A stretch of DNA of 64,000 bases from Patescibacteria group bacterium. GTDB taxonomy: Bacteria; Patescibacteriota; Patescibacteriia; Patescibacteriales; BS150m-G62. The notes under the pieces were generated by a model. The model saw only the letters and a list, made by a program, of their open reading frames with translations. It searched no databases and was not told where the DNA came from. This document shows positions 1 through 64,000 of this stretch, piece by piece. How positions within the stretch are numbered: position 1 is the stretch's first letter; every line of letters starts with the position of its first letter. The stretch is from assembly GCA_016784175.1 (NCBI GenBank), contig JADHVC010000002.1:330-64329 (forward strand), in the 5' to 3' direction. The position numbers and the translations under genes are program-made.

Positions 1-1
1 T

Positions 2-1246
2 GTTTGTGGTGATGGAATAATGCAAGCTTCAAACAGTGAAGTATGTGATGGTGCTGATGGTTTGGATGGTCAGAGTTGCCTTGGTGTTAATAATAATGTT
101 TTGTGTGATTCTACTTGTTCTGCTATGTATTGTAGTAATGGTGGGGTTGTGTATGCAGGTATGTGTGGAGACGCAGTTCGTCAAGGACCAGAGATTTGTG
201 AATCTGGAGAAACGAGTGTTTGCAATACTTTGACAGATTATGCAGGAACAAAATTGTGTGCGGCGGGATGTGCTGCTTGGTCAAATGAATGTACTAGCGC
301 ATTATTTTGCGGAGACCGTATTGTTAATGGAACCGAACAGTGCGAAGCACCAGGCAATGGAACAGGTCCTAATAATCAATATGCTTGTACGAATTGTCGA
401 TGGACTGGCGGTTACTGTGGTGATAGTGTTGGGCAAGGAGCGGAAATTTGCGATGGTAGTGACCTAAAAGGCGGAACTTGCGCTTCGCAAGGTTTTAAGA
501 TGGGAACCTTAGCTTGTAATTCTGATTGTAAAACGTTTAATACCAGTGCTTGTATAAATACAGCCACCCTTACGGGTAATGTAAAAGCAGTTAAAACTGG
601 TGCTAATATCGCCGGTGCTACCATTACTGTTGCAGGCAAAACTGCTACAACTGACGCTGCTGGTAATTTTAGTATCACAGATCTTCAAACTAACGCTACT
701 TATACTGCTACAATAGTTGCAAATGGGTTTGCGAATAATACCAGCTATTCGTTCAATTTTACTGGGGCAACAAATATCGAGCCATATCTATTCCCTGCTG
801 GCTGGCCTGGTGGTGTTCTTGCAGTTGTTACTCGTTGGAATGGCAAGCCAACTGACTTGGACCTTTACATGGCAAAAGATACAAATGAATCCATTAGTCT
901 ACCTTATAATACAGCTACAGCTGGGGGTGTACAGGCAAGTTATAATACTGTACCTAAAGGTGGAATGGTCAGTAATGGCGATATGTATAGCAGTGTTGGT
1001 CAAGAAATGATTACTATTACGGCGGTTGACACTTCAAAAATATATCATGCTTACGCTAAGGATGCCAGTTCTCTTCAGGGCTATGATGCTAATGTGAGAG
1101 CGCTAGTTTTTGATGGCACTGGTCGTCTAATAAAGACATTGAATGGTGCGTCTCAACCAACTAGTAAATATTGGAATCCATTTAAAATAACCTTTACATC
1201 TGCAACGAACTTTACAGTTACCGATGTTAATACTTATTCAAATTAA
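2..1246 (+). CDS. Cys-rich-repeat secreted surface protein (5' end outside window)
   Basis: The frame of ORF 20..1246 stays open to nt 2 (VCGDGIM...). Four CGD-x(5-8)-E-x-C units (CGDGIMQASNSEVC, CGDAVRQGPEIC, CGDRIVNGTEQC, CGDSVGQGAEIC) resemble the myxococcal-type Cys-rich repeat. A CarboxypepD_reg-like stretch follows (ATITVAGKTATTDAAGNFSITDL). Confidence 0.6.
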   Translation, partial: VCGDGIMQASNSEVCDGADGLDGQSCLGVNNNVLCDSTCSAMYCSNGGVVYAGMCGDAVRQGPEICESGETSVCNTLTDYAGTKLCAAGCAAWSNECTSALFCGDRIVNGTEQCEAPGNGTGPNNQYACTNCRWTGGYCGDSVGQGAEICDGSDLKGGTCASQGFKMGTLACNSDCKTFNTSACINTATLTGNVKAVKTGANIAGATITVAGKTATTDAAGNFSITDLQTNATYTATIVANGFANNTSYSFNFTGATNIEPYLFPAGWPGGVLAVVTRWNGKPTDLDLYMAKDTNESISLPYNTATAGGVQASYNTVPKGGMVSNGDMYSSVGQEMITITAVDTSKIYHAYAKDASSLQGYDANVRALVFDGTGRLIKTLNGASQPTSKYWNPFKITFTSATNFTVTDVNTYSN

Positions 1247-1295
1247 TAGCTTCTGTTAAAGTAACTAATTTATTTCAATTCAAGCATAAAAAATT

Positions 1296-2036
1296 ATGAC
1301 TATCCCTCACTACTATATTAAATTTATTGCATTCTTTGGTTGTCTATTTCTTCTCTCTATTTTGTTTTTTGTGTTTAATCGTGGTGCTAACGATGGTGTA
1401 AAGACCGTTCAGGTAAAAAATGAAGGTGCATTAACCGAAACTGCCCAAGAGAATAGTAAAAATGTTACAGTTGAGGTAAAAAATGAAGGTGCATTAACCG
1501 AAACTGCCCAAGAGAATAGTAATAATATTGTTGGAAAAAGTGAGCAAGATGTAAGCCCAGTGGTTGTAGATGAAGTTGTTACCATAAATATTGAAACTAT
1601 TAAATCAGAAGAAAATGACTATTTAACTGACGCTGAAAAAGAGGGTCTTGGTATTCGAAAAACAGTAATAGTAAAAGCATTAGAGCGTGATACTAATGGT
1701 CGTGTTTTGTCTTTTAAGATAGAAAAAGACCCTTTATTTATTGACTCCGATGAAGATGGTCTGTCAGACTCAGAAGAGGAAAATGAATTTGGTACCGATA
1801 AAAATAACTATGACACAGATGGTGATAATGCCTCCGACGGTGACGAAGTTATGAATGGCACTAATCCTCTTGTAAACGAAAATCTTCTAGACTCTGATAA
1901 CGACGGTCTTACTGATGCGCAAGAAATGGGTAAATACAAAACTGATAAAAATAATGCCGATACAGACGGAGACGGTTACTCCGATGGCGATGAAATAAAT
2001 GCTGGGTTTAATCCATTGGGCGAGGGTAAGTTATAA
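1296..2036 (+). CDS. Membrane-anchored protein with thrombospondin-type-3-like Ca-binding repeats
   Basis: N-terminal hydrophobic helix (FIAFFGCLFLLSILFFVF). 21-aa tandem duplication. Four DxDxDGxxDxxE units (DSDEDGLSDSEE, DTDGDNASDGDE, DSDNDGLTDAQE, DTDGDGYSDGDE). The stop codon TAA at 2034-2036 is the first 3 nt of a repeat-element fragment. Confidence 0.6.
   Translation: MTIPHYYIKFIAFFGCLFLLSILFFVFNRGANDGVKTVQVKNEGALTETAQENSKNVTVEVKNEGALTETAQENSNNIVGKSEQDVSPVVVDEVVTINIETIKSEENDYLTDAEKEGLGIRKTVIVKALERDTNGRVLSFKIEKDPLFIDSDEDGLSDSEEENEFGTDKNNYDTDGDNASDGDEVMNGTNPLVNENLLDSDNDGLTDAQEMGKYKTDKNNADTDGDGYSDGDEINAGFNPLGEGKL
1411..1522 (+). repeat. Intragenic tandem repeat, period 63 nt, two units
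   Basis: The 49-nt string AGGTAAAAAATGAAGGTGCATTAACCGAAACTGCCCAAGAGAATAGTAA occurs identically at 1411-1459 and 1474-1522. It encodes VKNEGALTETAQENS twice. Confidence 0.9.
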
Positions 2037-2070
2037 GCGAAAAAGTGATGCAGATATAGTGAGCAGTTAC
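2034..2070 (+). mobile_element. Fragment (right end, 37 nt) of the 189-bp foldback element
   Basis: TAAGCGAAAAAGTGATGCAGATATAGTGAGCAGTTAC matches the last 37 nt of the full copies (for example 39262-39298). Confidence 0.85.
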
Positions 2071-2120
2071 TTATAAAAGAAATAAAGATAAATTGTTTTA
2101 AAATAAATTAATAATAAAAA

Positions 2121-2155
2121 AATCACTAACAATTTCGTTGGTGATTTTATTTTTG
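2121..2155 (+). terminator. Rho-independent terminator candidate
   Basis: AATCACTAAC / GTTGGTGATT 10-bp stem (one G:U) with loop AATTTC, followed by TTATTTTTG. It lies downstream of 1296..2036. Confidence 0.6.
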
Positions 2156-2250
2156 TAACTTTACTTAAGCGTTAATTTTTTGATATTTTAGTAGTTCCCT
2201 AGGAGCTATTTTTTTAGTATAATATATGTATAATCTATTCAAATATATTA

Positions 2251-3621
2251 ATGGTGGAAATTATACAAAAATATCTCACACTACCTCAAGAAATTCGGGC
2301 TAAACTAGCTAGTCCGGAAATTTTAAGCGTTGTGGAAAAATTAGAAGGTAAGTATGAACGAAAACTTTCCCAAGTAATAATGAGAGTGATGATAAAAGAA
2401 TTAGAAGTCTCTGAGCTTGTTGATCAGTTTGTTTATATCCACAAACTAGAGAGAGGCTTAGCAGAAGAATTAGTAGCAGATTTGAAAAAAAATATTTTTT
2501 GCCTGGTGCACGAATACATTAACTGGGATGATCCCATGTGCAGTGTCTTAAATGAAAACAAACAATTAGTTAGTGCTATACAGCCAGAGAATAACCAGGA
2601 AATAGAAGCTAAGATCGAAAGTATTTTAAATCAGGCTAATTTAAGTTTCGCATCTTCTGTGCTTAATGCAAGGATGCGCGACATTATAAAGACAAATTTA
2701 ATTGGAGTGCGTGATTGTATAGCAACGAAAGAAACTCTAATGAAGTCTATAAAAAGTGGGGGTCTAGGTTTGAGCGAAGAAAGTGTTGAAAAAATAATAA
2801 AAAATTTAAAATGTGAGGTTAAAGCAGTTCAGGCACAAGCTCAAGAAATTAAAGACAATATTATAAAAGCTCAAGAGAAAGTTTCGGTCAAGCCATTACA
2901 AAGAGATGTCGAATATAATTTTACACAATTTACTAAACCAGCAAATGTAGGCGTCTTTGATGTTCCAAAGTCTGTTGCCAAACCAAGGCAAAGGGTTCCT
3001 GTGATAGAAGAGCCAACCACTGCATCTCAAAAGAAGGCCAAGGCAGTACTAGAGGCATATGGCACATTGGGTACGAGTGCGAGTAAGCAAGAGCGACCAA
3101 AGAAAGAAGGTTTTTTTAGAAGCTTAATGTCAATCATGCCTAGCAAAAAAGACCAAGAAAGAGTTCAAGAGATCGAAAGGCAAAGGCGAACTCAAAGTAA
3201 ATATAGGGTTGTTACGCCAAGTAATTTAGCTCAAGTTAGTCAAGTTACTTCTGACGGAAAAGTAAAAATGGAAGATATTCGCTATATCCCACGCACTATG
3301 GGCCCAATCGACGAGATTGCCAGCTTTAATTTAGTTGACTTAAGGCGTTTGCACAATAATCCACAAACAGCTATAATAAAGATAAGAGAAAAGATAAATT
3401 TAATTGGTGAAGAGGGTATCTTAAGAAGGCAGGAAGCCAAACATGCTTGGCGATCAAGCCCTACAAACAGAACCTATCTAGAGATCGGTCAACTTTGTAT
3501 TAAGGAAGGCAAAACAGTTGATGAAGTAATTGAATCTCTTAAGGATGCTGGAAAGAATTATTTAAATATTGATGAGTTCAATGCCATTTCAGAGCTAAAT
3601 AATCAACTAAGATATGATTAA
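2251..3621 (+). CDS. Hypothetical protein (456 aa), first gene of the T4SS-like gene string
   Basis: Long ORF only 9 nt upstream of the PrgI-like gene. I recognise no catalytic motif. It has a charged low-complexity middle section (KPRQRVPVIEEPTTASQKKAKA). Confidence 0.5.
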   Translation: MVEIIQKYLTLPQEIRAKLASPEILSVVEKLEGKYERKLSQVIMRVMIKELEVSELVDQFVYIHKLERGLAEELVADLKKNIFCLVHEYINWDDPMCSVLNENKQLVSAIQPENNQEIEAKIESILNQANLSFASSVLNARMRDIIKTNLIGVRDCIATKETLMKSIKSGGLGLSEESVEKIIKNLKCEVKAVQAQAQEIKDNIIKAQEKVSVKPLQRDVEYNFTQFTKPANVGVFDVPKSVAKPRQRVPVIEEPTTASQKKAKAVLEAYGTLGTSASKQERPKKEGFFRSLMSIMPSKKDQERVQEIERQRRTQSKYRVVTPSNLAQVSQVTSDGKVKMEDIRYIPRTMGPIDEIASFNLVDLRRLHNNPQTAIIKIREKINLIGEEGILRRQEAKHAWRSSPTNRTYLEIGQLCIKEGKTVDEVIESLKDAGKNYLNIDEFNAISELNNQLRYD

Positions 3622-3630
3622 AATAAAGGC

Positions 3631-4056
3631 ATGAGAAAGTTTACCGTACCACAATTTATCGATATAGAAGACAAAATACTTGGTCCATTAACAGTGAGGC
3701 AATTTTTGATAATGTTAGTGTGTTTTATGGTTCTCTTTATCTACTATAAGGTTTTTGATTTTACTTTATTTGTTGTGGCTGGATTACCAACATTCGGAGT
3801 CTTTGGAGTTCTGGCTTTTACTAAAGTTAACGGAAGACCATTCCATTATTTTATACTTAATTTAATTCAGACCGCAAAAAAACCAGGGCTTAGGGTGTGG
3901 AGCAATGCCGACATAGATAATTTATCCGAAATCGAAGAATTTGTAAAAGAAGAGCTAGACTACATTCCAATATCTGCTACGCCAGTAAGTTCTTCAAGAT
4001 TAACCGAATTGTCACTGGTGGTAGATACTACTGGAACATATAAAGGTAAAGCATAA
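3631..4056 (+). CDS. PrgI-family / VirB3-like small membrane protein
   Basis: The N-terminus FTVPQFIDIEDKILGPLTVRQFLIMLVCFMVLFIY followed by a second hydrophobic helix is the typical PrgI-family pattern. The gene sits immediately upstream of the VirB4-like genes. Confidence 0.65.
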   Translation: MRKFTVPQFIDIEDKILGPLTVRQFLIMLVCFMVLFIYYKVFDFTLFVVAGLPTFGVFGVLAFTKVNGRPFHYFILNLIQTAKKPGLRVWSNADIDNLSEIEEFVKEELDYIPISATPVSSSRLTELSLVVDTTGTYKGKA

Positions 4057-4074
4057 ATATAAAATTATTACGAC

Positions 4075-4764
4075 ATGGCAAAACCAAAGCCTGACAATTT
4101 AGCTAGCAATAAGATCAGAACTGCTACTCAAAAGTATTTAGATATTACTGAAATAAAAGAAGATACAGTAATTTTACGAGATGGAGGTATGCGAGCAGTT
4201 ATGCTGGTTTCGAGTATAAATTTTGCCTTAAAGAGTGAGGATGAACAAGAAGCCCTTGTGTCTGGGTATATTAGTTTTTTAAATACCCTTGATTTTCCTT
4301 TGCAGATTGTAATTCAGTCTCGCGAACTTGATATGGATTCCTATATTAAAGAACTTCGAGAAAAAGAAAGGGAGCAAACAAACGAACTACTCAAAATGCA
4401 AATGCATGAACATACAGCTTACATCGAAGAACTTATCTCGATTGGAAGGATCATGAATAAAAGGTTTTATGTGGTTGTGCCGTATCATCCAGGGTCAGAC
4501 TTGCATAAAAGCTTTTTTTCTTCACTAGCTGATGCATTTAAGCCAGCCGTTTTAATCAGGATTAAAGAAAAAGTTTTTTGGAAGAAAAGAGATGAGCTAA
4601 CAAAACGAGTTGTTAGAGTTAAATCTGGTCTATCGTCTGTTGGTTTAACGGCTGTTGATTTAGATACTCAAGCATTAATTGAGCTTTATTATAATAGTTA
4701 TAATCCTGTTACGTCTGCAAGAGAAAAAATGACTAATGTCCAAGATTTAAGAGTGATAACTTGA
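4075..4764 (+). CDS. VirB4 N-terminal-domain-like protein (possible detached first domain of VirB4)
   Basis: ATQKYLDITEIKEDTVILRDGGMRAVMLVSSINFALKSEDEQEALVSGYISFLNTLDFPLQIVIQS matches, from memory, the pattern at the extreme N-terminus of Gram-positive VirB4/TrsE-type ATPases. The gene ends 21 nt before the ATPase gene. Confidence 0.45.
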   Translation: MAKPKPDNLASNKIRTATQKYLDITEIKEDTVILRDGGMRAVMLVSSINFALKSEDEQEALVSGYISFLNTLDFPLQIVIQSRELDMDSYIKELREKEREQTNELLKMQMHEHTAYIEELISIGRIMNKRFYVVVPYHPGSDLHKSFFSSLADAFKPAVLIRIKEKVFWKKRDELTKRVVRVKSGLSSVGLTAVDLDTQALIELYYNSYNPVTSAREKMTNVQDLRVIT

Positions 4765-4785
4765 TATATTTCATGAATAAAAAAA

Positions 4786-6723
4786 ATGATTGATCCATTT
4801 AAATTTCAACAACAAGAAGCAGAAATTGCCGAGAAAAAAAAGTTGGTCGCAATAAAAGACGAAAAGCAAGTCGCACAAGCTGTTGAGTCAACGGAAGAAC
4901 TTGTAGAAGAGGAAAAGACCTATCGGAGGGGCGCTATCTCTATTCGAGATTTAATTGCCCCAGCTAGCATAAAAATAATGCCTGACTATTTACGGTTGGG
5001 GTCTAAATACGTGAGAACTATTTTTGTGGTTAATTATCCGCGTTATATTAGTGTTGGTTGGTTTACGCCGATTGTTAATTTAAACCAGACCTTTGATATT
5101 GCCATGTACTTTTACCCAATAAAAAGTTCTGTAATATTAGACCAACTGAAGAAAAAGGCCGGAGCAATGGAGGCTCAAATTCTAGCTGATGCGGAAAAAG
5201 GTGCAGCTCGTGATCCGCTTAGAGAAACCGCACTCCGCGATATTGAAGAATTACGCGATAATCTTACCCAGGGAACAGAAAAGTTTTTTCAATTTGGGCT
5301 TTATGTAACAATATATACCGAGTCAGAAGACGAGTTAGACAAGCTTTCAGATGAAATAGAAAGCCTATTTGGATCTCGTTTAGTTTATTCAAAAAAGGTG
5401 TTTTATCAATCTGAACAGGGTTTTAACTCTACTCTTCCACTTAGCAATGATGAGCTATATATAGTATTTAACATGAATTCATCGCCGGTTGCGTCTTCTT
5501 TTCCTTTTATGTCCTGTGACCTAACAAGCGACCACGGTGTGCTTTACGGTGTAAATAGACACAATAATAGTTTGATAATTTTTGATAGGTTTAGTTTGCA
5601 AAATGCTAATACTGTTGTGTTTGCTACATCTGGTGCTGGTAAAAGTTATGCTATCAAATTGGAAGTACTAAGAAGTTTAATGTTAGGAACAGATGTAATA
5701 ATTATTGATCCAGAGTACGAATATAAACACTTGTCCGATGCAGTTGGTGGTACATATATTAATATTTCATTAGCTAGTGAAAGCAAGCTTAATCCTTTTG
5801 ATTTACCTCGAGCTATCGGTGAGGAAGCTAAAGCAGAAGACATCATTAGAAGTGCCGTCATTACAATTAAAGGTCTAATAAAATTGATGGTTGGATCATT
5901 AACTTACGAAGAAGATTCAATAGTTGATAGAGCATTATTAGAAACTTATGCAAAAAAAGATATTACTCCCGAGAGCGATCTAACTAAAGTCGAAGTTCCA
6001 ATTATGCAAGATTTTTATGATCTTTTAGACGGCATGGAAGGTGGATCAAATATTGCATTAAGATTATCAAAATACACAGAGGGTACATTTGCTGGGTTAA
6101 TTAATAATCCCACCAATGTTGAAATGGACAATCAGCTTGTATCTTTTTCAGTAAGAGACTTAGAAGACGAATTAAGACCAATTGGAATATATACAATTGT
6201 AAACTATATCTGGAATGTAGTAAGGTCGGAAAGGAAAAAACGTATTCTTGTGATTGATGAGGCATGGTGGTTAATGCAAAGTGAAGATTCTGCTAAGTTT
6301 GTTTTTGCTTTAGTGAAGCGATGCAGAAAATATTATTTAGGTGTAACAACTATAACTCAAGATGTAAACGATTTTTTAACTTCCCCTTATGGTAAGGCGA
6401 TTGTAACGAACTCAAGTTTACAAATATTATTAAAACAATCTCCAGCTGCTATCGATCTAATCCAAAAAACATTCATGCTAACAGATGGTGAGAAATACTT
6501 ATTGTTAGAGTGTGGTATAGGTGAAGGAATATTCTTTGCAGGTAATAAGCATGCTGCTATCAAGATCGTGGCTTCTTATACAGAAGATCAACTCATCACT
6601 TCTGATCCTGGGCAATTAATGGCGATAGAGGGAGAAAAGAAGGAATTCGAAGAACATCAAAAGCAACTAAGGGGGGAAGCTGGTGAAGAGGGTGCGCCTG
6701 GTGTTGAGGACCTAGATATATAA
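4786..6723 (+). CDS. virB4: VirB4/TrsE-family type IV secretion ATPase
   Basis: Walker A is FATSGAGKSYAIK (GAGKS at nt 5632-5646). Walker B is RILVIDEAWWLM (nt 6241-6276). The region upstream of the ATPase (YVRTIFVVNYPRYISVGWFTPIVNL) is typical of VirB4. Confidence 0.85.
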   Translation: MIDPFKFQQQEAEIAEKKKLVAIKDEKQVAQAVESTEELVEEEKTYRRGAISIRDLIAPASIKIMPDYLRLGSKYVRTIFVVNYPRYISVGWFTPIVNLNQTFDIAMYFYPIKSSVILDQLKKKAGAMEAQILADAEKGAARDPLRETALRDIEELRDNLTQGTEKFFQFGLYVTIYTESEDELDKLSDEIESLFGSRLVYSKKVFYQSEQGFNSTLPLSNDELYIVFNMNSSPVASSFPFMSCDLTSDHGVLYGVNRHNNSLIIFDRFSLQNANTVVFATSGAGKSYAIKLEVLRSLMLGTDVIIIDPEYEYKHLSDAVGGTYINISLASESKLNPFDLPRAIGEEAKAEDIIRSAVITIKGLIKLMVGSLTYEEDSIVDRALLETYAKKDITPESDLTKVEVPIMQDFYDLLDGMEGGSNIALRLSKYTEGTFAGLINNPTNVEMDNQLVSFSVRDLEDELRPIGIYTIVNYIWNVVRSERKKRILVIDEAWWLMQSEDSAKFVFALVKRCRKYYLGVTTITQDVNDFLTSPYGKAIVTNSSLQILLKQSPAAIDLIQKTFMLTDGEKYLLLECGIGEGIFFAGNKHAAIKIVASYTEDQLITSDPGQLMAIEGEKKEFEEHQKQLRGEAGEEGAPGVEDLDI

Positions 6724-6756
6724 TATAATAAATATAAAAGTGAAGTTTTGTGTTTT

Positions 6757-7380
6757 ATGCCTAGAAATTTAATCGCATTAATAATTATAATAGTTGGTTT
6801 TTTGATGATTATTGGGATCAGTATTTTTATATACCAAGCTTCTAAGAGTCAACCAGATCAAGCGGTTACTGTAACCATTCCAAAAGAAGTTGCAGAAAAA
6901 GTTGCCACCGATACTCCGGTAGAATCTATCACAGCGAAAAAAAAATCGGTTGTAATTGAACAAAAAAAACAGCCCGAAGTTGTTGAAAAAAGCAGTGATG
7001 AAGAAGCTTTAGAGCGAATAGCTGGTAGTTTTATTGAGCGCTACGGAACACAATCAACAGCATCAAATTACTCAAATTTAGAAGATTCTCTTGTGTATAT
7101 GAGTGAAAAAATGAAAACGGAAACAAAAAACGAGCTTATTCAATTAAGGGCGGGTGGTGATGATATTAACGATTATCAAGGAATGACAACAAGAGCTGTC
7201 TCAAAAAAAATTATCGAATACGATAAAGAAAATGGAAGCGCAAAGGTGACAATTGGGACGATTAGAGCAAAGCTAAATGGGGATGTTCAGGATTTATCCA
7301 GAAAAAAACAGAATGTTGAAGTGCGTTTCGTGAAAGAATCTGGTACATGGAAGGTTGATGGTGTTGTTTGGGCAAAATAA
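6757..7380 (+). CDS. Bitopic membrane protein, VirB8/NTF2-like candidate
   Basis: One N-terminal TM helix (LIALIIIIVGFLMIIGISIFIY), a charged linker, then a ~120-aa C-terminal globular region ending GTWKVDGVVW. The ATG at 6757 is preferred over the TTG at 6748. The fold assignment rests on topology and position only. Confidence 0.4.
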   Translation: MPRNLIALIIIIVGFLMIIGISIFIYQASKSQPDQAVTVTIPKEVAEKVATDTPVESITAKKKSVVIEQKKQPEVVEKSSDEEALERIAGSFIERYGTQSTASNYSNLEDSLVYMSEKMKTETKNELIQLRAGGDDINDYQGMTTRAVSKKIIEYDKENGSAKVTIGTIRAKLNGDVQDLSRKKQNVEVRFVKESGTWKVDGVVWAK

Positions 7381-7415
7381 TCGCAAGACTTAAATAAAAG
7401 TAACATTAAATAATT

Positions 7416-8093
7416 ATGCAAAAGCGATATAAATTTGAAGGGGCAAGAAATATAAACTATTTATTTATTGCACAACTAATTTTGCTTGCGGTTATCACTT
7501 TTGTTTCTTCTAGGGTTATTATAAACAATGCTTTAGCTGATGAGGTTAATTTAGCAGAAAAGCTTAGCGGGCAAATATTAATTAATACAGAAAATGATGG
7601 CGAGCTTTGGTATGTAGATCCTACCACAAACAAAAGATTGTACCTAGATAGCGCTGATTTTGCCTATACTCTTTTAAGATCACGGGCAATTAGCACAAGT
7701 GCTCAGTCCATTAACGGATTACCAATGGGTCTTCTAAATGTAACTGATACTGATACAGATAGTGATGGTATTAGTGATAGGCTTGAAAAGATAATTGGTG
7801 GTAATGTTTACAGTGTTGATACTGACAATGATGGATTTGATGATAAAAATGAGGTATTAAGTAATTACAATTTAAATGGGAGCGGAAAGAAGATGTTAGA
7901 TAGTACTTTAATCGACAGCTTTCGAGGATATTTTATTTTGAATGTAGATGATAGTGATTCTGTTTGGTATATAAGTCCACGAGATTCTCGCAGGTACTTT
8001 ATTGGGGGTCCGCTAGATTTTAGCGCTGTTGTTAAGCAATTAGCTATTGGTATTAATCTTCAAGATCTAGGCGAAATTGAGAGTGAGGAATAG
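7416..8093 (+). CDS. Membrane-anchored or secreted protein with TSP3-like repeats and two WY-x-P...Y(L/F) modules
   Basis: N-terminal TM helix or signal sequence (LFIAQLILLAVITFVSS). DTDSDGISD and DTDNDGFDD motifs. Modules GELWYVDPTTNKRLYL and DSVWYISPRDSRRYFIGGP. Confidence 0.55.
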   Translation: MQKRYKFEGARNINYLFIAQLILLAVITFVSSRVIINNALADEVNLAEKLSGQILINTENDGELWYVDPTTNKRLYLDSADFAYTLLRSRAISTSAQSINGLPMGLLNVTDTDTDSDGISDRLEKIIGGNVYSVDTDNDGFDDKNEVLSNYNLNGSGKKMLDSTLIDSFRGYFILNVDDSDSVWYISPRDSRRYFIGGPLDFSAVVKQLAIGINLQDLGEIESEE

Positions 8094-8097
8094 TTTA

Positions 8098-8859
8098 ATG
8101 AAGATGACGGAAGGGTGGTCGGTAATAAAAATTAAAAACTTCATTCTCGACTTGCTTTTCCCGATAGAATGTTTTGGTTGTGGGAAAGAAGATATTTGGT
8201 TGTGCAAGCAATGTCACAAAAAAATAGCCTTCAATATAGATCAAAGTTGCTTAAAGTGTGGCGATGCTAACAATTTTGGTGAATTTTGTAAAAATTGTAA
8301 AAAGGATTCTTTTTTAGATGGTGTTCTAGTAGCTAGTTTTTATAAAGATGAAATTACAAAAAATTTAATTAAAAGCTTGAAATATTATTTTGCCAAAGAC
8401 ATCGCAAAAATATTAGGCGAATTTATAAATCTTTTTTTAAGAAACCAGTTGAATAAAGCTTGGCTAATCAAGCAAAGTAAAGATATTCCGCAATTCTTTA
8501 AAGACTTTAATGATGCTTTGTTAATTCCGGTTCCACTACATCCGAGGCGAGAGAGATGGCGCGGTTTTAATCAGTCTTTAAAGCTAGCTCAAGAAGTTAT
8601 TAAGCATTATCAATTTGAACTTTGTGATAATAAGCTAAAAAGAATAATACATAAAAAAGCCCAAGCTAAATTGCAAAATAGTCAACGGGAAGAAAATATT
8701 AATGGTTGCTTTGAGTGGCAAGGTCAAAATTTGGAAGGTAGGAACGTTATTATAATTGATGATGTGGTTACAACCGGCTCAACTCTACAAGAAATTGCTC
8801 GAGTTTTAAAAGAAAATGGCTCCGGCGAAGTATGGGGTTTGGCAGTAGCAAAGGGGTAA
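8098..8859 (+). CDS. comFC: ComF-family protein (ComFC, phosphoribosyltransferase-type competence protein)
   Basis: N-terminal 4-Cys zinc finger (CFGCGK...CKQCH; CLKCG...CKNC). C-terminal PRTase motif VIIIDDVVTTGSTL. The ATG at 8098, 4 nt after the upstream stop, is preferred over the TTG at 8077. Confidence 0.8.
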   Translation: MKMTEGWSVIKIKNFILDLLFPIECFGCGKEDIWLCKQCHKKIAFNIDQSCLKCGDANNFGEFCKNCKKDSFLDGVLVASFYKDEITKNLIKSLKYYFAKDIAKILGEFINLFLRNQLNKAWLIKQSKDIPQFFKDFNDALLIPVPLHPRRERWRGFNQSLKLAQEVIKHYQFELCDNKLKRIIHKKAQAKLQNSQREENINGCFEWQGQNLEGRNVIIIDDVVTTGSTLQEIARVLKENGSGEVWGLAVAKG

Positions 8860-9025
8860 GTGGGCGATGTTTGGTGTATTTTTGGGTTAAAAAAGGATCA
8901 TGCAGAATACCTGGGGTCAGTTAGCGATTCGCTCAAAATTTAGAAACGCTTTATTCCGAAGTGTTAATTGAAAATGGTAATATATTTTGCTAAAAAATAT
9001 ATCTCAATCTATATTTAAAAAAAAT

Positions 9026-9050
9026 AAGGTCAGTTTTAGCTGACCTTTTT
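9026..9050. terminator. Bidirectional hairpin terminator candidate
   Basis: AAGGTCAG-TTTTAG-CTGACCTT stem-loop with an A-run on its 5' side and a T-run on its 3' side. It lies between convergent comFC and 9077..9328(-). Confidence 0.55.
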
Positions 9051-9076
9051 GGTTAATAAGCGTCTTGTGTTCTGGT

Positions 9077-9328
9077 TTATGGGTACTTAATCGTAGTGTC
9101 AAAACTTCTATTCCGCGAGTTGAATGCTCCTTCATTAATTCTCCGAAAAGTTTTTGCTATGAAAACTGCTTCTTTTGTTTGTGCATGCGTAGCCAGCTTT
9201 TTGTTTATTAAAGAGTCAAGATGCATGATATCACCTAGCTCTGTTGCTTCAGATTCAACATAGACTCGTTTGGAGGAAGCCCGTCCGCCGTTAGTAAGAG
9301 TGCCTGTAATAATCCAGTAGTTTGCCAT
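9077..9328 (-). CDS. Hypothetical small protein (83 aa)
   Basis: ORF with a GGAGA SD 5-6 nt upstream of the internal ATG (MANYWIITG...). GC is visibly higher than the flanks. No motif recognised. Confidence 0.4.
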   Translation of the reverse strand: MANYWIITGTLTNGGRASSKRVYVESEATELGDIMHLDSLINKKLATHAQTKEAVFIAKTFRRINEGAFNSRNRSFDTTIKYP

Positions 9329-9456
9329 TTTTATCTCCATCGTTAAGTGTGTGGTTACATTGTATTAGAAAATACCTATTTAAAAATTAGGCAATAAAAA
9401 GATCGATTCTACTACTATCTAATCAGTTTTATTTGTATATGTCAAATACTAGGTCT

Positions 9457-9479
9457 ATAATTACTCACTATATCTATAT
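9457..9479. mobile_element. Solo terminus relic (23 nt) of the foldback element
   Basis: ATAATTACTCACTATATCTATAT compared with the element terminus GTAACTACTCACTATATCTACAT (copy 59921-). About 20 of 23 positions match. Confidence 0.55.
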
Positions 9480-9528
9480 ATTTTTTAAATTTCTTGCTTA
9501 TTACCCTAAAATGAGTTTAAATTAGATT

Positions 9529-10644
9529 ATGGAGAATTTAATAAAAAATATTGAAATATTACGCGAGCAAGTTATTAAAACTCATACTGCTCTAGATATC
9601 GAAGGTAAAAAATCGGAGCTAAGAGATTTAAAGCGCCTCATTAGTGTGCCTGATTTTTGGAATAATCGTGAAAAGGCAGTAGAAGTTTCTAGAAAAGCAG
9701 AAGACTTAGAAAAGGTAACGGGTAAATGGGACAAGCTTCGACAGGACATAAGGTCGCTAGAAGAATTCGTTGCTTATGCCAGTAAAGAAGGGGATGATTC
9801 TGTTTATGACGAGTCGAATGCGATGTATGAAGAATATAAGCAGCTTTATGATGAGTTGGAATTCGGAGTACTTTTTTCAGGTAAATATGATGAAAGTAAC
9901 GCGGTCATTTCTGTGCATGCTGGTTCTGGTGGAGTTGATGCACAAGATTTCGCTCAAATTTTAGAAAGAATGTATTTGCGATATTGCGAGAAAAAGAAAT
10001 TCAAAGTGATGATGGTGGATAGGGTTGATGGGGGAGAGGCAGGCATTAAAAGCAGTTCTTTTGAAGTAAGGGGTAGTTTTGCTTATGGTAATTTGAAAGG
10101 TGAGGCAGGTATTCACAGGTTAGTGCGAATTTCACCATTTGACGCGGAGTCCATGCGACATACTTCATTTGCTTCGGTTGATGTTATTCCTGTTATCGAA
10201 GAAACACAAGATATTATTATTAATGAAAGTGACCTACGGATCGATACCTATAAGTCAGGCGGACCTGGTGGGCAAAGTGTGAACACGACCGACTCTGCTA
10301 TAAGGATTGTACATATTCCAACAAATACAACAGTTACTTGCCAGACAGAACGATCACAACATCAAAATAAGGAAACCGCTTTTAAAATTTTAAAATCAAA
10401 ACTTTATAAATTAGAGCAAGATAAACGAGAGGCCGAGGAAGCAAAGTTACGCGGAGAAGTTGAAAAAGCCGATTGGGGTAAGCAGATTCGGTCATATGTT
10501 ATGCAACCTTATAAGATGGTTAAAGACCATAGAACAAATTTTGAAACACAAGACATTGACGGTGTGCTAGAAGGAGAGATCGAAGGATTTATTGTAGCTT
10601 ATCTTAAGGGAGAGATCACAAGCGAAAAAATAATGCAGACATAG
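9529..10644 (+). CDS. prfB: Peptide chain release factor 2
   Basis: SPF tripeptide (RISPFD), GGQ motif (SGGPGGQSVNTTDSA) and RSQHQNKETA. One uninterrupted ORF with no internal TGA or frameshift site. Confidence 0.92.
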   Translation: MENLIKNIEILREQVIKTHTALDIEGKKSELRDLKRLISVPDFWNNREKAVEVSRKAEDLEKVTGKWDKLRQDIRSLEEFVAYASKEGDDSVYDESNAMYEEYKQLYDELEFGVLFSGKYDESNAVISVHAGSGGVDAQDFAQILERMYLRYCEKKKFKVMMVDRVDGGEAGIKSSSFEVRGSFAYGNLKGEAGIHRLVRISPFDAESMRHTSFASVDVIPVIEETQDIIINESDLRIDTYKSGGPGGQSVNTTDSAIRIVHIPTNTTVTCQTERSQHQNKETAFKILKSKLYKLEQDKREAEEAKLRGEVEKADWGKQIRSYVMQPYKMVKDHRTNFETQDIDGVLEGEIEGFIVAYLKGEITSEKIMQT

Positions 10645-10655
10645 TGAGCAGTTAC
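10621..10655. mobile_element. Fragment (terminal 35 nt) of the foldback element overlapping the prfB 3' end
   Basis: AGCGAAAAAATAATGCAGACATAGTGAGCAGTTAC matches element ends (compare 61804-61838, GCGCTCAAAAATAATACAGACATAGTGAGCAGTTAC). The prfB stop codon TAG (10642-10644) lies inside it. Confidence 0.75.
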
Positions 10656-10699
10656 AACAGAAAATTATTGATGAGGCTGAAAAGATAAACAAATAAAAA

Positions 10700-10748
10700 A
10701 GTCGCTATTGCATAAAAGCTTTATAGCGACTATTATTTTTTTTAAAAA
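10700..10748. terminator. Bidirectional rho-independent terminator
   Basis: AGTCGCTAT (10700-10708) pairs with ATAGCGACT (10723-10731). An A-run lies upstream and ATTATTTTTTTT downstream. It sits between convergent prfB and 10759..11721(-). Confidence 0.7.
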
Positions 10749-10758
10749 AGAACTGTTA

Positions 10759-11721
10759 TTACTTTCTTTTCCATACGTTTTTTGTTTCTATTTCTAATTC
10801 GACGATTTCGCCAGCTGAATCAGTGGATACGAACCAAATATTCCACCAACTACTAATGAATTCTAGGTCACGTCGTTTTACAAAGTTTTGGATATCGGCA
10901 AGGGTGACCGGAAATTTATTTTCATCATGACTTCCTTTACCAAAGAAAAACCGAGTATCATTGTCAATAAATTTACCCCATTTTTCAGGCAATTGTTGTT
11001 TTAATAATTCTACTCCTTTTTCTAGTTTTTCTTTGGTTTTAGCACTTTCAAGAACTAATTTTCGCATAATCATATTACTTTGTTCTTTGTTAAGCGTAGT
11101 GCTTCGCCCGCTATCCAAGATGGTTGAAATCAGAACGGTCGAAAAAGCCAAACTTTTTTTATCTTGTGCAATTTTGGCTAAATGAGGAGTCCGAGAGAAT
11201 TGTCGAATTAACCAATCGGGATAGGCATAGCGTTCCTGAAAAATGTTGTTTATTTCTTGAAACTTATTGCTGAATAGCTGATCTCCGAACCATTCATTTT
11301 GGTTTGTAGCACTAACAAGTTCTGATAATTCGATTTCTTTGTTTATTTGCCACGCACTATTCGTATACGTTGGGTCTTCAAGCAATTTACTGATTCTTGT
11401 TAATTCTGCTACATGTCCCCAACCCAAACGAAAGGCGATAATTAAGCCTTCAGATTGCACATAGATTGAGGCTTTTTCAATGTCTTGACTAAATTTAAAT
11501 GCTAAGCCAAGGCTTATTATTCCAACCACATTTTGCATGGCTTTGCGTAAATTTTCTTCGTGTACGATATCATAATACTTTTTCGCAAACCCTATTGTTA
11601 AGTCTACCCCTTCTTGTTCTGCCTTTTTAAAAAAAGGGTCCTTGAGCTGACCAGATTTTACTCCGTGCTCAAGGACTTGTGTTAAGAAGGGGCGGAGATC
11701 CTTTATAGTAATTCCGCCCAT
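10759..11721 (-). CDS. Hypothetical protein (320 aa), 4th gene of the J-domain operon
   Basis: ORF with AAGGAG 6 nt upstream of the ATG. Elevated GC (43 % in one sampled line). No recognisable motif. Confidence 0.55.
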   Translation of the reverse strand: MGGITIKDLRPFLTQVLEHGVKSGQLKDPFFKKAEQEGVDLTIGFAKKYYDIVHEENLRKAMQNVVGIISLGLAFKFSQDIEKASIYVQSEGLIIAFRLGWGHVAELTRISKLLEDPTYTNSAWQINKEIELSELVSATNQNEWFGDQLFSNKFQEINNIFQERYAYPDWLIRQFSRTPHLAKIAQDKKSLAFSTVLISTILDSGRSTTLNKEQSNMIMRKLVLESAKTKEKLEKGVELLKQQLPEKWGKFIDNDTRFFFGKGSHDENKFPVTLADIQNFVKRRDLEFISSWWNIWFVSTDSAGEIVELEIETKNVWKRK

Positions 11722-11748
11722 TTTAGTCTCCTTTGTTTTTTTTGCTGT

Positions 11749-12498
11749 TTATGGAGCTAGCGGTACAAACATATCTTCGTCGCAGATTGTCGACTGCTCT
11801 ACTCCTATCATCTTTTGTGCATGCTTGGTAAGCGCAAACACCATTCTCGATAACGACGCCTCGCTGATGCCGTTATTGTGTTTGACGAGGCTTTGAGCCA
11901 TCTTTGGAGCAACTTCACTTATAGCAAGAAAAAGTATTTCTATGCTTCCATGTTCCAACAAAGCACTCGCCATATCAATATCAATATTGGTAGATTCAGT
12001 ATGGGCGCATTCAGTTCCTGTATCATCATAAATATTAATCTCAATTGACTTTTTTAACTCTAGTGGTGTCCAACCAATAAAAGTGAATTTCAGAAAAGAT
12101 CTGGCTCCTTCATTAGCAAGAATAGCTTTTATTATTTCCATTTGTCTTTGTTTGTTATTGCAAGACAGAACGAAATGTGCCAGTGTATTGAGGGCATTTT
12201 CTTGAAGTCTTTCGGGACATTCCAAGAGCTTAGCTTCCCAGTTGACTGGCTCAGTCTCAAGTGCTTTTGCAATATCTATTGGTGATAAAAGATCAGTGAG
12301 AATTGACGCCGTTGTGAAATCGTGGGATCTTAAGATATTCGCTTGTTCTACGATATTAAGCGCTCTAACAATTGGCTCCGTTGCCCTATCGCCATGTTCG
12401 CTTGCGAATTTGATAATTAGTTGTTCTGCTGCTTTTCCTTGACCTTGGTTGGCCAGTTCTTTTATTTTGCTAATAACCAAGTCGGTATCTCTATTCAT
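11749..12498 (-). CDS. Hypothetical protein (249 aa), 3rd gene of the J-domain operon
   Basis: ORF with AAGGAG 6 nt upstream of the ATG, 3 nt after the upstream stop. One sampled line is 50 % GC. Looks predicted-helical and repeat-like; no motif recognised. Confidence 0.55.
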   Translation of the reverse strand: MNRDTDLVISKIKELANQGQGKAAEQLIIKFASEHGDRATEPIVRALNIVEQANILRSHDFTTASILTDLLSPIDIAKALETEPVNWEAKLLECPERLQENALNTLAHFVLSCNNKQRQMEIIKAILANEGARSFLKFTFIGWTPLELKKSIEINIYDDTGTECAHTESTNIDIDMASALLEHGSIEILFLAISEVAPKMAQSLVKHNNGISEASLSRMVFALTKHAQKMIGVEQSTICDEDMFVPLAP

Positions 12499-12501
12499 GT
12501 T

Positions 12502-12984
12502 CTACTCCTTGCCCATTTCTTCAAGTTGAATGTCGGCATAAACATCACCACTGCTGATGGTGCTTCCAGTAAGGACAAACTCATCCTGATTCGCAAAGAT
12601 AAAGTTAAGAATAAATGCGGTTTGAAGTGCGTCTTTGTAGGATTCTTCAAGCTCTTTTACTAAGCTAGCACATCTTGGATTTGCGTGAATTGTTTTTTTA
12701 ATGATCTTCCAATCTGGGAAAGCATTTAAATATATCCAAGATAGCCACTTTTCACGATCAACATATTTTACACTGCCAAATACGGCAATCGCCGCATAGG
12801 TTGGGAATTCTACGACAAGATGCGAAGATTCCTTGATTGTCTGAAAGATTACTTTACAGTATTCGGTTAGTCTTGTGGGGTTATCGGGATCATCCGACAT
12901 TTGAATCTCTTCTAAAAATGATTCAAAATTATCAGCGATTGTAGGGTGTAAGTGAATAGGGTGTAAGTGAATTTTGATGCTCAT
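12502..12984 (-). CDS. Hypothetical protein (160 aa), 2nd gene of the J-domain operon
   Basis: ORF with GGAGA 9 nt upstream of the ATG, 3 nt after the J-domain gene stop. The N-terminal IHLHPIHLHP comes from a 15-nt direct repeat. Confidence 0.5.
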   Translation of the reverse strand: MSIKIHLHPIHLHPTIADNFESFLEEIQMSDDPDNPTRLTEYCKVIFQTIKESSHLVVEFPTYAAIAVFGSVKYVDREKWLSWIYLNAFPDWKIIKKTIHANPRCASLVKELEESYKDALQTAFILNFIFANQDEFVLTGSTISSGDVYADIQLEEMGKE

Positions 12985-12987
12985 TCT

Positions 12988-13281
12988 TTAATTCTCCATT
13001 ACAGGTTTAAAAGTGTTAAGATACTCGAACCATATTGTCAGAGTTACCTTTGTTGGGTTATCAGTTACGCGGGCTGCTCTTTCTTTTTCGTACTCTCCTT
13101 TCTTCTGGGGGTTTGTTAGAGTTTTGTATGTATCTATGATTTTCTCAAGTTTTTTAACTGCTTCGGGATCATCGTTTCGATCTGGATGGTACTCCTTCAA
13201 TAAAGAGTGATAAGCCTGCTTGATTTCGGCAGGTGTTGCTTTATTTGTTAGTCCTAAAATAAAATATAGATCGTGTATCAT
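12988..13281 (-). CDS. Stand-alone J-domain protein (97 aa)
   Basis: DLYFILGLTNKATPAEIKQAYHSLLKEYHPDRNDDPEAVKKLEKIIDTYKTLTNPQKKGEYE is a canonical DnaJ J-domain with the HPD motif. There is no G/F or zinc-finger region. Confidence 0.85.
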   Translation of the reverse strand: MIHDLYFILGLTNKATPAEIKQAYHSLLKEYHPDRNDDPEAVKKLEKIIDTYKTLTNPQKKGEYEKERAARVTDNPTKVTLTIWFEYLNTFKPVMEN

Positions 13282-13383
13282 ATATTTTTTCCTTATTTAA
13301 TTGTGTAAAGAACAAAGGAGAAAAGTTATTCTCACTAACCTTATTTATAGAACTATATAAAAACTTTGTCAAGTTAAATGCAT

Positions 13384-13467
13384 GTAACTGCTCACTATGT
13401 CTGCATTATTTTTGAGCGCATATGGAATATGTAGTAATTTTTAGCAGAATTTAACTTAAAAAAAATT
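13384..13467 (+). mobile_element. Fragment (left ~84 nt) of the foldback element
   Basis: GTAACTGCTCACTATGTCTGCATTATTTTTGAGCGCATATGGAATATGTAGTAATTTTTAGCAGAATTTAACTTAAAAAA... then diverges from the consensus. Confidence 0.85.
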
Positions 13468-13475
13468 AACTTAGG

Positions 13476-13504
13476 TTGAATATTAGTTGTTATTGTTCTA
13501 CTAT
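13476..13504 (+). promoter_or_regulatory. Sigma70-like promoter candidate for dnaE
   Basis: TTGAAT (13476-13481), a 17-nt spacer, then TACTAT (13499-13504), 49 nt upstream of the dnaE ATG. AT-rich context makes chance matches common. Confidence 0.3.
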
Positions 13505-13552
13505 TAAGGATAGGGTTTTAGCCAAAATTAATATTTTTTAAGTTTAAATAAA

Positions 13553-16500
13553 ATGTCTTTTATCCATTTACATGTTCATTCGCATTATTCTCTTCTGGAT
13601 GGCTTGTCTAGGTTTAATGAATTGATCGAAATTGCACAGGCAGATGGAGCAAATGCTGTTGCTTTAACTGATCATGGTGTAATGTATGGCATAATCGAGT
13701 TTTATCAAGCTTGTAAAAAGGCGGGCATTAAACCTATTGTTGGTTTTGAGGCATATATGGCCAAGGGTTCAATGTTGGAAAAGGTGACCAAGCAAGATGA
13801 AAAGCGTAATTATCATATATTACTTTTGGCTCGGAACAATCAGGGCTATAAAAATTTAATCAAACTTACTTCTATTGCACATCTAGAGGGTTTTTATTAT
13901 AAGCCACGCATAGACTGGGAAACACTTCAAAAATATTCCGAAGGGCTAATTGCTTGTTCGGCTTGTTTGGGTGGAGAAATACCACAATTAATTTTATCTG
14001 ACAAATACGATAAAGCCAAAAAAAGAGCACAAGAACACGAAGAGCTTTTTGGAAAGGGTCACTATTACTTAGAAATTCAGCCTCACCCTACTATTCCAGA
14101 GCAAGATCAAGTAAATCAAAAAATAATTCAAATAGCTAGAGAGACTGGTATTCCATTGGTTGCTACAAACGACTTGCACTACTTAAAGCCTGACGATTAT
14201 GACGCTCAGGACGTTCTTTTGTGCTTGCAAACAAAAGCCAAGAAGAATGATGTTGGTAGGTTTAGTCTTCATGGAAAGGATTTTTACTACAAGAGTGAGC
14301 AGGAAATGCGAGAGGCTTTCCTAGATGTTCAAGAGGCCGTAGACAATACTCAAGTTATTGCAGATATGTGTGATGTTGAAATCGAATTAGGTAATATTCA
14401 GTTGCCTTCTTTCGAAGTGCCAGAGGGTTTTGATGACTTTACATACCTAGAAAAGATTTGTCATGACGGTTTATTGGTTAGATATGAAAAAGATTATAAT
14501 AATGTAGACGAAGAAGTGCGTACCAGATTAGACTTTGAGTTATCGGTTATTAAGAAAATGGGGTGGCCATCATATTTTTCTATCGTTGCTGATTTTGTAA
14601 TGTGGGCTAAGAATAGAGGGATCGCTGTTGGGCCTGGGCGTGGATCTGCTGCTGGGTCGCTAGTTTGCTATGTGATAGGTATCACAAACTTAGATCCGAT
14701 TAAATACGAACTCCTTTTTGAGCGTTTCTTGAATCCCGAGCGTGTATCTATGCCCGATATCGATATGGACTTTTCGGATAATCGAAGAGAAGAAGTTTTG
14801 CGGTATGTTGAGCAAAAATATGGTAAGGATCATGTAGCGCAAATTATTACATTTGGAACAATGGCGGCTCGAGTGGCTATTCGTGATGTTGGTCGTGTCC
14901 TAGATATTCCATTGGCTTTATGTGACAAGTTGGCTAAATTAGTTCCAATGTTTTCTACTTTAAGTGACGCGCTAGAAAATACAGCCGAATTTAAAGATCT
15001 TTATGACAAAGATCCTCAGGCCAAACAAATTGTTGACTTTTCTCTGCGACTAGAAGGTGTGGCAAGGCATGCATCCACTCACGCTTGTGGTGTTTTGATA
15101 ACAAAAAATCCTCTAACAGATTACACCCCGCTACAATTTGGTTCGCAAGAGGGGGGTGACGGGCAACGAGGTATTGTATCGCAATATTCACTTCATCCAG
15201 TAGAGGACTTGGGTCTGCTTAAAATGGATTTTTTAGGTTTAAAAAACCTTACAATAATTGAGTCTGCTATTCGAATTATTAAAGAATCCAATGGCGTTGA
15301 AATAGATATTGAAAAAATACCTCTTGATGACAAACTTGCATATAAATTATTCCAAGATGGAGAAACAACAGGTGTCTTTCAATTCGAGTCATCGGGAATG
15401 AAGCGCTACTTAAAAGACTTGAAACCAACCGAGCTGGAAGATATTATCGCTATGGTGGCCCTCTATCGTCCTGGACCAATGGAGTGGATTCCAGATTTTA
15501 TTGCCGGTAAACATGGCACAAGGACCATCCAATATCTACATCCTAAGCTAGAGCCAATTTTAAGAAATACTTATGGAGTAGCAATTTACCAAGAGCAAGT
15601 TATGCGTATGGCAAGAGACTTGGCTGGTTTTAGTATGGGTCAAGCAGACGTTTTGCGTAAGGCGATGGGTAAAAAGATTGTAAAGTTGTTGGCTGAACAA
15701 AAAGATAAGTTCTTGAACGGGTGTGAAGATAATAACATTGATAGGCGACTCGCTGAACAAATTTTTTCGTTTATTGAACCTTTCGCGGGTTACGGTTTCA
15801 ACAGAAGTCACGCAGCCTGTTACGCTATGATTGGCTATCAAACAGCCTACCTAAAGGCTCACTATCCGGCAGAATTTATGGCTGCTTTATTAACTGCCGA
15901 TCAGCAGCATATCGACAGAATATCGATAGAGATTGACGAATGCAAGGAGATGGGAATAGATGTATTGCAGCCTAATGTTAATAAATCTTTTGAGTCGTTT
16001 ACAGTTGTTAAAAATACAGAAACAGGTAAGAAAGAAATACGTTTTGGTTTAAGGGCGATAAAAAATGTTGGAACAAATATCTCTGAATTTATCATCAAAG
16101 AGAGGATAGAAAATGGAGAATTCTTGGATCTAAGCGACCTATTGGAGCGAGTTATTAATAGAGATATGAACAAGAAGTCTTTAGATAGTTTGATCAAATG
16201 CGGGGCAATGGATGATTTTGGTGATCGAGGAAAATTAATAGCGAACATGGATAATTTACTTGAGTTTAGTAAAGAAGTGGGTAAACTTAAAGCTAATAAT
16301 CAAAATAGTTTATTTGGTGATGTGACTGGTGTAAATAGTATAAATAAGGTTAGGCTGGATAAAACTGGTGTGGTAGAAAAGCAAGATAAGTTAAGATGGG
16401 AAAAGGAACTTCTTGGTCTGTATATTACCGAACATCCGTTTAACGAATATAGAAAATATCTAGAAGGTTTTTGTGTAAATTTGCTTGATTTGCAGGGCTG

Positions 16501-17068
16501 TATCGACGAAACTGATGTCACAATAGCTGGCATCATCTCTACAATAAAAAAGATTACCACCAAGGCAGGCGATCCTATGCTTTTCGTGCGTCTAGAGGAC
16601 CATGTAGGAAGTACAGAGATTTTAGTTTTTCCGCGAATATATGCAGAAACTCAGCATATCTGGCAAGCAGGTAATATTATTGCTTGTTATGGTAAAATAT
16701 CTGATAAAGATAATGAAAGGAAGGTGTTAGCCAACAAGGTAATAGCGCTTAGTCTAGATGCTATTGATGGTCAAATGCAACGGTTCAAAACAGAGATTCC
16801 ACAAAAAGGCGCAAAGCCTGCATATAGGGCTAGTTATATAAAAAAAGATAATTCTCTTAAGTTAATTTTTGTCCAAAAGTGCTCACCTGAACATCTCTCC
16901 GCTTTAAAGCTTATATTAGACTCAAATCGTGGCAGCGACAAAGTTTATCTAAAGATTTTTAATGGTGATGGTCATAAAATTGTTGAAACAAATTTCTTGG
17001 TTAGCAATGGAAAAGCGTTAGTCGATAATATAGCAACCAAGTTTGACGGAATAATAAAAGTGGCGTAG
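13553..17068 (+). CDS. dnaE: DNA polymerase III alpha subunit
   Basis: 1171 aa. PHP domain start FIHLHVHSHYSLLDG. Polymerase core motifs (PDIDMDF, GLLKMDFLGLKNL, NRSHAACYA). C-terminal OB-fold-like region. Confidence 0.95.
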   Translation: MSFIHLHVHSHYSLLDGLSRFNELIEIAQADGANAVALTDHGVMYGIIEFYQACKKAGIKPIVGFEAYMAKGSMLEKVTKQDEKRNYHILLLARNNQGYKNLIKLTSIAHLEGFYYKPRIDWETLQKYSEGLIACSACLGGEIPQLILSDKYDKAKKRAQEHEELFGKGHYYLEIQPHPTIPEQDQVNQKIIQIARETGIPLVATNDLHYLKPDDYDAQDVLLCLQTKAKKNDVGRFSLHGKDFYYKSEQEMREAFLDVQEAVDNTQVIADMCDVEIELGNIQLPSFEVPEGFDDFTYLEKICHDGLLVRYEKDYNNVDEEVRTRLDFELSVIKKMGWPSYFSIVADFVMWAKNRGIAVGPGRGSAAGSLVCYVIGITNLDPIKYELLFERFLNPERVSMPDIDMDFSDNRREEVLRYVEQKYGKDHVAQIITFGTMAARVAIRDVGRVLDIPLALCDKLAKLVPMFSTLSDALENTAEFKDLYDKDPQAKQIVDFSLRLEGVARHASTHACGVLITKNPLTDYTPLQFGSQEGGDGQRGIVSQYSLHPVEDLGLLKMDFLGLKNLTIIESAIRIIKESNGVEIDIEKIPLDDKLAYKLFQDGETTGVFQFESSGMKRYLKDLKPTELEDIIAMVALYRPGPMEWIPDFIAGKHGTRTIQYLHPKLEPILRNTYGVAIYQEQVMRMARDLAGFSMGQADVLRKAMGKKIVKLLAEQKDKFLNGCEDNNIDRRLAEQIFSFIEPFAGYGFNRSHAACYAMIGYQTAYLKAHYPAEFMAALLTADQQHIDRISIEIDECKEMGIDVLQPNVNKSFESFTVVKNTETGKKEIRFGLRAIKNVGTNISEFIIKERIENGEFLDLSDLLERVINRDMNKKSLDSLIKCGAMDDFGDRGKLIANMDNLLEFSKEVGKLKANNQNSLFGDVTGVNSINKVRLDKTGVVEKQDKLRWEKELLGLYITEHPFNEYRKYLEGFCVNLLDLQGCIDETDVTIAGIISTIKKITTKAGDPMLFVRLEDHVGSTEILVFPRIYAETQHIWQAGNIIACYGKISDKDNERKVLANKVIALSLDAIDGQMQRFKTEIPQKGAKPAYRASYIKKDNSLKLIFVQKCSPEHLSALKLILDSNRGSDKVYLKIFNGDGHKIVETNFLVSNGKALVDNIATKFDGIIKVA

Positions 17069-17103
17069 GGATAAGTTAAGACTAACGCTTTTTCAGTGTG
17101 TTT

Positions 17104-17292
17104 ATAACTGCTCACTATACCTGCATCACTTTTTCGCTTAGGATGGAATGTTGGGCAATTTTTTACGCACAATTTAACAAAAATTTTAAACTCGCTTCAC
17201 TCAAACATAAAATTTTTTAAGTTAAATTCTGCTAAAAATTACTACATATTCCATATGCGCTCAAAAATAATGCAGGTATAGTTAGCAGTTAC
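17104..17292 (-). mobile_element. Foldback MITE-like element, full copy (189 bp)
   Basis: ATAACTGCTCACTATACCTGCAT...ATGCAGGTATAGTTAGCAGTTAC. Reverse orientation relative to 39109-39298. No clear flanking direct repeat. Confidence 0.85.
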
Positions 17293-17293
17293 T

Positions 17294-17336
17294 AAAAAAA
17301 AAGTAAAGCCGCATGGTCATCATGCGGCTTTTTTCT
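17294..17336. terminator. Bidirectional rho-independent terminator
   Basis: AAGCCGCATG (17306-17315) pairs with CATGCGGCTT (17321-17330), loop GTCAT. An A9 run lies upstream and a T-run downstream. It sits between convergent dnaE and the giant gene. Confidence 0.8.
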
Positions 17337-17340
17337 TACG

Positions 17341-20300
17341 CTATCTTTTAGCTCCTGAGTAGGCTATTGCTCGGACTATATCCCAAGCAAGAGCGCTTTT
17401 AGGATTACCTTTGTATATATTCTTGAAACTCTTGATGGCTGCTTTCTCAGAATCTAAGTTGCGATTCGTTGGTCTTAATCCATAAGCTATAATTGTTACA
17501 GCTGCATCATCATGAGGGTTAATTCTATCGGGCACCCTCTTGTAGATAGTCTTGAATTCTTGGATAGCTCTTTCTTCTGAGGCCGCATTTCTTTGGTTTG
17601 TCCACCTACCGTTAGCTATTTTTATTACATCTTCCCAGTCTGTTAGTGTGGTTGGGAGTCTGTCGAATGCAGATTTAAAACTACTTACTGCACCGGCTCT
17701 TTCTCCGGCCCCAAGTTTAAGTGTGGTGAATGTGCCGTAGGTAATGAATTCGTTCATAGCAGTCTTTGATTCATCGCTAACCACTTGTTTCTTAACTAAT
17801 TCGGAAATATACTTGGTATTTGTAAGAGCTTCGCTTTCCAAATTTCTCTTTGTGTTGAATTTCGCAACGAATGCATCAATATTAGCTGCAAATACTTCTT
17901 TAGCTTCGCTAAGAATAGACTTAATTAAGTCAGAGTCAGATGTATTCGCTTGTTCTTGTGATTTGCTTTCTGTTGATGCTGCTTCTGCAACTTTTGCATC
18001 TATTGTTAATCTCGCAAGTGCATTTGCCTTGTCAACGATCGCTTGCCATGCTGGGATTAATCTATTTGTAGTTAATACGGTTGTTGTGCTTAAATTACCA
18101 TTAGCATCATACACTTGATAGGTTGGCGCTACATCTGAAACATAACCTCCTCCCCCTCCTCCTCCACCATTATTCGATGGAGCAACATATATTGCATTGC
18201 AACTATTGCCAGAAAGTTCATAACCATTATCGCAAGTTATTACACATGAATTATTTATACTACCGTTATTAACTGTTTTGTTAGAACAAACTTGAATTTC
18301 AGTCGAGGTAGCAGATTCATTATTCCCAGTATCCAATGCTGTGATCTGATAGTAATATACTGTAAACGCAGCTGTAGTCGCATCGGTGAATGTCGAAGTA
18401 GTAATGTCGATAACATTTACCATGTTTGTTGAACTAGCAGTAAATCCAGTTACTGCATCTCTATAAATATTATATTTTGCTAGATCAGGTTCAGTATTGT
18501 CATCCCAGTTAAGAACTACTGTTGTTCCGGTGCCTGATGTTTGACTTAAATTAGTTGGCGCAATAGGTGCAGTTACATCAGCGCAGAAATTACCATTTTT
18601 CGTAAAGCCTAGATTACAAGTTATTACACAATTATTATCAATACTTCCGTTAGCTACTGTGCTATTTGAACATAGTTGAAGTTCAGTGGCAATGACAGAT
18701 TCGTTACCGCTGTCGTCAGCTGCTGTAACTGTGTAGTAGTAGACTGTGAATGCTGCAGTAGTGGCATCAGTAAAGTTGGATGCTGTAACTTGGCTGCCAT
18801 TTACTTGATTAGCGATGTCAGCTGTGACCCCTGTCGATGTTGCGCGATAGACTTCATACTCTAATAGATCATTTTCAACATTATCTGCCCAATTAATAGT
18901 AACCGAAGTTCCATTGCCAGCTGTTTGACTTAGCCCCGTTGGAGCGTCTGGTGCTGTTGAATCGGTTGGAGTTGTAGCGCCAAAAATTGTTAAGTGATCT
19001 GTGTTAGAGTTTAAGGCGATTTTGTAATCGGCATAAGTATTTGCATTGCCAGCTAGTGCTGTAGCAAAAGCGCTGAAGTCAGTTACCGTTGTCCAATCTG
19101 TATCATTCACATCAGCTTTTGTATACGCAGTTTTCGTAGTGGACATTGCAACCCAGTTACTCAAAGAAGTATCCCAATAAGAGTTAGTAAGTGTAGATAA
19201 CTTTGCATAATTGCTTAACGCTGCGCTTATTTCATCTTTATAATAAACTAATTCAATTTCAATGTCATTACTTAGGTTAGTTATTGCTGCTCCAGACGAA
19301 TCATTAGCAGTAATTTCTTTACCTATTCCACCTAAAGGACTAGCTGTACTTGTTTGTGAAACATTGCTTACTTCTTTCGAGGTTATGCTTCCACTAGTTG
19401 CTTCACTTCCAAGTGCATTCGGCGGAACAATAATTCTTATTCCAGATCCACCTGCGCCACTATTATCTAATGAACCTCCACTTGATGGGGTGATAGATTG
19501 AGCTTTAAGTTTTGTGTCCCAGTTAGCAATCGGCGTTAATCTAATGTTATTACTATTTGAGTCCGAACCACTAATTGTTATTGTCCCGAAAGTTGATTGA
19601 GAATATCCATCGGCGACCGCCTTTAGTCTGTAAGTACTATCTACGACTGGTATAGAAAATGTTCCATCCGACTTGGTTGTAGCACCTATTCTTTTTTTAT
19701 TGATCGTGTCTTCTACCCAAACCCAACCATCTAGAACCTCTTCGCCTGCATCATAGTCGGTGTCGCTATTTAAGTCGTTGTATATAGTTCCAGTGATGCT
19801 TCTATTAGCGCTTACTAACTCATAATCAGCAGCAGTATCAGCACTGATCACGATAGCTGTTGGAGGTTGTGGTATGTAGCCGGTAGCTTCAACGCCTGTT
19901 TTGTAATTACCATTTTTAACTGTGATGGAGTAAGCTCCAGTTGCGTCAGTAGTGTCTCCTAGGTAGTCACCAAGAGCTTCGTTCCCAACCCATACCCATG
20001 CGTTCTCGATTGGACCAGAAGTGTCAGTGATTGTGCCGGTTAGTGTAAATATCTCTGTAGCGCTATCTGGTAAAACGAAAGTAACTGTTGAATCTCCGTT
20101 GAATGTGACTGGGTTTGTAGCTGGCTCAATTGATCCTATGCCAGGAATGTGCATATGGAATAGGTAGGTTCCATTTTTTAATTTGATTGCTGCATTTGAA
20201 GCAAGAGTAGATAGTTTTATGTTTTTATGGAATTCATTTGTAGTGCTATCGATATTAATGATAGCTTCCTGTGAGCTAAGTCCATTCGTGAATGCAAGCG

Positions 20301-23300
20301 TTACAGTATTTAGCGCACCGCTAGCTAAAGTAACATCAACGCCACTTGTATTGGCACTTAAGTTAAGGTTGGCTGGACTAGCTGGATAATCGTCAGCATC
20401 AGTTCTTTCGATTTCACCATAGCTCGCTGTCCATGTATCGATTCTATATATACCAGCTGGTGCTTTTATGGAATACATACCAGAGCTATTCGTTTGACCA
20501 ATATATTCTTCTCCGCTTAATTCGCCTCCTGCAGTATATTTCAATGCTCTAACTGGAGTGTTTGCTTGAACTTCATTATTGACAGTGATAGTTCCGCTAA
20601 TAGTATAGTAAGTTAGTGTTGTATCTGGAGTAATATTTAATGTTTGATTCTCACCATTAATAGTTACAGTTTCAGTTGTCGATAATCCAAACTCTGGAAT
20701 ATTAGCTTCTACGCTCCAAGTGCCGTTATCAACATAAAGAATGTAATTACCACTTGAATCTGTGATAGTTTTTGCCTGTCCTAGCCCATCTTGTTTGGTT
20801 GCCCAAATTGGAGCTAGAATAACCGCGTTAGTACCGTCTGTAACTTTACCAGAAATGGTGTAGCTTGGCTTGATAATTTTAAATATTAATTTATTTGCAG
20901 CCGTAATTAATGCATTATTTTCATAAACATCAGCCGTTGCATTACCATCTACATTGTTAATATCATTAGCTTTAACTTTAACATTTTTGTTAGTCTTGAT
21001 TGGTAAGCCAGCTTTAAATACTCCAACCGAATAATCACCATCGTTAGCTAATTTTAAAATAAATTTACCATCAGTGTCCGTTGTTGTATAAGACCCTTGA
21101 GTTGTCCCGTTTGGTTGATAAGCATTAACCTGAGCGTTGCTTATTCCAACTCCTGCCCCATCAAGTACGAAACCGACAATCTCTTTAGAAGTGCTTGTAA
21201 GTGTAAGATTAAAGCTTTGAGCGCTAGATCCGTCTGACTCTACATTAATTGGACGAGGTGCAACCCAATTAGGCATACTTACTTTTTCGATTGATGTTAT
21301 TTTTTCGCGCGCTGGCAAGACTTGTATTTTCCAAATGCCAGCCTTAAGATATAGCACTTCTGCAATTGCGCCTCCCGTACCAGTTACTTTCTTTGTGATA
21401 TTTAGTTCAGGCGAATTTGCAACGATATCAACATTCTCGCCATTTGGGATGCCTGTAATATTAACGGTAATTGCTGCAACTGAACCTGCATCAGCTCGTT
21501 TGAATGTAATATTCTTTGGGTTTACACCTGCACTAATAGTGATTGGTTCAGGAGCACTTATGCCAATATAATCTGCGTTGCTACTATCAAGAGTGATAGA
21601 TTGATCTGTAAATATTTGATAATTGCTAAGTGGAAGGCTAGAGAAAGAATAATTTCCAGTACCGTCATTAGCTAGACTGACTATAGTTTCCAATGGACCA
21701 GTTGTTGGTGAATCCAAATAAATTTTTATAGTGTCGCTACCGTCAGTGTCGGCAGGATTAATCCCTAAGATATTTCCACTTAAACTAGCACTACCAGCTG
21801 GTTTAATAAAGAAGGGGAGTCCAGCAATCGTTTCGCTCAAGTAACCATTTTCATCTAAGATCTTCATGTCGACAGAATATCCGCCAGTGTCAGGACCTCT
21901 AGGAATAGACGAATTAACAATTCCAGCTAAGTCAAAGTGTAAATAATCCTTAATTGGAGTAGTTCCAGTCACGCCAAGGTCAACCGTAATTATGTTAGCA
22001 CTTGTATCAATCGTAACACCGTCATTATTTGCCCCGCCAGAAGTTTCTGCTTCAGTTGAGAAGCTGACAGTCCCACTATTAACTTCATTTAAGTCATTAT
22101 TTGCAGGTGAATATACATCCTTTTTAGCGTTATTAATATTAAACCCTTTTGGAAAAGTTAATAATATTTTGTAATTGTCTTTAATTTGTTTATTTGTAGG
22201 AAGGTTAACAAAATAAGTTGTAATTTGACTAGCTAGGGCGTTCATAGGGATAGCTCCCGCTTTCATTATTCCCATGTCAGACATAGAGAGAGTTGCTCCT
22301 TCGCCGCTACTATTAGGAACGAGTTCGCCTTTAGTGCTGCTGCTAGACTGGATAGGTGCTTGAAACGAGGTTGTTCCGCTTAATATATTGCCCGAAAGAT
22401 CAGTCGCCCCACTACCATCTACATTAGCGCTTGCCATATCAACATAGATATTTTTACCGCTAACATTTGCAGTCTGTAGTCCCAAATTTTTTATTACAAC
22501 TGTGTTGCTAACTGCATCATAAGTAAAGCTAGAATTAGTAGTGCTAAGGTCAATATTTGTGCCAGATCCGACTACAGTTTCAGCATCACCCCATCTAAGT
22601 TTATAATTTGTTAGGTTAAGCACTGATGATGACCATTTTTGTGTGTTTGCAGCTGTTGATGCATTCATTGGTTCAGAAAATGTAATAGCTACACCGTTGT
22701 CATCTGCATTGCTAAACATTATCTTTGGCGCAATTGTATCTAGCGTAGAGTTTGTTTGAAAGTAAACCACAGTACTGCTAGCTAAATAGTTACCAACCAT
22801 ATCGGCTAGACCATTCGAGCCGCCAATAATTTTTAAAGCATAATTTGCATTTGGGGCCAATACTTGACTTGGAATAAAATTCAATGAATAGGTCTCCGCA
22901 TTGTAGTTAATATTACCACTAATTTGTGATGTTCCTCTTAGTAAAGAAATTGTATTTGAATTAATTGTTGTTGGATTAATGCCTTCTGAAAATTGAAGAA
23001 TCAGTGAACCAGGATTAATCGATATATTTGTAGCGTTGTTGGCTGGCCAAGTGCCAAGAATGGTAGGTCTGGTACTATCAACAACAGAAGTTGTATTTAC
23101 TTTAAAGCGACTTGCAAACACAACGCTATTCGCAGTATTTCTGCTAATATTAGGATCACCCATTGGTATTCCACTAGCGCTTTTTAATGCCCCGGTTGCT
23201 ATTATTTTGTAACTACCTGCTATTAAATTCGAACTTGGTGTAATTGTTATATTTTTCTTTGTGCTATCAATACTAACTGTTGAGCTAACAAGAGTCTCTA

Positions 23301-26046
23301 TTTCGACATTATCACTAATTGTAGTTTTTAAAAGTTTAATATTACCACTTGCAGTGATAGAGCTAGTATCCATAGGATCAGAGAAGCTGATATTTATCTT
23401 TGTATTTGGTGCAATATTAGACATTCCATCGCTAGGAGTCACCCCAATAATTCTAGGTGGTGTCATGTTGCCTTGTCCAAAATTAGTCCACGCATCTTCT
23501 GTACTAAAATCAGCTCCAGTAGTAAATGTAATAGTATAGTTTCCATTCGAATTGTTACCGACTATGCTATTGCCAGACATGTCTCTAATATTGCCACTAA
23601 TTATTAGAGTGTAAGTTTTATTAGCTTCTAAACCTTCACTTGGTACCGTAATAACTCCTAGGTGAGTATTGTGAGAAAATCCATACGCAACATTGTCGTC
23701 ATGATTGTCGCTATGGACAACAGTGTATCCTGCCACTGGATTGTTGATTGGATTAGTTTGATCGGCACTTAATACTACATTGCTCGTTGTAAATAAGGTA
23801 GAATCAATATCTTCGGAAAAAACAACAAATATTTTATAACTACTATCCTTGGGGGGTACGCCGGTTTGGCTATCAGTTGGGAAGGTCGCAACGATTATAG
23901 GTTTAGTGTTATCACCTGTTGATCCACCACCTGTCCCAGTGTAAAGGACTTTGTTTTGACCTGTAATGTTTGAGCTTCCGACAAAAATGTCCGAGATCGA
24001 TTCTTCAAAATAATTATCCTTAGATATCACGAGGTTGTAAGGGCGATTGTTCTTGACATCTAAAGTGTAATTGCCACTTGAATCTGTAGTAGCAGAAGCA
24101 CCAGTGCCCTCTGCAAATACGAGCGCATTAGAAATACCAGCACCTTGTTCGTCTACAATGGTCCCAGATATAGTGCTTGTATCGCCCCAAGCACTCGAGT
24201 CTTCAACTTTAATAACTAAAGGTGATGATTCTGCTTCTTCGTGTGTTATTGCAAGTGGGTCAGCTGAAAGTTGAGTTTCGCCATTGTTAGTTAATACTTG
24301 CAAATGGTAAAGTATTCCGTTTGTGATTGCGTCAGTATCATCGATATGCGCCTGAGGGATTGTGAATTTAAAGTAACCATTCGATTCTCTAGAGCCAATA
24401 ATATGGTAATGTTTTGGGTCCAGATGGTTCATGACTCCTGTGCCGCTGTCGATAGCGTAATGTAATTCTGAGCTAATATTGATGGTCGGTGTTCTTGGAT
24501 CACTAGCTTGGATAAATATATCAAGGTCAGATCCAGCTTTTGCAATGTTTATTGGCATGTGCTTTATCATTGGACCGTTAGCAGCTTGTCCACCATAATT
24601 CGAGAAATTTGGTTGTTCGGTTGGTGATGCAGAGCTTTGCGGGTTAATAGTAGTCCTTTTTACAAAATCAAGTGCATTATTGTCAGCATCCCACCCATTA
24701 CCCATGCTTTCATCTTTCCCACCACTTATCATGTTGACCAATATTGATGTCCCAAAGGCCTTTCTTTCTAGTGATTCATTGTCGCTAAGAGCACTAGCAG
24801 CAAAGCTTTCTGCATACTCTGCAGAACCCCAACCTAGTTTGTCAGCTTCTTTTGTTCCAGTAAATAATCGTATGTGACCACCTTCATCAGTTAAGCCAAT
24901 AACAGACTTGCAGTAATCTAGTGTACTCGCCGGACAAGTCATATCTGCTGCGCCATAAAATTTTGCTGACCCAATTAAGTAGTAGCTATAAGGCTCAATG
25001 TATGTGTTGGCTGGAAGCGTAACCTTTGTACTCCATGACTCAGAGGTGGCAGTACTGTATTGTAACATCCATCCACCTATATTCACCCTTGTACTTCCAG
25101 AGTTATATAGCTCGATGAATTCTGACCAAGCTTCTCCGTTAATTCTTGTAGCTAATTCCGATATCCTTACATTAATCGGATAAGTAATACTTTTTACTGT
25201 CTCTACTCCAAGATTACCAGCGATATCTGTAATATTAGGCGAAATTGTTAGTGTAGTATCTTCGGTTGGAATTACTTTGCTCGATATTATTCTGTAAACA
25301 TTGTCTGAAATTTTGTCAACTTGATGAATAGCTATTTCATTATTAAAGGTATAATTGCTTGCATTTTTAGCTAAAATTTCTTTTACAGCTTCGGAGAATT
25401 TTACATCAACCGATATGGGGTTAACTAAGTTAGCATCTTCTACCGTTGGTTGAATAGAGTCTATAGTTATTGCGCTTGATGTTATTGTAGACAATGGCTC
25501 AGCACCATCATCACTTAAAATTACTCCACCGGGCACTATTGTAACTCTTATTTCGTGGTCAGCAGAGCTAGCTGCTGCTGTTTGAATTGTAAGATAAAAG
25601 GTTTTACTAGTGCCAATCGAAATGGAATTCTTTAAAAAAAGATAAATTTCACTTTCACTGTACCAGTCACTAGATGAATCCAGTATTACTAAGCTATCAT
25701 TCGAGTCAAACCCATTGGCTAAACTTTCAGATTCTTGATAAAGAGAAACGCCACTCAATGAACTGTCGTTAATACTTTTTAAATCTGCTTGCGAAAAGCC
25801 TGTTCCATTAAGTTGAACAATTATATCTGTTAGTTTTCTACCAGGCTTACCCGCTATATCTATTTGAAAAACGGCTCTTGAGCTAGAGTCTTTTTTTATT
25901 TTATTGTTCGTTTGATCAATCAAATCAGTAATAACTACCGATCCATCATTAGCACTCGCCTGCATGGGTGCTAAAAAAATTACTAATAAAAAACACACCA
26001 TTAAGCGTGCGAAATGATACCATGTTCGTTTTGTTTGTTTGATCAT
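17341..26046 (-). CDS. Giant (2901 aa) multidomain secreted surface protein
   Basis: Signal peptide (LMVCFLLVIFLAPMQASA). Lamin-tail-domain-like segment (RISELATRINGEAWSEFIELYNSGSTRVNIGGWMLQY). Several SbsA/Big-like Ig modules (PTILGTWPANNATNISINP...). At least five CarboxypepD_reg-like modules (ISGKVTDGTNA...TDSSGNYILYV). Two FN3 plus 4-Cys modules. A G8 tract. Three C-terminal ~35-40-aa repeats ending AYSGAKR. Confidence 0.85.
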   Translation of the reverse strand: MIKQTKRTWYHFARLMVCFLLVIFLAPMQASANDGSVVITDLIDQTNNKIKKDSSSRAVFQIDIAGKPGRKLTDIIVQLNGTGFSQADLKSINDSSLSGVSLYQESESLANGFDSNDSLVILDSSSDWYSESEIYLFLKNSISIGTSKTFYLTIQTAAASSADHEIRVTIVPGGVILSDDGAEPLSTITSSAITIDSIQPTVEDANLVNPISVDVKFSEAVKEILAKNASNYTFNNEIAIHQVDKISDNVYRIISSKVIPTEDTTLTISPNITDIAGNLGVETVKSITYPINVRISELATRINGEAWSEFIELYNSGSTRVNIGGWMLQYSTATSESWSTKVTLPANTYIEPYSYYLIGSAKFYGAADMTCPASTLDYCKSVIGLTDEGGHIRLFTGTKEADKLGWGSAEYAESFAASALSDNESLERKAFGTSILVNMISGGKDESMGNGWDADNNALDFVKRTTINPQSSASPTEQPNFSNYGGQAANGPMIKHMPINIAKAGSDLDIFIQASDPRTPTINISSELHYAIDSGTGVMNHLDPKHYHIIGSRESNGYFKFTIPQAHIDDTDAITNGILYHLQVLTNNGETQLSADPLAITHEEAESSPLVIKVEDSSAWGDTSTISGTIVDEQGAGISNALVFAEGTGASATTDSSGNYTLDVKNNRPYNLVISKDNYFEESISDIFVGSSNITGQNKVLYTGTGGGSTGDNTKPIIVATFPTDSQTGVPPKDSSYKIFVVFSEDIDSTLFTTSNVVLSADQTNPINNPVAGYTVVHSDNHDDNVAYGFSHNTHLGVITVPSEGLEANKTYTLIISGNIRDMSGNSIVGNNSNGNYTITFTTGADFSTEDAWTNFGQGNMTPPRIIGVTPSDGMSNIAPNTKINISFSDPMDTSSITASGNIKLLKTTISDNVEIETLVSSTVSIDSTKKNITITPSSNLIAGSYKIIATGALKSASGIPMGDPNISRNTANSVVFASRFKVNTTSVVDSTRPTILGTWPANNATNISINPGSLILQFSEGINPTTINSNTISLLRGTSQISGNINYNAETYSLNFIPSQVLAPNANYALKIIGGSNGLADMVGNYLASSTVVYFQTNSTLDTIAPKIMFSNADDNGVAITFSEPMNASTAANTQKWSSSVLNLTNYKLRWGDAETVVGSGTNIDLSTTNSSFTYDAVSNTVVIKNLGLQTANVSGKNIYVDMASANVDGSGATDLSGNILSGTTSFQAPIQSSSSTKGELVPNSSGEGATLSMSDMGIMKAGAIPMNALASQITTYFVNLPTNKQIKDNYKILLTFPKGFNINNAKKDVYSPANNDLNEVNSGTVSFSTEAETSGGANNDGVTIDTSANIITVDLGVTGTTPIKDYLHFDLAGIVNSSIPRGPDTGGYSVDMKILDENGYLSETIAGLPFFIKPAGSASLSGNILGINPADTDGSDTIKIYLDSPTTGPLETIVSLANDGTGNYSFSSLPLSNYQIFTDQSITLDSSNADYIGISAPEPITISAGVNPKNITFKRADAGSVAAITVNITGIPNGENVDIVANSPELNITKKVTGTGGAIAEVLYLKAGIWKIQVLPAREKITSIEKVSMPNWVAPRPINVESDGSSAQSFNLTLTSTSKEIVGFVLDGAGVGISNAQVNAYQPNGTTQGSYTTTDTDGKFILKLANDGDYSVGVFKAGLPIKTNKNVKVKANDINNVDGNATADVYENNALITAANKLIFKIIKPSYTISGKVTDGTNAVILAPIWATKQDGLGQAKTITDSSGNYILYVDNGTWSVEANIPEFGLSTTETVTINGENQTLNITPDTTLTYYTISGTITVNNEVQANTPVRALKYTAGGELSGEEYIGQTNSSGMYSIKAPAGIYRIDTWTASYGEIERTDADDYPASPANLNLSANTSGVDVTLASGALNTVTLAFTNGLSSQEAIINIDSTTNEFHKNIKLSTLASNAAIKLKNGTYLFHMHIPGIGSIEPATNPVTFNGDSTVTFVLPDSATEIFTLTGTITDTSGPIENAWVWVGNEALGDYLGDTTDATGAYSITVKNGNYKTGVEATGYIPQPPTAIVISADTAADYELVSANRSITGTIYNDLNSDTDYDAGEEVLDGWVWVEDTINKKRIGATTKSDGTFSIPVVDSTYRLKAVADGYSQSTFGTITISGSDSNSNNIRLTPIANWDTKLKAQSITPSSGGSLDNSGAGGSGIRIIVPPNALGSEATSGSITSKEVSNVSQTSTASPLGGIGKEITANDSSGAAITNLSNDIEIELVYYKDEISAALSNYAKLSTLTNSYWDTSLSNWVAMSTTKTAYTKADVNDTDWTTVTDFSAFATALAGNANTYADYKIALNSNTDHLTIFGATTPTDSTAPDAPTGLSQTAGNGTSVTINWADNVENDLLEYEVYRATSTGVTADIANQVNGSQVTASNFTDATTAAFTVYYYTVTAADDSGNESVIATELQLCSNSTVANGSIDNNCVITCNLGFTKNGNFCADVTAPIAPTNLSQTSGTGTTVVLNWDDNTEPDLAKYNIYRDAVTGFTASSTNMVNVIDITTSTFTDATTAAFTVYYYQITALDTGNNESATSTEIQVCSNKTVNNGSINNSCVITCDNGYELSGNSCNAIYVAPSNNGGGGGGGGYVSDVAPTYQVYDANGNLSTTTVLTTNRLIPAWQAIVDKANALARLTIDAKVAEAASTESKSQEQANTSDSDLIKSILSEAKEVFAANIDAFVAKFNTKRNLESEALTNTKYISELVKKQVVSDESKTAMNEFITYGTFTTLKLGAGERAGAVSSFKSAFDRLPTTLTDWEDVIKIANGRWTNQRNAASEERAIQEFKTIYKRVPDRINPHDDAAVTIIAYGLRPTNRNLDSEKAAIKSFKNIYKGNPKSALAWDIVRAIAYSGAKR

Positions 26047-26204
26047 AGGAGGCAGCTGGAAACAAAAGATATATCTTATATATGTGCTAATATATCCTTA
26101 CTTCGATTATTTATAAAATAGTATTCAAAAATTGAAAGGTGGAGTTTTCCACATCTGTAATTCTATTATAACAAAAATGCGAGTATTTGCTTAATCGCAT
26201 TAGT

Positions 26205-26270
26205 GTAACTGCCCGCTATATCTGCATTATTTTTGAGCGCATATGGAATATGTAGTAATTTTTAGCAGAT
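26205..26270 (+). mobile_element. Fragment (left ~66 nt) of the foldback element
   Basis: GTAACTGCCCGCTATATCTGCATTATTTTTGAGCGCATATGGAATATGTAGTAATTTTTAGCAGA. It is truncated 4 nt from the stop codon of 26274..27176(-). Confidence 0.85.
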
Positions 26271-26273
26271 TAT

Positions 26274-27176
26274 TTATTCGATGCCTAACTCTATTTTATA
26301 TTTTTTTATCCAATCTGGTAAGTTTATCTTTGGCGTCCAATTTAAAAGTTCGTGCGCTAAAGTATTGTTCGCTAATGTTTCGCGCGGTTCAATTCTAGCT
26401 GGTATGTGAATCGAGTCTCCACCTATCATCAAAGCTACTTCATTAACGCTATAATTCTTTCCTCGTCCAATATTAATCACTTCTCCTCTACCAACATTTT
26501 TACTTTTAGCGGCAAGTATATTGGCCTCTACTACATCGATAACGCTGGTAAAATCTCTTTTTTGTTCACCATCGCCAGTAATTGTTAGGGGTTGACCTTT
26601 TAGTCTTTGGTTTGCAAAAATTCCCATAACTAAACAATAAGCGCCTTCGAGCAACATACGTTGTCCATAAACATTAAAATAGCGTAAAGATACCGTTGGT
26701 AAATTATATAGGTCGCTAAATAAACGACAATAAAGTTCTCCTATATATTTTTGAAGTCCATATGGACTCATAGCCTTGGTTGGCATATTTTCATGCAGTG
26801 GCATTTCGACTTGATCTCCATATGCAGAAGACGATGCACTATATATTACTTTTTTTACTTTTGCATCACGAGCTGCTGTAAGAACGCTAAGAGTTCCATT
26901 TAAATTTATATCATTTGATGCAATGGGATCTTTAATGGAAGGCTCAACTCTTGCGAAAGCAGCAAGGTGAAAAACATAATCGACACCTTCAAATAAAGGT
27001 TTAATTTTAGCAAAATCACGCATATCTAATTTGTAAAATTCAGCTTCTTTGTTAATATTCTCCTCTAATCCTGTCGACAAATTATCAATAATAATTACTT
27101 CATTTCCTTGTTTAATTAATTCATCAGTTAAATTGGAGCCAATAAAACCTGCTCCTCCTGTAATAAGACATTTCAT
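26274..27176 (-). CDS. NAD-dependent sugar epimerase/dehydratase (extended SDR)
   Basis: Rossmann motif ITGGAGFIGSNL. Catalytic S (ASSSAYG). YxxxK (YGLQKYIGE). 300 aa. Confidence 0.85.
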   Translation of the reverse strand: MKCLITGGAGFIGSNLTDELIKQGNEVIIIDNLSTGLEENINKEAEFYKLDMRDFAKIKPLFEGVDYVFHLAAFARVEPSIKDPIASNDINLNGTLSVLTAARDAKVKKVIYSASSSAYGDQVEMPLHENMPTKAMSPYGLQKYIGELYCRLFSDLYNLPTVSLRYFNVYGQRMLLEGAYCLVMGIFANQRLKGQPLTITGDGEQKRDFTSVIDVVEANILAAKSKNVGRGEVINIGRGKNYSVNEVALMIGGDSIHIPARIEPRETLANNTLAHELLNWTPKINLPDWIKKYKIELGIE

Positions 27177-27207
27177 AAATTTAAATTTAATTATAAGTAA
27201 TATTAAG

Positions 27208-27396
27208 GTAACCGCTCACTGTGTCTGCATTATTTTTAAGCGCATATGGAATATGTAGTAATTTTTAGCAGAACTTAACTTAAAAAATTTTATGTTTGAG
27301 TGAAGCAAGTTTAAAATTTTTGTTAAATTGTGTGTAAAAAATTGCACAATATTCCATCCTAAGCGAAAAAGTGATGTAGATATAGTGAGCAGTTAG
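27208..27396 (+). mobile_element. Foldback MITE-like element, full copy (189 bp)
   Basis: GTAACCGCTCACTGTGTCTGCAT...ATGTAGATATAGTGAGCAGTTAG. No clear flanking direct repeat. Confidence 0.85.
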
Positions 27397-27412
27397 TGTT
27401 ATTTTTATATTA

Positions 27413-28510
27413 TTAGCTTGGTAAGCTAAAGTAGAAAGTAGTTCCTTCGTCTTGGTGCGACTCAAACATTATTCTTCCGTCGTGTCCGTCAATGATCTTT
27501 TTAACAATGACTAGACCTAGTCCTGTTCCCACATTTTTTTCCGAATAAGAGTTTTTCGCTCTAAAGAATTTAGTGAAAATATGAATTTGGTCTTCGTCTG
27601 GAATACCTATGCCAGAGTCAGTTATTTGGAATAGTACTTGGTTGTTGGTTTTTTTGGCTTTGATTATGATACTCGATTTAGTTTTTGAATAGGTGATCGC
27701 ATTATCAATTAGGTTAAGAAAAACTGTTTTTATATTTCCTTCATTTACCATAATTTTTAAATTCTTTGGAATATCAACTTCAACTTCCAATTTTTTTTGT
27801 TGAATTCTTTGGTTAAAAGAGCTCACAATATGAACTAATAGCTCGTTTACATCAATCTTGGTTAAATGTGTTGCATGATAATTTTCACCCAGCTCTAAAA
27901 GTTTAAAGAGATCATTAATTATAGCTGTACTTGCTATGCTTGAAGTTTCGATCTCATTAATAAGCGGCAAAAGACCGCGAGCCTTAGGGATCTTTTTGAT
28001 CTGCACTCGTAGTTCATTCGCTTCAAGCTGTAATTTAGAAAGGGGAGTTCTAAATTGGTGTGAAGCACCGGTAATAAATTCATACTTTTCTTTTTCCTGT
28101 TCACGAATAGAAATTATCATTTCGTTAAATGTTTTTGCTAATTCGTCTAGCTCACTGCCATTTTCATTGTAATCAAGTGCAAAATTATAATTTCCTTTTT
28201 GTATCCTAGTAACAGCTTTAGATAAGTTTTTGATCGGGCTAATTAGCCTTTGTGTTATGTAAAAGATTAAAAATGACACAAATGACAATATTAAAACTAA
28301 TGAGAAGAACAAATTTTTCTTCATGATTTTTAATTCAAGATATGGTCTATAAGCATCAATATTTAAACCTTGGCAAGATAGCGCTAGATTATTGCAAAAA
28401 CTTAAAGAGGTGCTCAATATACTAATGGCCGTTACTAAAATAACCATTGTAAAAAAAGCCAATACAAGCTTTGTTTTTATTGATAGGTGTAGGCCACTGA
28501 ATACCTGCAT
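27413..28510 (-). CDS. Sensor histidine kinase
   Basis: Two TM helices. HAMP-like linker (ISPIKNLSKAVTRIQKGNY...ELDELAKTFNEM). H-box SHQFRTPL. N-box NLIDNAITYS. G-boxes DSGIGI and GTGLGLVIVKKI. Confidence 0.85.
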   Translation of the reverse strand: MQVFSGLHLSIKTKLVLAFFTMVILVTAISILSTSLSFCNNLALSCQGLNIDAYRPYLELKIMKKNLFFSLVLILSFVSFLIFYITQRLISPIKNLSKAVTRIQKGNYNFALDYNENGSELDELAKTFNEMIISIREQEKEKYEFITGASHQFRTPLSKLQLEANELRVQIKKIPKARGLLPLINEIETSSIASTAIINDLFKLLELGENYHATHLTKIDVNELLVHIVSSFNQRIQQKKLEVEVDIPKNLKIMVNEGNIKTVFLNLIDNAITYSKTKSSIIIKAKKTNNQVLFQITDSGIGIPDEDQIHIFTKFFRAKNSYSEKNVGTGLGLVIVKKIIDGHDGRIMFESHQDEGTTFYFSLPS

Positions 28511-28565
28511 GTAATTTTAGATCTTATTATTTTAATATTTACTTTAATTATAGCACACAAACAAA

Positions 28566-28844
28566 TTAAATTTTTTTCCACTTATCAACAAATTGACCAA
28601 TACCGTTTGTGTTGAGTTTATTTTTTAGTTTAACATTTGAATATAAGAAAAATATTAAAGATTTTAGCTCAATTGAGTATCTATTTTTGACAACTCTATA
28701 TTCTATAATATTAGATTGAATAGCGCGTCTAATAGTTTTTGTTTGTATTCCGCCCAACTTAGCTGCCTCTGACACCGAAAGCCAGATCGCGTTATGGGTA
28801 TTTTTTGTCGTATCTATTGGCTGATCCATAATAATAGAGCTCAA
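28566..28844 (-). CDS. Small helix-turn-helix DNA-binding protein (excisionase/MerR-like HTH)
   Basis: WLSVSEAAKLGGIQTKTIRRAIQSNIIEY is an HTH_17-type pattern. 92 aa, 55 nt upstream of the kinase gene on the same strand. Confidence 0.55.
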   Translation of the reverse strand: MSSIIMDQPIDTTKNTHNAIWLSVSEAAKLGGIQTKTIRRAIQSNIIEYRVVKNRYSIELKSLIFFLYSNVKLKNKLNTNGIGQFVDKWKKI

Positions 28845-29098
28845 AATTTCAAACCCATTTTTATAAATATAGTGTCATATTGGTAACTATATTTCAAGTT
28901 TAAAATATTTGGTTATTTAAAATAGAATGCATGCCTAAGCGGTTGCAAGTTTTTTAAGCTCAAGTTTGACAATTACCGCCTAAAACCTTGCAATTTTGTG
29001 TATATTTTGCTAATATTATATCAGATTCAAGAAAATTACTTCACTACTGTAACACTTTTATTTTAAAATCGTATTAATTAATAGAAACGACAAAATCA

Positions 29099-29671
29099 AT
29101 GGCTTTTCAAAAACAACTCGGGAAAATTATAGACGCTGGCAAGGAGAAAATATTGCTAATCAGGGTGAAAAACAAGGACAAAAGTGCTTTTGTAGAAGCC
29201 TATGATAAGTATGTCGATCAAGTTTATCGATTTATCTATTTTAAAGTTTCTGACAAGGAAGAGGTCAAGGACTTAACATCTCTGACATTTTTGAAGGCTT
29301 GGGAGTATATCCAAGATAGAGGTATTAATGAAGATCGTAGTATTAAGGCATTGTTCTACAAGATCGCGAGAAATGTCGTTATAGACTACTACAGGGCTCA
29401 AAGTAAAAGACAGGTTACATCCATAGAGCTCTTAGGTGAGATCCGATCAGATGTAGATATAATCACAAACCTAGAGAATAAACTGGAGATCGAAAGAGTT
29501 TCTGGAAAAATGCTTCAATTAAAAAGTGAATATCGCGAAGTTTTAATGTTCTATTATGTTGATGAACTTTCAACCAGAGAGATCGCAAAAATTTTAGGTA
29601 AGACAAGTGGAAATATAAGAGTTACATTGCATAGAGCTTTAAAAACGTTTAAAGAAATCGTAAATGAATAA
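29099..29671 (+). CDS. ECF-type sigma-70 family RNA polymerase sigma factor
   Basis: Region 2 (FVEAYDKYVDQVYRFIYFKVSDKEEVKDLTSLTFLKAW) and region 4 HTH (LSTREIAKILGKTSGNIRVTLHRALKTF). Confidence 0.85.
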   Translation: MAFQKQLGKIIDAGKEKILLIRVKNKDKSAFVEAYDKYVDQVYRFIYFKVSDKEEVKDLTSLTFLKAWEYIQDRGINEDRSIKALFYKIARNVVIDYYRAQSKRQVTSIELLGEIRSDVDIITNLENKLEIERVSGKMLQLKSEYREVLMFYYVDELSTREIAKILGKTSGNIRVTLHRALKTFKEIVNE

Positions 29672-30647
29672 TGAAATATATAAACAAATAAATATTCTTA
29701 AAGATATTAAGCCAAGTGATGATTGGAAAAGTAAAAATAGAGAATTACTTTTAAGTCAAATAAGTAGTGCAAATATCGCAGACATAAAAGAATTAAGCTT
29801 AGTTAACGCATTGTTTAAGACGATTAGTGGTGAGTTGCGTTTATTTGTAGCTCAACCAACTTTGTTTGTGACCATACTAGCTATACTAATGATTGGTCTT
29901 CCGATAGTAAGTGCAGAGTTCGTTAACGATTCAAAGCCAGGCGATTCTCTCTATATAGCAAAATTGGTTAGTGAAGACGCTCAACTTGCTGTTACTTTTG
30001 ATGAAAGAAAGAAAGCAAAACTTGGTCTAGGTTTTGCAGAAAATAGAACAAGAGAGATTACTAAAGTGTTAGTAGAATTTAACGAAAATGAGCAAGACAA
30101 AGACCAAAAAGTAGAAAAATTAACCAATGACTTTAAAGAAGAGATAGCAAAAATTAAAACATACGAAGTAGCAAGTAACATAAAAGCAAAAGTAAGAAAA
30201 GAAAAGGCAATTGTTGTAGAAGATAATAAACAGGTAATTATTCAAAGTAGCATCGATGAAACCTTAACAAAAGAAGAAGATACAAAGGTATTTAGCGCTT
30301 ATCTTGGTAGATCAACTGCTGGAATTCAGCTATCTCAAGATGAGGTAAAAAAAGAATTTCATAAAGTATTAAGTGATGCAGCCGACTTGATTGACTCCAA
30401 GGACTATGTAGGAACATTAAATAAGCTAAAAGAAGCCAATCAGATTATCTTAAAAGTTACTGATGATGAGAGAATCCAAGAGGAAGTGGTAGAGAAACCT
30501 CAGGAAATACTAGAGATTGTTGAGACACTTCAAGCAGACAATATTACCAATAAAGAAGGATTAGCATCTAGTACGTTGAATAGCACGGTAGAGCCAGTGG
30601 AAAATAAAATTATCGAGGATAATAATAAAGATAAAGAAGAAAAATAA
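29664..30647 (+). CDS. DUF5667-like membrane protein, candidate anti-sigma factor
   Basis: Overlaps the sigma gene by 8 nt (ATGAATAA). One TM helix (LFVTILAILMIGLPIV). PGDSLYIAKLVSEDAQLAVTFDERKKAKLGLGFAENRTREI matches my recollection of DUF5667. Charged helical C-terminus. Confidence 0.5.
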   Translation: MNNEIYKQINILKDIKPSDDWKSKNRELLLSQISSANIADIKELSLVNALFKTISGELRLFVAQPTLFVTILAILMIGLPIVSAEFVNDSKPGDSLYIAKLVSEDAQLAVTFDERKKAKLGLGFAENRTREITKVLVEFNENEQDKDQKVEKLTNDFKEEIAKIKTYEVASNIKAKVRKEKAIVVEDNKQVIIQSSIDETLTKEEDTKVFSAYLGRSTAGIQLSQDEVKKEFHKVLSDAADLIDSKDYVGTLNKLKEANQIILKVTDDERIQEEVVEKPQEILEIVETLQADNITNKEGLASSTLNSTVEPVENKIIEDNNKDKEEK

Positions 30648-30652
30648 AATTT

Positions 30653-31441
30653 ATGAGTAATTTGTTTGACGAGCGGTTTGATATAAACGACGAATCAGTT
30701 AGTACCTTAACATACGATGAACATATAGCCAGATATATTTTTGCTTGCAGTTTAGTGAAGGGTAAGATTGTGCTTGATATTGCTTGTGGTACAGGCTATG
30801 GAGCACAAATATTAGCTAAAAACGGAGCTAAAAAAGTAATAGGTGTGGATATAGACCAAAAAACAGTGGATATTGCTAGTAGTCTAAATAAATATTCTAG
30901 TGTAGAATATAAGCACGGAAATGCAATAAAATTAGAATTCGCTAGCAAATCAGTTGATTTTATCACTTCTTTTGAGACAATCGAACATGTTGATAAGGTT
31001 GATAATTATCTAAGTGAATTAAAACGAGTGCTTACAAATAATGGGTTAGTACTAATTTCTACGCCTAACATAGAAATTAGTAAATGTAAGAATCCTTATC
31101 ACCTGAAAGAGTACACAAAGCAAGAGTTTAGCAATCTAGTAAAAAGATATTTTAAACATTGCGTAATTATAGACCAGGTCAGCGGAATGTCGAGCGTGAT
31201 CCGAGTAAATGCAAAGCAAGATTCAAAGTTGTTCTTTGGAGAAAATATCGCACCCAACTACTTTATCGCTATGTGTTCGCAGGTCGAGTTTAATCTTAAT
31301 CAATACAATATAGTTAGCTTTAATCAAACAGCTTTAAACAAATTGCAACGAAACCCAGGTTTAGTTGTCGCAGACAGTATATATAAAGCTTTAGTTAAAG
31401 TCCCAGGTTTAAAAAGTTTCCTTAAAAAAATAGCGAGTTAA
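30653..31441 (+). CDS. Class I SAM-dependent methyltransferase
   Basis: Motif I VLDIACGTGYGAQILA, followed by an acidic residue after beta-2 (VIGVDID) and FETIEHV. Confidence 0.8.
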   Translation: MSNLFDERFDINDESVSTLTYDEHIARYIFACSLVKGKIVLDIACGTGYGAQILAKNGAKKVIGVDIDQKTVDIASSLNKYSSVEYKHGNAIKLEFASKSVDFITSFETIEHVDKVDNYLSELKRVLTNNGLVLISTPNIEISKCKNPYHLKEYTKQEFSNLVKRYFKHCVIIDQVSGMSSVIRVNAKQDSKLFFGENIAPNYFIAMCSQVEFNLNQYNIVSFNQTALNKLQRNPGLVVADSIYKALVKVPGLKSFLKKIAS

Positions 31442-31499
31442 AATTGTTCATTTATCTAGTTTAGATTAGTACCCGTTAGTTAAAATTATTAACATTGTT

Positions 31500-31799
31500 G
31501 GTAGTAATCTGCATTAAATAATGCAGTCGTTCAAGTCTTGTAAGTTTACTCCGACGGTCTGTACAGGTCATAAGCGTAAATTTATTAAAGGTCGATATCT
31601 GTGCCAAAAACACAGGTAAGACTTGCACACAAGAAATTAATTAAAAAATAACCAACGGCAAATCATTAATTTTGTTGGAACTATTGCTGTAGGAACGTTG
31701 TATAGCAATGTTCCTCTACATTAAAAAGATTCGCCCGAGGTATAATTAACTTAGTAATATTATTTATATATAATCTTGCTAGGCGAATATCTATAATTT
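31500..31799 (+). promoter_or_regulatory. Long structured upstream region / putative leader of the S-layer-like gene
   Basis: 360-nt intergenic gap. Hairpins at 31509-31526 (CTGCATT/AATGCAG) and 31599-31615 (CTGTG/CACAG). Long-range pair CAAGTCTT (31532-39) with AAGACTTG (31618-25). Overlapping alternative stems at 31683-31720. TATAAT boxes at 31741 and 31769. Confidence 0.3.
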
Positions 31800-34700
31800 A
31801 TGAGAAAATTACGCAAAACATTCATCTCAGGCGTGATGTTCACCACAATCTTTGCATTAAGTGGTATTGCTGCAGTTAGTCCTGCACAAGCTGCTGCATC
31901 TGCTGGTGACCTAATCAAGATGGACGGTTTAGATACTGTTTATTATCTTGGCGCTGACGGTAAGAGATATGTATTCCCAAATGCACAAACTTATTTTAGT
32001 TGGTATCCTGATTTTTCAAGCGTTGTAACTGTTCCTCAATCAGAGCTAGAGTCATACAGACTTGGTTCTAATGTAACAATGAGAGCTGGTACAAAATTAG
32101 TTAAAATTACTACAGATCCAATGGTATATGCTGTTGAACCAGGTGGTAATTTAAGATCTATTGTTAGTGAAGCTAATGCAATAGCTCTATATGGAGCAGA
32201 TTGGGCAAAAAGAGTAATCGATGTGCCAGATTCATTTTTCACTAACTACAAAGTATTAGCTGATTTAGCTGTAGGTAAATATCCTGCTGGTCAGTTAGTA
32301 AAGAGTGGTGATGCTACTTATTACTTCGACGGTACAGATTACCGTGCGGTAGCAAGTGATGCAGCTATGTCTGCAAATCGTTTTCAAGCTTCAAATGTAG
32401 TTACTACAACTATGGCTATTACAGCTGGTGGTACTGCACTTGCAGGCGCTGAAGCTACTTTAATCGACACTTCTGCTAGTGGTGCTACAACTGGTATTAC
32501 TCCAGGCGTAGGCACAGGTGCTACTGTATCTGTAGCTAGTGATACTCCTTACAGTTCTACTATTCCTAGTAGTTCAGCTAGAGTAACTTTCACTAAATTT
32601 AACATTGCAGCTGCTAGTGATGGCGACGTAACTGTTAATGAGATTACAGTAAGACGAACAGGTGTTGGTGCTTACAACGAATTAAGTAGAGTTTACCTAT
32701 ATGATGGTATGACAAGATTAAGTAACGGTAGAACTATCAATTCTGATAGTCACAGTACTACTTTTTCAGGCCTAGGTTTGAAAGTAGCTGCTGGTACTGT
32801 TAAAACAATCACTATTGCTGCAGATACAGCTAGTGGTTCAGCTGGTAACCATTCTTTGGGTATCAATGCTGCTTCTGATATTAAGACAAATGGTGCTTCT
32901 GTTTCTGGTTCATTTCCAGTTAAAGGTAATACTATGAGTCTTTCATCTGTTACTGCTGGTACAGTTGTGCTTGCAGGCAATGGTACATTATCAAACCCAA
33001 CAATCGGTGATGCTAATGTTTCAGTTGCTCAATTTAAGTTAACAGCTGCTTCAGAGGACTTAATGTTTGGAGACATTACTCTAAAACAAGATGGTACAAT
33101 CGACACATCTTTATTGAGTAATTTTACCTTAATGCAAGGTACAACTAATATTCCTGTTACAACTACTATTAACGGAAGAAATGTAATGGTTAAATTAGAC
33201 ACTCCATTTAAGTTAGTTGACGGTTCTGGTAAAATCTTTACTCTAAAAGCTAACGTAAGCAGTGATACAGAAGTTGGTAAAACTATTGTATTCTATGTAA
33301 ATAATGTAGCTGATGTTAATACACAAAGTATTAATTACGGAGTAGGTGTTACAGCAACAATCACAGCTTATGATGCTGCCGGTGATTCACAAACATTAAC
33401 ATTACAAGGTGGTGGAATTACAATTTCTAACCTAAGCTCACCTTCAAGTGATGTTAAAGTAAATTCAACAGAAGTTGAGTTAACTCGAGTTGCTGTAAAA
33501 GCGTCTTCTGATAGTGCAGAAATTCAAAAAATGACTTTAAGAATCGCTACAACTAAAGCAACTTCTGGTGGTGATGATTATGGTACTTTCAGAGATATGG
33601 CTGATGATGCTGATTATGACAGCGGTACTGACACACTTTTACTTAAAAATATTAAGTTAAAGGATGCAGACACTGGTGCTACTATTGGTTCAGCTAAAGC
33701 TATTACTGATGCTGATAACTTCAGTGCAGCTAATGATGTTGATGCAAGTTTAGATTTTGTGTTCGATGATTATTTCACAATTGCAAAGGGTGCAACAAGA
33801 AATATTATCGCTGTAGCTGATATTGACACAACACAAATTTCTAGTGTAGTTTACGCTACAACAATGCAATTTGGTTCTAGTGACTTTACAGCTAAAGATT
33901 CACAAGATAATACTATAAGTGATGTTGTTCCTGCTACTGATATTGCTGGTTACAACAGAACAACAAGAACTTCATCATTAACAATTTCAAGAGCTTCAAG
34001 CCCAGAAACAAGAACTGTGGTTAAAGGTTCTTCAGTTGATGCTTTGGGTATAATATTTGCAACTGGTTCTGGAACAGGTAATGATGTTAAGCTTTCAGGT
34101 TTAACACTTGATATCTTCGTTGATGCTGACACTACTTTAGCAAGTGACTTTGCATTAAACACAGCAACTGGTGATGCAGATGGCGATACAACAACTATTC
34201 TTGCTAATGCTTTAGTGCAAGACGTAAGTCTATATGTTGGTGCTGACAAAATTGCTGGTCCTGTAAGTGTTGACACTAACGGTAGAGCAATCTTTACTTC
34301 AAGTAAATTTGTAAATGGTTACTACAATCTTCCAGCTGGCGCAAGCAAAACAGTCGTTGTTCGTGCAACTGCATCTGGCAATGCTCCTTATGGTGCTGCT
34401 GATGATAGATTTGCATTCACATTCGATGCTGCTGATGTTACAGCAGAAGACTCAGAAGGTAGTGTAACTCCAACTGTTACAGGTACAGATCTTAACGGTC
34501 TTGCTACACCTGGTGTTTATGTCCAAGTTACTGGTAACGGTACTATCACTGTTGCTGCTGACTCTGGCAAACCTGCTTCTTCTGTAGTTATCGCTGGTCG
34601 TTCAACAGAACAAGAGTTAACAAGAGTGTTGCTTTCAACAACAAAAGAAGATTTCTTAGTTGACGAAATTACATTCGCAGTTAACGAAGCTGGTTCTTAT

Positions 34701-35573
34701 GATGATGTAGAATACCTAAGACTATATGACACTTCAGGTAATGCATTATCAGAAAATGTTGGTCTAAACGCAAGTGGCTTAGCTAATTTTACTGGTTTAA
34801 CAATCAGTGTTCCAAAATTAGATAACAAGGTTTTAGTTGTTAAGGGTAAGATTAAAGCTGTTGGTGAAAGAACAACAGCTACAGATGGTACTGCTGGAAC
34901 TGGTGCTGACACTGGTGATGGTATTACTATCAACATTGACACAACAGCTGGCAACTTCAATGCTACAGGTGCTGCATCTGGTATTGTTGATACTACTGCT
35001 GATGCTGCTGTTGCAAATACCATGGTTGTTAGAAAGTCTCTTCCAACTGTTGTTATGCAATCATTACCAAGCACAACATTGGCTAACGCTTCAAAGACAA
35101 TTAGTAAATTCAGTATTACAGCTGATGCTAATGGAGATATCGTATTCAAGGGCGTTCAACCTATAACAACTTTAGGTGGCGCTTCAGCTATTACAGCTGG
35201 TTCAGTTTACATGTATGATGTAACTGGTTCAAACGAAACTTTACTAAACGCAGTTGGTGTTAATGCAAGTGCATTAATCGAAATTGACAATGCTAGTATT
35301 GTTACGATTGCTGCTGGTACTACAAGAACATTCGAAATCAGAGCTACTATTACTGGTTCTGCTGCAGGTGATTCTGTAGAAACTCAACTAGTTAAGGATA
35401 GCGCTGCATTAAGTTCTACAACAGAAACAGCTGCTGACGCAGTTGCTGATGCAGCAAATAACTTCATTTGGTCAGACAAATCTGCTGATACAAATGCTGT
35501 TACTTCAACTGAGTGGACAAATAGTTATGTCTTCCCAAGTTGGCCAACTACAATCTCAGTATTATCAAGATAA
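31800..35573 (+). CDS. S-layer-like major surface protein (1257 aa, Cys-free)
   Basis: Signal peptide ending PAQAAAS. No cysteine at all; rich in T/A/S/G/V/D. Recurring beta-sandwich-like units (VTFTKFNIAAASDGDVTVNEITV, VSVAQFKLTAASEDLMFGDITL, VELTRVAVKASSDSAEIQKMTL, QELTRVLLSTTKEDFLVDEITF). Strong bias to GGT/GCT/ACT/GTT codons. A strong terminator follows. Confidence 0.7.
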   Translation: MRKLRKTFISGVMFTTIFALSGIAAVSPAQAAASAGDLIKMDGLDTVYYLGADGKRYVFPNAQTYFSWYPDFSSVVTVPQSELESYRLGSNVTMRAGTKLVKITTDPMVYAVEPGGNLRSIVSEANAIALYGADWAKRVIDVPDSFFTNYKVLADLAVGKYPAGQLVKSGDATYYFDGTDYRAVASDAAMSANRFQASNVVTTTMAITAGGTALAGAEATLIDTSASGATTGITPGVGTGATVSVASDTPYSSTIPSSSARVTFTKFNIAAASDGDVTVNEITVRRTGVGAYNELSRVYLYDGMTRLSNGRTINSDSHSTTFSGLGLKVAAGTVKTITIAADTASGSAGNHSLGINAASDIKTNGASVSGSFPVKGNTMSLSSVTAGTVVLAGNGTLSNPTIGDANVSVAQFKLTAASEDLMFGDITLKQDGTIDTSLLSNFTLMQGTTNIPVTTTINGRNVMVKLDTPFKLVDGSGKIFTLKANVSSDTEVGKTIVFYVNNVADVNTQSINYGVGVTATITAYDAAGDSQTLTLQGGGITISNLSSPSSDVKVNSTEVELTRVAVKASSDSAEIQKMTLRIATTKATSGGDDYGTFRDMADDADYDSGTDTLLLKNIKLKDADTGATIGSAKAITDADNFSAANDVDASLDFVFDDYFTIAKGATRNIIAVADIDTTQISSVVYATTMQFGSSDFTAKDSQDNTISDVVPATDIAGYNRTTRTSSLTISRASSPETRTVVKGSSVDALGIIFATGSGTGNDVKLSGLTLDIFVDADTTLASDFALNTATGDADGDTTTILANALVQDVSLYVGADKIAGPVSVDTNGRAIFTSSKFVNGYYNLPAGASKTVVVRATASGNAPYGAADDRFAFTFDAADVTAEDSEGSVTPTVTGTDLNGLATPGVYVQVTGNGTITVAADSGKPASSVVIAGRSTEQELTRVLLSTTKEDFLVDEITFAVNEAGSYDDVEYLRLYDTSGNALSENVGLNASGLANFTGLTISVPKLDNKVLVVKGKIKAVGERTTATDGTAGTGADTGDGITINIDTTAGNFNATGAASGIVDTTADAAVANTMVVRKSLPTVVMQSLPSTTLANASKTISKFSITADANGDIVFKGVQPITTLGGASAITAGSVYMYDVTGSNETLLNAVGVNASALIEIDNASIVTIAAGTTRTFEIRATITGSAAGDSVETQLVKDSAALSSTTETAADAVADAANNFIWSDKSADTNAVTSTEWTNSYVFPSWPTTISVLSR

Positions 35574-35603
35574 TATCTCGATAAGCTAGATTGAACTAGG
35601 CAA

Positions 35604-35641
35604 CCCCCTCTCCTTAAAGCAAGGAGAGGGGGTTTTGGTTT
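35604..35641 (+). terminator. Strong rho-independent terminator
   Basis: CCCCCTCTCCTT (35604-35615) pairs with AAGGAGAGGGGG (35621-35632), followed by TTTTGGTTT. Confidence 0.9.
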
Positions 35642-35700
35642 GTGGGTGTTTTTTTGCTATACTAAACAATATAAAGAATTATCCTAACCTTTTTTAAAAT

Positions 35701-37950
35701 ATGAAATACCCCAGGCTATTATTTTGTTTTTTATCGTTATTTTTGTTTGTGCCATTTAGTGCTAGTGCCGTTGATTATGATTACCATATAGATAGTATTA
35801 CTGTTAGTGGCGACCCAACAATCAATAAGGATGTTGATGTGAAAGTTAAAGTTTATAATTATTCAACAGAACCATTGATCACAATGGATGTTGTAAACGA
35901 TTATTCTATAAATTTTGATAACTTTCGTTTATCTAGCGTAACTTTACCCACTATTTCAAGCACTAGTCCAATTGATGTGCTTGAATATTTTGAGTATATA
36001 ATCACAGGTCGTTTTATCGACTTTGATGGATCAAAGCTAATTTTTAATTTTAATACGCAAAATATTCCCTTTGAAGCGAATAGAGCTAACAATACCTATT
36101 CGGAAATAATAAATGTTATTTCGGCTCAGGATACGTCTGTTAATGAGATCGAAGTTATTCCTGAAAAGCCTGCTGTGGACGAAATAGTTATAATTAAAGT
36201 GAAAATCAAGAATGGAGGCGATATTGCCTTATCTTCAACTTTTGGTGTTAATGATTTTTTGCGAAATTTCCAGGACTTTGAAGAAACAGATCCTTTTACA
36301 TTTTCTACCTTTAGGGACAATATCTTCAATAAAGATCAAGAATTTATATATACTTATCGTGGAAAGTTTAAATCTATTGGAACAAAAGAGCTCAAATTTA
36401 CAATTGATGCGACAGATAGCATAAAGGAAATAAATGAAACAAATAATACTTTAGCAAACAATATTGAGGTAATCGGGAAAGAATCACTCGATGTTACTCT
36501 TCACCAAATAAAGTTACCAGACAAGGATATATTGTATAATACTGTTTTAGACATTAAGGCATCAATAAGGAATGGGGGCTCGGTTGCACTAAGTGATCCA
36601 ACAGGTATCTCTATAGATAGTCTTAAATATTCTATCCCCGGGTTTGTGGTAAGTTCAATATCTCAAGACAGCTATCCTACTGCTAGTGATCCCTTTAAAC
36701 CAACAGATATTTTTAACTATGTGTTTAGGGGGTGGTTTAATCAAACTGGCAATATTGATGTAAGTTTTATGATAGATAAGTATGACTATTTGGATGAGTC
36801 AGATGAAGTTAACAACCTTGCTACATCAACTTTAACAGTATATGTAAACCAAGAAGCAGCAGATGCTATTGTGATCTCTGATGTTTCAGTTAATCCGATA
36901 AGCTCAACATCGGTAGAAATATTGTGGAAAACGGACAGAGAAGCTACTTCAGAAGTTCGTTACAACAAATATAGATTTGGTTCATTTGATAGGTATAAGA
37001 TTCCAGAAAATGTACCAAACGATATATGGCCAAATAACACATCAGCAACTATCGACCATGCGGTAACGATTGTTGAGCTTGACAGCAATGCTAGTTACGA
37101 CTTTGAAGTTAATAGCACTCGAGGTAGTGTAAAAACATTTAGTCCAGTTGGTCACTTCGAGACGCCACCAACCGATAATGTATCTATCAATAATGTTAAT
37201 ATTTACCCAAATAAAGATGACAAGTCAGCAACAATTACCTGGAAAACAAGTTATCTAGCTGATAGCAATGTGTATTACTCAGAAGTTGGAAAGAACGACT
37301 ATATTTTTGTTGGTACAGCCGATCCAACCATGAATCATGCAATTAAATTGCAAAATTTAAAGCCTGTAGAATATAACTATTATGTCGAATCAAAGAACTC
37401 TAAAATTGCCTCTTCTACAAAATCAGCCATTTATAGTTTTTCCATGGTCTCTCTAGTTAAAGAGATAATTATTGCTCCAGAGTCAGAAAAACCAGCCATG
37501 AAGATCATAAATGAGCAAGAAAAAGATGTATTATTAGTGACTAATGGAAGTTTATTCCAAAAACTTAAAGGTCGCATTCTTCTTAAAGTAGAAGACGAGG
37601 GTGAAGCGTGGTATGTTAGCCCAGACGATGCTAAAAAGTATTACTTAGGTCGCCCAAGAGATGCTTTTAATGTAATGCGAACGTTTGGGGTGGGTATAAC
37701 TAATGCAAATTTGCAAAAGATCCAAGTGGGGGACAGATATACTCCAAAAATGGCTAGAGATGGTCTTGATTACAACTTCACCAAAAAGAATAGTGGCAAG
37801 ATATTTATAGCTGTTGAAGCAAATGGTGAAGCTTGGTATGTTAACCCTATCGACTTAAAAAGATATTATCTAGGTCGTCCCCAGGATGCTTTTCAGATAA
37901 TGCGCGAACTAAGCACAGGTATAACTAACGAAGACTTTATAAGGTTGTAG
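35701..37950 (+). CDS. Secreted multidomain protein (CARDB-like, FN3-like and two GEAWY modules)
   Basis: Signal peptide (FLFVPFSASA). Repeated CARDB-like ends (ANNTYSEIINV, ETNNTLANNIEV, EVNNLATSTLTV). Two FN3-like units (ISSTSVEILWKTDREATSEVRY; KSATITWKTSYLADSNVYY). C-terminal GEAWYVSPDDAKKYYLGRPRDAF and GEAWYVNPIDLKRYYLGRPQDAF. Confidence 0.7.
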   Translation: MKYPRLLFCFLSLFLFVPFSASAVDYDYHIDSITVSGDPTINKDVDVKVKVYNYSTEPLITMDVVNDYSINFDNFRLSSVTLPTISSTSPIDVLEYFEYIITGRFIDFDGSKLIFNFNTQNIPFEANRANNTYSEIINVISAQDTSVNEIEVIPEKPAVDEIVIIKVKIKNGGDIALSSTFGVNDFLRNFQDFEETDPFTFSTFRDNIFNKDQEFIYTYRGKFKSIGTKELKFTIDATDSIKEINETNNTLANNIEVIGKESLDVTLHQIKLPDKDILYNTVLDIKASIRNGGSVALSDPTGISIDSLKYSIPGFVVSSISQDSYPTASDPFKPTDIFNYVFRGWFNQTGNIDVSFMIDKYDYLDESDEVNNLATSTLTVYVNQEAADAIVISDVSVNPISSTSVEILWKTDREATSEVRYNKYRFGSFDRYKIPENVPNDIWPNNTSATIDHAVTIVELDSNASYDFEVNSTRGSVKTFSPVGHFETPPTDNVSINNVNIYPNKDDKSATITWKTSYLADSNVYYSEVGKNDYIFVGTADPTMNHAIKLQNLKPVEYNYYVESKNSKIASSTKSAIYSFSMVSLVKEIIIAPESEKPAMKIINEQEKDVLLVTNGSLFQKLKGRILLKVEDEGEAWYVSPDDAKKYYLGRPRDAFNVMRTFGVGITNANLQKIQVGDRYTPKMARDGLDYNFTKKNSGKIFIAVEANGEAWYVNPIDLKRYYLGRPQDAFQIMRELSTGITNEDFIRL

Positions 37951-38130
37951 AAATTATAAAAAATCTCAAGATAAAAAAGTGGTTTTAAATGCCGCTTTTT
38001 TATTTTTTTAGGTTAAGTTGTTAATAGTTAAGTTATTAAAATTTGTTTACTTTGAGTTTTATGTGTAGTAATATGTAATTTGTAAGAGTTAATTGTGGGG
38101 TATCTTTCGTTCTTTAAAAGGAGTTTTTTT

Positions 38131-39019
38131 ATGTGTGCTTTTGAAATATTAACTCGTGGTAATGGTTCTAGTGGTCTGATTGCCTCACTATCCCAATTCA
38201 CATTGGCCTGCGGATACACTGTTTTAGCAGGCACAGATCGTGGGGTTGGTTATTCTGATGTAAACCAAGACTGTATCGGAATAGATGTTGAAAATAATAG
38301 AATCGTCGTAGCTGACGGTCTTGGGTCAGATAAGGATAGCGAACTAGCGGCTAAGCTCGCTGTCGAATGCATCCTTAAGGGTCAAAAATCATTCCATGAA
38401 GTACAAAAAGAATTTTGTGGTTTAATTAACGGTGCAGATCGGACTGGCACTCTAGCGAATGGTTTTTCTGGGCAAATAGAGGGTGATACATGCCTTATCG
38501 CGTTAGAAATACAAGAAATCATGGGACAATTTAAAAAGCTTTCAATTGCGCAAGCTGGTGATGTAAAGCTAATTGTTGTAAGACCAAGTGTTATATATAA
38601 CCCAATTTTTACAACAGTTGATCAAACAGTGGCCCAAGAAGCTTATGATAGTGGAGAAATAAAAGATAAAAGACAGTACTATTGTTCCTTCTCAAAAGCA
38701 GATAGTAACGTCCACTTTCTTAACTAGTGAAGTAAAAATGACACAATTTTTTGTTAAGCGGGGTGATATTGTGTACATATATAGTGATGGTATAGGTGAT
38801 AATTTGCTTCCTGAAGAAATATCTATTATAACGCGTGGGCAATATTATGCTGACGCTTTTAGAGCGATCATAGACACTGTTACTGGAAGGATGTTGCGCT
38901 ATGGACTCGAGAGTCATTCAGGACAGTATCATTTCTCAAAAATATTTGGCCCATGTAAAGATGGTTTTTGGCAACCACCCAAGGCGGATAATCGTTCTTT
39001 AGTGGCAATTCAAATATAA
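38131..39019 (+). pseudogene. PP2C/SpoIIE-like Ser/Thr phosphatase split by a frameshift
   Basis: The first ORF (ends 38727, frame 1) carries GYSDVNQDCIG, VVADGLGS and AQAGDVKLIVV. The second ORF (38738..39019, frame 2, open from 38663) carries GDIVYIYSDGIGDNLLPEEI and DNRSLVAIQI. Together they make one PP2C-like domain. AGGAG lies 7 nt before the ATG at 38131. Confidence 0.5.
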
Positions 39020-39038
39020 CAAATCGCAAAAACATTTT

Positions 39039-39071
39039 AGCTGCAGCTTTTTATGACTGCAGCTTTTTTTT
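39039..39071 (+). terminator. Rho-independent terminator
   Basis: AGCTGCAG (39039-46) pairs with CTGCAGCT (39057-64), followed by a T8 run. Confidence 0.75.
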
Positions 39072-39108
39072 GTTTTTTTAAAGCATTGTGCTAATATGAA
39101 AAAATATT

Positions 39109-39298
39109 GTAACTGCTCACTATACTTGCATTATTTTTGAGCGCATATGGAATATGTAGTAATTTTTAGCAGAATTTAACTTAAAGAATTTTATGTTTGA
39201 GTGAAGCGAGTTTAAAATTTTTGTTAAATTGTGCGTAAAAAAATTGCCCAATATTCAATCCTAAGCGAAAAAGTGATGCAAGTATAGTGAGCAGTTAC
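39109..39298 (+). mobile_element. Foldback MITE-like element, full copy (190 bp)
   Basis: GTAACTGCTCACTATACTTGCAT...ATGCAAGTATAGTGAGCAGTTAC. The first 23 nt at the two ends are perfectly complementary. Flanks are AAAATATT and AAAAGATT (7/8). Confidence 0.9.
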
Positions 39299-39319
39299 AA
39301 AAGATTATATTGATTCTTA

Positions 39320-41539
39320 ATGATTCTATTAAATTATATGTCTAAAAATATCTATAAACTTATCTTAAAGGTGGGCGTGTATATGTCTCTTTTTTCTGTA
39401 TTTTTAGTTTATAGTGGTTTCTTGTTTCCCTATATTACTTCAAAGCAAATATATTTTAATATATTAATCGAATTTATAAGTATATTTTGGGTAGTATATT
39501 TATTGAAATATCCAAAAGAAAGACCAAAAATAACTTATGTTGGTTGGGGTTTAATAGCATATTTCTCTGTAGTTTTACTCACATCCTTCACGGGCGTAGA
39601 TTTTAATCTAAGCTTCTGGGGTGATATTGAGCGAATGCTTGGTTTTTTTCACATAGTTCACTTCTTAGTCCTCTATTTTATTATAATAACTGTGATGCGT
39701 GAATGGCAGGACTGGAAGATATTTTTACTTCTTTCTGTTATTTTAGCCCAGATAGTAAGTTTAAACGGTATTGTTGGCCAGGCTTATTCTACTATCGGCA
39801 ATACTGCTTATGTTGCTGGTTATATAATATTTAACATATTTTTTACTTTTATTCTTATTGCTCGCGAGCAAAATATAAGGTTGCGTTGGGCATATTTGGC
39901 ATTATTACCACTTTTAGTAAAGCAGTTTTTGCTCGCTAGTTCCGCTGGTGGGGCATTTGGATTGGGTTTTAGTTTTTTTGTTATGCTTTTTTTGTATGGC
40001 ATGTTTAGCTCTAATCAAAAAATAAAAAAATATACCTTCGCAGCCATAATTACCTTCTCCGTTCTAACAATAACTGCATTTTCTAATAAGTCGCTAATGA
40101 AAGATACTTCCTTGTTAAGCGACATGTCTTTTGAAAAAAATACCTTTAAAACAAGGCTTATTTCATGGAAGGCCGCTATGTACGATATGCCAAATCATTT
40201 TTTCTTAGGAACTGGATTTGGAAATTTTGCGGTAACTTTTGATAAATATTTTGATCCAATTTTTTATAACTATTCAAGAAGTGAAACATATTTTGACAGA
40301 GCACATAATAATATAATTGAAATTGCCTCAACTACTGGAATGCTAGGGCTAATGGCATATCTCTCAATCTTTTTAGCCGCCGGTATATATCTAATAAGAT
40401 ATTTTAATAGTGGCGTAATTAACATTTATGATTTTTGTTTTGTAAGTGCATTGTTGATAGCCTATTTCGTTCAAAACTTAGCTGTTTTTGATTCTTTAGT
40501 TACATTTATAGGTCTAATGATGACGCTTGGTTATGTGCATTGGATAACGCAAAATAGGGGAGTCGTCACTCAAGAAATTTACTCTGAGGAAAACAATGGA
40601 AAAGTAATAGTTACGAGAGACAATGAAATTTTTGCTTTAGTGGTAGTTGGTTTTGTATTTATTACAATTATTTATCAATACAATTATAAGCCAATAAGAA
40701 TGTTAAAAGGGACAATCGATGGGCAAATTGCATTTATTGAAGGGGATTATCCTAGAGCTAATAAGCACTATGCTCAAGCATTAAGTTATCACACTGGCTT
40801 AGACAGAGATTCAAAAGTTGCTTTTGTACGTGAGGTTGGTAGTCGGATTAGCAGCTTAATCTCATTACCAAAGGAAGAGCGTGATTCAATGGTTAATATG
40901 GCAATAAGATTGGCCGAGGAGAATGTAGCTTTAAATCCACTTGATAGTATGTTGCAATTACAATTGTCTCAAATATATAGAGTGGCTGCTGATTATTATA
41001 CAAATGATCATGCTCTTGCATTAGATCTATTTAATAAATCCAACGATGCTATTGATAGGTCTATCGAAAGCTCTCCAAGAAGAATTAGAATTTATTTTTC
41101 AAAAGCTCAAATTTTACTTTCGGCTGGCAAGACAGAGGATGCAATAGAAATTTTAAAATATGCCAGTACGTTAAATGAAGACTATTATGACACTTTTTGT
41201 CATCTTGGCGGTATTGCGCTTTCTCTAAATGACAAAGAAGAGGCTTATGGTGCATTTGATAAATGTTTAGCACTCAACGGGCAGGGAGTGCTAACTACTC
41301 CAAGCGTGGTTTTCGAATTAGTAAAACACTACAAGGAGATTGGAAATATGGATAATGTTATCAAATTGCTTATTAGGTTAGCCGAGCTTGATCCAAAAAA
41401 TACCAGCATTTTAATAGAGTTAGCTAAACAATATGCGTCTATTGGTGATGTTGAAAACGCAAAAAAAGCAACTTTTAAGGCTACTGAATTAAATCCAAAT
41501 TTGCGAACGCAGGCAATGGAGTTTATTGAAAACTTATAG
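39320..41539 (+). CDS. O-antigen ligase/polymerase-like (Wzy_C) polytopic membrane protein with C-terminal TPR domain
   Basis: At least 10 hydrophobic helices. Wzy_C-type signature RAHNNIIEIASTTGMLGLMAYLSIF. C-terminal TPR-like repeats (AIEILKYASTLNEDYYDTF..., DVENAKKATFKATELNP). Confidence 0.7.
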   Translation: MILLNYMSKNIYKLILKVGVYMSLFSVFLVYSGFLFPYITSKQIYFNILIEFISIFWVVYLLKYPKERPKITYVGWGLIAYFSVVLLTSFTGVDFNLSFWGDIERMLGFFHIVHFLVLYFIIITVMREWQDWKIFLLLSVILAQIVSLNGIVGQAYSTIGNTAYVAGYIIFNIFFTFILIAREQNIRLRWAYLALLPLLVKQFLLASSAGGAFGLGFSFFVMLFLYGMFSSNQKIKKYTFAAIITFSVLTITAFSNKSLMKDTSLLSDMSFEKNTFKTRLISWKAAMYDMPNHFFLGTGFGNFAVTFDKYFDPIFYNYSRSETYFDRAHNNIIEIASTTGMLGLMAYLSIFLAAGIYLIRYFNSGVINIYDFCFVSALLIAYFVQNLAVFDSLVTFIGLMMTLGYVHWITQNRGVVTQEIYSEENNGKVIVTRDNEIFALVVVGFVFITIIYQYNYKPIRMLKGTIDGQIAFIEGDYPRANKHYAQALSYHTGLDRDSKVAFVREVGSRISSLISLPKEERDSMVNMAIRLAEENVALNPLDSMLQLQLSQIYRVAADYYTNDHALALDLFNKSNDAIDRSIESSPRRIRIYFSKAQILLSAGKTEDAIEILKYASTLNEDYYDTFCHLGGIALSLNDKEEAYGAFDKCLALNGQGVLTTPSVVFELVKHYKEIGNMDNVIKLLIRLAELDPKNTSILIELAKQYASIGDVENAKKATFKATELNPNLRTQAMEFIENL

Positions 41540-41551
41540 TTTTACTATCTA

Positions 41552-41602
41552 AATATTCCATCCTAAGCAAAAAAAGTGATGTAGGTATAAGTGAGCACTT
41601 AC
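41552..41602 (+). mobile_element. Fragment (right ~51 nt) of the foldback element
   Basis: AATATTCCATCCTAAGCAAAAAAAGTGATGTAGGTATAAGTGAGCACTTAC. Confidence 0.8.
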
Positions 41603-41615
41603 ATAAATCTCATCT

Positions 41616-42809
41616 TTAAAGTAACGCTTCATAAACCTCATTTGTTTCGGTGAGCATGTTTTCAATTTTAAAGTTTTCTTGAATATTTATTTTGAGTGCT
41701 TCACCAAATTTTATCCTTTTCTTTGGGTCATCAATTAATTCTTTTATACTTCGAGCTAATTCATCCGGTTTTCCAGCCTCAACAAGTAGCCCATTAACAT
41801 CACCCTGAATTATGTCTGATGCACCTCCAACATTAGTGCTTGTTACTGCTAACCCAGCTAAGCCAGCTTCTAATATTGAGTACGGTAAACCTTCTTTCAC
41901 TGAAGAGCAAGCATATATGTCAAAAGCCTTCAGCAAAACACTAGCATTCTGCATTGATCCAGCAAGGATTATATCGTCTTGTAAATTTTTTTGTCTAATC
42001 ATATCTTCTAACTTCTCTCTTTCCTCTCCTTCTCCAATTATAATAGCCTTGATGTTTATAGTATTCTTGATTTGAATTTGTAATGCAATTTTTACAATCT
42101 CAAAAGCTTGGATAAAGTCACCAAAACCCTTGGCTGGATATAAGTTACCAATTGACCCAATCAAGATTGTTGATTTATTAATAGCTAGTCTATCGCCCAG
42201 TAAGTTTTTCAGTGCTTCCAGTGCAGCAGTTTTTTCCAAAAAGTTATCTGCTTTCGTATCTATTCCACTATAAATAAGATTTAACTTGTTTTGTGGAATA
42301 TTTAAGACTTTCCTGGCTGCAATTAAGTCGGGTTTATTTGTGCAGATTATTGCATTTTTTGTTTTAACGGTTCGTTTTTGTGCTAACTTATATAGTGCTA
42401 TTTGCCATTTTGGTATTGGTTCATTAAATATCCATCCATGCGCAGTATACACAACTTTTGTTTTAGTTATAGAACATGCTATAGAGCCTAAAATAGAAGT
42501 TTTAGATGAGTTTAAGTGAACTATGTCAGGGTCAATTTTTCTTATTATTTTAACTAATTTTATGATTGTTTTTATATCATTGATGGGTGAGATGGATCGC
42601 GTTAAGCTGTCTATGCAGAAATACGAAATTTTATTGTTAGTTAATATTTCTCTAAATTTGTTTTCTGGACTATTGCAACCAGAAACAACACCTACTCTGT
42701 ATTTTTCACTAAGGCCAACTGCCAAGTCAATAATATATTTTTGAGAACCGCCAAGCTCAGATTTAGTTACGATATAAAGAATTATCTTTTTTATTTTATT
42801 GTTTATCAT
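41616..42809 (-). CDS. Glycosyltransferase family 4 (GT-B)
   Basis: N-terminal ELGGSQKYIIDLAVGL. C-terminal EGLPYSILEAGLAGLAVTSTNVGGASDII (E-x7-E type motif). Confidence 0.8.
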   Translation of the reverse strand: MINNKIKKIILYIVTKSELGGSQKYIIDLAVGLSEKYRVGVVSGCNSPENKFREILTNNKISYFCIDSLTRSISPINDIKTIIKLVKIIRKIDPDIVHLNSSKTSILGSIACSITKTKVVYTAHGWIFNEPIPKWQIALYKLAQKRTVKTKNAIICTNKPDLIAARKVLNIPQNKLNLIYSGIDTKADNFLEKTAALEALKNLLGDRLAINKSTILIGSIGNLYPAKGFGDFIQAFEIVKIALQIQIKNTINIKAIIIGEGEEREKLEDMIRQKNLQDDIILAGSMQNASVLLKAFDIYACSSVKEGLPYSILEAGLAGLAVTSTNVGGASDIIQGDVNGLLVEAGKPDELARSIKELIDDPKKRIKFGEALKINIQENFKIENMLTETNEVYEALL

Positions 42810-42877
42810 ATGCTTACTATTATATAATAATTCAATATATTTGTTAAATTCTTAAATATGCTATAATTAAATTAGTT

Positions 42878-44170
42878 ATGAATATATCAATAAAAATTCT
42901 ATTAATCTGTCTAATGTTTTTCACAGGAGGTGTTGCTCATGCTGCAATACCTTCCGATCTTAACCCTACTTCATCGCTTGGTGAATATACTGGATCGCTT
43001 TCGCTTAAGGCAACGAGAGTATCTGATTTCTCTTATGGTTTGGACCTCTCAACTGGTCAAAAGGATGTTGAGTTGCTCAAATTTAATCTTGAGATAAAAG
43101 GATCCGAGGGCGCTGGTTTGACTTGGCTTGGTCTTCGTCAGGTAGGTTTTGAAAATAAATTTACTAATATTCGAGCATACTTTGGTAATCAAAAATTAGG
43201 ACGAAGTATCGATAATTCAGAGTTCTTGGGTGAGGTTATTGACTTTTATAGTTTGGATCAGAGCTTTAGTAAAAATACAAAAAATAGAGTAAGAATAGTT
43301 GGCGATGTTTTAAGTACGGCCTCTCAGGGTCCTGCTACATTAGCTTTTGCTGGTGCCGATTTTAAGGGTACTCAAACTGATTGGGTTAGATCGATAGCAG
43401 AAATAAGTAATACTATTGAATCTAGGATAATAACCACTGATAATACCAAGTTTATAGATCCGACTTCTCCCGAAGACGAATTTGTAGATGAATTTTATCC
43501 TCCGGTAAATCCAACTGATCCTGTCTTACCACCATCAAATCTAACTGGTACTATTTTATCGTCAGTTGGCGAGGCTAAGTGTGATTCAAGTTATCCTACT
43601 GTTGGCGTTAGCGTAAAAAATACAAATTTGTATAGTAAATTAAAAGGCAGGATTATCCTAAAAGTGGAGGAAAACGGTGAGGCATTTTATGTCCACCCAA
43701 CAAAAAAATATATGTATTATCTATGTCGTCCAAGCCATGCTTTCAGGATAATGCGCGAGCAAAGTACTGGTATAACCTCAGCTAGTTTAGAAAAAATGCC
43801 TTATGGTTTAAGCGATCTAAGTGGAGTAGATTCAGATGGAGATGGACTCCCAGACATATTTGAGGATGCTATAGGTACAAATAGAAATTTAAGTAATACA
43901 GATGGGGAAGGTAGCACCGATAGGGTAGATATATTAAATGGTCTTGATCCAAAAAAAAATGGCGCACTAAATACAAATACAAGCAATTCGGCACGGCATA
44001 ATGGTAAAATATTCTTACAAGTTCAGGACCATGGTGAAGCTTGGTATATTTATCCAATTGACTCAATTAGGTACTACTTGGGTCGACCAAGTCATGCCTT
44101 AACAATCATGCGCAGTATGGGGTTGGGCATAAATGATAGTGATTTTAATAAAATGTATTATGACAATTAA
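42878..44170 (+). CDS. Secreted protein with a TSP3-like motif and two GEAWY modules
   Basis: Signal peptide (FFTGGVAHA). DSDGDGLPDIFE. GEAFYVHPTKKYMYYLCRPSHAFRIMRE and GEAWYIYPIDSIRYYLGRPSHALTIMRS. Confidence 0.65.
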   Translation: MNISIKILLICLMFFTGGVAHAAIPSDLNPTSSLGEYTGSLSLKATRVSDFSYGLDLSTGQKDVELLKFNLEIKGSEGAGLTWLGLRQVGFENKFTNIRAYFGNQKLGRSIDNSEFLGEVIDFYSLDQSFSKNTKNRVRIVGDVLSTASQGPATLAFAGADFKGTQTDWVRSIAEISNTIESRIITTDNTKFIDPTSPEDEFVDEFYPPVNPTDPVLPPSNLTGTILSSVGEAKCDSSYPTVGVSVKNTNLYSKLKGRIILKVEENGEAFYVHPTKKYMYYLCRPSHAFRIMREQSTGITSASLEKMPYGLSDLSGVDSDGDGLPDIFEDAIGTNRNLSNTDGEGSTDRVDILNGLDPKKNGALNTNTSNSARHNGKIFLQVQDHGEAWYIYPIDSIRYYLGRPSHALTIMRSMGLGINDSDFNKMYYDN

Positions 44171-44178
44171 ATTTTAAT

Positions 44179-45210
44179 ATGAACTTAATAAATTTCTCTA
44201 CAATATTTATCTCGCTGGTGCTGGTTTTTTACATATTATCTATCGGAAAATCATTTTTTATTCCAATAGTGATCGCTGTTGTTATTTGGTATCTGATAAT
44301 TGCTATGGCAAGTTTTTTTGGAAAGATTATGTTGAACGAAAAAAGAGCTATCCCTAGGTGGCTAGCCCTTTCATTTTCTCTTATCTCAATATTTTTTATT
44401 TTTTGGGCGCTTATCAGTCTTCTTGAGGCAAATATTCAATCTGTTGTAAGTGCGGCTCCGGGTTATCAAGAAAAGTTTAAAGCTTTGGCGATAAGGTCAT
44501 TTAATGCTATGCATATTGATCAATCGTCAACGCTAGATACGGTGCTCGAGTCTATTAATTTAACAAGTATGGTTGGAAATTTGGCTAACTTTGCAGCCAC
44601 TTTGGCTAAGAATATTAGTATGATATTTATTTATGTTTTGTTTCTACTGGCCGAATATCGAACATTTAATGATAAATTTGCTAAGTTATTTAAAGATAAA
44701 GGTCAACAAAAAAAAGTTAGTGACATTGTAGTGAAGATCGATCAGGATATTAAGACATATATTTCCATTAAAACCATCGCTAGTTTTGTTACTGCATGTT
44801 TAAGTTTTGTAGTGCTTGTTTTTGTGGGCGTGGATTTTCCGGTTTTTTGGGCTCTAATAATATTTTTACTAAATTTTATTCCTACGGTTGGTTCCATTGT
44901 TGCAGTTATATTTCCTGTTTTACTTACATTAATTCAATTTGATACATTGGGGCCCTTTATTGTAGTATTGGTACTTTTAATGTCGGTACAAGTTTTAATT
45001 GGAAATGTACTTGAGCCAAAATTCATGGGAAAGTCATTGAATTTAAGCCCACTAGTTATTATTATTTCTTTGGTTCTTTGGGGTAATGTCTGGGGAGTAA
45101 CTGGTATGTTTTTGTGCGTTCCAATTATGGTAATTTTAAATATTGTGCTATCAAAGTTCTCAAAAACTAGGTCATTAGCTATTATCTTCTCAGCTTCTGG
45201 AAAGATATAA
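44179..45210 (+). CDS. AI-2E family transporter (PerM/UPF0118)
   Basis: Polytopic membrane protein. FIPTVGSIVAVIFPVLLTL and LEPKFMGKSLNLSPLVIIISLVLWGNVWGVTGMFLCVPI are the family's conserved C-terminal block. Confidence 0.8.
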   Translation: MNLINFSTIFISLVLVFYILSIGKSFFIPIVIAVVIWYLIIAMASFFGKIMLNEKRAIPRWLALSFSLISIFFIFWALISLLEANIQSVVSAAPGYQEKFKALAIRSFNAMHIDQSSTLDTVLESINLTSMVGNLANFAATLAKNISMIFIYVLFLLAEYRTFNDKFAKLFKDKGQQKKVSDIVVKIDQDIKTYISIKTIASFVTACLSFVVLVFVGVDFPVFWALIIFLLNFIPTVGSIVAVIFPVLLTLIQFDTLGPFIVVLVLLMSVQVLIGNVLEPKFMGKSLNLSPLVIIISLVLWGNVWGVTGMFLCVPIMVILNIVLSKFSKTRSLAIIFSASGKI

Positions 45211-45222
45211 TCAGAAAAGTAT

Positions 45223-45410
45223 GTAACTACTCACTATGTCTGCATTATTTTTGAGCGCATATGGAATAAGTAGTAATTTTTAGCAGAATTTAACTTAAAA
45301 AATTTTTGTTTGAGTGAAGCGAGTTTAAAATTTTTATTAAATTGTGCGTAAAAAATTGCCCAATATTCCATCCTAAGCGAAAAAGTGATGTAGATATAGT
45401 GAGTAGTTAC
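45223..45410 (+). mobile_element. Foldback MITE-like element, full copy (188 bp)
   Basis: GTAACTACTCACTATGTCTGCAT...ATGTAGATATAGTGAGTAGTTAC. No clear flanking direct repeat. Confidence 0.85.
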
Positions 45411-45458
45411 GATTTTACCGGGTGGTTTGTTAAATAACATTCCACCTTTTTTTATAAC

Positions 45459-47483
45459 TTACAATTTTTCTTGTTTTCTTGGTTCGCTTACTTGGTTTAA
45501 ATAGTATAGTGCGTGTGTATTTTTTTTATCTAGTTTTAAAGCTTTTTTCCACAGTGTTTCGGCTTTAGGGTAATCACGAAGATTCCAATAGTTTAAGCCC
45601 ATTTTGTTGTATACTGAGGCTAACTTATACCCCTCATCTATCGATCTTTGTAGATAATCTTGAGCTAATAATACATCAGATTCATTTTGGCTAGAAGAGA
45701 GTAGGTAACCTTTTGAAGCTAAGATGTGCATATTGTTTGGTAGTTTTTTTTCTAGCTCATTGTATGTATTAAGCGCTAAGTCTGATTGCCCGTTTAATAA
45801 ACATAACTGAGCTAGATTCAATTTATGGTTAAAGCTAGTACCTTTATTAAGATATGTAATCCTCTCTTTAAAGCCATCTGCAGTTATTGCATGTTTTTTT
45901 ATGGTCTCACTATTTTGTTCTGTATTTTTGAGCATTATTATAGAATAGTAGTCAAAATAAACTAGTGTCCAATTTTTATCATTTAATCGTGAGGCAATAA
46001 AGCTTAATGCCCAAGGTGTTCCGTCAGTGTGAGAAAAGTAAATCGAATTAATATTATATTGTTTGCTGTACAGTTTCCATGCGCTTGTGTCTTCTTGCAT
46101 TGGCTTATAAATATCATGAAAAAATGACACAGTGTATGCTTCTGGCCTATTGTCAACAAATACTAGCTCGTCTGGGTAAAGCCAATATTCAAGTGCGCTT
46201 CCTAAGTCATAATTATTAAAGATTGGCCCTCTGAGTTTATTATCGCGAAAAAAACTTATAGAATTTTCACTGTAATCTGCAAGTCCGAATCCAAAAGGTT
46301 GTTTAATAAAATAGTGATTAGTTCTAGCATCATCGACAATTAAAATTAACACTAAAGAATAGACAATAATAATTGCCATACTGATCGATTTTGCTTTTAC
46401 AAAAAACTCTCTTTTTATGCTCGGTATTGTTATGTAGATATTGTTTGCGATTATTGGCAGAGTGATGAGCGCAAAAATAGGCAAATTTCTAATAGCAAAA
46501 AAAGCTAAAAAGCTAAAGAAAGAAGCGACTAATACATTATAAATTGCAATTCTTTTTCTTTGAATAAGTAGTAAGGTAAAACTTATAACTAGTAGAATGA
46601 AAATAAACTTAAAAAGGCTAATGTTGTAGTTAATCATTATTTCTTCCAAGTAAAACGGCGATTTATTTTCTACAATTTCATAGCCATATTCTCGCAATAT
46701 ACTAAAAGGGTATAGCAGTCCTTTTATAAAATGTGGGTTTAATAAGCTGATCAGAACACTTACATACAAGACTTTGAATAATTCCTGAATAGAATTCGAT
46801 TTAAAAATGTACTTATATTTTATAATCAGTTGTTCAATAAGTGCAGCTCCTATTAAAAAGAATCCAAGAAAAAAGTAGATATGCAAATTTATCCAAAGTA
46901 GTTGAATTGGTACAATCCATTTGATCGATTTAAAGTTGAATTTATTTATTACTGTGGTGTGCAATATTTTATGTTTTGAGTTTAATGTTTGAGTTCGCCA
47001 GTTATAAATTAAGTATGATTCGAATGCTAAAAACAGGTAGCTAAAAGCTTCCGGTCTTATCTCTGTTCTTTGCGATGTTATAAGGATTACTGGTAATATC
47101 AGCGCGCTTGCTAATAAAAAGTTTGACTTAGACTTCGCTATGTTAAAAAATATTAATATTATAGCGATGGCAATAGAAACATTAACTATGCTTAATAATT
47201 TAAAACCACCGATCACAGTTACGGCGTAAAATAATACCCCTGCTAGCCAGTGATGGTTAACAAAAGGTAAATGCTGCTCTGTGAAAGAATAAAAATTTGT
47301 ATACAGCACGCTGGGGTTACTCCAAACAACTTCTCCATTTTTAATGTGTCTGCCTAAATCTAGCGAACTAAATTCCGCCTTTTGAGCAAAAATCACTACA
47401 GTAAGAGTTACTATAAACAAATATAGTATAATGTTTGGCCAATTTTTAATGCTATAGTTTTTAATTTTTTGAAAGTTAATCAT
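45459..47483 (-). CDS. Polytopic membrane protein with C-terminal TPR domain (possible GT-C-fold glycosyltransferase)
   Basis: About 12 hydrophobic helices in the first 380 aa, then a soluble domain ending in TPR-like repeats (YNKMGLNYWNLRDYPKAETLWKKALKLDKKNTHALYYL). The function is inferred from architecture only. Confidence 0.45.
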   Translation of the reverse strand: MINFQKIKNYSIKNWPNIILYLFIVTLTVVIFAQKAEFSSLDLGRHIKNGEVVWSNPSVLYTNFYSFTEQHLPFVNHHWLAGVLFYAVTVIGGFKLLSIVNVSIAIAIILIFFNIAKSKSNFLLASALILPVILITSQRTEIRPEAFSYLFLAFESYLIYNWRTQTLNSKHKILHTTVINKFNFKSIKWIVPIQLLWINLHIYFFLGFFLIGAALIEQLIIKYKYIFKSNSIQELFKVLYVSVLISLLNPHFIKGLLYPFSILREYGYEIVENKSPFYLEEIMINYNISLFKFIFILLVISFTLLLIQRKRIAIYNVLVASFFSFLAFFAIRNLPIFALITLPIIANNIYITIPSIKREFFVKAKSISMAIIIVYSLVLILIVDDARTNHYFIKQPFGFGLADYSENSISFFRDNKLRGPIFNNYDLGSALEYWLYPDELVFVDNRPEAYTVSFFHDIYKPMQEDTSAWKLYSKQYNINSIYFSHTDGTPWALSFIASRLNDKNWTLVYFDYYSIIMLKNTEQNSETIKKHAITADGFKERITYLNKGTSFNHKLNLAQLCLLNGQSDLALNTYNELEKKLPNNMHILASKGYLLSSSQNESDVLLAQDYLQRSIDEGYKLASVYNKMGLNYWNLRDYPKAETLWKKALKLDKKNTHALYYLNQVSEPRKQEKL

Positions 47484-47510
47484 ATATATAAAGTATACTA
47501 TATAGTATGT

Positions 47511-47541
47511 AAAAAAAAGCCATTGAGTTCATTCAATGGCT
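47511..47541 (-). terminator. Rho-independent terminator (minus strand) after purC
   Basis: GCCATTGA (47519-26) pairs with TCAATGGC (47533-40). The A8 run at 47511-18 becomes the T-tract on the minus strand. Confidence 0.75.
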
Positions 47542-47552
47542 TTGAGGTTAAT

Positions 47553-48599
47553 TTACTTGCTTTGTGCGCGAAGTAAGAATTGGTTTTGGTAGTTTTTTAG
47601 ACTTTGATTAGTAAGTTTTTCAAAGATTTCATGCAGTCTTGTTTGAACAGTGTCGATGACTTCTTCTGGAACCTTGAGGTTGTGCACAAAGTCTATGTGC
47701 TCATTAACTTCTGGATCAAGGTTGTTTATGCCAATGATGGGACTCCCGTTTTTATCTATAAAAGGTGTTACAATTTGTCTACCCCATACTCTTGCAACTT
47801 CTTTATCATAGAATATCGGATCCCGGCCTTCTTCCATTGCTAATTTCCAGTCTTCATCTGTTGTGAATCGTGAAGAGTCAGGTGTTAGAATTTCATCTGC
47901 AATAATGCCCTCGCCCTCTATTTTTGTATCAAGAATCCTTATCCCAGCCTTTATGAGAGCATATTGATAAGCTTCTTCGTAGGCCTTGCTGAACATTTTT
48001 TCTGTGCGATGTCCTGCTTCTCCTGTTTGGTCAAAGAAAGACCGTACCGTGATGTTCACGTCATGACCTACGCTAGCTTTTGTGGACGGAGTAAAAAGCG
48101 GCTTTGGCATAAATGACCACTTTTGCAGATTCGGCTCTAGTTTTACTCCAGCTACGATGCCAGTCTTTTGATAGTTTTTAAAAACCGACCCTCCAAGGTG
48201 GTGTCTAAAAATCATTTCGAATGGTGGGATAGTAACTTTCTTTACAACCAATGCTCTTTTGAGTGGTATTTCTGGTAGCTTTTCGCTCAAGTCATAAGCA
48301 AAGTTGTGTGTATTAGGGTGAATCTTTGAAGGCTCAAGATGGTTTGGAAAGTCTTTCAAGACAGTTGTCATCCAAAAATGAGTGAGTGCTGTTAAAATTT
48401 CTCCTTTATCTGGCACTTCCACTGGCAACACAAAATCAAAAATCGATAGTCTGTCACTGGCCACCACGAGAAGTAGTGGCTTAGAGTCGCCTGGTTTAGA
48501 GAGTGTATAAGTCTCCCTTACCTTTCCCTGGTGGGTAAGGAGCTCAAATAGCGATGGTATTATTGCACTATCTTTGACTGATTCAGGAATTGACGCCAT
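47553..48599 (-). CDS. purC: Phosphoribosylaminoimidazole-succinocarboxamide (SAICAR) synthase, long form
   Basis: GKVRETY...LLLVVASDRLSIFDFVLPVEVPDKGEILTALTHFWM matches the SAICAR synthetase signature. An AAGGA SD lies 7 nt upstream. GC is above the window average. Confidence 0.8.
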   Translation of the reverse strand: MASIPESVKDSAIIPSLFELLTHQGKVRETYTLSKPGDSKPLLLVVASDRLSIFDFVLPVEVPDKGEILTALTHFWMTTVLKDFPNHLEPSKIHPNTHNFAYDLSEKLPEIPLKRALVVKKVTIPPFEMIFRHHLGGSVFKNYQKTGIVAGVKLEPNLQKWSFMPKPLFTPSTKASVGHDVNITVRSFFDQTGEAGHRTEKMFSKAYEEAYQYALIKAGIRILDTKIEGEGIIADEILTPDSSRFTTDEDWKLAMEEGRDPIFYDKEVARVWGRQIVTPFIDKNGSPIIGINNLDPEVNEHIDFVHNLKVPEEVIDTVQTRLHEIFEKLTNQSLKNYQNQFLLRAQSK

Positions 48600-48657
48600 G
48601 ACTTTATCCTTTTAGTTTTGAGTTTGATGAGGTATGCAATTTTATTGCGTTTTAATG

Positions 48658-49197
48658 CTACTGAGTTTTTTGCATTTCAATTACTTCTGCAAATTCACGC
48701 GAATACGTTGGCCTAGGATCAGGCTTTTTAATTATTGGAAGATTTTCAGAGATGGCGAACTTACAGGCTCTGCTAAACCCTTCCTCACCAAAATAAAAAC
48801 CATGACCATCCTCAAAGACTACTTGGGTTCCGGGCACTTGCGATATACTTAGTCTTGCAGCGAGATTGGCTTTTTTAGTTTTTCCTGAAAAAGCGACCCC
48901 AATGATAACGAGACGATAATCTTCTAATTCGTAGCGTAGAATTGAGTCAATCATTCCCGGCAAGTGGGCTGCCATGCCTGCTCCTGCGATAATTACATCG
49001 AGTTCATTTCTTAATAGCAAAGCTCTTTGCACAGTTAGTAAGTGTCTATGTACACTTGCAGTAATAATTTCCTTTCCTTTAATCGTGGTAATGAGGCCAG
49101 CTGTCTTTGCTTCAATGAGATGTTTAAGGCCGCGCGCGCACTGTGGCAAGTCAGAGTCAGAACCAACTATAACCATTACTCTTCTTGGGCTTTTCAT
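48658..49197 (-). CDS. purE: PurE-family AIR carboxylase / N5-CAIR mutase
   Basis: VMVIVGSDSDLPQ, SVHRH and VIIAGAGMAAHLPGMIDS. The start is set at the ATG at 49197 (MKSPRR...), which has GGAGAA 8 nt upstream, rather than at 49245. Confidence 0.7.
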   Translation of the reverse strand: MKSPRRVMVIVGSDSDLPQCARGLKHLIEAKTAGLITTIKGKEIITASVHRHLLTVQRALLLRNELDVIIAGAGMAAHLPGMIDSILRYELEDYRLVIIGVAFSGKTKKANLAARLSISQVPGTQVVFEDGHGFYFGEEGFSRACKFAISENLPIIKKPDPRPTYSREFAEVIEMQKTQ

Positions 49198-49289
49198 ATA
49201 ATTTTCTCCATAGGTTGTGAATAGGTTGTGAAAAGGACAAATCAAGTAAAATATACCAAAAGATCATTAAATATGCAAGTAAAAAAAAC

Positions 49290-49490
49290 ATAACTACTCA
49301 CTATGTCTGCATTATTTTTAAGCGCATATGGAATATGTAGTAATTATTAGCACAATTTAACTTAAAAAAAATATGTTTGAGTGAAGCGAGTTTAAAATTT
49401 TTGTTTAAAATTTTTGTTAAATTGTGCGTAAAAAATTGCCCAATATTCCATCCTAAGCGAAAAAGTGATGTAGATATAGTAAGTAGTTAC
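49290..49490 (+). mobile_element. Foldback MITE-like element, full copy (201 bp, internal 13-nt duplication)
   Basis: ATAACTACTCACTATGTCTGCAT...ATAGTAAGTAGTTAC. Contains an extra TTTAAAATTTTTG unit. AAAAAAAAC flanks both sides (49281-89 and 49491-99; low complexity). Confidence 0.85.
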
Positions 49491-49520
49491 AAAAAAAACA
49501 CTCTCATAAGTTGAGAGTGT
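49491..49520 (-). terminator. Rho-independent terminator (minus strand) after 49546..51588
   Basis: ACACTCTCA (49498-506) pairs with TGAGAGTGT (49512-20). The A-run at 49491-98 gives the T-tract on the minus strand. Confidence 0.7.
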
Positions 49521-49545
49521 TATTAATGAAATATTTTATGTTGTA

Positions 49546-51588
49546 CTATTTAGTAATAATAGCCTTAAAGAGTTTATCTGCTTGTAAGTCCGTTTTCCAG
49601 TCAACTTTTGTATCACTAATATTTCTGGTATAGAATGCATCTCCTTCTGTTTTTTCTATATTGCTGGCAAGGCTTACAAAAACTTCAAGATTATCAATGT
49701 CATTACCCGGTTGCTTTTGAACATAAAGCGAATAAGCATCCTTGTTATCTACGTCAATAATGTAACCTGGAAGTTCATAGGAAATTTGAAATTCATACGA
49801 TGTTCCGGGTTTAATTTCTAAGGTTGCACCGAACGAAGTTTTACCAAGCTCGTTTTCTATATCAATATTATTTAAGTTGGTTGAAGAGCTAATAATTCTT
49901 GATCCAAGTGGTGTAAATACTCTGATGTAATTTTTGTAGTTTCGACTATCGTTATTCTTTACATAAACATATTTAACTCTTAGTTTAGCAATTAATTTAT
50001 CGCCTTTTTGCTCAACTTCATAATGTGCAGTTTCACTAATATTTTCATTTAATCTTTGTGCAGGAATATTCGCATCTACTATCATTAAATAATCACCATT
50101 AGTCTTTTTCAATTCTCCTGACCAATTTTGAATTGAAAGTAGATCCTGTAAGTCCGTATTTTTTGAGTATACTAAGATGTTTTTATTATCTGCATTATTA
50201 GCCAAGATCATCCCAAGTTCAGGCCAACTTGAAAATGGAAGGTCAAATAATCTAAGCTGAACTGTTTTTACGATTTCTGCAATCAGTAGCTTTTGGTTAG
50301 TATATTTTCCTGCTTGTAAATATTTCTTATCCAACTCTTCCTCATATAGTCTAACGAAGTTATCTTTTGTATAGGTAACATTATCTACCTCAACAGGTCC
50401 AGTAATTGATAGTAAGTCAAGAGTCAATTCTGGAGTTAATCCAATAACACCGTCAAAGTTCAAGCTACAATCAGAGATTGGACACTCATCTGATTTATTA
50501 TTTTTTGTTATATTTAATAATTTAGTTTTGTATAATTGTTCTGCATTCTTGGCACTAGTTGGCCAATCTGGACTCCAGTTAGCATCTCTTAATAGCCAAT
50601 TATCACTACCCGTTAATTCTTTTATTATCTTAGGGGGGTCAATTTTTTCAACTTTTTTTGACTGAATATCTAAATGGTTTGTGTCATAAAGCTCATAACT
50701 AATAATTTCTCCTCTATCAAATTCTAGAATAGCATATGTTCCAATCGTACCACCAATCGGTCTTAGTCTATCTGAATTTTGAAGTAGTACTAAATATCTA
50801 GCCTTCTGAGGGTATCCAACTAATGTCGGCATTATTTTTGTTAAAGGTACTATCTTATTTATAACATCACGACCTTGAGTAAGTTTATCCTTTAGTGCAG
50901 AGACATCATCCTTGATAAACCAAAGTAATCCATTTGTTTTAACATTGTTTAGGTTGTTGCCCGCCTCATTTATGTTTAATTCGATATCTTTTAGCTTACC
51001 ACCAGATTTTGTAATCTTTTCTAGTAAATCTGCTTTCTTATTTGGGGTTAAGTTTGTTAAGTTAGTTGCAGTTTCCGTATCCAATATTGCTTGTAAATCA
51101 AGCGAGAAAGAAGAAGAATTACTAATTGCTAAACTTACTTTTTCACCAGTCAAGAGCAAGTTTTCAATATTCTGAAGTTCTGAGTCAAGAAACGGTATGC
51201 GACTTGCTATAAGACCTTCCTGAATTTTAGTTACTTTGTTGATAGCTAGAGAAAAGTTGTGAGAGGCTAAGTCTGCCTGATGTATAGCATTGCTAAAGTC
51301 AAACTTTTTTGCGAGGCTTATTGACGTCTCTAGTCCATTTTTACCAGATATACCATACTGGTAGGATTGTTTGATATCTAGTGCGTAACTAGCAAATAAC
51401 ATAATTGCTAGAATTGGTAATGTTAAGAGAAACACACCAAAATATTTAAGAGCTAATATAAGTTTGTCTCTATCAATATTTAGTTTGAATGATTCCTTTA
51501 CCTCTTGATTGCTATTTTTAGAGCCAATAATGATGTTGTTATCTGAACCTTGTTTGCTATTTTGTTGTTCTATTTTTTGTGGTTCCAT
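49546..51588 (-). CDS. DUF4012-like membrane-anchored protein (680 aa)
   Basis: N-terminal TM helix (YFGVFLLTLPILAIMLF). YLVLLQNSDRLRPIGGTIGTYAILEFDRGEI resembles the QN..E.R..GG motif I associate with DUF4012. It sits in a glycan locus. Confidence 0.5.
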   Translation of the reverse strand: MEPQKIEQQNSKQGSDNNIIIGSKNSNQEVKESFKLNIDRDKLILALKYFGVFLLTLPILAIMLFASYALDIKQSYQYGISGKNGLETSISLAKKFDFSNAIHQADLASHNFSLAINKVTKIQEGLIASRIPFLDSELQNIENLLLTGEKVSLAISNSSSFSLDLQAILDTETATNLTNLTPNKKADLLEKITKSGGKLKDIELNINEAGNNLNNVKTNGLLWFIKDDVSALKDKLTQGRDVINKIVPLTKIMPTLVGYPQKARYLVLLQNSDRLRPIGGTIGTYAILEFDRGEIISYELYDTNHLDIQSKKVEKIDPPKIIKELTGSDNWLLRDANWSPDWPTSAKNAEQLYKTKLLNITKNNKSDECPISDCSLNFDGVIGLTPELTLDLLSITGPVEVDNVTYTKDNFVRLYEEELDKKYLQAGKYTNQKLLIAEIVKTVQLRLFDLPFSSWPELGMILANNADNKNILVYSKNTDLQDLLSIQNWSGELKKTNGDYLMIVDANIPAQRLNENISETAHYEVEQKGDKLIAKLRVKYVYVKNNDSRNYKNYIRVFTPLGSRIISSSTNLNNIDIENELGKTSFGATLEIKPGTSYEFQISYELPGYIIDVDNKDAYSLYVQKQPGNDIDNLEVFVSLASNIEKTEGDAFYTRNISDTKVDWKTDLQADKLFKAIITK

Positions 51589-51606
51589 AGTTATTATTTA
51601 TTTATG

Positions 51607-52773
51607 CTATAAGGCCTTTGACATCATATTCTTAGTTTTAAAATTTATGATATTATATTTTTGTTTTGTTAGGATATTTTTATATAACCTCTCTGTTTTA
51701 TCCGTAATTTTATCCCAGTCGTAATTCTCTTCCACAACTTGCTTGCCCTTTTCTTTATATTTTTTTACTAATTTTGGTTTTTTTAATAAGTAGTCTAATT
51801 GTTTTTTCATACTAGGAACATTCTTATTTTCAAAATAGAATCCATTATTCAAAACTGCTTCTCTATTTTCTGGGATATTACTCACTAGTACGGTATTCTT
51901 GCTTGCTAAGGATTCAAGTAATGCGATCGACAATCCTTCTGATGTAGAGGGTTGAACGAATAGATATGCATTAGAGAATAGCTCAACTAGGTTGCTGCCA
52001 GTTTGATTGTTGGTAAAGATAATGTTTGGATTTTTCTGCGCAATTTTTTTAAGATAAGTTACATATTCGTTTGTGTATGAGCTTGCCCCGACAATTACTA
52101 GTTTCTTGTCAGTTTTTAGAAGGTTATATGCATTAATTAAGAAGTGTATTCCTTTATGCTCAATCAATCTTGAAACGCTTAGTATGTAGCTATCTTTTGT
52201 AAGGCCCCATTTCTTCTTTATTGCATGGGCATTCTTTGATTGCATAAGCTCAACTCCATTTGGAATATAGATTGCGTCAGTATTGTATGTTTTTTTTGCG
52301 TATCTAGCTAAGCCTTTCGAAACTGTAATTGTTTTGTTTGGTAGTGTACAAGCAACAAACTCTCCAAATCGCAAGTATGTTCTAGCCAAAAATCCCCATT
52401 TTTGATGATAGTAGTCTTGACAATGAAAAGTTGCAATTATTTTAGTTCTTGGTTTCAATACTCGTGCAAGCCAAATTAGAGAAGATGGTCCAATCGAGTG
52501 AAAATGAATTATATCTGGCTTTTGGGTTATTAGATGCAGACAAGCTAAGAAAGTGTGACTAATTGCTTCTAGGTGCTTTTTCTTCATGCTCGGTAAGCTA
52601 ATTAAATTCACTCCCTTGTAGCTGGTTTTATTTTTAGCGGTATAGGTTGATCGAGTATAGATTGTTACATTGTTCCCACGTCTAACTAGACGGGTTGCAA
52701 GCATTTCAACATGCTTTTCCACCCCACCTCCAATTGACGGTATTCCTTTTTGACCAATTATGTGTATGTTCAT
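51607..52773 (-). CDS. Glycosyltransferase family 4 (GT-B)
   Basis: MNIHIIGQKGIPSIGGGVEKHVEMLA at the N-terminus. C-terminal SEGLSIALLESLASKNTVLVSNIPEN. Confidence 0.8.
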   Translation of the reverse strand: MNIHIIGQKGIPSIGGGVEKHVEMLATRLVRRGNNVTIYTRSTYTAKNKTSYKGVNLISLPSMKKKHLEAISHTFLACLHLITQKPDIIHFHSIGPSSLIWLARVLKPRTKIIATFHCQDYYHQKWGFLARTYLRFGEFVACTLPNKTITVSKGLARYAKKTYNTDAIYIPNGVELMQSKNAHAIKKKWGLTKDSYILSVSRLIEHKGIHFLINAYNLLKTDKKLVIVGASSYTNEYVTYLKKIAQKNPNIIFTNNQTGSNLVELFSNAYLFVQPSTSEGLSIALLESLASKNTVLVSNIPENREAVLNNGFYFENKNVPSMKKQLDYLLKKPKLVKKYKEKGKQVVEENYDWDKITDKTERLYKNILTKQKYNIINFKTKNMMSKAL

Positions 52774-52859
52774 TTTAACTGTAATCTTGATGAATATTTG
52801 CTAAAAATTAATTTGTATGACCTTAGCATATAAGAAAAAAAATGTCAAGGGTTTTTTAG

Positions 52860-53048
52860 GTAGATACTCACTATACCTCCATTATTTTTGAGCGCATATG
52901 GAATATGTAGTAATTTTTAGCACAATTTAACCTAAAAAATTTTATGTTTGAGTAAAGCGAGTTTAAAATTTTTGTTAAATTGTGCGTAAAAAATTGCCCA
53001 ATATTCCATCCTAAGCGAAAAAGTGATTCAGGCATAGTGAGTATCTAC
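52860..53048 (+). mobile_element. Foldback MITE-like element, full copy (189 bp) with co-varying termini
   Basis: GTAGATACTCACTAT...ATAGTGAGTATCTAC. Both termini carry the same variant (GATAC instead of ACTGC). Flanks are TTTTTTAG and CTTTTTAG (7/8). Confidence 0.9.
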
Positions 53049-53052
53049 CTTT

Positions 53053-54300
53053 TTAGAAACTTGAATTTTTCTTTGCATATTCTTGCTTTTTTAATTCAAT
53101 TAACTTCGAATAAATCCCAGCAATACTGTTATAATAGTCTTGCTTATTAAAGGATTTAGCTTTTAAATAGGCATTCTCGCCAATTTCCTTTAAGTTGTAA
53201 TTACTAAGTTCCATTATCTTGAATTTTAAGTCATTTACATCTCCAAGTTTAAATAGGAAGCCGTTTACGCCATGCTCAATTATCTCTTTAATTCCGCCTA
53301 TGTTAGTAACTATTATTGGTTTTTTTAACGCCATTGCCTCCAATATTGTAAGTGGCATATTCTCTGGCCAAATAGACGGCACGATAACAGCTGTAGCATT
53401 GTTAATAATGTTTTTTAGACTATCTCCATATTTTGGGCCCACTAGTTTAATATTTGTAATATTCCTGCTTTCGATTATCTCTGAATATTTTTTATAATCC
53501 GGTCCTGTACCAACTATAATGAGACTAGACTTGTGATCGCTAAATGCATCAATGAGAACATCTATCCCTTTTTCTTCCGATATTCTTCCAAAATACAAAT
53601 AATAGCTTTTATCATGTTTATTTGAAAAATCTCGTTGATTATTGATATTACCTAAATTGGTGAAATTATTCAAGGTTTGAATTTTATTTGAGTTCACTCC
53701 AAATTTAATGCAAGTATTTCGAAGGTAATCAGATGGAGTAATAAACAGATCAACTTTTTCGTAGGTTTTTAAAAAAACATTATGCAAATAAGCCTCTAAC
53801 ATAGCCAATAAGCTTTTTTTGTAAGAGTTTTTAGCACACTTTTTTAATAAACAATTATAATATTTTTGACCAATACATGAATTACATATTTTGCCTTGGC
53901 TAAAAAGCTGATAATTCGGACAAATTATTTTGTAGTCATGAAGAGTCATAACCATTGGAATATTGTGCTTCTTGATTGTATTTATGATTGCTGGGGATAA
54001 CTGATGATAAATATTATGCATATGCACAATGTCTGGCCGTTCTGCCTCTAGTAAGCTATCTAATTTTTTTTGAGCATCAAAATTATAAAATATTTTAAAG
54101 ATATTCACTAAGCTAAATTTTTCCAGATTAACTTGTTTGGCAAAATATTTACCGTATTTGGAAAATTCATTGCGCGAATCATTCATGGAAAAATGAATTA
54201 CTTCGTGTCCATGAGATTTTAGTAATTCTGACAACTCTAAATAGTGGCGCTCAGCCCCACCTCGTAAATAATGAAATTTATTAATTTGAAGTATTTTCAT
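53053..54300 (-). CDS. Glycosyltransferase family 4 (GT-B)
   Basis: MKILQINKFHYLRGGAERHYLELSELL at the N-terminus. C-terminal ENMPLTILEAMALKKPIIVTNIGGIKEII. Confidence 0.8.
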   Translation of the reverse strand: MKILQINKFHYLRGGAERHYLELSELLKSHGHEVIHFSMNDSRNEFSKYGKYFAKQVNLEKFSLVNIFKIFYNFDAQKKLDSLLEAERPDIVHMHNIYHQLSPAIINTIKKHNIPMVMTLHDYKIICPNYQLFSQGKICNSCIGQKYYNCLLKKCAKNSYKKSLLAMLEAYLHNVFLKTYEKVDLFITPSDYLRNTCIKFGVNSNKIQTLNNFTNLGNINNQRDFSNKHDKSYYLYFGRISEEKGIDVLIDAFSDHKSSLIIVGTGPDYKKYSEIIESRNITNIKLVGPKYGDSLKNIINNATAVIVPSIWPENMPLTILEAMALKKPIIVTNIGGIKEIIEHGVNGFLFKLGDVNDLKFKIMELSNYNLKEIGENAYLKAKSFNKQDYYNSIAGIYSKLIELKKQEYAKKNSSF

Positions 54301-54326
54301 ATAAGATACTGATTAGTGCAAATTAA

Positions 54327-55322
54327 TTAACTCTTAAAAAAGACACAAGAATGACATTTGGTTTTTTTTTCAGGTTTAACTCCAGTGTTATTAAAATAAT
54401 CTCGTGCGTTTCTATAATCCTCATTGTTGTAGATATCGGATACAGGGCTGGTGGCTACATTCCCAAAGTTATTTTCAGTGTGTTCATAGAAATTGCAACA
54501 TGGTTGTAATGTACCGTCCCATTTAAATGATGGATTACCGTACAACCAAAAACAATTCTTTTTTATTGGTGTTGGAACTTTATATTTTGGTGTTACATCG
54601 TCTTTCAGTGTAAATAAATCAACCTTCAAACTTTCTACAAATTTTTTCATTTCAATGATTTCATTCTCGGTTGTATGTTTAAATCTAATCATTTGTATTT
54701 CTAGTTTAGGGTACTTCGAATTTTGTATCTTTTTTTCGCTATTTATTAATCTAATGTTTTTTATTACGGTTTCAAAGTTTCCGCCTACCCTATAGTCATT
54801 GTATATTTTGCTATTTGGACCATCTAAGCTAACAATTAAGTGAGTTAATTTATTTTTTACAAGGTTGGCAGCTAGTGGTTCTGGCAAGTAGTTTAAATTC
54901 GAACTAATTACAGACCCGATTTTTCTTTTTGTTAGATATTCTATCATTTCGGCAATTTGTGGATATATTAAAGGTTCACCAAGGGAGTATAGTGATACTT
55001 TTACTAAATATTTTTCTAGCTCATTAATAATTTTTTCAAATAAGCTAAAATCCATTTGCCCAAGTTCTTTATTATCATTTAGCTCTGCTCTATCGGCAGC
55101 ATGCAAACAGCCCTTGCAACGAAGGTTACACTTATTTGTTGGCTCTATTTTTACGAAATACGGTTTAGATCTGACTGTGACCTTACCAAGTCTTCGTTCT
55201 AAAAGTGCTAGTACAATATTAAACATCTTAGTGATATTTAGGTATGGCATGGTACTACTCCAGTGCCTTTTAACAACGCTTAAAAGCAATGTATTATAGT
55301 TTTTGTATTGCAGGTTGATCAT
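54327..55322 (-). CDS. Radical SAM enzyme with SPASM-like C-terminal Cys cluster
   Basis: CNLRCKGC (CX3CX2C) near residue 65. C-terminal cysteines are CFW...QPCCNF...KCHSC. Confidence 0.8.
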   Translation of the reverse strand: MINLQYKNYNTLLLSVVKRHWSSTMPYLNITKMFNIVLALLERRLGKVTVRSKPYFVKIEPTNKCNLRCKGCLHAADRAELNDNKELGQMDFSLFEKIINELEKYLVKVSLYSLGEPLIYPQIAEMIEYLTKRKIGSVISSNLNYLPEPLAANLVKNKLTHLIVSLDGPNSKIYNDYRVGGNFETVIKNIRLINSEKKIQNSKYPKLEIQMIRFKHTTENEIIEMKKFVESLKVDLFTLKDDVTPKYKVPTPIKKNCFWLYGNPSFKWDGTLQPCCNFYEHTENNFGNVATSPVSDIYNNEDYRNARDYFNNTGVKPEKKTKCHSCVFFKS

Positions 55323-55354
55323 TTGTTAATTTAAAAGTAATATTAATATATACT

Positions 55355-56743
55355 ATGATAAATTATTTAATCATAAAAATTAAAAATAGTCAAGAGCTAG
55401 CCTTGTTTTCTGTTACTGCTTTGTTGCTCTTCTTGCTCATGTTCTTTTTGGGTACTACAACGCTCGCAATTAAATTCATCCTAATTATTATTATTGGCTT
55501 GATTCCAGTGTTCTTTAAGAAGCCAATTATTTTTTTATATTTTTTGTTTCTTGTTACGCCAAGTTTACGCGTTCTTACTCGAGATGAACTAATATTCCAA
55601 AATTATGGAATCAATTTTAACGTATTAATTCACTTGTCTCTGCTATTTTACGGATCTTTGATGGCTTGGCGGTCAAGAAGTCAGTTACTAGTTTATGTTA
55701 AAAAGTATCAATTTATTAGTTATTTTGCTGTTTTTTTATTTTTATCTGGTGCAAGTATTTTTTATTCGCTAGATAGGCCAAGTACATTAGATCAGTTTGT
55801 TAGGTTATGTAGTTCGTCTTTTGGAATCTTTTTCTTTGCCTTACTCGCAATAAACACAAGAAAAGATTTTTATAATCTTATTTATTGCATAGTGCTAGGT
55901 TTAATTGTTCCTAGTATAGTTGGGTACTACGAATTTTTTGCGGGTACGGGTTGGTATGACCCGTCGATGAGAACTTATAGGATCGACAGTACTTTTACAC
56001 ACCCAGTTATTTTTTCTGGATATCTATTGTTGGCTATGCCAATTTTATATGCTTTAGTGGAGGACAAGATTAAAAATAGAGTAAAAGTTGGTTTGTTCGC
56101 GTTCTTAGGTAATAACCTATTCTTTGTGATTGCAAGCTTGACACGTGGTATTTGGAATGCAGGGGCTGCAATGTTACTTGTTTTTGGTGGCATAAAGAGC
56201 AGGAAGACACTTGTGGCTGGAATTTTAATCTTTGTTCTGACTTTTATGTTTATCGAACCTCTCAAGCAAAGAGTTTATGATACATTTAGACCTAGTCCAG
56301 ATAGTTCTTTTCAAACAAGACTAGATATTATAAAGACAACCTTTCCTGCTTTTTGGAGTGCACCATTTTTGGGTTATGGTTTTGGTGCATTTGAAGTTAT
56401 CCACTTGCGTTACAATGAAGATGCACGTTTTTGGCCGTCGCTACAAGCACATAACGATTACCTAAGAATTTTAATTGAGCTTGGTGTAATAGGTGCAATT
56501 CTATATCTATCTATTTTTATTTCTTTGTTATTGCTTATTAGAAGGTTATATTTAGGTGCTGATAGTAAAGAACTTCAAAATTATTATTTCAGTCTAGTTT
56601 TAATTTGGATAGCGGCTGGTACAATTTCCTTAAGTGATAATTTTTTAAGAATAGTAGAGTTCCAACAGATCGCCTGGGCTTACACTGGAGCGGTCTTAGC
56701 CTTTGGGTTAGTAAAGAAAGAAAGTACGCACAAAAAAAGATAG
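55355..56743 (+). CDS. O-antigen ligase/polymerase family (Wzy_C) membrane protein
   Basis: At least 10 hydrophobic helices. LQAHNDYLRILIELGVIGAILYLSIF is the Wzy_C signature. Confidence 0.75.
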   Translation: MINYLIIKIKNSQELALFSVTALLLFLLMFFLGTTTLAIKFILIIIIGLIPVFFKKPIIFLYFLFLVTPSLRVLTRDELIFQNYGINFNVLIHLSLLFYGSLMAWRSRSQLLVYVKKYQFISYFAVFLFLSGASIFYSLDRPSTLDQFVRLCSSSFGIFFFALLAINTRKDFYNLIYCIVLGLIVPSIVGYYEFFAGTGWYDPSMRTYRIDSTFTHPVIFSGYLLLAMPILYALVEDKIKNRVKVGLFAFLGNNLFFVIASLTRGIWNAGAAMLLVFGGIKSRKTLVAGILIFVLTFMFIEPLKQRVYDTFRPSPDSSFQTRLDIIKTTFPAFWSAPFLGYGFGAFEVIHLRYNEDARFWPSLQAHNDYLRILIELGVIGAILYLSIFISLLLLIRRLYLGADSKELQNYYFSLVLIWIAAGTISLSDNFLRIVEFQQIAWAYTGAVLAFGLVKKESTHKKR

Positions 56744-56932
56744 GTAACTACTCACTATACCTGCATCACCTTTTCGCTTAGGATGTAATATTGGGCAATT
56801 TTTTACGCACAAGTTAACAAAAATTTTAAATTCGCTTCACTCAAACATAAAATTTTTTAAGTTATATTCTGCTAAAAATTACTACATATTCCATATGCGC
56901 TCAAAAATAATGCAGGTATAGTGAGTAGTTAC
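56744..56932 (-). mobile_element. Foldback MITE-like element, full copy (189 bp) with perfect 8-bp flanking direct repeat
   Basis: GTAACTACTCACTATACCTGCAT...ATGCAGGTATAGTGAGTAGTTAC. AAAGATAG occurs at 56736-56743 and again at 56933-56940. The left copy contains the TAG stop of 55355..56743. Confidence 0.92.
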
Positions 56933-56980
56933 AAAGATAGTGTAGTTAGTCTTAGTAAGAATAAAAATAGCGAATATAAA

Positions 56981-57021
56981 AAAAAGAGGCGATCAGTCTA
57001 AGACTGATCGCCTTTGTTGTT
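56981..57021. terminator. Bidirectional rho-independent terminator
   Basis: GGCGATCAGTC (56988-98) pairs with GACTGATCGCC (57002-12), loop TAA. An A-run lies upstream and TTTGTTGTT downstream. Confidence 0.8.
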
Positions 57022-57080
57022 GGTGGCTTACGCCGCCTTTTGTTTGAGGTTGTGTTTATTTATTTGCAACCACCATTGCT

Positions 57081-57689
57081 CTAGATCTGGTCGGGAAATA
57101 CCCAACCATCGGCCAACGATTCTGCGATGGCCGTGCTGACTTTGTTTTCGACCACTTTGAACCGAATTTCAAACTTGTCTCCTTTTTGGAAGAGCATCGT
57201 GTTTTTTTCACCGCGTCCACCACAAGCCCACTCCATTATTCCCCAATAAGCATTGGGGTCCAGTTTTCCAACTGGAAGGGTAGAGAAATTTACCCCCATA
57301 ATGAAAGATGACGACTTGTCGCGGCTGTTCTTAAATGTGAATGTTGCTGGGAGTCGATCCTGAAAGTCCCCATTTGCAACACTCCGTGGTGCTCGCCAGC
57401 CATTCATGGCTGTCCCTAAGGTCGGGTAACTATGTGCATACATTTCCAACCCTTTCCACATAAACTGGCCGGGTGGATGTATGCCCTGTTTCGTCACGCG
57501 GTTCCAGAGCACTTTCAGCTGGACATCCCCGTTTTCCAACATTGTTATTTTTCGGAACGAATCGTTAATCATCGTTCCGCTTTGCTCCGAAAAGCTTGAA
57601 CTTTCATTCCAGTTCTCAGCATGTGCTGAGCCGGTGAAAACCAGTAGCACGAATGCCATTACAGCCAACACTTTTCTCAACGCTTTCAT
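57081..57689 (-). CDS. Secreted protein of unknown function on a GC-rich islet
   Basis: Signal peptide MKALRKVLAVMAFVLLVFTGSAHA. GGGAGA SD 6 nt upstream. Sampled 60-nt lines are 45-48 % GC against about 33 % in the flanks. Confidence 0.65.
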   Translation of the reverse strand: MKALRKVLAVMAFVLLVFTGSAHAENWNESSSFSEQSGTMINDSFRKITMLENGDVQLKVLWNRVTKQGIHPPGQFMWKGLEMYAHSYPTLGTAMNGWRAPRSVANGDFQDRLPATFTFKNSRDKSSSFIMGVNFSTLPVGKLDPNAYWGIMEWACGGRGEKNTMLFQKGDKFEIRFKVVENKVSTAIAESLADGWVFPDQI

Positions 57690-57862
57690 CTTGGTTCTCC
57701 CTTCAGTTCGTTGGATTGAATTGCAATTTTTTTAAGATACAGTAAAAATTTTAATGATATCCTCCTTTAATTTGATTGTGATTGTAAAGATCGTATTCAG
57801 CCCTCAATTCATAGAACTTAGCCTTTGTTTTAGTATAAGTCAATAAATAGAGGGTTGAATGT

Positions 57863-58585
57863 TTATAATTCAACTACCTCTTTTCCATCTTCAGTAAAAT
57901 AAGCATCAGGCTCACCATTTTCTTCTTTCTTTTTTTTCTTGTTTTTACCTAATGAAAAGTTGATATGAATTTTAGCTTCAGGGAATAAGTAACAAAACCA
58001 AGTGCCAATAATAAGCCCAGATACAAAGGCTAACGCAAGGTTAGCAAATATATTCGGTTTAACTGGCCAATTACTAGTTATTGGTTGATCGATGATTGTA
58101 ACTTTTACTTTGTTACCGCTACCATGATAAATGGTGTGTTTTGTTTTGAGAATATAACTTACCGCTTGCACGATCTGTTCCGCTTGGTCTCTTTTCACAC
58201 TATAAGCATCGATGGTTATAATCCCGGTATCTCGCAATACTTTAGTTTCAACAGTCTTTTGCCATTGTTTCTTTCGTTTTTGCTCATCTTGACTAAAATT
58301 ATCGTCAATTCTAAAACCAGAGTTCATTACATTGTCTAAAAACGAAGATGAATATATAACCTGAGTTAAAATGTCACTTAAATATTGCGCCGATTTAGAC
58401 GAAGTATAGTAATCTAAACTTTCCTTACCTTCTTGAATAACAAGTAGGTTCATTGTTGACCTATATTTTAATGGTTGAACGATAGTTATGATAGATGCAA
58501 AAAAACACATAATTAAAGTAATAGAGATTATATTACGCCAATTTTTAGTGATTATTTGCCAAATATTTAAATTATTTTGTTCCAT
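57863..58585 (-). CDS. Wzz-like polysaccharide chain-length determinant
   Basis: N-terminal TM helix (IISITLIMCFFASIITIV) followed by PLKYRSTMNLLV. C-terminal TM helix (LALAFVSGLIIGTWFCYLF). This is the PCP topology. Confidence 0.6.
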   Translation of the reverse strand: MEQNNLNIWQIITKNWRNIISITLIMCFFASIITIVQPLKYRSTMNLLVIQEGKESLDYYTSSKSAQYLSDILTQVIYSSSFLDNVMNSGFRIDDNFSQDEQKRKKQWQKTVETKVLRDTGIITIDAYSVKRDQAEQIVQAVSYILKTKHTIYHGSGNKVKVTIIDQPITSNWPVKPNIFANLALAFVSGLIIGTWFCYLFPEAKIHINFSLGKNKKKKKEENGEPDAYFTEDGKEVVEL

Positions 58586-58678
58586 TTTTTTGTTAGTATT
58601 TTATAATAAAGGATCCTAGCATATATTTTTATTTATGTCAAGCTTTTGTAGCTATTCTGTATATGCTATGATAAATGT

Positions 58679-59896
58679 ATGTCAATATCACGCATAAAAG
58701 ATATAAAATTTTCTAGTAAGATTCTAATAATCGCTACTCGATACTTTCCTCATCCATCAGGTCCAGCTGAAGCGGTGAGGCAAATTACTAATCAAATCGA
58801 TACAGTTAAATTTGACTTGATTACAATTAAGGAGAGTAGAGATTTATCTCGGTTTGATAGAATAGATATGGTTAATGTACATAGGTTTGGTATTGGAAAT
58901 AGAATTATTGACCAATACTTACTTGCTTTTTTTGGCCATATGTTTGCAAAAAGACTTCATGATAATCGTCAGTATTCGGCTATTTGGGGCATCGGCTCAG
59001 ATTACGGTGCAACTGCTGCTGCTTCCTTTAAGATCAAAAATCCAGAAATCCCATTTTTACTTACCATTCAAGACGAAGATGACCCTAAACATATCAGAAA
59101 GAGGATCGGTTTAGTTGATCCATGGTTTCGGCGTATATTTGCTTCGGCTGACCATATTCAGTGTGTGAACGATGTTCTAATGCGATGGGCAAGGAGAATG
59201 GGGGCAACTTGCGAAGTTAGCATTGTTCCAAATGGAATTAATTTCGAAGAGTTTTATAAGGGAAGATTAAGAGAATTTTACATTGACGATTTAAAAGGTC
59301 GACTTGGTATTACTCCTTCAGAGAAGGTTATTATAACTTCTAGGTTTCCTAATATTACATGGACAAAGAATTTGATACGAGCAATTGCCTTACTAAGAGA
59401 TATGGATGGAGTAAAAATTAAGTTATTAGTTCATGATTATGGTCATAGACGGTTTTTTTTAAGGAGAGAGGCAAAAAGTAGGGGTGTGGAAAAGCAGATT
59501 ATTTTTTTAAAGCAAATTGATCATGATGAAATGCCAAGTTATCTTTGGATTAGCGATATGTATTTTGTAACCTCAAAGGTCATTCCTCCCAATACAGATT
59601 TACTTGAAGCAATGGCTGCAAAAGTGCCTATTTTTAGTCCTCGGGGTTCGATGGCACCAATATTCTTTAGGGATGTTGATACTGGCTTTTATTACAATCC
59701 TAATGAGTCTTTAAGTATTGCAGAGAAAATCAGAATGATTATTGATGAGACCGAATTACGAAATCAGATTATTATAAACGGAGAAAGAGTTGCTCGCGAG
59801 CAATTTAGTTATGAGAAAATAAAAATTGACATTGAAAATATTTTTGACAAGTTGTTTAATAAGGCCAGAAAAAGACGCGGTATTATTAGGGAGTAA
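58679..59896 (+). CDS. Glycosyltransferase (GT-B, GT4-like)
   Basis: ILIIATRYFPHPSGPAEAV at the N-terminus. C-terminal LLEAMAAKVPIFSP. 405 aa. Confidence 0.6.
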   Translation: MSISRIKDIKFSSKILIIATRYFPHPSGPAEAVRQITNQIDTVKFDLITIKESRDLSRFDRIDMVNVHRFGIGNRIIDQYLLAFFGHMFAKRLHDNRQYSAIWGIGSDYGATAAASFKIKNPEIPFLLTIQDEDDPKHIRKRIGLVDPWFRRIFASADHIQCVNDVLMRWARRMGATCEVSIVPNGINFEEFYKGRLREFYIDDLKGRLGITPSEKVIITSRFPNITWTKNLIRAIALLRDMDGVKIKLLVHDYGHRRFFLRREAKSRGVEKQIIFLKQIDHDEMPSYLWISDMYFVTSKVIPPNTDLLEAMAAKVPIFSPRGSMAPIFFRDVDTGFYYNPNESLSIAEKIRMIIDETELRNQIIINGERVAREQFSYEKIKIDIENIFDKLFNKARKRRGIIRE

Positions 59897-59920
59897 GTTA
59901 CTGACCATAAGTTAACCTTA

Positions 59921-60109
59921 GTAACTACTCACTATATCTACATCACTTTTTTACTTAGGATGAAATATTGGGCAATTTTTTACACACAATTTAACAAAAA
60001 TTTTAAACTTGCTTCACTCAAACATAAAATTTTTTAAGTTAAATTCTGCTAAAAATTACTACATATTCCATATGCGCTTAAAAATAATGCAGATATAGTG
60101 AGCACTTAC
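59921..60109 (-). mobile_element. Foldback MITE-like element, full copy (189 bp)
   Basis: GTAACTACTCACTATATCTACAT...ATGCAGATATAGTGAGCACTTAC. Flanks are TAACCTTA and TAATCATA (6/8). Confidence 0.85.
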
Positions 60110-60157
60110 TAATCATATTCTTGCAAAAAGTATGATATTTTGTTATTTTGTAGAAGT

Positions 60158-60382
60158 ATGAAAATAGAAGAAAAAATTAAACAAACATTAGACAATATTA
60201 GACCGGCGTTGCAGGCAGACGGAGGAGATCTTCGTTTTGTAAAGTTTAGTGATGGAGTTTTGGAAATTGAGCTTGTTGGTGCCTGTGCTGGCTGTCCAAT
60301 GGCACAACTTACCTTAAAGGATGGTATTGAAGTTGAAGTAATGAAAGCGGTGCCAGAAGTCAAAGAAGTTGTGGCAGTTTAA
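60158..60382 (+). CDS. NifU C-terminal-domain (Nfu-type) Fe-S cluster carrier
   Basis: IRPALQADGGDLRFVKFSDGVLEIELVGACAGCPMAQLTLKDGIE with the CxxC motif. The ATG at 60158 (MKIEEKI) is preferred over 60140. Confidence 0.8.
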   Translation: MKIEEKIKQTLDNIRPALQADGGDLRFVKFSDGVLEIELVGACAGCPMAQLTLKDGIEVEVMKAVPEVKEVVAV

Positions 60383-60411
60383 GCGTCTTCTAAGAGTTTG
60401 TATAAAAAAAT

Positions 60412-61629
60412 ATGTCAATATATTTTGATCATGCAGCAACAACACCTGTTAGTGAAAGTGTGCTTAATAAAATGCTGCCTTTTTTTAGTGCAAAATTTGG
60501 CAATGCGTCTTCGGTGCATAATTTTGGGCACGAAGCATTATTGGCTGTTGATGAGGCTAGGGGGACAATTAAGAACTTTTTTAATTGTGAGGTTGATGAG
60601 ATAGTTTTTACTTCTGGTGCTACCGAAGCTAATAATCTTTGTTTGAGTGGGATAATAAAGAGCGCCAAAAGTAGGGAAATAGAGGTGCCAAAAATTATAA
60701 TATCAGACATTGAACATCCCTCTGTAATAGAAACTTGTAAAGAGTTGGAAGGTCAAGGGGTTACACTAGAATACCTCAAAGTCAATAAGGATGGGCTAGT
60801 AAGCGTTGAAGACTTAGTTGCAAAAATCGACGAAAATACTGTTTTGGTCAGTATTATGTATGTAAATAATGAGATAGGTTCAATTCAACCTATTAGGGAG
60901 TTAGGAAAAGCTATAAAAAAAATTAACGAAAATAACGACAAGGCTTGGCGACAGGCAAAAGTAGACAAAAGAGGGACACGACCAAACAAAATTGTATTCC
61001 ATACGGACGCTACTCAAGCTATACGGTACTTAAATTGCGATATGGACTGGAACTATATTGATGCTTTAACTTTTTCTGGGCATAAAATATATGGACCAAA
61101 AGGAATCGGAGCTTTAATTTGCAAAGCCAATGTTGAAATTGAACCTATAATTTTTGGAGGCGGTCAAGAAGGTGGTAAGCGATCAGGTACGCTAAATGTG
61201 CCTGGTATTGTTGGTTTAGGTAAATCGATCGACGATATTAAGAAATTTAGCCAGCCAATGGATTTAAAGAAAATCGAAGATCTTAGACAATCGTTGGTTG
61301 ACAAAATAAGTTCCGAATTTTTTGATATTGTATTAAACGGTAATTATGAAAAAGCTTTGCCAAATATTATAAATTTTAGAATTAAAAATATTAATGCCGA
61401 AAGTTTAATGATTGCTCTCGACATGAAGGGTATTGGTATATCTACCGGATCAGCTTGTTCTCTTAGTAAACTTACTTATTCTCATGTACTTAACGCTATA
61501 GGATTAAACGCAGATGAGGCTAGGTCCTCGATTAGAGTTAGTTTAGGAAATGCTAGTACGGAGGATGAGGTTACACAGTTCGCGGCAATATTAAAAGAAG
61601 TAATATTGCAAATTAAAAATTTAAAATAG
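60412..61629 (+). CDS. Cysteine desulfurase (class V aminotransferase, IscS/NifS type)
   Basis: IYFDHAATTPV, HTDATQA, FSGHKIYGPKGIGAL (PLP lysine) and STGSACS (catalytic Cys). Confidence 0.9.
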   Translation: MSIYFDHAATTPVSESVLNKMLPFFSAKFGNASSVHNFGHEALLAVDEARGTIKNFFNCEVDEIVFTSGATEANNLCLSGIIKSAKSREIEVPKIIISDIEHPSVIETCKELEGQGVTLEYLKVNKDGLVSVEDLVAKIDENTVLVSIMYVNNEIGSIQPIRELGKAIKKINENNDKAWRQAKVDKRGTRPNKIVFHTDATQAIRYLNCDMDWNYIDALTFSGHKIYGPKGIGALICKANVEIEPIIFGGGQEGGKRSGTLNVPGIVGLGKSIDDIKKFSQPMDLKKIEDLRQSLVDKISSEFFDIVLNGNYEKALPNIINFRIKNINAESLMIALDMKGIGISTGSACSLSKLTYSHVLNAIGLNADEARSSIRVSLGNASTEDEVTQFAAILKEVILQIKNLK

Positions 61630-61649
61630 TAGTCTCTTTCTCTCTCTCT

Positions 61650-61838
61650 GTAAATACTCACTATATCTGCATCACTTTTTCGCTTAGGATGGAATATTGG
61701 GCAATTTTTTACGCAAAATTTAACAAAAATTTTAAACTCGCTTCACTTAAACATAAAATTTTTTAAGTTAAATTCTGCTAAAAATTACTACATATTCCAT
61801 GTGCGCTCAAAAATAATACAGACATAGTGAGCAGTTAC
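61650..61838 (-). mobile_element. Foldback MITE-like element, full copy (189 bp)
   Basis: GTAAATACTCACTATATCTGCAT...ATACAGACATAGTGAGCAGTTAC. Flanks are CTCTCTCT and CACTTTCT (6/8). Confidence 0.85.
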
Positions 61839-61854
61839 CACTTTCTCTAAGAGC

Positions 61855-62751
61855 TTAAAATAAATTTTGATTGATGGTTTTTTTTAATAGACTTCGAGTG
61901 AGTCGTGGATGTCTTAAAGTGTTTTTTGTAATTGTGTTAATTTTAAAAAGTTTGAAACAACGTCTACCATCCTTTATGTGCTGGAAGGCGACTAAGTTTA
62001 GGTAATTTGCCAGCATTTTTGGGTTTATTCCGTTGTTAATTAAACCAACAAAAGCATTGGTTATATTATTTGCATTAATTGAAATCGTTACTGGTATGCC
62101 TTGTTCAACAAGATCAGTAGACTTTTTTAGTAAGATAATCTCAGGGGTATCCAATGAGATGAAGTTTGGTTTTTCACGTAAAAAAATACTTACAATTGAC
62201 TTATTATAGCTTGTGCTTAAAATTTGATGTATACCGTCTAGCTCATCTTCAATATGTTTTTCGACTGAATAAATATCCTTGTAAGGGCTATTTAAATAAT
62301 TTAACAAGCTGTAAAGAGTAGTCGTTAGTCCAGACCCAGCTTCTCCTATTAGTAAATTTATTTTATCTGGAATAAAAATATTTTCTTCTATAAGATTGAG
62401 TTCTTTGTCTTTAAATCCAATCTTGTTAATTGGAATTTGTCTAAAATTATTTTTTGAGATATTTATAATATATCTGATGCCATTTTCTTTTTTGTATATT
62501 TCTGAGCTGTAGATAAATGAGGTATTGTTGATTAGTTGCTTGCGTCTTTCTGAGCAAAAGTGCATTAAATTATCAATAAAATCATTTTGTTCGCGTGGAT
62601 TTATTGTGAAGTGTTGATCAACTTGTTTGTCGATTATTCGAATATCTAAAACACCATCCACTTGGTCAATATCAATAATGTTTGCATTGCTTATTGTAGC
62701 GTAATCTATTAATTTTTGTAGAAGATTGCATGTGGACATATAAATAATCAT
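61855..62751 (-). CDS. GspE/PilB-like ATPase-fold protein with degenerate catalytic motifs
   Basis: LLIGEAGSGLTTTLYSLLNYLNSPYKDIYSVEKHIEDELDGIHQI aligns by eye with GPTGSGKTTTLY...niiTiEDPvEy...giaQv. The Walker A lysine is replaced by Leu, EDP by EKH, and the His box by NAN. Confidence 0.6.
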   Translation of the reverse strand: MIIYMSTCNLLQKLIDYATISNANIIDIDQVDGVLDIRIIDKQVDQHFTINPREQNDFIDNLMHFCSERRKQLINNTSFIYSSEIYKKENGIRYIINISKNNFRQIPINKIGFKDKELNLIEENIFIPDKINLLIGEAGSGLTTTLYSLLNYLNSPYKDIYSVEKHIEDELDGIHQILSTSYNKSIVSIFLREKPNFISLDTPEIILLKKSTDLVEQGIPVTISINANNITNAFVGLINNGINPKMLANYLNLVAFQHIKDGRRCFKLFKINTITKNTLRHPRLTRSLLKKTINQNLF

Positions 62752-62816
62752 ATCATTGATTTTCTCTAAAGACTATAGTCAATAAAAAATAATCATGGTA
62801 AATTATAGTAAGATAC

Positions 62817-63215
62817 ATGAAAAATAATAATAATGTTAAAGATTTGAATAAGCAATTATTTAGCGGAGCCGTGAAAGTCCTACGTAATAGTTATATACGC
62901 TATTTGTGCTATGTTGCTATTTTGATAAATCTTCTAAACTGGCTATCGTCCTACTATATTGTGTCTAGAATAGATCATGACTTAATGATCCTACATTATA
63001 ATGTAAAGTTCGGTATTGATTATATTGGAGAAGTTGGAAAAATATATAATTTTCCGCTAGTTGGATTTATAGTAATCTTGGTGAATTTGAGTATCTATCT
63101 GTTTTCAAAAAGAGACTATAAATTTTTAGGGTATACACTTTTGGTTGTATCAATATTGGTTAATATTTTCATCTTAATGTCTTTGGGTCCAATTTATTTA
63201 ATTAATTTAAGCTAA
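62817..63215 (+). CDS. Small membrane protein (132 aa)
   Basis: Three hydrophobic helices (YLCYVAILINLLNWL, LVGFIVILVNLSIYLF, LLVVSILVNIFILMSL). It ends 2 nt before mraY. Confidence 0.5.
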   Translation: MKNNNNVKDLNKQLFSGAVKVLRNSYIRYLCYVAILINLLNWLSSYYIVSRIDHDLMILHYNVKFGIDYIGEVGKIYNFPLVGFIVILVNLSIYLFSKRDYKFLGYTLLVVSILVNIFILMSLGPIYLINLS

Positions 63216-63217
63216 CT

Positions 63218-64000
63218 ATGCAAGATTTTTTTATAATTAAAATACTGCTTTTAACAACCTTGTCGTTTATTTTTACTATTTTGTGGACACCGTTACTAAC
63301 TCATTTTTTGTATAAATATAAGGTTGGGAAGCAAATTAGAAATACTGGAGTAACACCTCTATTTTCCAAAATGCATGCTAAAAAACAAGGTACCCCAACT
63401 ATGGGCGGATTGCTTGTGTGGGTGACAGTGTTAATATTTAGTTTTTTGTTTTTTTATTTAGCAAAATTTTTTCCTGATACTATTCTCGAGCAACTAAACT
63501 TTTTATCAAGAAAAGAGACATTCCTCCCTTTGGGCGTATTGGTCGCAACTGCTATTGTTGGACTTGTTGATGATTGGGTCGACTTAAAAGGAGATAAAAA
63601 AGGCGGATTTGGTGTGGCACGAAGATTGTTTATTTATTCATGCATAGCTTTTATAGGTGCTTATTGGTTTTATTATAAATTGGATTGGGATTTATTTCAT
63701 ATTCCATTTGTTGGGAGTATTGAATTGGGAGCATGGTATATTCTTGTTTTCCTGTTTGTTATTGTTGCTAGTGCCTTTTCTGTTAATGAAACAGATGGTT
63801 TAGATGGATTGGCGGGTGGTGCTTTATTGACCTCATATTCTGCTTATGGAGTTATTGCTTTTTCTATGGGGAAGTATGATCTAGCTACATTTTGCGGAGT
63901 TCTTGTGGGTGCACTTCTTGCTTTTTTATGGTTTAATATTAATCCAGCTCGTTTTTTTATGGGAGATACTGGAGCAATGAGTATGGGTATAACTCTTGGT
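63218..64000 (+). CDS. mraY: Phospho-N-acetylmuramoyl-pentapeptide transferase (3' end outside window)
   Basis: Not in the supplied ORF track because it has no stop in the window. ATG at 63218. The translation contains KQGTPTMGGL, NETDGLDGLAGG and NPARFFMGDTGAMSMG, the MraY signatures. The frame is open for 261 codons to the window edge. Confidence 0.9.
   Translation, partial: MQDFFIIKILLLTTLSFIFTILWTPLLTHFLYKYKVGKQIRNTGVTPLFSKMHAKKQGTPTMGGLLVWVTVLIFSFLFFYLAKFFPDTILEQLNFLSRKETFLPLGVLVATAIVGLVDDWVDLKGDKKGGFGVARRLFIYSCIAFIGAYWFYYKLDWDLFHIPFVGSIELGAWYILVFLFVIVASAFSVNETDGLDGLAGGALLTSYSAYGVIAFSMGKYDLATFCGVLVGALLAFLWFNINPARFFMGDTGAMSMGITLG

Follow-up and report, generated by a model that had tools for sequence, protein, structure and literature searches.

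We found that three proteins encoded in a 64-kb window (the whole 64,000-nucleotide stretch of Patescibacteria DNA that was analyzed) share a previously unnamed extracytoplasmic domain. The domain is made of two copies of a module of ~55-60 amino acids apiece, and six copies are present, two in each of the open reading frames (ORFs) that we refer to as proteins A, B, and C (Table 1). They belong to a large family with exported carriers and diverse passengers, in which the pair is the unit and for which there is no known family match. From the architecture of these proteins we propose, tentatively and at slightly less than even confidence, that the pair is a lineage-specific, non-covalent envelope-retention domain, one that would be functionally like SLH and CWB2 yet unrelated to them. 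That function, like the envelope binding and the choice of ligand that go with it, is inferred from this architecture.

To define the module copies independently of the window, we used a hidden Markov model (HMM) built from 35 foreign modules and zero window sequence, and we compared it with 802 six-frame segments of the window. All six copies were recovered, with i-E values of 1.4e-30 to 3e-11, and no seventh copy was found among the 802 segments, the next best of which had an E value of 1.8. The similarity among the six copies is far beyond chance. The initial annotation had reported paired copies in these three ORFs and the consensus GEAWYV-P-x-x-x-(K/R)YYLGRP-x-DAF-x-IMR-x-x-G-x-GI; the HMM places the copies within about 12 nt of the positions first given for them, and the consensus agrees with that of 450 non-redundant modules of the family. 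With an amino-acid identity of 19-60% and a third-codon-position identity of 0.17-0.47, the copies are ancient and are not DNA repeats.

Table 1. Features of the three module-carrying proteins and their positions in the window.
Feature	Position	Strand	Description	Basis
Protein A	35701..37950	+	ORF, 749 aa	
A signal peptide	35701..35769	+	res 1-23, MKYPRLLFCFLSLFLFVPFSASA↓VD (..SASA↓VD)	AxA-type cleavage site by inspection
A passenger region	35770..37551	+	CARDB + fn3 / purple-acid-phosphatase-N-like domains	Pfam
A module 1	37552..37731	+	first-position subtype	external-only HMM, i-E 1.4e-30
A inter-module linker	37732..37776	+	15 aa, short-linker class	HMM boundaries
A module 2	37777..37947	+	second-position subtype, reaches C-terminus	external-only HMM, i-E 3e-29
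Protein B	42878..44170	+	ORF, 430 aa	
B signal peptide	42878..42943	+	res 1-22, ..FFTGGVAHA↓AI	translation, inspection
B module 1	43628..43807	+	position-1 subtype	external-only HMM, i-E 3.7e-23
B inter-module insert	43808..43987	+	60 aa, TSP3-like Ca-binding motif DSDGDGLPDIFE at 43829-43864	motif search
B module 2	43988..44167	+	position-2 subtype, reaches C-terminus	external-only HMM, i-E 2.4e-26
Protein C	7416..8093	+	ORF, 225 aa	
C N-terminal hydrophobic anchor	7461..7505	+	res 16-30, LFIAQLILLAVITFV	Kyte-Doolittle 2.81 over 15 residues
C module 1	7551..7730	+	diverged	external-only HMM, i-E 5.5e-14
C inter-module insert	7731..7907	+	59 aa, two TSP3-like motifs (7752-7787, 7818-7853)	motif search
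C module 2	7908..8087	+	diverged, stops one residue short of C-terminus	external-only HMM, i-E 3e-11

In a library of representative sequences, the family comprised 3,692 clusters (50% identity) at E≤1e-3 and 2,539 clusters at E≤1e-30. We estimated, by scaling from another search, that an E value of 1e-30 in this library needs ~121 bits; since a single module tops out at about 111 bits, at least 69% of the clusters should hold more than one module. The credibly labeled sources were all Patescibacteria lineages with one exception, an archaeal contig that is probably misbinned, and the domain is apparently restricted to Patescibacteria. Titles naming Gammaproteobacteria (about 24 TPA bins) were rejected as unreliable: the five loci that could be tested share synteny and 45-80% identity with loci labeled Falkowbacteria, Uhrbacteria, or Patescibacteria. 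Across the 450 non-redundant modules, 27 of 58 positions were at least 80% identical, many polar and aromatic residues among them; W20, Y21, R34, D37, and R43 are conserved residues. This very strong conservation at the sequence level is consistent with a conserved ligand.

Several lines of evidence show that the functional unit is the two-module pair and not the single module. Exactly two modules were present in 143 of the 146 best-scoring representatives, a census of best-scoring matches that is biased towards two-copy proteins, and in all 57 carriers from 50 independent genome loci. The first and second modules form position-specific subtypes, as 231 of 260 held-out modules were classified correctly. 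In protein A, module 1 scored 111.1 bits with the position-1 HMM versus 107.2 with the position-2 HMM, and module 2 scored 100.1 bits with the position-2 HMM versus 96.2 with the position-1 HMM. Single-copy proteins do exist, namely the M23 fusions P0130, P0132, and P0133 and the carriers at L053 and L055. The initial statement that the module always comes in pairs therefore describes the window and nearly all relatives, but not these proteins.

Structure prediction of a pair, which the initial annotation had recommended, gave a confident AlphaFold2 (AF2) fold for the C-terminal part of protein A (37528-37947; pLDDT 88.9, pTM 0.82), with lower pLDDT (68) over the linker block. In this model, two ~55-residue modules are predicted to pack into one compact domain, each with the order strand-strand-strand-helix-strand-helix. 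The model of a single module was of low confidence (pLDDT 62.4), although this contrast is confounded by alignment depth (76 rows for the pair versus 41 for the single module).

The linkers between the two modules fall into two length classes, one of 0-20 aa and one of 59-61 aa; of 143 linkers, 84 contained a TSP3-like motif. The inserts of B, which falls in the 59-61 aa class, and C scored 21.1 and 22.2 bits, respectively, with the Pfam family TSP3_bac, just under its 25-bit cut-off. No other Pfam family was found with the module as often as TSP3_bac, which homologous inserts in 36 of 111 carriers match well above the cut-off (best E 5.7e-12). TSP3-like motifs had previously been noted as often lying next to the module, and they are indeed found in the linkers of B and C; however, rather than just lying nearby, they form an insert of fixed length that separates the two halves. 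The DxDxDGxxDxxE motifs of this insert resemble those of TSP3_bac (PF18884), known from CglD / MtsD-type surface proteins. This likeness explains the insert only and not the module, and comparison of the carriers with the NCBIfam CglD and MtsD models gave 11-19 bits against cut-offs of 400-800.

We found no established family to which the module could be assigned, as the initial annotation had supposed. When the carriers were scanned against Pfam and NCBIfam, and the isolated modules against Pfam, no family emerged for the module, and a permissive Pfam scan of 76 pairs returned sub-threshold hairpin matches alone (SH3_15, WW, Spin/Ssty, Pro_Al_protease, and Arm-DNA-bind_1). SLH (PF00395), CWB2 (PF04122), LysM, Choline_bind_1, PG_binding_1, and PepSY were matched neither by isolated modules (E≤1) nor by the three carriers, and they were not among the 25 commonest Pfam families in the scan of 76 pairs at E≤10. 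Against PDB sequence profiles, the best matches were BmrR for the module (E 0.2) and spindlin-3 for the pair (E 0.22). Both were judged chance local matches, and the identity with a MerR wing that the BmrR match might imply was rejected as not significant. Foldseek searches with the pair model found nothing significant in the PDB (best E 0.55, TM≤0.26) or in BFVD (best E 0.28). The module was not mentioned in the papers searched, whether by its motif string or by topic.

As in A, B, and C, where the initial annotation had recognized a signal peptide or N-terminal anchor in every carrier, an N-terminal signal peptide or TM segment was detected by a crude hydrophobicity rule in 136 of 146 best representatives. 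The carriers of the module are thus mostly exported, and the module does not map to a characterized Pfam domain. The M23 fusions, which lack a signal peptide, were the exception to export. A and B have classical signal peptides; that of protein A has a hydrophobic core at residues 6-20 (Kyte-Doolittle 2.43) and the anchor of protein C is preceded by the basic stretch MQKRYKFEGAR, while a hydrophobicity scan found no TM-like segment past the N-terminal signal or anchor in any of the three proteins. The pair was located directly after the N-terminal signal or TM segment in 122 of 146 representatives and at the C-terminus in 15, so that it was terminal in 137 of 146. The C-terminal location originally described is correct for A and B; it is the minority arrangement in the family, whose usual site is directly after the signal peptide.

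The passengers joined to the pair were highly varied. In 111 carriers we identified 45 different Pfam families, including CAP, M23, S8, C25, GH10, SNase, NAGPA, transglutaminase, cupredoxin, PA14, cohesin, LTD, Gmad2, and fn3. Such diversity is as expected for an anchor. The passenger region of protein A matched CARDB (7.1e-10, two stretches), Pur_ac_phosph_N (7.3e-09, two stretches), and fn3 (1.3e-4). Protein C, on the other hand, consists of a TM anchor and the cassette only; it has no catalytic part and is tether-like. Other tether-like proteins of this kind combined a signal peptide, SH3b, and the pair, or PG_binding_1 and the cassette. A genome neighborhood can hold several carriers: three occur in the 64-kb window, tandem carriers were seen at three further loci (three in L018, two each in L016 and L032), and several carrier loci came from one and the same MAG. 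Within the window, A and B sit in an envelope-glycan and S-layer-like region.

We propose that the domain would serve as a promiscuous “address” at one end of Sec-exported proteins, usually placed right behind the signal peptide, with the extreme C-terminus as a less frequent site. Its two modules, joined directly (0-20 residues, as in A) or via a 59-61-residue insert usually with TSP3-type motifs (as in B and C), would together bind a conserved envelope component, which could be peptidoglycan or a polymer associated with the wall. In this way the cells, which have a wall but no outer membrane, would retain between membrane and S-layer not only enzymes but also binding proteins and small tether proteins.

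SLH, CWB2, SH3, and other swappable anchors have been described as behaving in the same way (bioRxiv 10.1101/2025.04.02.646754). Like the pair, SLH and CWB2 occur as tandem copies that form one folded unit at either terminus of Sec-exported proteins, have many unrelated fusion partners and several carriers per genome, and are conserved above their passengers. In contrast, they share no sequence similarity with the pair and are present in three copies as opposed to two. SLH is helical and CWB2 is Rossmann-like, while the fold predicted here is mixed beta-alpha. A cognate polymer-synthesis gene (such as CsaB or TagA) was not found near the window carriers or in 51 carrier neighborhoods. For SLH and CWB2, the co-distributed biosynthesis genes are TagA and CD2777. 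Clustering of the ORFs in these 51 neighborhoods revealed no conserved operon partner or ligand-synthesis neighbor and no neighbor gene family that recurred in more than five loci; the most recurrent, at five or fewer loci, were GT4, a DUF4012 family, and S-layer-like. The earlier suggestion of a targeting or wall-binding domain is therefore supported in part: the architecture (terminal position, diverse passengers, and multiple carriers per region) fits, but no ligand-synthesis neighbor was found and the search for phage endolysins described below was negative.

A further comparison can be made with SH3b (PF08239), LysM, and PG_binding_1, which are likewise small modules and direct exported enzymes, among them M23 peptidases, to the wall. 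The lysostaphin-type layout is M23 plus SH3b, and it is mirrored by the proteins that combine M23 with a single module. The resemblance to SH3-like hairpins consisted of sub-threshold local matches alone (SH3_15 in 14 of 76 pairs, best E 0.0039, cut-off 24 bits). Some proteins carry the pair together with SH3b or PG_binding_1, which suggests that the pair has another ligand or role. It also counts against the envelope-retention reading, in that with peptidoglycan as its ligand the pair would in part duplicate the SH3b or PG_binding_1 of its own protein.

One other possibility is that the pair is a pseudo-dimer that docks its carriers on a scaffold of protein, for instance the inside of the S-layer lattice or another surface protein as partner, or that dimerizes them. 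It would then act like cohesin and dockerin or like lattice-binding domains, and would not bind a wall polymer. We consider this unlikely. It would fit with the packing of the two modules into one unit in the AF2 model, with the single-module proteins, which could homodimerize, and with a cohesin domain in one carrier. In the window, the gene immediately upstream of A is the S-layer-like gene, whose product has a similar strand-strand-strand-helix repeat pattern at its N-terminus, although homology is unproven. However, a strong terminator-like hairpin parts the two genes, and S-layer-like homologs were near carriers in just four of 51 loci. No conserved partner gene was found in the neighborhoods. 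Moreover, even very divergent lineages share an extremely conserved module, while the remainder of the S-layer-like protein diverges quickly.

The S-layer-like ORF (31800..35573) also bears on a wider form of the envelope-retention reading, which we regard as doubtful: that the paired module is the general surface-anchoring system in a large part of Patescibacteria, a new fold that would play the part of SLH and CWB2 in Firmicutes and define most of the retained surface proteome. The N-terminal triple repeat of the neighboring S-layer-like protein would then be a very diverged relative, and the S-layer and its accessory enzymes would be held on the same envelope component by one mechanism. The initial annotation had described the opening of this ORF as distantly similar to the module, and this was not borne out. 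It scored -1.4 bits with the module HMM, and hhalign gave a probability of 13% and an E value of 0.002 for the whole domain and the internal repeats alike. After the failed HMM search and two such profile-profile comparisons, the N-terminus was rejected as a seventh copy.

Patescibacteria are largely episymbiotic scavengers, and it could be speculated that the pair is an outward-facing adhesin. Here it would bind a host or prey surface, extracellular DNA, or matrix polysaccharide, and bring scavenging enzymes there. This is quite unlikely in our judgment. The lifestyle is in keeping with it, as are the nucleases, proteases, and glycosidases among the passengers and the position of gene C, which adjoins T4SS-like and ComFC genes. 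Many passengers (cupredoxin, DJ-1, PEBP, and CAP) are, however, neither attack nor scavenging enzymes, and the high conservation of the module across lineages with different hosts points to a self ligand. In line with DNA binding, the half-domain weakly resembles the N-terminal arm-binding domain of lambda integrase, an AP2-like fold, in its order of three strands then a helix. The N-domain of lambda Int accounted for the top five Foldseek matches of the single module, and Arm-DNA-bind_1 (PF09003) matched five of 76 pairs below threshold (best E 0.037). The similarity in fold was not significant (E 0.68-2, TM 0.36-0.41) and was obtained with a low-confidence model (pLDDT 62). In addition, the lambda domain is cytoplasmic and DNA-binding, whereas the module is exported, near-neutral, and paired. 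The net charge was close to neutral (+1.1 ± 2.4), so that binding to DNA or polyanions in general is not supported.

It is very improbable that the pair acts as an intramolecular chaperone, pro-domain, or export-competence factor, like the two-lobed alpha-lytic protease pro region or PepSY domains, which would aid folding after Sec export or keep the passenger inactive and then be removed: it usually lies directly behind the signal peptide and before the passenger, and the alpha-lytic protease prodomain of Pfam (PF02983) had sub-threshold matches in seven of 76 pairs (best E 2.4e-4) and in protein C, but the match is a 13-residue GxWYV hairpin alone and below cut-off (12.9 bits in C against 23.4), A, B, and about 10% of relatives carry the pair at the C-terminus, in some proteins it stands alone or beside another binding domain, the passengers are unrelated whereas pro-domains co-evolve with one passenger type, and Foldseek found no match to solved pro-region structures. 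S1 proteases were not among the passengers identified by Pfam in 111 carriers.

Patescibacteria (CPR) are ultra-small, account for much of bacterial diversity, and are mostly uncultured and attached to other cells. Surface proteins are central to their biology, and most are annotated as hypothetical. At minimum, the family merits a database entry so that its carriers become annotated. With one signature covering thousands of exported proteins, the retained surface proteome could be listed for any such genome, and the module could be used as a fusion tag or probe to obtain a handle on the envelope component that it would bind. The pair is also well suited to structural and binding studies, being a compact domain of two lobes that is predicted with confidence and for which no structural relative was detected. 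If it is an anchor, it would add a new lineage-specific class to the few bacterial wall-anchoring domains; if it binds host cells or a protein lattice, it would be equally informative on episymbiosis.

A connection of the module with phages and endolysins was also considered and found no support. Two locus scans of viral contigs found no carriers, and tblastn found none in GenBank phages. A degenerate DNA pattern for GEAWYVNP recovered from viral contigs one real carrier, present on two UViGs, and two chance matches, while PHROGs gave weak matches alone, to families of unknown function. The proteins in which M23 is joined to a single module lie in a defense or mobile island and not in a clear prophage; for P0133, the surroundings are those of a defense island.

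Proteins A (35701..37950; 749 aa), B (42878..44170; 430 aa) and C (7416..8093; 225 aa) carry two copies apiece of the module, a repeat of about 55-60 residues, and an HMM built from the six copies placed them within about a dozen bases of their positions in the initial annotation (see table). To guard against circularity, a second HMM was trained, with the window sequence excluded, on 35 modules taken from unrelated metagenomic proteins. Searched against 802 six-frame segments, this foreign-only HMM found each of the six copies, at i-E values of 1.4e-30 to 3e-11; the best non-module segment scored E 1.8. The six-copy observation is real and highly significant, with the exception of a proposed further copy in the S-layer-like protein. 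The copies share 19-60% protein identity. Because identity at third codon positions is only 0.17-0.47, they are old duplications under protein-level selection and not DNA repeats. The description of the carriers as exported also held: A and B have a classical signal peptide at the N-terminus, where C has a hydrophobic anchor preceded by basic residues. The window carriers are all annotated as hypothetical in the GenBank “Patescibacteria group bacterium” MAG, where the window proteins have the locus tags ISS03_00645, ISS03_00725, ISS03_00730 and ISS03_00755. Three points of the earlier picture required correction: the unit is the pair, its usual position is N-terminal, and the TSP3 motifs belong to an insert of fixed length.

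Module copies and associated features (positions in the window unless a locus is named)
Feature	Location	Strand	Remark
C1	7551-7730		HMM of the six copies
C2	7908-8087		HMM of the six copies
A1	37552-37731		HMM of the six copies
A2	37777-37947		HMM of the six copies
B1	43628-43807		HMM of the six copies
B2	43988-44167		HMM of the six copies
Type-IV-secretion-like cluster	1296-8859		several unassigned ORFs; C at its end
TSP3-repeat protein	1296..2036		in this cluster
PrgI family protein	3631..4056		in this cluster
VirB4/TraG-like ATPase	4786..6723		in this cluster
ComFC-like gene	8077..8859		after C; longest ORF overlaps C end by 17 nt
Giant 2,901-aa ORF	17341-26046	-	five CarboxypepD_reg, three Big_5 Ig-like, one lamin-tail domain; no module
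ECF-type sigma factor	29099..29671		overlaps DUF5667 protein
DUF5667 protein	29664..30647		just upstream of methyltransferase and S-layer-like gene
S-layer-like ORF	31800..35573
S-layer-like N-terminal domain	31890-32444		~180 aa
Same domain, other genome	L022 1494-2033
Same domain, other genome	L035 9334-9837
Terminator-like hairpin	35602-35634		directly after S-layer-like gene; 14-bp stem, 8 G-C pairs, T-tract
Terminator-like hairpin	37968-38006		after A; 16-bp stem
M23-module fusion	L051 7633-8328
209-aa viral-contig carrier	L053 5831-6460	-	identical copy on L055
209-aa viral-contig carrier	L055 7995-8624	+	identical copy on L053

Five lines of evidence agree that the functional unit is the pair and not the single module. 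Exactly two modules occur in 143 of the 146 best representatives and in all 57 carriers from 50 independently fetched genome loci, both samples being biased toward two-copy proteins. The E-value tiers of the cluster search give a less biased measure: a single module reaches at most ~111 bits, short of the estimated ~121 bits needed for E 1e-30 in the cluster library, so more than one module must be present in at least 69% of all clusters. By sequence, a first module can be told apart from a second as a distinct subtype. Position HMMs trained on half the pairs placed 231 of 260 held-out modules correctly, in a held-out set that is not phylogenetically independent; A1 and B1 score as the first type and A2, B2 and C2 as the second.

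Linkers fall into two length classes, one of 0-20 residues (15 aa in A) and a tight one of 59-61 residues (60 aa in B, 59 aa in C). A TSP3-type DxDxDG motif is present in 84 of the 143 linkers, so that the calcium-binding motifs noted earlier beside the module are not merely adjacent but form a fixed insert between its two halves. The fixed length suggests that the chain must return for the halves to pack together. AlphaFold2 gave pLDDT 62.4 and pTM 0.41 for one module (41 sequences) and a two-lobed model with pLDDT 88.9 and pTM 0.82 for the pair (76 sequences), a contrast confounded by alignment depth. Each half has the predicted order strand-strand-strand-helix-strand-helix, and since the pTM of 0.82 spans all 140 residues, the model implies a defined mutual arrangement of the two halves. 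The initial statement that the module always comes in pairs is thus nearly right, but a minority of proteins have a single module; these may dimerise.

An N-terminal signal peptide or anchor is found in 136 of the 146 representatives. In 122 of them the pair follows it directly, from about residue 26-35, with a variable region C-terminal to the pair (median 187 residues). The extreme C-terminal position described for A and B is correct for those proteins but is shared by only 15 of the 146. The passengers are highly varied: among them are CAP, M23, subtilase, C25, GH10, staphylococcal nuclease, NAGPA, transglutaminase, cupredoxin/plastocyanin, PA14, cohesin, lamin-tail, Gmad2, fn3, beta-propellers, DJ-1, PEBP and YHYH, and many carriers match no Pfam family. 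The passenger of A consists of CARDB and fn3-like domains, and that of B is an N-terminal region without Pfam assignment. Some non-catalytic carriers (C, an anchor plus the cassette; a signal peptide with SH3b and the pair; PG_binding_1 with the cassette) have the appearance of tethers linking two envelope components.

The initial view that the module belongs to no named family was borne out. Isolated modules had no match at E<=1 in Pfam-A (models up to 2025), a scan of the carriers with NCBIfam returned no module family, and what Pfam did match in the carriers was the TSP3 insert or a passenger domain. Against all PDB sequences, profile searches reached best E-values of 0.2 and 0.22, and no paper in the searchable literature contained the motif strings or described such a module. 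When 76 pairs were scanned at E<=10, the sub-threshold Pfam matches (SH3_15 in 14 of the 76, WW, Spin/Ssty, the alpha-lytic protease prodomain and the lambda Int arm-binding domain) were local and centered on the GxWY hairpin. With the confident pair model, Foldseek found nothing in the PDB (best E 0.55, TM<=0.26) and nothing in a set of predicted viral structures (best E 0.28). With a low-confidence single-module model as query, the top five PDB matches were the N-terminal arm-binding domain of lambda integrase (E 0.68-2, TM 0.36-0.41, not significant), a likeness best read as a description of the modeled topology, three strands and then a helix.

The family has many members and, on these data, does not extend beyond one phylum. 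When 1.84 billion cluster representatives were searched exhaustively with a profile, 3,692 clusters matched at E<=1e-3, of which 3,406 also passed E<=1e-10 and 2,539 passed E<=1e-30. In large protein collections the carriers are unnamed or named for their other domains only; their source names are Falkowbacteria, Kuenenbacteria, Uhrbacteria and Parcubacteria, to which genome contigs add Doudnabacteria and Jacksonbacteria, all of them Patescibacteria lineages. Among the 50 genome loci, about 24 (within L003-L046) are titled “uncultured Gammaproteobacteria bacterium” (TPA metagenome bins). These organism names appear to be wrong, because the five compared (L004, L014, L028, L041 and L046) are syntenic with loci labeled Falkowbacteria, Uhrbacteria or Patescibacteria and 45-80% identical to them over at least one flanking gene. 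The sole archaeal label seen, “Candidatus Thermoplasmatota archaeon” on the 5.5-kb contig of P0071 (241 aa, pair plus lamin-tail domain), is probably a binning error.

The framework of swappable non-covalent anchoring domains in wall-bearing bacteria is described in bioRxiv 10.1101/2025.04.02.646754. Like SLH, CWB2, SH3b and LysM, the module is a terminal tandem domain on Sec-exported proteins, is much better conserved than the many mutually unrelated passengers that it accompanies, occurs on several carriers per genome region, and sometimes stands alone on a membrane anchor or is joined to another wall-binding domain. Because this architecture is the signature of swappable anchors and conservation is strong, we tentatively favor a role in which the pair would bind a conserved envelope component and so hold the carrier at the cell's own envelope. 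In 450 non-redundant modules from the best-scoring family members, 27 of 58 positions are at least 80% identical (strongly conserved residues include Q12, E14, E18, W20, Y21, R29, Y30, R34, D37, F39, R43 and N51), which suggests that the ligand, too, is conserved throughout the phylum. Simple polyanion binding is disfavored by the near-neutral net charge (+1.1 ± 2.4). An unlikely alternative reading of the pair is docking onto a protein lattice, or oligomerisation; a role as an outward adhesin is slightly less likely still. A pro-domain or foldase is very improbable. The earlier proposal of a shared targeting or wall-binding domain is reasonable as a putative function, deduced from architecture. 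The family is new and lineage-specific, with anchoring-domain-like behavior and no detectable relative in sequence or structure. The family is abundant, unannotated and structurally tractable, and it bears on the surface organisation of ultra-small symbiotic bacteria.

If the module binds the wall, phage lysins would be expected to borrow it. Viral contigs and GenBank phages gave no support for this, which is weak evidence against wall binding because phages of these bacteria are barely represented there. Three proteins of ~230 aa without a signal peptide (P0130, P0132 and P0133) have an endolysin-like layout, in which an M23 peptidase at the N-terminus is followed by one module at the C-terminus, and in PHROGs the M23 part of such proteins matches endolysins; one such fusion lies in a methylase/GmrSD/Fic island with no obvious prophage. 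The sole real carrier in the viral-contig collection (IMG/VR UViGs) consists of a signal peptide and one module, with a C-terminal region that has no assignment, and the two contigs on which it occurs are classed as viral. Five small phage protein families without an assigned function (phrog_13523, phrog_27159, phrog_12883, phrog_5854 and phrog_19209; 71-138 aa) align weakly over most of the module. The first matches 11 of the 76 pairs (best E 5.5e-5) and the second matches the carrier P0063 (E 2.9e-6); these may be remote phage relatives or else share a common small fold.

The long envelope region that includes A and B also has an ECF sigma factor and DUF5667 protein, which may be its regulatory pair, a methyltransferase, the S-layer-like gene, an O-antigen-ligase-like TPR protein, several GT4 glycosyltransferases, an epimerase and a DUF4012 protein. 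The 3-kb stretch around A has four terminator-like sites, versus 1.3 ± 1.3 in shuffles. Since a strong hairpin lies between them, the S-layer-like gene and A are probably transcribed separately. Protein C ends a type-IV-secretion-like cluster, and the giant ORF presumably encodes a huge surface protein. No neighbor family recurs in more than 5 of 51 carrier neighborhoods, which fits a promiscuous module over part of a fixed system and gives no genomic clue to the ligand.

The seventh, distant copy said to open the S-layer-like protein found no support: it scored -1.4 bits against the module HMM, and profile-profile alignment gave 13% probability (E 0.002), the probability being the same with the whole conserved domain and with its three internal repeats. 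These repeats each start xAGxL[IV]K and have a strand-strand-strand-helix order resembling the module (hhalign probability for homology 13%). The N-terminal segment, which has no match in Pfam, is a conserved domain in its own right: it is 60-68% identical in two other genomes, in contrast to the divergent remainder of the protein, and is a candidate for anchoring the S-layer in these bacteria.

Follow-up and report, generated by a model that had tools for sequence, protein, structure and literature searches.

A dense family of probable MITEs in a Patescibacteria genome: a full-length hairpin and paired changes at the element tips

Several MITEs have been described in bacteria, among them Correia/NEMIS in Neisseria, ERIC/IRU in enterobacteria, RUP in Streptococcus pneumoniae and Nezha in cyanobacteria. 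They are non-coding elements of 100-200 bp that carry terminal inverted repeats (TIRs) and TSDs, many of them lie in intergenic regions near gene ends, and they lack a transposase of their own. A long hairpin formed by the whole element is possible in known bacterial MITEs, and their tips are usually less variable than their interior. Correia and RUP make TA target duplications. The REP/BIME sequences, mobilised by RAYT (TnpA-REP), are likewise palindromic and intergenic, and they are 20-40 nt in size without a TSD or a 23-bp TIR pair. The genomes of CPR bacteria are small and are usually called poor in mobile DNA. Among insertion sequences, IS66 has ends of 20-30 bp that start with GTAAGCG, and it makes 8-bp direct repeats (PMC11946415, citing TnCentral). 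Template switching is known to homogenise the arms of inverted repeats and to make compensatory changes in one step (PMC8794818, PMC7202029, PMC8604942).

In this study we analysed a repeat family in one stretch of DNA of 64 kb, referred to below as the window, which belongs to a 112,948-bp contig of a Patescibacteria (CPR) MAG. The DnaE encoded in the window is identical to a protein recorded from a Patescibacteria group bacterium and 79% identical to the DnaE proteins of two sister species; among named relatives, Falkowbacteria come closest (about 64%).

The repeat family and its surroundings

Positions 52860-53048 (+ strand) hold one copy of a non-coding repeat family of 189 bp, and this copy reads GTAGATACTCACTATACCTCCAT...ATTCAGGCATAGTGAGTATCTAC. 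With a profile HMM we found nine full copies, of 188-201 bp, and five fragments in the window (Table 1), which corresponds to about one copy or fragment in every 4.6 kb. A 15-nt tip probe allowing up to 3 mismatches gave 26 matches in the window, where 1.9 were expected. The terminal inverted repeat is 23 nt long, has the consensus GTAACTRCTCACTATRYCTGCAT and begins with GTAAC (GTAACTG); the ends of the element can be written as GTAACTRCTCAC..., and the two tips of a copy agree at 17 to 23 of the 23 positions. The G+C content of the element is 30%. No ORF spans the element and the consensus copy has stops in all six frames. ORFs were called only inside variant copies, namely the frameshifted copy at 45223 and the copy at 52860, in which the tip variant makes an ATG.

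The TSD is 8 bp long and the target DNA is AT-rich. Its two halves match at 6 or more of the 8 positions in 7 of the 11 full copies, the chance of such a match being about 0.009 per copy at this base composition. Two copies have identical halves (the one at 56744 and the copy L013a), and the values of the others, 7/8 in three and 6/8 in two, are listed in Table 1.

Table 1 Copies and fragments of the repeat family in the window. The TIRs and TSD halves of the copy at 52860 are given separately. Model denotes positions of the profile HMM.
Feature	Positions	Strand	Remarks
Full copy at 52860 (flagged copy)	52860..53048	+	canonical orientation; profile HMM
Left TIR of the copy at 52860, 23 nt	52860..52882	+	
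Right TIR of the copy at 52860, 23 nt	53026..53048	+	
Left TSD half of the copy at 52860, TTTTTTAG	52852..52859		7/8 against right half
Right TSD half of the copy at 52860, CTTTTTAG	53049..53056		
Full copy at 17104	17104..17292	-	TATACC variant at both tips
Full copy at 27208	27208..27396	+	tips uncompensated (18/23); TSD decayed
Full copy at 39109	39109..39298	+	tips 23/23; TSD 7/8
Full copy at 45223	45223..45410	+	convergent intergenic region; 68-aa ORF called inside
Full copy at 49290	49290..49490	+	13-nt internal tandem duplication; TSD 7/8
Full copy at 56744	56744..56932	-	tips 23/23, TATACC variant; TSD 8/8, AAAGATAG on the + strand
Full copy at 59921	59921..60109	-	tips uncompensated (G:T at pair 7); TSD 6/8
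Full copy at 61650	61650..61838	-	tips uncompensated; TSD 6/8
Right-end fragment, model 153-189	2034..2070	+	gives gene 1296-2036 its stop codon (TAA)
Right-end fragment, model 149-189	10615..10655	+	codes the C-terminal codons and stop of prfB; arm hybrid
Left-arm fragment, model 1-88	13384..13471	+	upstream of dnaE
Left-arm fragment, model 1-66	26205..26270	+	
Right-end fragment, model 141-189	41552..41602	+	convergent intergenic region

In order to find further copies, we searched outside the window as well. Three more lie on a second contig (L013), which belongs to the same assembly, has similar coverage and was reached through the ORFs called inside copies (two proteins in a set of 5.8 billion), and one more lies on a contig from an unrelated metagenome (L001). 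Start codons are absent from the other frames of the copies. The arm-core pattern gave no match in GTDB species genomes, none in viral contigs and a single contig, L001, in the JGI metagenomes; the tip pattern gave nothing in viral contigs, and the PLSDB plasmids did not match the element. One tip match in a coding region of Bacteroidales, in the genome collection, was discarded as chance, having no second end and no HMM match. On the 113-kb contig, the sequence flanking the window (8.7 kb upstream, 3 kb downstream) is free of copies. Neither a transposase domain nor tnpA, tnpB or tnpC was seen in the window or the fetched flanks, and no autonomous insertion sequence with matching ends was found in the roughly 100 kb of this genome that were analysed, comprising the window, short flanks and 12 kb of one other contig, or by end-sequence scans of public collections. 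In one sister species (L015) the same junction between dnaE and a giant gene, with its bidirectional terminator, is present without the element, i.e. as an empty site.

The element is therefore very probably a MITE, given its TIRs, its 8-bp TSDs, its dispersed non-coding copies, the empty sister site and the lack of a transposase in the DNA analysed. The family is new and the kind of element is already known. Since a start with GTAA(GCG), an inverted repeat of 20-30 bp and 8-bp direct repeats make up the signature of IS66, the ends are probably of IS66 type, and an IS66-type transposase is most likely the mobiliser, as judged from end sequence and TSD length alone.

Apart from the copy at 39109, which lies 381 nt past a stop codon, the copies are found 0-55 nt past one. 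Six of the seven convergent intergenic regions hold a copy or fragment, compared to 7 of 28 regions between co-directional genes and 1 of 7 between divergent ones (Fisher P = 0.003), and four full copies lie in convergent regions. The copy at 56744 begins directly after the stop codon of gene 55355-56743, and the right TSD half of the copy at 52860 includes the stop codon of the minus-strand gene 53053-54300. Separate canonical terminators adjoin the copies at 17104, 49290 and 56744: the first of these occupies the space between the stop codon of dnaE and a bidirectional intrinsic terminator (17303-17330), whose A-tract it abuts, and the second is inserted into the T-tract of a minus-strand terminator (49497-49521). 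Promoter-like hexamers are no commoner inside the copies than in shuffles. The GC skew is positive across the whole window without a switch and is thus uninformative on the orientation of copies relative to replication. As a separate observation, the repeats have given genes their stop codons and C-termini, prfB among them, and they flank a 2.7-kb rearrangement between prfB and dnaE.

Folding of the element and its homologue in a sister species

The initial annotation of this locus had taken the element to be a full-length imperfect palindrome whose long arms could fold back on each other, and both points held. In the family consensus, 71 of the 95 aligned columns are identical between the left arm and the reverse complement of the right arm, over the full length. 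Run against the opposite strand, the profile HMM also matches each full copy from model position 1 to 189, which means that the symmetry is full-length. The flagged copy starts with GTAGATACTCACTAT and finishes with ATAGTGAGTATCTAC, and the apex of the hairpin is located at ...TGTTTGAGT(G/A)AAGCGAG..., where the centre of the palindrome had been placed. The copy at 52860 folds as one long hairpin, at -39.6 kcal/mol as DNA (z = -9.5) and, as RNA, at -73.4 kcal/mol (z = -13.0) for one strand and -64.1 kcal/mol (z = -10.4) for the other; none of 200 shuffles was as stable. An alignment of 11 full copies was folded with RNAalifold into a single hairpin of 75 pairs, to which we added the terminal pair, and the resulting 76-pair structure was used below. 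The element was also considered as an intrinsic terminator and rejected in view of its 30% G+C, its 76-pair stem, the absence of a fixed T-run and the canonical terminators adjoining it. A search of Rfam gave nothing at the gathering score, and at E < 1 it gave only long plant miRNA hairpins far below threshold.

The same strand is the more stable one as RNA in all 11 copies (-69 to -77 versus -36 to -66 kcal/mol), and an advantage of about 4-34 kcal/mol is seen in these copies and in the sister element described below. Transition mismatches between the arms are T:G or G:T on the better-folding strand in 12 cases versus 4, both families taken together (binomial P = 0.077). This bias may come from strand-biased C-to-T mutation, because 10 of the 14 copies in the window have their better-folding strand on the G-rich + strand.

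A diverged homologue of the element is present in a sister species (L010, positions 13540-13737), just after dnaE and with an 8-bp TSD of its own (7/8). It is 58% identical to the family consensus, and it folds likewise (-74.5 kcal/mol, z = -10; other strand -61.3 kcal/mol), its internal loops being similarly placed. A covariance model of the family gave this element 63 bits in the matching orientation and 33 bits in the opposite one. In the model-fitted alignment of the two families, 34 pairs are unchanged, 26 are changed on both sides and still paired (12 in the outer 30 pairs and 14 inside), and none is changed on both sides and broken; 6 pairs changed on one side remain paired, 5 are broken and 5 are gapped. 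Thus 26 of the 37 changed pairs are two-sided, and the coincidence of changes at partner positions has a Fisher P of 4e-9. In a structure-blind alignment, the corresponding numbers are 41 unchanged pairs, 14 changed on both sides (10 paired, 4 broken), 4 paired and 12 broken among those changed on one side, and 5 gapped, with a Fisher P of 3e-5. Coinciding changes at partner positions imply that the arms of the element lineage did not drift independently. By this comparison the palindrome is maintained over its whole length on the longer time scale, and we infer that it is an old trait of the element lineage. The comparison covers two lineages, and the same pattern of both-sided changes is expected of a DNA palindrome as of an RNA. 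Similarity between the arms within an element is about as high as that between orthologous arms. We also considered that one arm, by folding back, gave rise to each family anew; this is weakened, and no more than weakened, by the preference of the model for one orientation (63 versus 33 bits) and by the higher scores of orthologous arms (14 + 16) compared to crossed arms (10 + 7).

Paired changes at the tips and their possible causes

Paired terminal changes had been listed at the outset for four copies, and every one of them is present. Compared to the consensus GTAACT(G/A)C (GTAACTRC), the copy at 52860 has GTAGATAC at both tips, the copy at 39109 has TATACTTGCAT, and those at 56744 and 17104 have TATACCTGCAT; the copies at 27208, 59921 and 61650 are uncompensated, as had also been described. 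Over the 11 copies and the 76-pair structure 96.8% of cells are paired, and five pairs (10 cells) are changed on both sides, all within the outer 18 bp. The two-sided changes at pairs 4/201 and 5/200 are private to the copy at 52860, and that at pair 18/187 (TATACT) is private to the copy at 39109. Pair 7/198 is A-T in five copies, G-C in three, G:T in two and A.C in one, and pair 17/188 is T-A in six, C-G in four and C.A in one. These two pairs are polymorphisms common to several copies, and master lineages could account for them. Pairs 7 and 17 are found in all four combinations of their states, and both half-way states, G:T and A.C, exist, so either double changes have recurred or sequence moves between arms or between copies.

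When columns were shuffled, the mean was 2.7 pairs changed on both sides, and 13 of 500 shuffles reached five pairs and 2 of 500 reached ten cells; the measure of further pair types is not above shuffles (447 of 500 reach it). In a permutation of whole 23-nt tips, which preserves the linkage inside each tip, copies had 28 mismatches between their own tips compared to a permuted mean of 38.1 (P = 0.0007). As a tree-aware null, we simulated independent mutation on a neighbour-joining (NJ) tree calibrated to the 48 changed tip cells observed. The simulation gave a mean of 1.4-2 covarying pairs, a probability of about 0.01-0.05 for at least five pairs, and a probability of at most 0.0005 for at least ten cells. 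The excess of paired tip changes over independent mutation is real, and few events are behind it. Covariation is found in the outer 18 bp of the 11 full copies and fails to appear further in: the 44 inner pairs have 20 one-sided changes and no two-sided ones (outer versus inner by cells, Fisher P = 0.011), and none of the 12 broken cells in the inner stems of resident copies is compensated. At position 1, four changes are unpaired.

The outer 15 nt of the copy at 52860 are the same at both tips, with mismatches at positions 16, 20 and 21. This perfect tract is contiguous, holds three derived bases and looks like a short copied tract. The fragment at 10615-10655 comes from a right arm and differs from the right-arm consensus at three positions (16, 24 and 26), all of them in the left-arm state, which we read as direct evidence of sequence transfer between the arm types. 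Among copies, TSD intactness has no relation to tip identity. The candidate explanation that young copies with an intact TSD have perfect tips was rejected for lack of this correlation, which suggests that any copying is independent of the time of insertion. Tips depart from the consensus in 9.5% of cells and the interior in 2.4%, with a step at position 23/24. A plausible cause is that conversion between copies fails to reach the last 25 bp or so of a dispersed repeat, recombination needing a minimal homology, and selection or assembly effects may also contribute.

We consider the chances about even for an ordinary MITE in which templated copying from arm to arm makes the two arms evolve in concert. 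The transposase that mobilises such a MITE would act in trans and be a DDE enzyme from another part of the genome, likeliest of the IS66 family, and the MITE would insert in AT-rich DNA near terminators. Its arms would stay complementary mainly through occasional copying of the sequence of one arm onto the other, the candidate process being template switching at the quasi-palindrome in replication or, alternatively, gene conversion in short tracts between the inverted repeats. A tip mutation would then be erased or copied to the other tip, which would give paired changes such as GTAGATAC in the copy at 52860. After insertion copies would otherwise decay independently, which would leave uncompensated copies, and the host would have no need of the hairpin as RNA. 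The three paired changes private to single copies are in favour of arm-to-arm copying; conserved internal loops and arm-specific differences remain, which is against an unlimited homogenisation of the arms. The basis of this reading is 11 full copies and few events. The main rival to it is inheritance within sub-lineages, in which a plain MITE without any arm-to-arm process would have obtained its paired tips from a few symmetric master copies and chance, its palindrome being a legacy of its origin. We regard this as possible, with the probability clearly on the lower side. The copies at 27208, 45223 and 49290 share a left G16 and a right A20, which are non-pairing positions, and interior sites group the copies at 27208 and 59921, and those at 49290 and 52860 with L013a, which amounts to a sub-family structure. 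Pairs 7/198 and 17/188 may each go back to one ancestral event, variants that appear private might occur in unsampled copies, and the results for further pair types and the tree simulation by pairs (P not below 0.01-0.05) are compatible with the same explanation. However, a master copy must itself gain the same change at both tips, which the binding of two ends by a transposase does not favour, and the private paired changes and the whole-arm permutation also stand against such lineages. The four-gamete violation between the two common pairs needs recurrent double changes, partner positions have changed together between the families over the full length of the stem, and master copies do not account for the hybrid arm at 10615-10655.

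The initial annotation had proposed that the hairpin is selected or maintained by templating, beyond the needs of transposase binding. Part of this stood: the tips exceed independent mutation by shuffles, permutation and tree, the homologue in the sister species retains the whole hairpin at 58% identity, and the binding of one transposase to two ends is not in itself a reason to expect joint change of the tips in one copy. A selective version of the proposal, which to us seems improbable, is that transposition or copying needs the single-stranded fold-back of one specific strand, with selection at the level of the element and with tips perhaps repaired mutually in a panhandle-like intermediate. 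The hairpin with the same internal loops is kept across two families, one strand is the better-folding one throughout (the 11 copies and the sister element), and the T:G or G:T mismatches lean towards that strand; moreover, resident copies show no bias in their recent one-sided changes, as would be expected if only active masters were selected. Against this, the strand bias is not significant and may be mutational, tip identity does not track TSD intactness, and an 8-bp TSD together with TIRs is the signature of double-strand DDE chemistry, for which a hairpin is not needed. We know of no fold-back mechanism of this kind for IS66-like elements. If it were true, and we think it doubtful that a snap-back intermediate of one strand is the working form of the element with one tip re-synthesised on the other, this reading would join the co-change of tips, a hairpin surviving 42% divergence and one strand always folding better, and it would present a DDE-type MITE in a CPR bacterium with ends kept by end-to-end templating. 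Selection of an RNA hairpin by the host, for example as a terminator, an mRNA stabiliser or an RNase III site, is unlikely, and here the earlier proposal was not supported. The positions after stop codons and the occupied convergent regions would fit such a role, as would the very stable RNA fold, the G:U pairs favouring one strand and an interior more conserved than tips and flanks. However, orientation is inconsistent (between co-directional genes, the strand that enters the transcript is the weaker-folding one in six full copies and the stronger in one), classical intrinsic terminators are separate from the copies, the one at 49290 even lying beyond the terminator of its upstream gene, and a T-run is absent 3' of the hairpin. 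The broken inner stems are uncompensated, and one-sided changes in resident copies preserve wobble pairs no more than expected. Finally, symmetric tips might have been produced in assembly by repeat collapse or inverted-repeat chimeras. The data are a short-read metagenome with a coverage of about 9x and SPAdes-type contigs, some of which break inside copies (L003, L005, L013), and the interior of the copy at 56744 differs at five sites between assemblies, which is due either to conversion between copies in one strain or to repeat collapse. We hold an artefact to be very unlikely indeed, because the tips are within k-mer reach of unique flanks, the copy at 52860 is identical in two ENA assemblies (identical sequence in L002, L004 and L003), a Logan contig, which is independent, has the same left 50 nt, TSD matches of 7/8, 7/8 and 8/8 bind both flanks of the copies at 52860, 39109 and 56744 to one insertion each, and an artefact would not create bases absent from all other copies.

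Significance and comparison with known elements

The family documents a dense occurrence of probable MITEs in a Patescibacteria (CPR) genome, with six of seven convergent junctions occupied. In a full-text literature search we found no description of a MITE in CPR bacteria, both terms occurring together in a single paper, on diversity-generating retroelements. The repeats break short-read assemblies. The family may serve as a strain-typing marker and as a caution for binning and assembly in this lineage. The co-variation of tips is a small, statistically supported case of concerted evolution in transposon inverted repeats, a modest curiosity and no new kind of system. If confirmed genome-wide, it would offer a natural case in which template switching and selection can be compared in the upkeep of long hairpins in mobile DNA.

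The element shares its size, its TIRs and TSDs, its sites at gene ends, its whole-length hairpin and the lack of a transposase of its own with Correia/NEMIS, ERIC/IRU, RUP and Nezha. It differs from Correia and RUP in having an 8-bp TSD and GTAAC ends instead of TA duplications, and from all of these families in its host. Its tips are about four times as variable as its interior, which is the opposite of the usual MITEs. The concentration between convergent genes and near terminators resembles that of REP/BIME, whereas the clear 8-bp TSDs set the element apart from them. Its 23-bp inverted repeat, within the range of 20-30 bp, its GTAA start and its 8-bp direct repeats are like those of IS66 (PMC11946415). 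The likeness to the GTAAGCG motif is exact in GTAA alone, the start here being GTAACTG, with a further match to G and C further in; IS66 also differs in its tnpA, tnpB and tnpC, genes not seen in the window or the fetched flanks. With template switches at quasi-palindromes the element would share a multi-base change that restores arm complementarity in one step (PMC7202029, PMC8794818, PMC8604942), to which the 15-nt tract with three derived bases in the copy at 52860 and the hybrid arm at 10615-10655 bear a resemblance. The documented switches mostly concern short, closely spaced repeats (E. coli hotspots, RNA hairpins), whereas here about 160 nt separate the tips, which form the base of a long stem, and template switching in this element is suggested by the pattern of changes.

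Gene ends and terminators as insertion sites

Across the whole window, a copy or fragment of the MITE is present in six of the seven convergent intergenic regions, compared to 7 of the 28 co-directional and one of the seven divergent ones (Fisher P = 0.003). At 49290-49521, the full copy w49290 has inserted into the T-tract of a minus-strand intrinsic terminator whose stem lies at 49497-49521; this copy also has an internal 13-nt tandem duplication (GTTTAAAATTTTT). Within 17293-17330, the full copy w17104 adjoins the A-tract of a bidirectional terminator. These two placements together suggest that the MITE prefers A/T runs at terminators.

MITE fragments in genes and at the prfB-dnaE junction

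Two MITE fragments contribute coding sequence to genes. The final codons and stop of prfB (9529-10644) fall inside the fragment 10615-10655, which is a hybrid of left and right arms at positions 16, 24, and 26, and the gene at 1296-2036 ends in a TAA stop codon that belongs to the CCTAAGCG motif of the element, in the fragment 2034-2070. In both sister species prfB adjoins dnaE (8904-10001 in L010 and 8785-10001 in L015), whereas in the region 10615-13471 of the window the two genes are separated by 2.7 kb. The termini of the MITE fragments at the two borders of this insert both point toward it. The arrangement has the appearance of a rearrangement or capture event associated with the MITE.

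Features of the prfB-dnaE insert
Feature	Position	Strand
Three genes inside the insert	10759-12984	minus
MITE right-end fragment, one border	terminus 10655	
MITE left-arm fragment, other border	terminus 13384	

Other palindromes and genes

At 9457-9480, upstream of prfB, there is an isolated tip-like sequence, ATAATTACTCACTATATCTATAT, with no recognisable remainder of the element around it. Between a phosphoribosyltransferase gene and prfB, L010 has a second palindromic element, unrelated and about 200 bp long (8656-8874; tips TATATTGGGACTGTCGCCAAACTC); palindromes resembling MITEs may be frequent in the clade.

Both sister species also keep the cluster of PrgI-like, TraC-like, and TraG/VirB4-type P-loop ATPase genes of window 3631-6723, which is type IV secretion or pilus-like. 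The gene at 17341-26046 encodes 2901 aa with internal repeats, and its 2888-aa counterpart in L015, at the same junction, has LTD and CarboxypepD_reg domains. A TSP3-like gene has a 63-bp tandem repeat, 94% identical, at 1404-1529.

Variation within and among copies

Five copy-specific bases of the full copy w56744 (56770, 56813, 56831, 56839, and 56865) are found both in the window and in the metagenome assembly ERZ24794647, while in a second assembly, ERZ24794645, each of these five interior sites shows the family consensus and the tips agree with the other two. Either one strain has undergone a genuine gene conversion between copies, or the assembler collapsed the repeat. In the alignment of 11 full copies, the outer 23 bp are roughly four times more variable than the interior (9.5% versus 2.4% of cells), with a sharp drop in variability at position 23/24 of the element. 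The usual MITE pattern is reversed in this family, the tips being more variable than the interior.

Follow-up and report, generated by a model that had tools for sequence, protein, structure and literature searches.

A 189-bp miniature transposon at high density in a Patescibacteria genome, with a probable origin in single-ORF IS66-family elements

The repeat, its copies, and their placement

A Wzy_C-family gene (Pfam Wzy_C; O-antigen ligase/polymerase-like) is followed directly by a 189-bp repeat in the window, which is the whole stretch of DNA that was analysed (64 kb). The interval from 56736 to 56940 is laid out as AAAGATAG, then GTAACTACTCACTATACCTGCAT ... ATGCAGGTATAGTGAGTAGTTAC, then AAAGATAG again. 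The TAG stop of the gene occupies positions 56741–56743 and falls within the left 8-mer, in agreement with the first-pass annotation, which had placed the insertion at the stop of the ligase gene with the TAG kept in the left duplicate. Because the target octamer included the stop codon and was then duplicated, the gene was left intact. A hairpin resembling a bidirectional intrinsic terminator lies downstream, which puts the repeat within the gene's 3' untranslated region.

The 23-nt termini of this copy are fully complementary (23/23). The terminal inverted repeat (TIR) is thus 23 bp long and starts GTAACTRCTCAC, with the length (20–30 bp) and the GTAA of IS66-family ends but without the canonical GCG. 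No start-codon ORFs occur within the repeat, which is short, non-coding, bounded by TIRs, and multi-copy, as is typical of miniature transposons (MITEs). Nine full copies and six fragments make 15 insertions in 64 kb (Table 1), and one additional copy was recovered from another metagenome. The 7.7 kb preceding the window contain no further copies. Coordinates assigned earlier to the nine full copies were retained, except that the copy given as 27208–27395 ends at 27396, its first G being mutated. Insertions are found in 3' and convergent intergenic regions, and most long intergenic regions are filled. Counting fragments, the element is present at all but one of the window's seven convergent gene junctions.

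Table 1. Positions of the MITE copies, fragments, and neighboring features
Feature	Coordinates	Strand	Remarks
MITE left-end fragment, ~36 nt	2034..2070	-	Adjoins stop of ORF 1296-2036
Solo TIR remnant	9458..9479	+	2 mismatches vs TIR pattern
MITE left-end fragment	10620..10655	-	Gives release-factor gene 9529-10644 its final codons and TAG stop
MITE right-end fragment, 80 nt	13384..13463	-	
Full MITE	17104..17292	+	Base 1 mutated to A; flanks 0/8, without duplication
MITE right-end fragment, 69 nt	26205..26273	-	Adjoins stop of gene 26274-27176
Full MITE	27208..27396	-	Base 1 (G) mutated; flanks 1/8, without duplication
Full MITE	39109..39298	-	Flanks AATCTTTT / AATATTTT, 7/8
MITE left-end fragment, 51 nt	41552..41602	-	
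Full MITE	45223..45410	-	Flanks 3/8, without duplication
Full MITE	49290..49490	-	13-nt internal tandem duplication; flanks poly-T, 7/8 (9/9 as run)
Full MITE	52860..53048	-	Flanks CTAAAAAG / CTAAAAAA, 7/8; variant GTAGAT in both arms
Wzy_C-family gene	55355..56743	+	MITE directly 3' of stop
Left target-site duplication, 8 bp	56736..56743	+	AAAGATAG; holds TAG stop of Wzy_C-family gene
Full MITE, 189 bp	56744..56932	+	TIR-L 56744-56766, TIR-R 56910-56932; imperfect palindrome end to end; flanks 8/8
Right target-site duplication, 8 bp	56933..56940	+	AAAGATAG
Hairpin, bidirectional intrinsic-terminator-like	56985..57015	.	Downstream of MITE 56744-56932
Full MITE	59921..60109	+	Flanks TAACCTTA / TAATCATA, 6/8
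Full MITE	61650..61838	+	Flanks CTCTCTCT / CACTTTCT, 6/8
MITE, tenth copy	L006, other metagenome		Flanks 6/8

Target-site duplications

Flanks of 8 bp were compared for ten copies (nine from the window and L006), each set to one orientation. The flanks match at six or more of eight positions in seven copies, including one perfect match. Direct repeats had been reported at six of the nine full copies in the window, and all six were recovered (8/8 once, 7/8 three times, and 6/8 twice); the three copies reported to have none, at 17104, 27208, and 45223, likewise show no duplication. The flanks of 49290–49490 are low in complexity due to a poly-T run. Across assumed duplication lengths of 4–12 bp, flank identity peaked at 8 bp only, where it was 0.64 for a copy's own flanks versus 0.35 for flanks cross-paired between copies. 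When flank pairings were permuted, the summed matches had a P value of 4e-4, and seven copies with at least 6/8 never arose in 200,000 permutations. The background in the window, measured for 8-mers 189 bp apart, is a match of at least 6/8 in 0.9% of pairs, close to the earlier estimate of about 1%. These 8-bp flanking repeats differ from copy to copy and are well above what chance would give. They have 9 mismatches in 56 positions and are more diverged than the element interior (pi 0.043). The peak at 8 bp and the permutation result uphold their description as decaying target-site duplications, and together with the TIR, copy number, and lack of coding capacity they support the view that the elements behave as non-autonomous transposons.

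Full-length relatives in the IS66 family

The TIR pattern was searched in viral contigs, species-representative genomes, and JGI metagenomes. There were no matches in the viral contigs or in the species-representative genomes, and two in the JGI metagenomes, one of them another copy of the MITE and the other a member of the IS66 family. The latter (L005) is 1.6 kb long and comes from an unrelated metagenome. Its right end, GTAACTGCTCACTATCCCTGCAT, agrees with the MITE TIR at 22 of 23 bases, and its left end has only 12 nt in common with the MITE. A single ORF codes for a 488-aa IS66-family DDE transposase that passes the cut-offs for Pfam PF03050 (E value 3.6e-39) and NCBIfam NF033517 (200 bits; cut-off 180), which assigns the transposase of the partner type to IS66. 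The first-pass annotation had proposed a search for a full-length element with the same termini. A partner type turned up in other metagenomes, and tblastn detected neither an IS66 transposase nor a remnant of one in the window or over ~72 kb of its contig.

Seven full-length relatives were checked, and every recovered end starts GTAACTGCTCAC. They are 1.45–1.73 kb in length with one transposase ORF of 463–488 aa, and the only other gene called within any of them is a 49-aa ORF (in L016). Beside the transposase ORF, tnpA and tnpB together would not fit into this length, and they are absent from the relatives found. The candidate catalytic residues (D255, D307, and E433) do not vary within the clade. 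Nearly all relatives are on contigs of 1.5–2 kb, and many flank pairs on short contigs are chimeric, so pairs were used only if confirmed across assemblies; those of L014, L017, L111, L115, L116, and L119 were chimeric and left out. A clean 8-bp duplication, TCTTTAAT, was found in independent assemblies (L015/16/18-22), and another, TTAATGCC, across L113/L117, with a 7/8 match in L118.

The single-ORF organization of these relatives fits the ISBst12 group (PMC12898284) and not canonical IS66. Plasmids of Deinococcus and Bacillus carry single-gene IS66 elements that end GTAACTRCTCAGC and have perfect 8-bp duplications. These are annotated as IS66-family and come from cultured bacteria, one from Deinococcus wulumuqiensis (plasmid pDrdI; ends GTAACTGCTCAGCA, duplication GCCGCTTG) and one from Bacillus thuringiensis (plasmid p101287; ends GTAACTACTCAGC, duplication GAAAAATG). 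The ends of ISKpn15 on an Aeromonas plasmid were missed by a simple inverted-repeat scan. ISDge4, a single-ORF member of the ISBst12 group with the TIR GTAACTGCTCAGCA and an 8-bp direct repeat, has been observed to transpose (PMC12898284). These three elements have GTAACTRCTCA... on both ends and an 8-bp duplication, like the MITE, and a single DDE transposase ORF without tnpA or tnpB, like its full-length relatives. They differ from the window element in being ~1.45–1.7 kb and encoding a transposase, whereas the MITE is 189 bp and does not, and in inverted repeats that continue beyond base 11 as CAGCA... rather than CAC TAT.... The transposases of the candidate phyla radiation (CPR) type are only ~24%–27% identical to those of the Deinococcus and Bacillus ISBst12 type.

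Members of the IS66 family generally have GTAA at the start of their inverted repeats, together with 8-bp direct repeats (PMC11946415, PMC12898284). Both features also occur in the canonical three-ORF elements (such as IS66, IS679, and ISPsko1), which have a PF03050 DDE transposase as the relatives do. However, the canonical inverted repeat is GTAAGCG... where the one here is GTAACTR..., and canonical IS66 carries, upstream of tnpC, the tnpA and tnpB that the relatives lack. In tblastn searches with the CPR transposase, canonical ISPre3 was matched only at an E value of 6e-9, and the top hit (4e-26) was to a gene on a Calothrix plasmid that bears the annotation "transposase IS66". The initial attribution to IS66 is thus supported by the GTAA termini, the 8-bp duplications, and the transposase of L005, but the termini are of the GTAACTRCTCA type and not the canonical one.

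Based on the TIR match to L005, the GTAACTGCTCAC and GTAACTRCTCAGC ends, the 8-bp duplications, and the likeness to ISDge4, the 189-bp repeat is very probably a MITE that descends from an ISBst12-group, single-ORF member of the IS66 family. This provides a concrete, testable MITE-IS pairing for a poorly studied branch of the family. The papers listed by an open-access literature search named no IS66-derived MITE, and none in that corpus ties IS66 to circular intermediates or to mobile elements of the CPR.

Origin, mobility, and conservation of the interior

The MITE may consist of two inverted copies of ~95 nt, each resembling the right end of a single-ORF IS66 element, with what remains of the transposase's stop codon in its terminal repeat. 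The reading frame suggests such an origin, since it ends within the TIR as ...KIMQI and a stop, much as the transposases end in ...KLMQG or ...ELMEG and a stop. We infer mobility from the duplications only, and mobilization would be in trans by a transposase of the parental type. An IS66-family DDE transposase would bind the GTAACTRCTCACTAT... termini, cut AT-rich intergenic DNA with an 8-bp stagger, and insert the element there, and gap repair would produce the 8-bp duplication. The uninserted site at 56744 is predicted to contain exactly one 8-mer (...CACAAAAAAAGATAGTGTAGTTAG...). Copies would be moderately old, with duplications that are decaying, or lost in three, and six copies truncated, and their survival may be biased to 3'-end and convergent intergenic regions.

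The check for empty sites did not yield an uninserted allele. Identical insertions are present in every assembly recovered for this population (ERZ24794645, ERZ24794647, and Logan ERR13319542/3). Exact-protein look-ups of the flanking genes identified no empty sites and returned only the same population, with no record for ORF 20-1246, and clusters at 90% identity have only 1–3 members. No close relative was found among GTDB species representatives, where DnaE identity does not exceed 63%.

There is an appreciable, though below even, probability that the MITE is of IS66/ISBst12 origin and now a dead relic, its transposase lost from the lineage and its copies able only to decay or recombine. 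The absence of a transposase from ~72 kb, of insertion polymorphism among three assemblies, and of duplications in three copies, along with the decay of the others and the six truncations, agree with this. However, ~72 kb covers part of the genome, multi-copy insertion sequences usually drop out of metagenome bins, and the relatives are almost all on 1.5–2 kb contigs. One copy also retains a perfect duplication with a 23/23 TIR, and interior divergence is low.

Over its entire length the element folds into a long hairpin, with energies of -54.9 and -74.4 kcal/mol and z values of -8.8 and -11.3. Its interior varies ~3.5-fold less than its termini, and also less than the flanking duplications. 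Low interior variability, the end-to-end hairpin, and the occupied convergent junctions could point to an interior that is maintained, either by gene conversion or by selection as a 3'-UTR or convergent-transcription insulator or stabilizer. The MITE would then be a structural module that has been domesticated in a streamlined CPR genome, which we consider unlikely. Compensatory changes occur in the terminal 23-bp stem only, and changes in the interior disrupt predicted pairs. Selection on an interior RNA structure is unsupported, with zero compensatory pairs outside the TIR. No Rfam family was matched at gathering thresholds, and ARAGORN identified no tRNA or tmRNA.

Mobilization by another family that makes 8-bp duplications (such as ISL3, IS256, IS1595, or IS6), with the GTAAC likeness to IS66 coincidental, is very improbable. 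The window and the ~72 kb of contig yielded no transposase, whatever the family, and IS66 similarity is restricted to the terminal 12–25 nt (~25 bases at most), as such a mobilizer would allow. Against this, the only hits of the TIR search were the further MITE copy and L005, a member of the IS66 family. In addition, IS66-family elements from uncultured CPR metagenomes, Deinococcus, and Bacillus all carry the 11-nt GTAACTRCTCA motif at each end and show 8-bp duplications. The motif is also published for ISDge4 (PMC12898284), and no elements of another family with such ends were seen.

Least probable is a structured intergenic repeat (REP/REPIN-like, a small RNA gene, or a terminator module) spread by recombination or by a hairpin-recognizing Y1 transposase, with flank repeats due to chance or target preference: the long hairpin, the 3' and convergent placement, and the conserved interior suit it, but the flank repeats are copy-specific at exactly 8 bp with cross-pairing controlling for target preference, Rfam has no match, compensatory changes are confined to the terminal stem, REPIN-type mobility makes no target duplications, and the termini are common to DDE-type IS66 elements.

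The MITE of probable ISBst12-group descent is otherwise an ordinary one, of a known kind, at high density in a metagenome-assembled Patescibacteria bacterium with a tiny genome. Bacterial MITEs include the Correia, RUP, and ERIC elements as well as MITEPsy1 of Pseudomonas syringae, which is likewise short, non-coding, multi-copy, and intergenic, with TIRs and a duplication of the parental type. The termini of MITEs of the MITEPsy1 type match a resident or related IS, and MITEPsy1 is IS5-like with a 4-bp duplication (PMC3189936), compared to the 8-bp IS66 type here. The hosts also differ, the one here being a Patescibacteria bacterium with a reduced genome. A genome of this group, usually deemed streamlined, can evidently bear a dense load of miniature transposons (~15 insertions per 64 kb). 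Short-read assemblies break at every MITE copy, which is relevant to the binning and finishing of CPR genomes.

Structure and flanking duplications of the repeat family

A BLAST search of the window with the 189-bp miniature transposable element with inverted repeats (MITE) identified nine full copies, named here by start coordinate, and six fragments, each retaining one terminus. The 22-nt pattern of the terminal inverted repeat (TIR), with ≤3 mismatches, occurs 23 times in the window versus a chance expectation of 0.03. No ORF in the MITE has a start codon, and neither an Rfam match nor a tRNA-like feature was found in it. It is an imperfect palindrome from end to end, with halves that are ~70% identical when aligned and predicted folds of -54.9 kcal/mol (z = -8.8) and -74.4 kcal/mol (z = -11.3). 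In the 49290 copy, 13 internal nt (AACAAAAATTTTA) are duplicated in tandem, which brings it to 201 bp. The final eight codons and TAG of a peptide-chain release-factor gene (9529-10644; PCRF and RF-1 domains) come from the 10620 fragment, and the RF-1 domain match of this gene stops at residue 335 of 371.

All copies were turned to one orientation, and the left-abutting 8-mer was compared with the right-abutting 8-mer. Matches for the nine window copies were 8, 7, 7, 7, 6, 6, 3, 1, and 0 out of 8; a tenth copy, from another metagenome, has flanks that match at 6/8. Poly-T flanks give the 49290 copy little weight. Flank identity has a sole peak at an assumed duplication length of 8 bp (0.64, versus 0.36-0.45 for other lengths from 4 to 12 bp). 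Left flanks cross-paired with right flanks of other copies have an identity of only 0.35, and the signal is therefore copy-specific rather than a shared target motif. Summed matches exceed permutation (p = 4e-4), and seven copies at ≥6/8 were never attained in 200,000 permutations. The first-pass annotation had proposed these 8-bp repeats, and they hold up as copy-specific and beyond permutation. Its estimate of ~1% for a chance match of ≥6/8 agrees with the empirical background of 0.9% (8-mers 189 bp apart in the same window), and the three copies that it listed without a duplication are those at 3/8, 1/8, and 0/8.

The 56744 copy is bordered by AAAGATAG at the left and again at the right. 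Its 5' end is GTAACTACTCACTATACCTGCAT, and its 3' end is the exact reverse complement of the same 23 bases. The left 8-mer includes the TAG of a Wzy_C ORF, and the first base of the copy directly follows this stop, as had been described for a ligase-type gene. With the stop upstream and a terminator-like hairpin beyond, the copy lies between stop codon and terminator.

Positions of MITE sequences, features around the 56744 copy, and junctions of full-length elements
Feature	Sequence	Position	Remarks	Source
Full MITE copy	Window	17104-17292		BLAST
Full MITE copy	Window	27208-27396		BLAST
Full MITE copy	Window	39109-39298		BLAST
Full MITE copy	Window	45223-45410		BLAST
Full MITE copy	Window	49290-49490		BLAST
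Full MITE copy	Window	52860-53048		BLAST
Full MITE copy	Window	56744-56932		BLAST
Full MITE copy	Window	59921-60109		BLAST
Full MITE copy	Window	61650-61838		BLAST
MITE fragment	Window	2034-2070		BLAST
MITE fragment	Window	9458-9479		BLAST
MITE fragment	Window	10620-10655	Cut-down left end	BLAST
MITE fragment	Window	13384-13463		BLAST
MITE fragment	Window	26205-26273		BLAST
MITE fragment	Window	41552-41602		BLAST
Left 8-mer, MITE, right 8-mer	Window	56736-56940	MITE 56744-56932, 189 bp	Sequence reading
Wzy_C ORF	Window	55355-56743	Stop TAG 56741-56743	Pfam
Terminator-like hairpin	Window	56985-57015	Strong, bidirectional	
Right end / 8 bp / left end	L007	381-412		
Right end / 8 bp / left end	L011	1691-1722		
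Right end / 8 bp / left end	L112	about 2652-2690		
Right end / 8 bp / left end	L117	about 1561-1596		
Right end / 8 bp / left end	L110/L116/L118	Right flanks		

Full-length relatives of the IS66 family

The TIR pattern had no match in viral contigs or species-representative genomes and two matches in JGI metagenomes. One is a full MITE copy (L006) that adjoins a tRNA gene and has 98.9% identity to the family consensus. The other (L005) is a 1.6-kb element whose right end, GTAACTGCTCACTATCCCTGCAT, is 1/23 bases off the MITE TIR and whose left end has its first 12 bases in common with the MITE. Its one ORF codes for a 488-aa IS66-family transposase (Pfam PF03050, E = 3.6e-39; NCBIfam NF033517, 200 bits, above the cut-off of 180). 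Homologues of this transposase number 223 at E ≤ 1e-10; among the matches listed, nearly all are ~480 aa and on 1.5-2 kb contigs, and one is named as from a Parcubacteria genome. Multi-copy insertion sequences usually end up on short contigs in short-read assemblies.

Every recovered end starts with GTAACTGCTCAC in 7/7 full-length relatives examined, with both ends recovered in six and the right end only for the P0045 element (L012/L013). The P0086 element has TCTTTAAT at both flanks in seven independently assembled contigs (L015, L016, L018-L022), contigs L113 and L117 show the two sides of one site duplicating TTAATGCC, and the L118 element has flanks that match at 7/8. Numerous further flank pairs from short contigs are clearly chimeric, and the duplication count leaves them out. 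Several short contigs carry a full-length IS66-type right end, exactly 8 bp, and then another GTAACTGC... left end. The same IS lies on both sides of the 8 bp in L007, L011, and L112, and the L011 spacer is the left-flank 8-mer TTTTAAAA; downstream sequence differs at the L117 and L110/L116/L118 junctions. This spacing points to dimers in tandem, to circular junctions, or to insertion aimed beside resident ends; no link of IS66 to circular intermediates was found in the searched literature corpus.

When searched against plasmids (tblastn), the L005 transposase matches IS66-family transposases (best E values 4e-26 to about 1e-13) from cyanobacteria, haloarchaea, Aeromonas, Bacillus, and Deinococcus, whereas canonical ISPre3 is matched at only 6e-9. 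An annotated element on Deinococcus wulumuqiensis pDrdI is 1454 bp with one 449-aa ORF, has GTAACTGCTCAGCA at both ends, and is flanked on both sides by GCCGCTTG. An annotated element on Bacillus thuringiensis p101287 has GTAACTACTCAGC at both ends and GAAAAATG at both flanks. The L005 and Deinococcus proteins are 27% identical (E = 1e-22). When transposases from uncultured bacteria, Deinococcus, and Bacillus are aligned, D255, D307, and E433 (DET, D..Y, and NN.AER contexts) are invariant, as are three cysteines. IS66-family elements have 20-30-bp inverted repeats starting with GTAAGCG and 8-bp direct repeats (PMC11946415). ISDge4 of Deinococcus geothermalis belongs to the ISBst12 group within this family, has a single ORF, and was caught in the act of transposition; its TIRs are GTGACTACTCAGCA and GTAACTGCTCAGCA, and it has an 8-bp direct repeat, CCTCGATG (PMC12898284). 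GTAACTRCTCA is common to the MITE, the annotated elements, and ISDge4 and is therefore a terminal signature of the ISBst12-type branch. The IS66-like attribution of the first-pass annotation was correct and is narrowed here to this single-ORF branch.

Origin and sequence variation

The MITE shares its termini with IS66/ISBst12-type elements, is flanked by 8-bp duplications, and has no coding capacity. Nucleotide similarity to the full-length elements is limited to ~25 terminal bases, and both MITE arms are closer to the IS right end than to the left. Transposase ORFs of L005 and L007, another full-length relative, enter the right inverted repeat and end at the TAG in ...GGATAGTGAGC (...KLMQG* and ...ELMEG*). 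In the MITE, one frame stays open throughout and stops at the same TAG (...KIMQI*). The simplest reading of these sequences is that the MITE would be a fold-back from two inverted copies of the IS right end. A transposase supplied in trans would bind its termini, and the MITE would then be inserted at an 8-bp staggered cut.

In a MITE, conservation is usually expected to be highest in the TIRs, and here this pattern is reversed. Across an alignment of ten copies, the termini have a nucleotide diversity of 0.151 versus 0.043 for the interior (~3.5-fold; p about 1e-5), with private substitutions 2.3-fold (p = 0.014) and shared variants 9-fold denser in the termini. Changes mirrored in both arms of one copy were seen three times versus 0.1 expected: the 52860 copy carries GTAGAT in each arm, and in the 39109 copy position 18 is T in each. 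The compensatory pairs that RNAalifold detects all lie in the 23-bp terminal stem, and changes in the interior disrupt predicted pairs. The duplications are more diverged than the MITE interior (9 mismatches in 56 positions). Terminal variability, mirrored changes, compensatory pairs confined to the TIR, and duplication divergence do not fit simple neutral decay. Possible accounts are sub-lineages with co-varying ends, since one transposase must bind both; template switches between the two arms of the hairpin; and an interior kept uniform by gene conversion or selection.

Both the MITE type and the IS family are already known. What is new is this particular MITE family, its descent from ISBst12-type IS66 elements, and its Patescibacteria host. 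No IS66-derived MITE was seen among the papers listed in a search of the open-access literature, and none of this literature discusses either IS66 elements or MITEs for candidate phyla radiation bacteria.

Host population and genomic distribution

Proteins of the window (GC = 35%) exactly match GenBank entries under the name Patescibacteria group bacterium (ISS03_ locus tags; contig of 64,406 nt) and ENA assemblies ERZ24794645 and ERZ24794647. The best DnaE relatives among species-representative genomes are metagenome-assembled Patescibacteria (58-63% identity). MITE insertions are identical across all recovered assemblies of the population, with no mobility seen there, and neither the window nor ~72 kb of the same contig has an IS66-type transposase or relic. 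The family may now be a relic in this lineage and no longer active, although this is less likely than not. Short-read contigs of the population end at MITE copies. Upstream of the window, contigs L121 (1812-5012; ERZ24794647) and L120 (ERZ24794645) differ in gene content. A ~3.2-kb stretch of L121 has no called genes, and the two assemblies of the population thus vary to some extent in structure.

Full copies lie in 4/7 convergent intergenic regions (6/7 with fragments counted), 5/30 tandem regions, and 0/7 divergent regions. Nearly all intergenic regions >220 bp hold MITE sequence (17069-61854), and 7/9 full copies are in a glycan-synthesis cluster at 39-62 kb with many glycosyltransferase, Wzy, and Wzz genes. 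The 7.7 kb that precede the window hold no additional copy. MITE sequences border both ends of a minus-strand gene (17341-26046) for a predicted 2901-aa protein (LTD, CarboxypepD_reg, Big_5); 90-nt repeats inside it, at 18233 and 18617, have diverged. Another ORF (1296-2036; weak TSP3_bac Pfam match) contains two tandem 63-nt repeats that are 94% identical (1404-1529), and a cluster at 3631-6723 resembles a type IV secretion/conjugation system (PrgI, TraC-like, and P-loop TraG/DUF87 ATPase).
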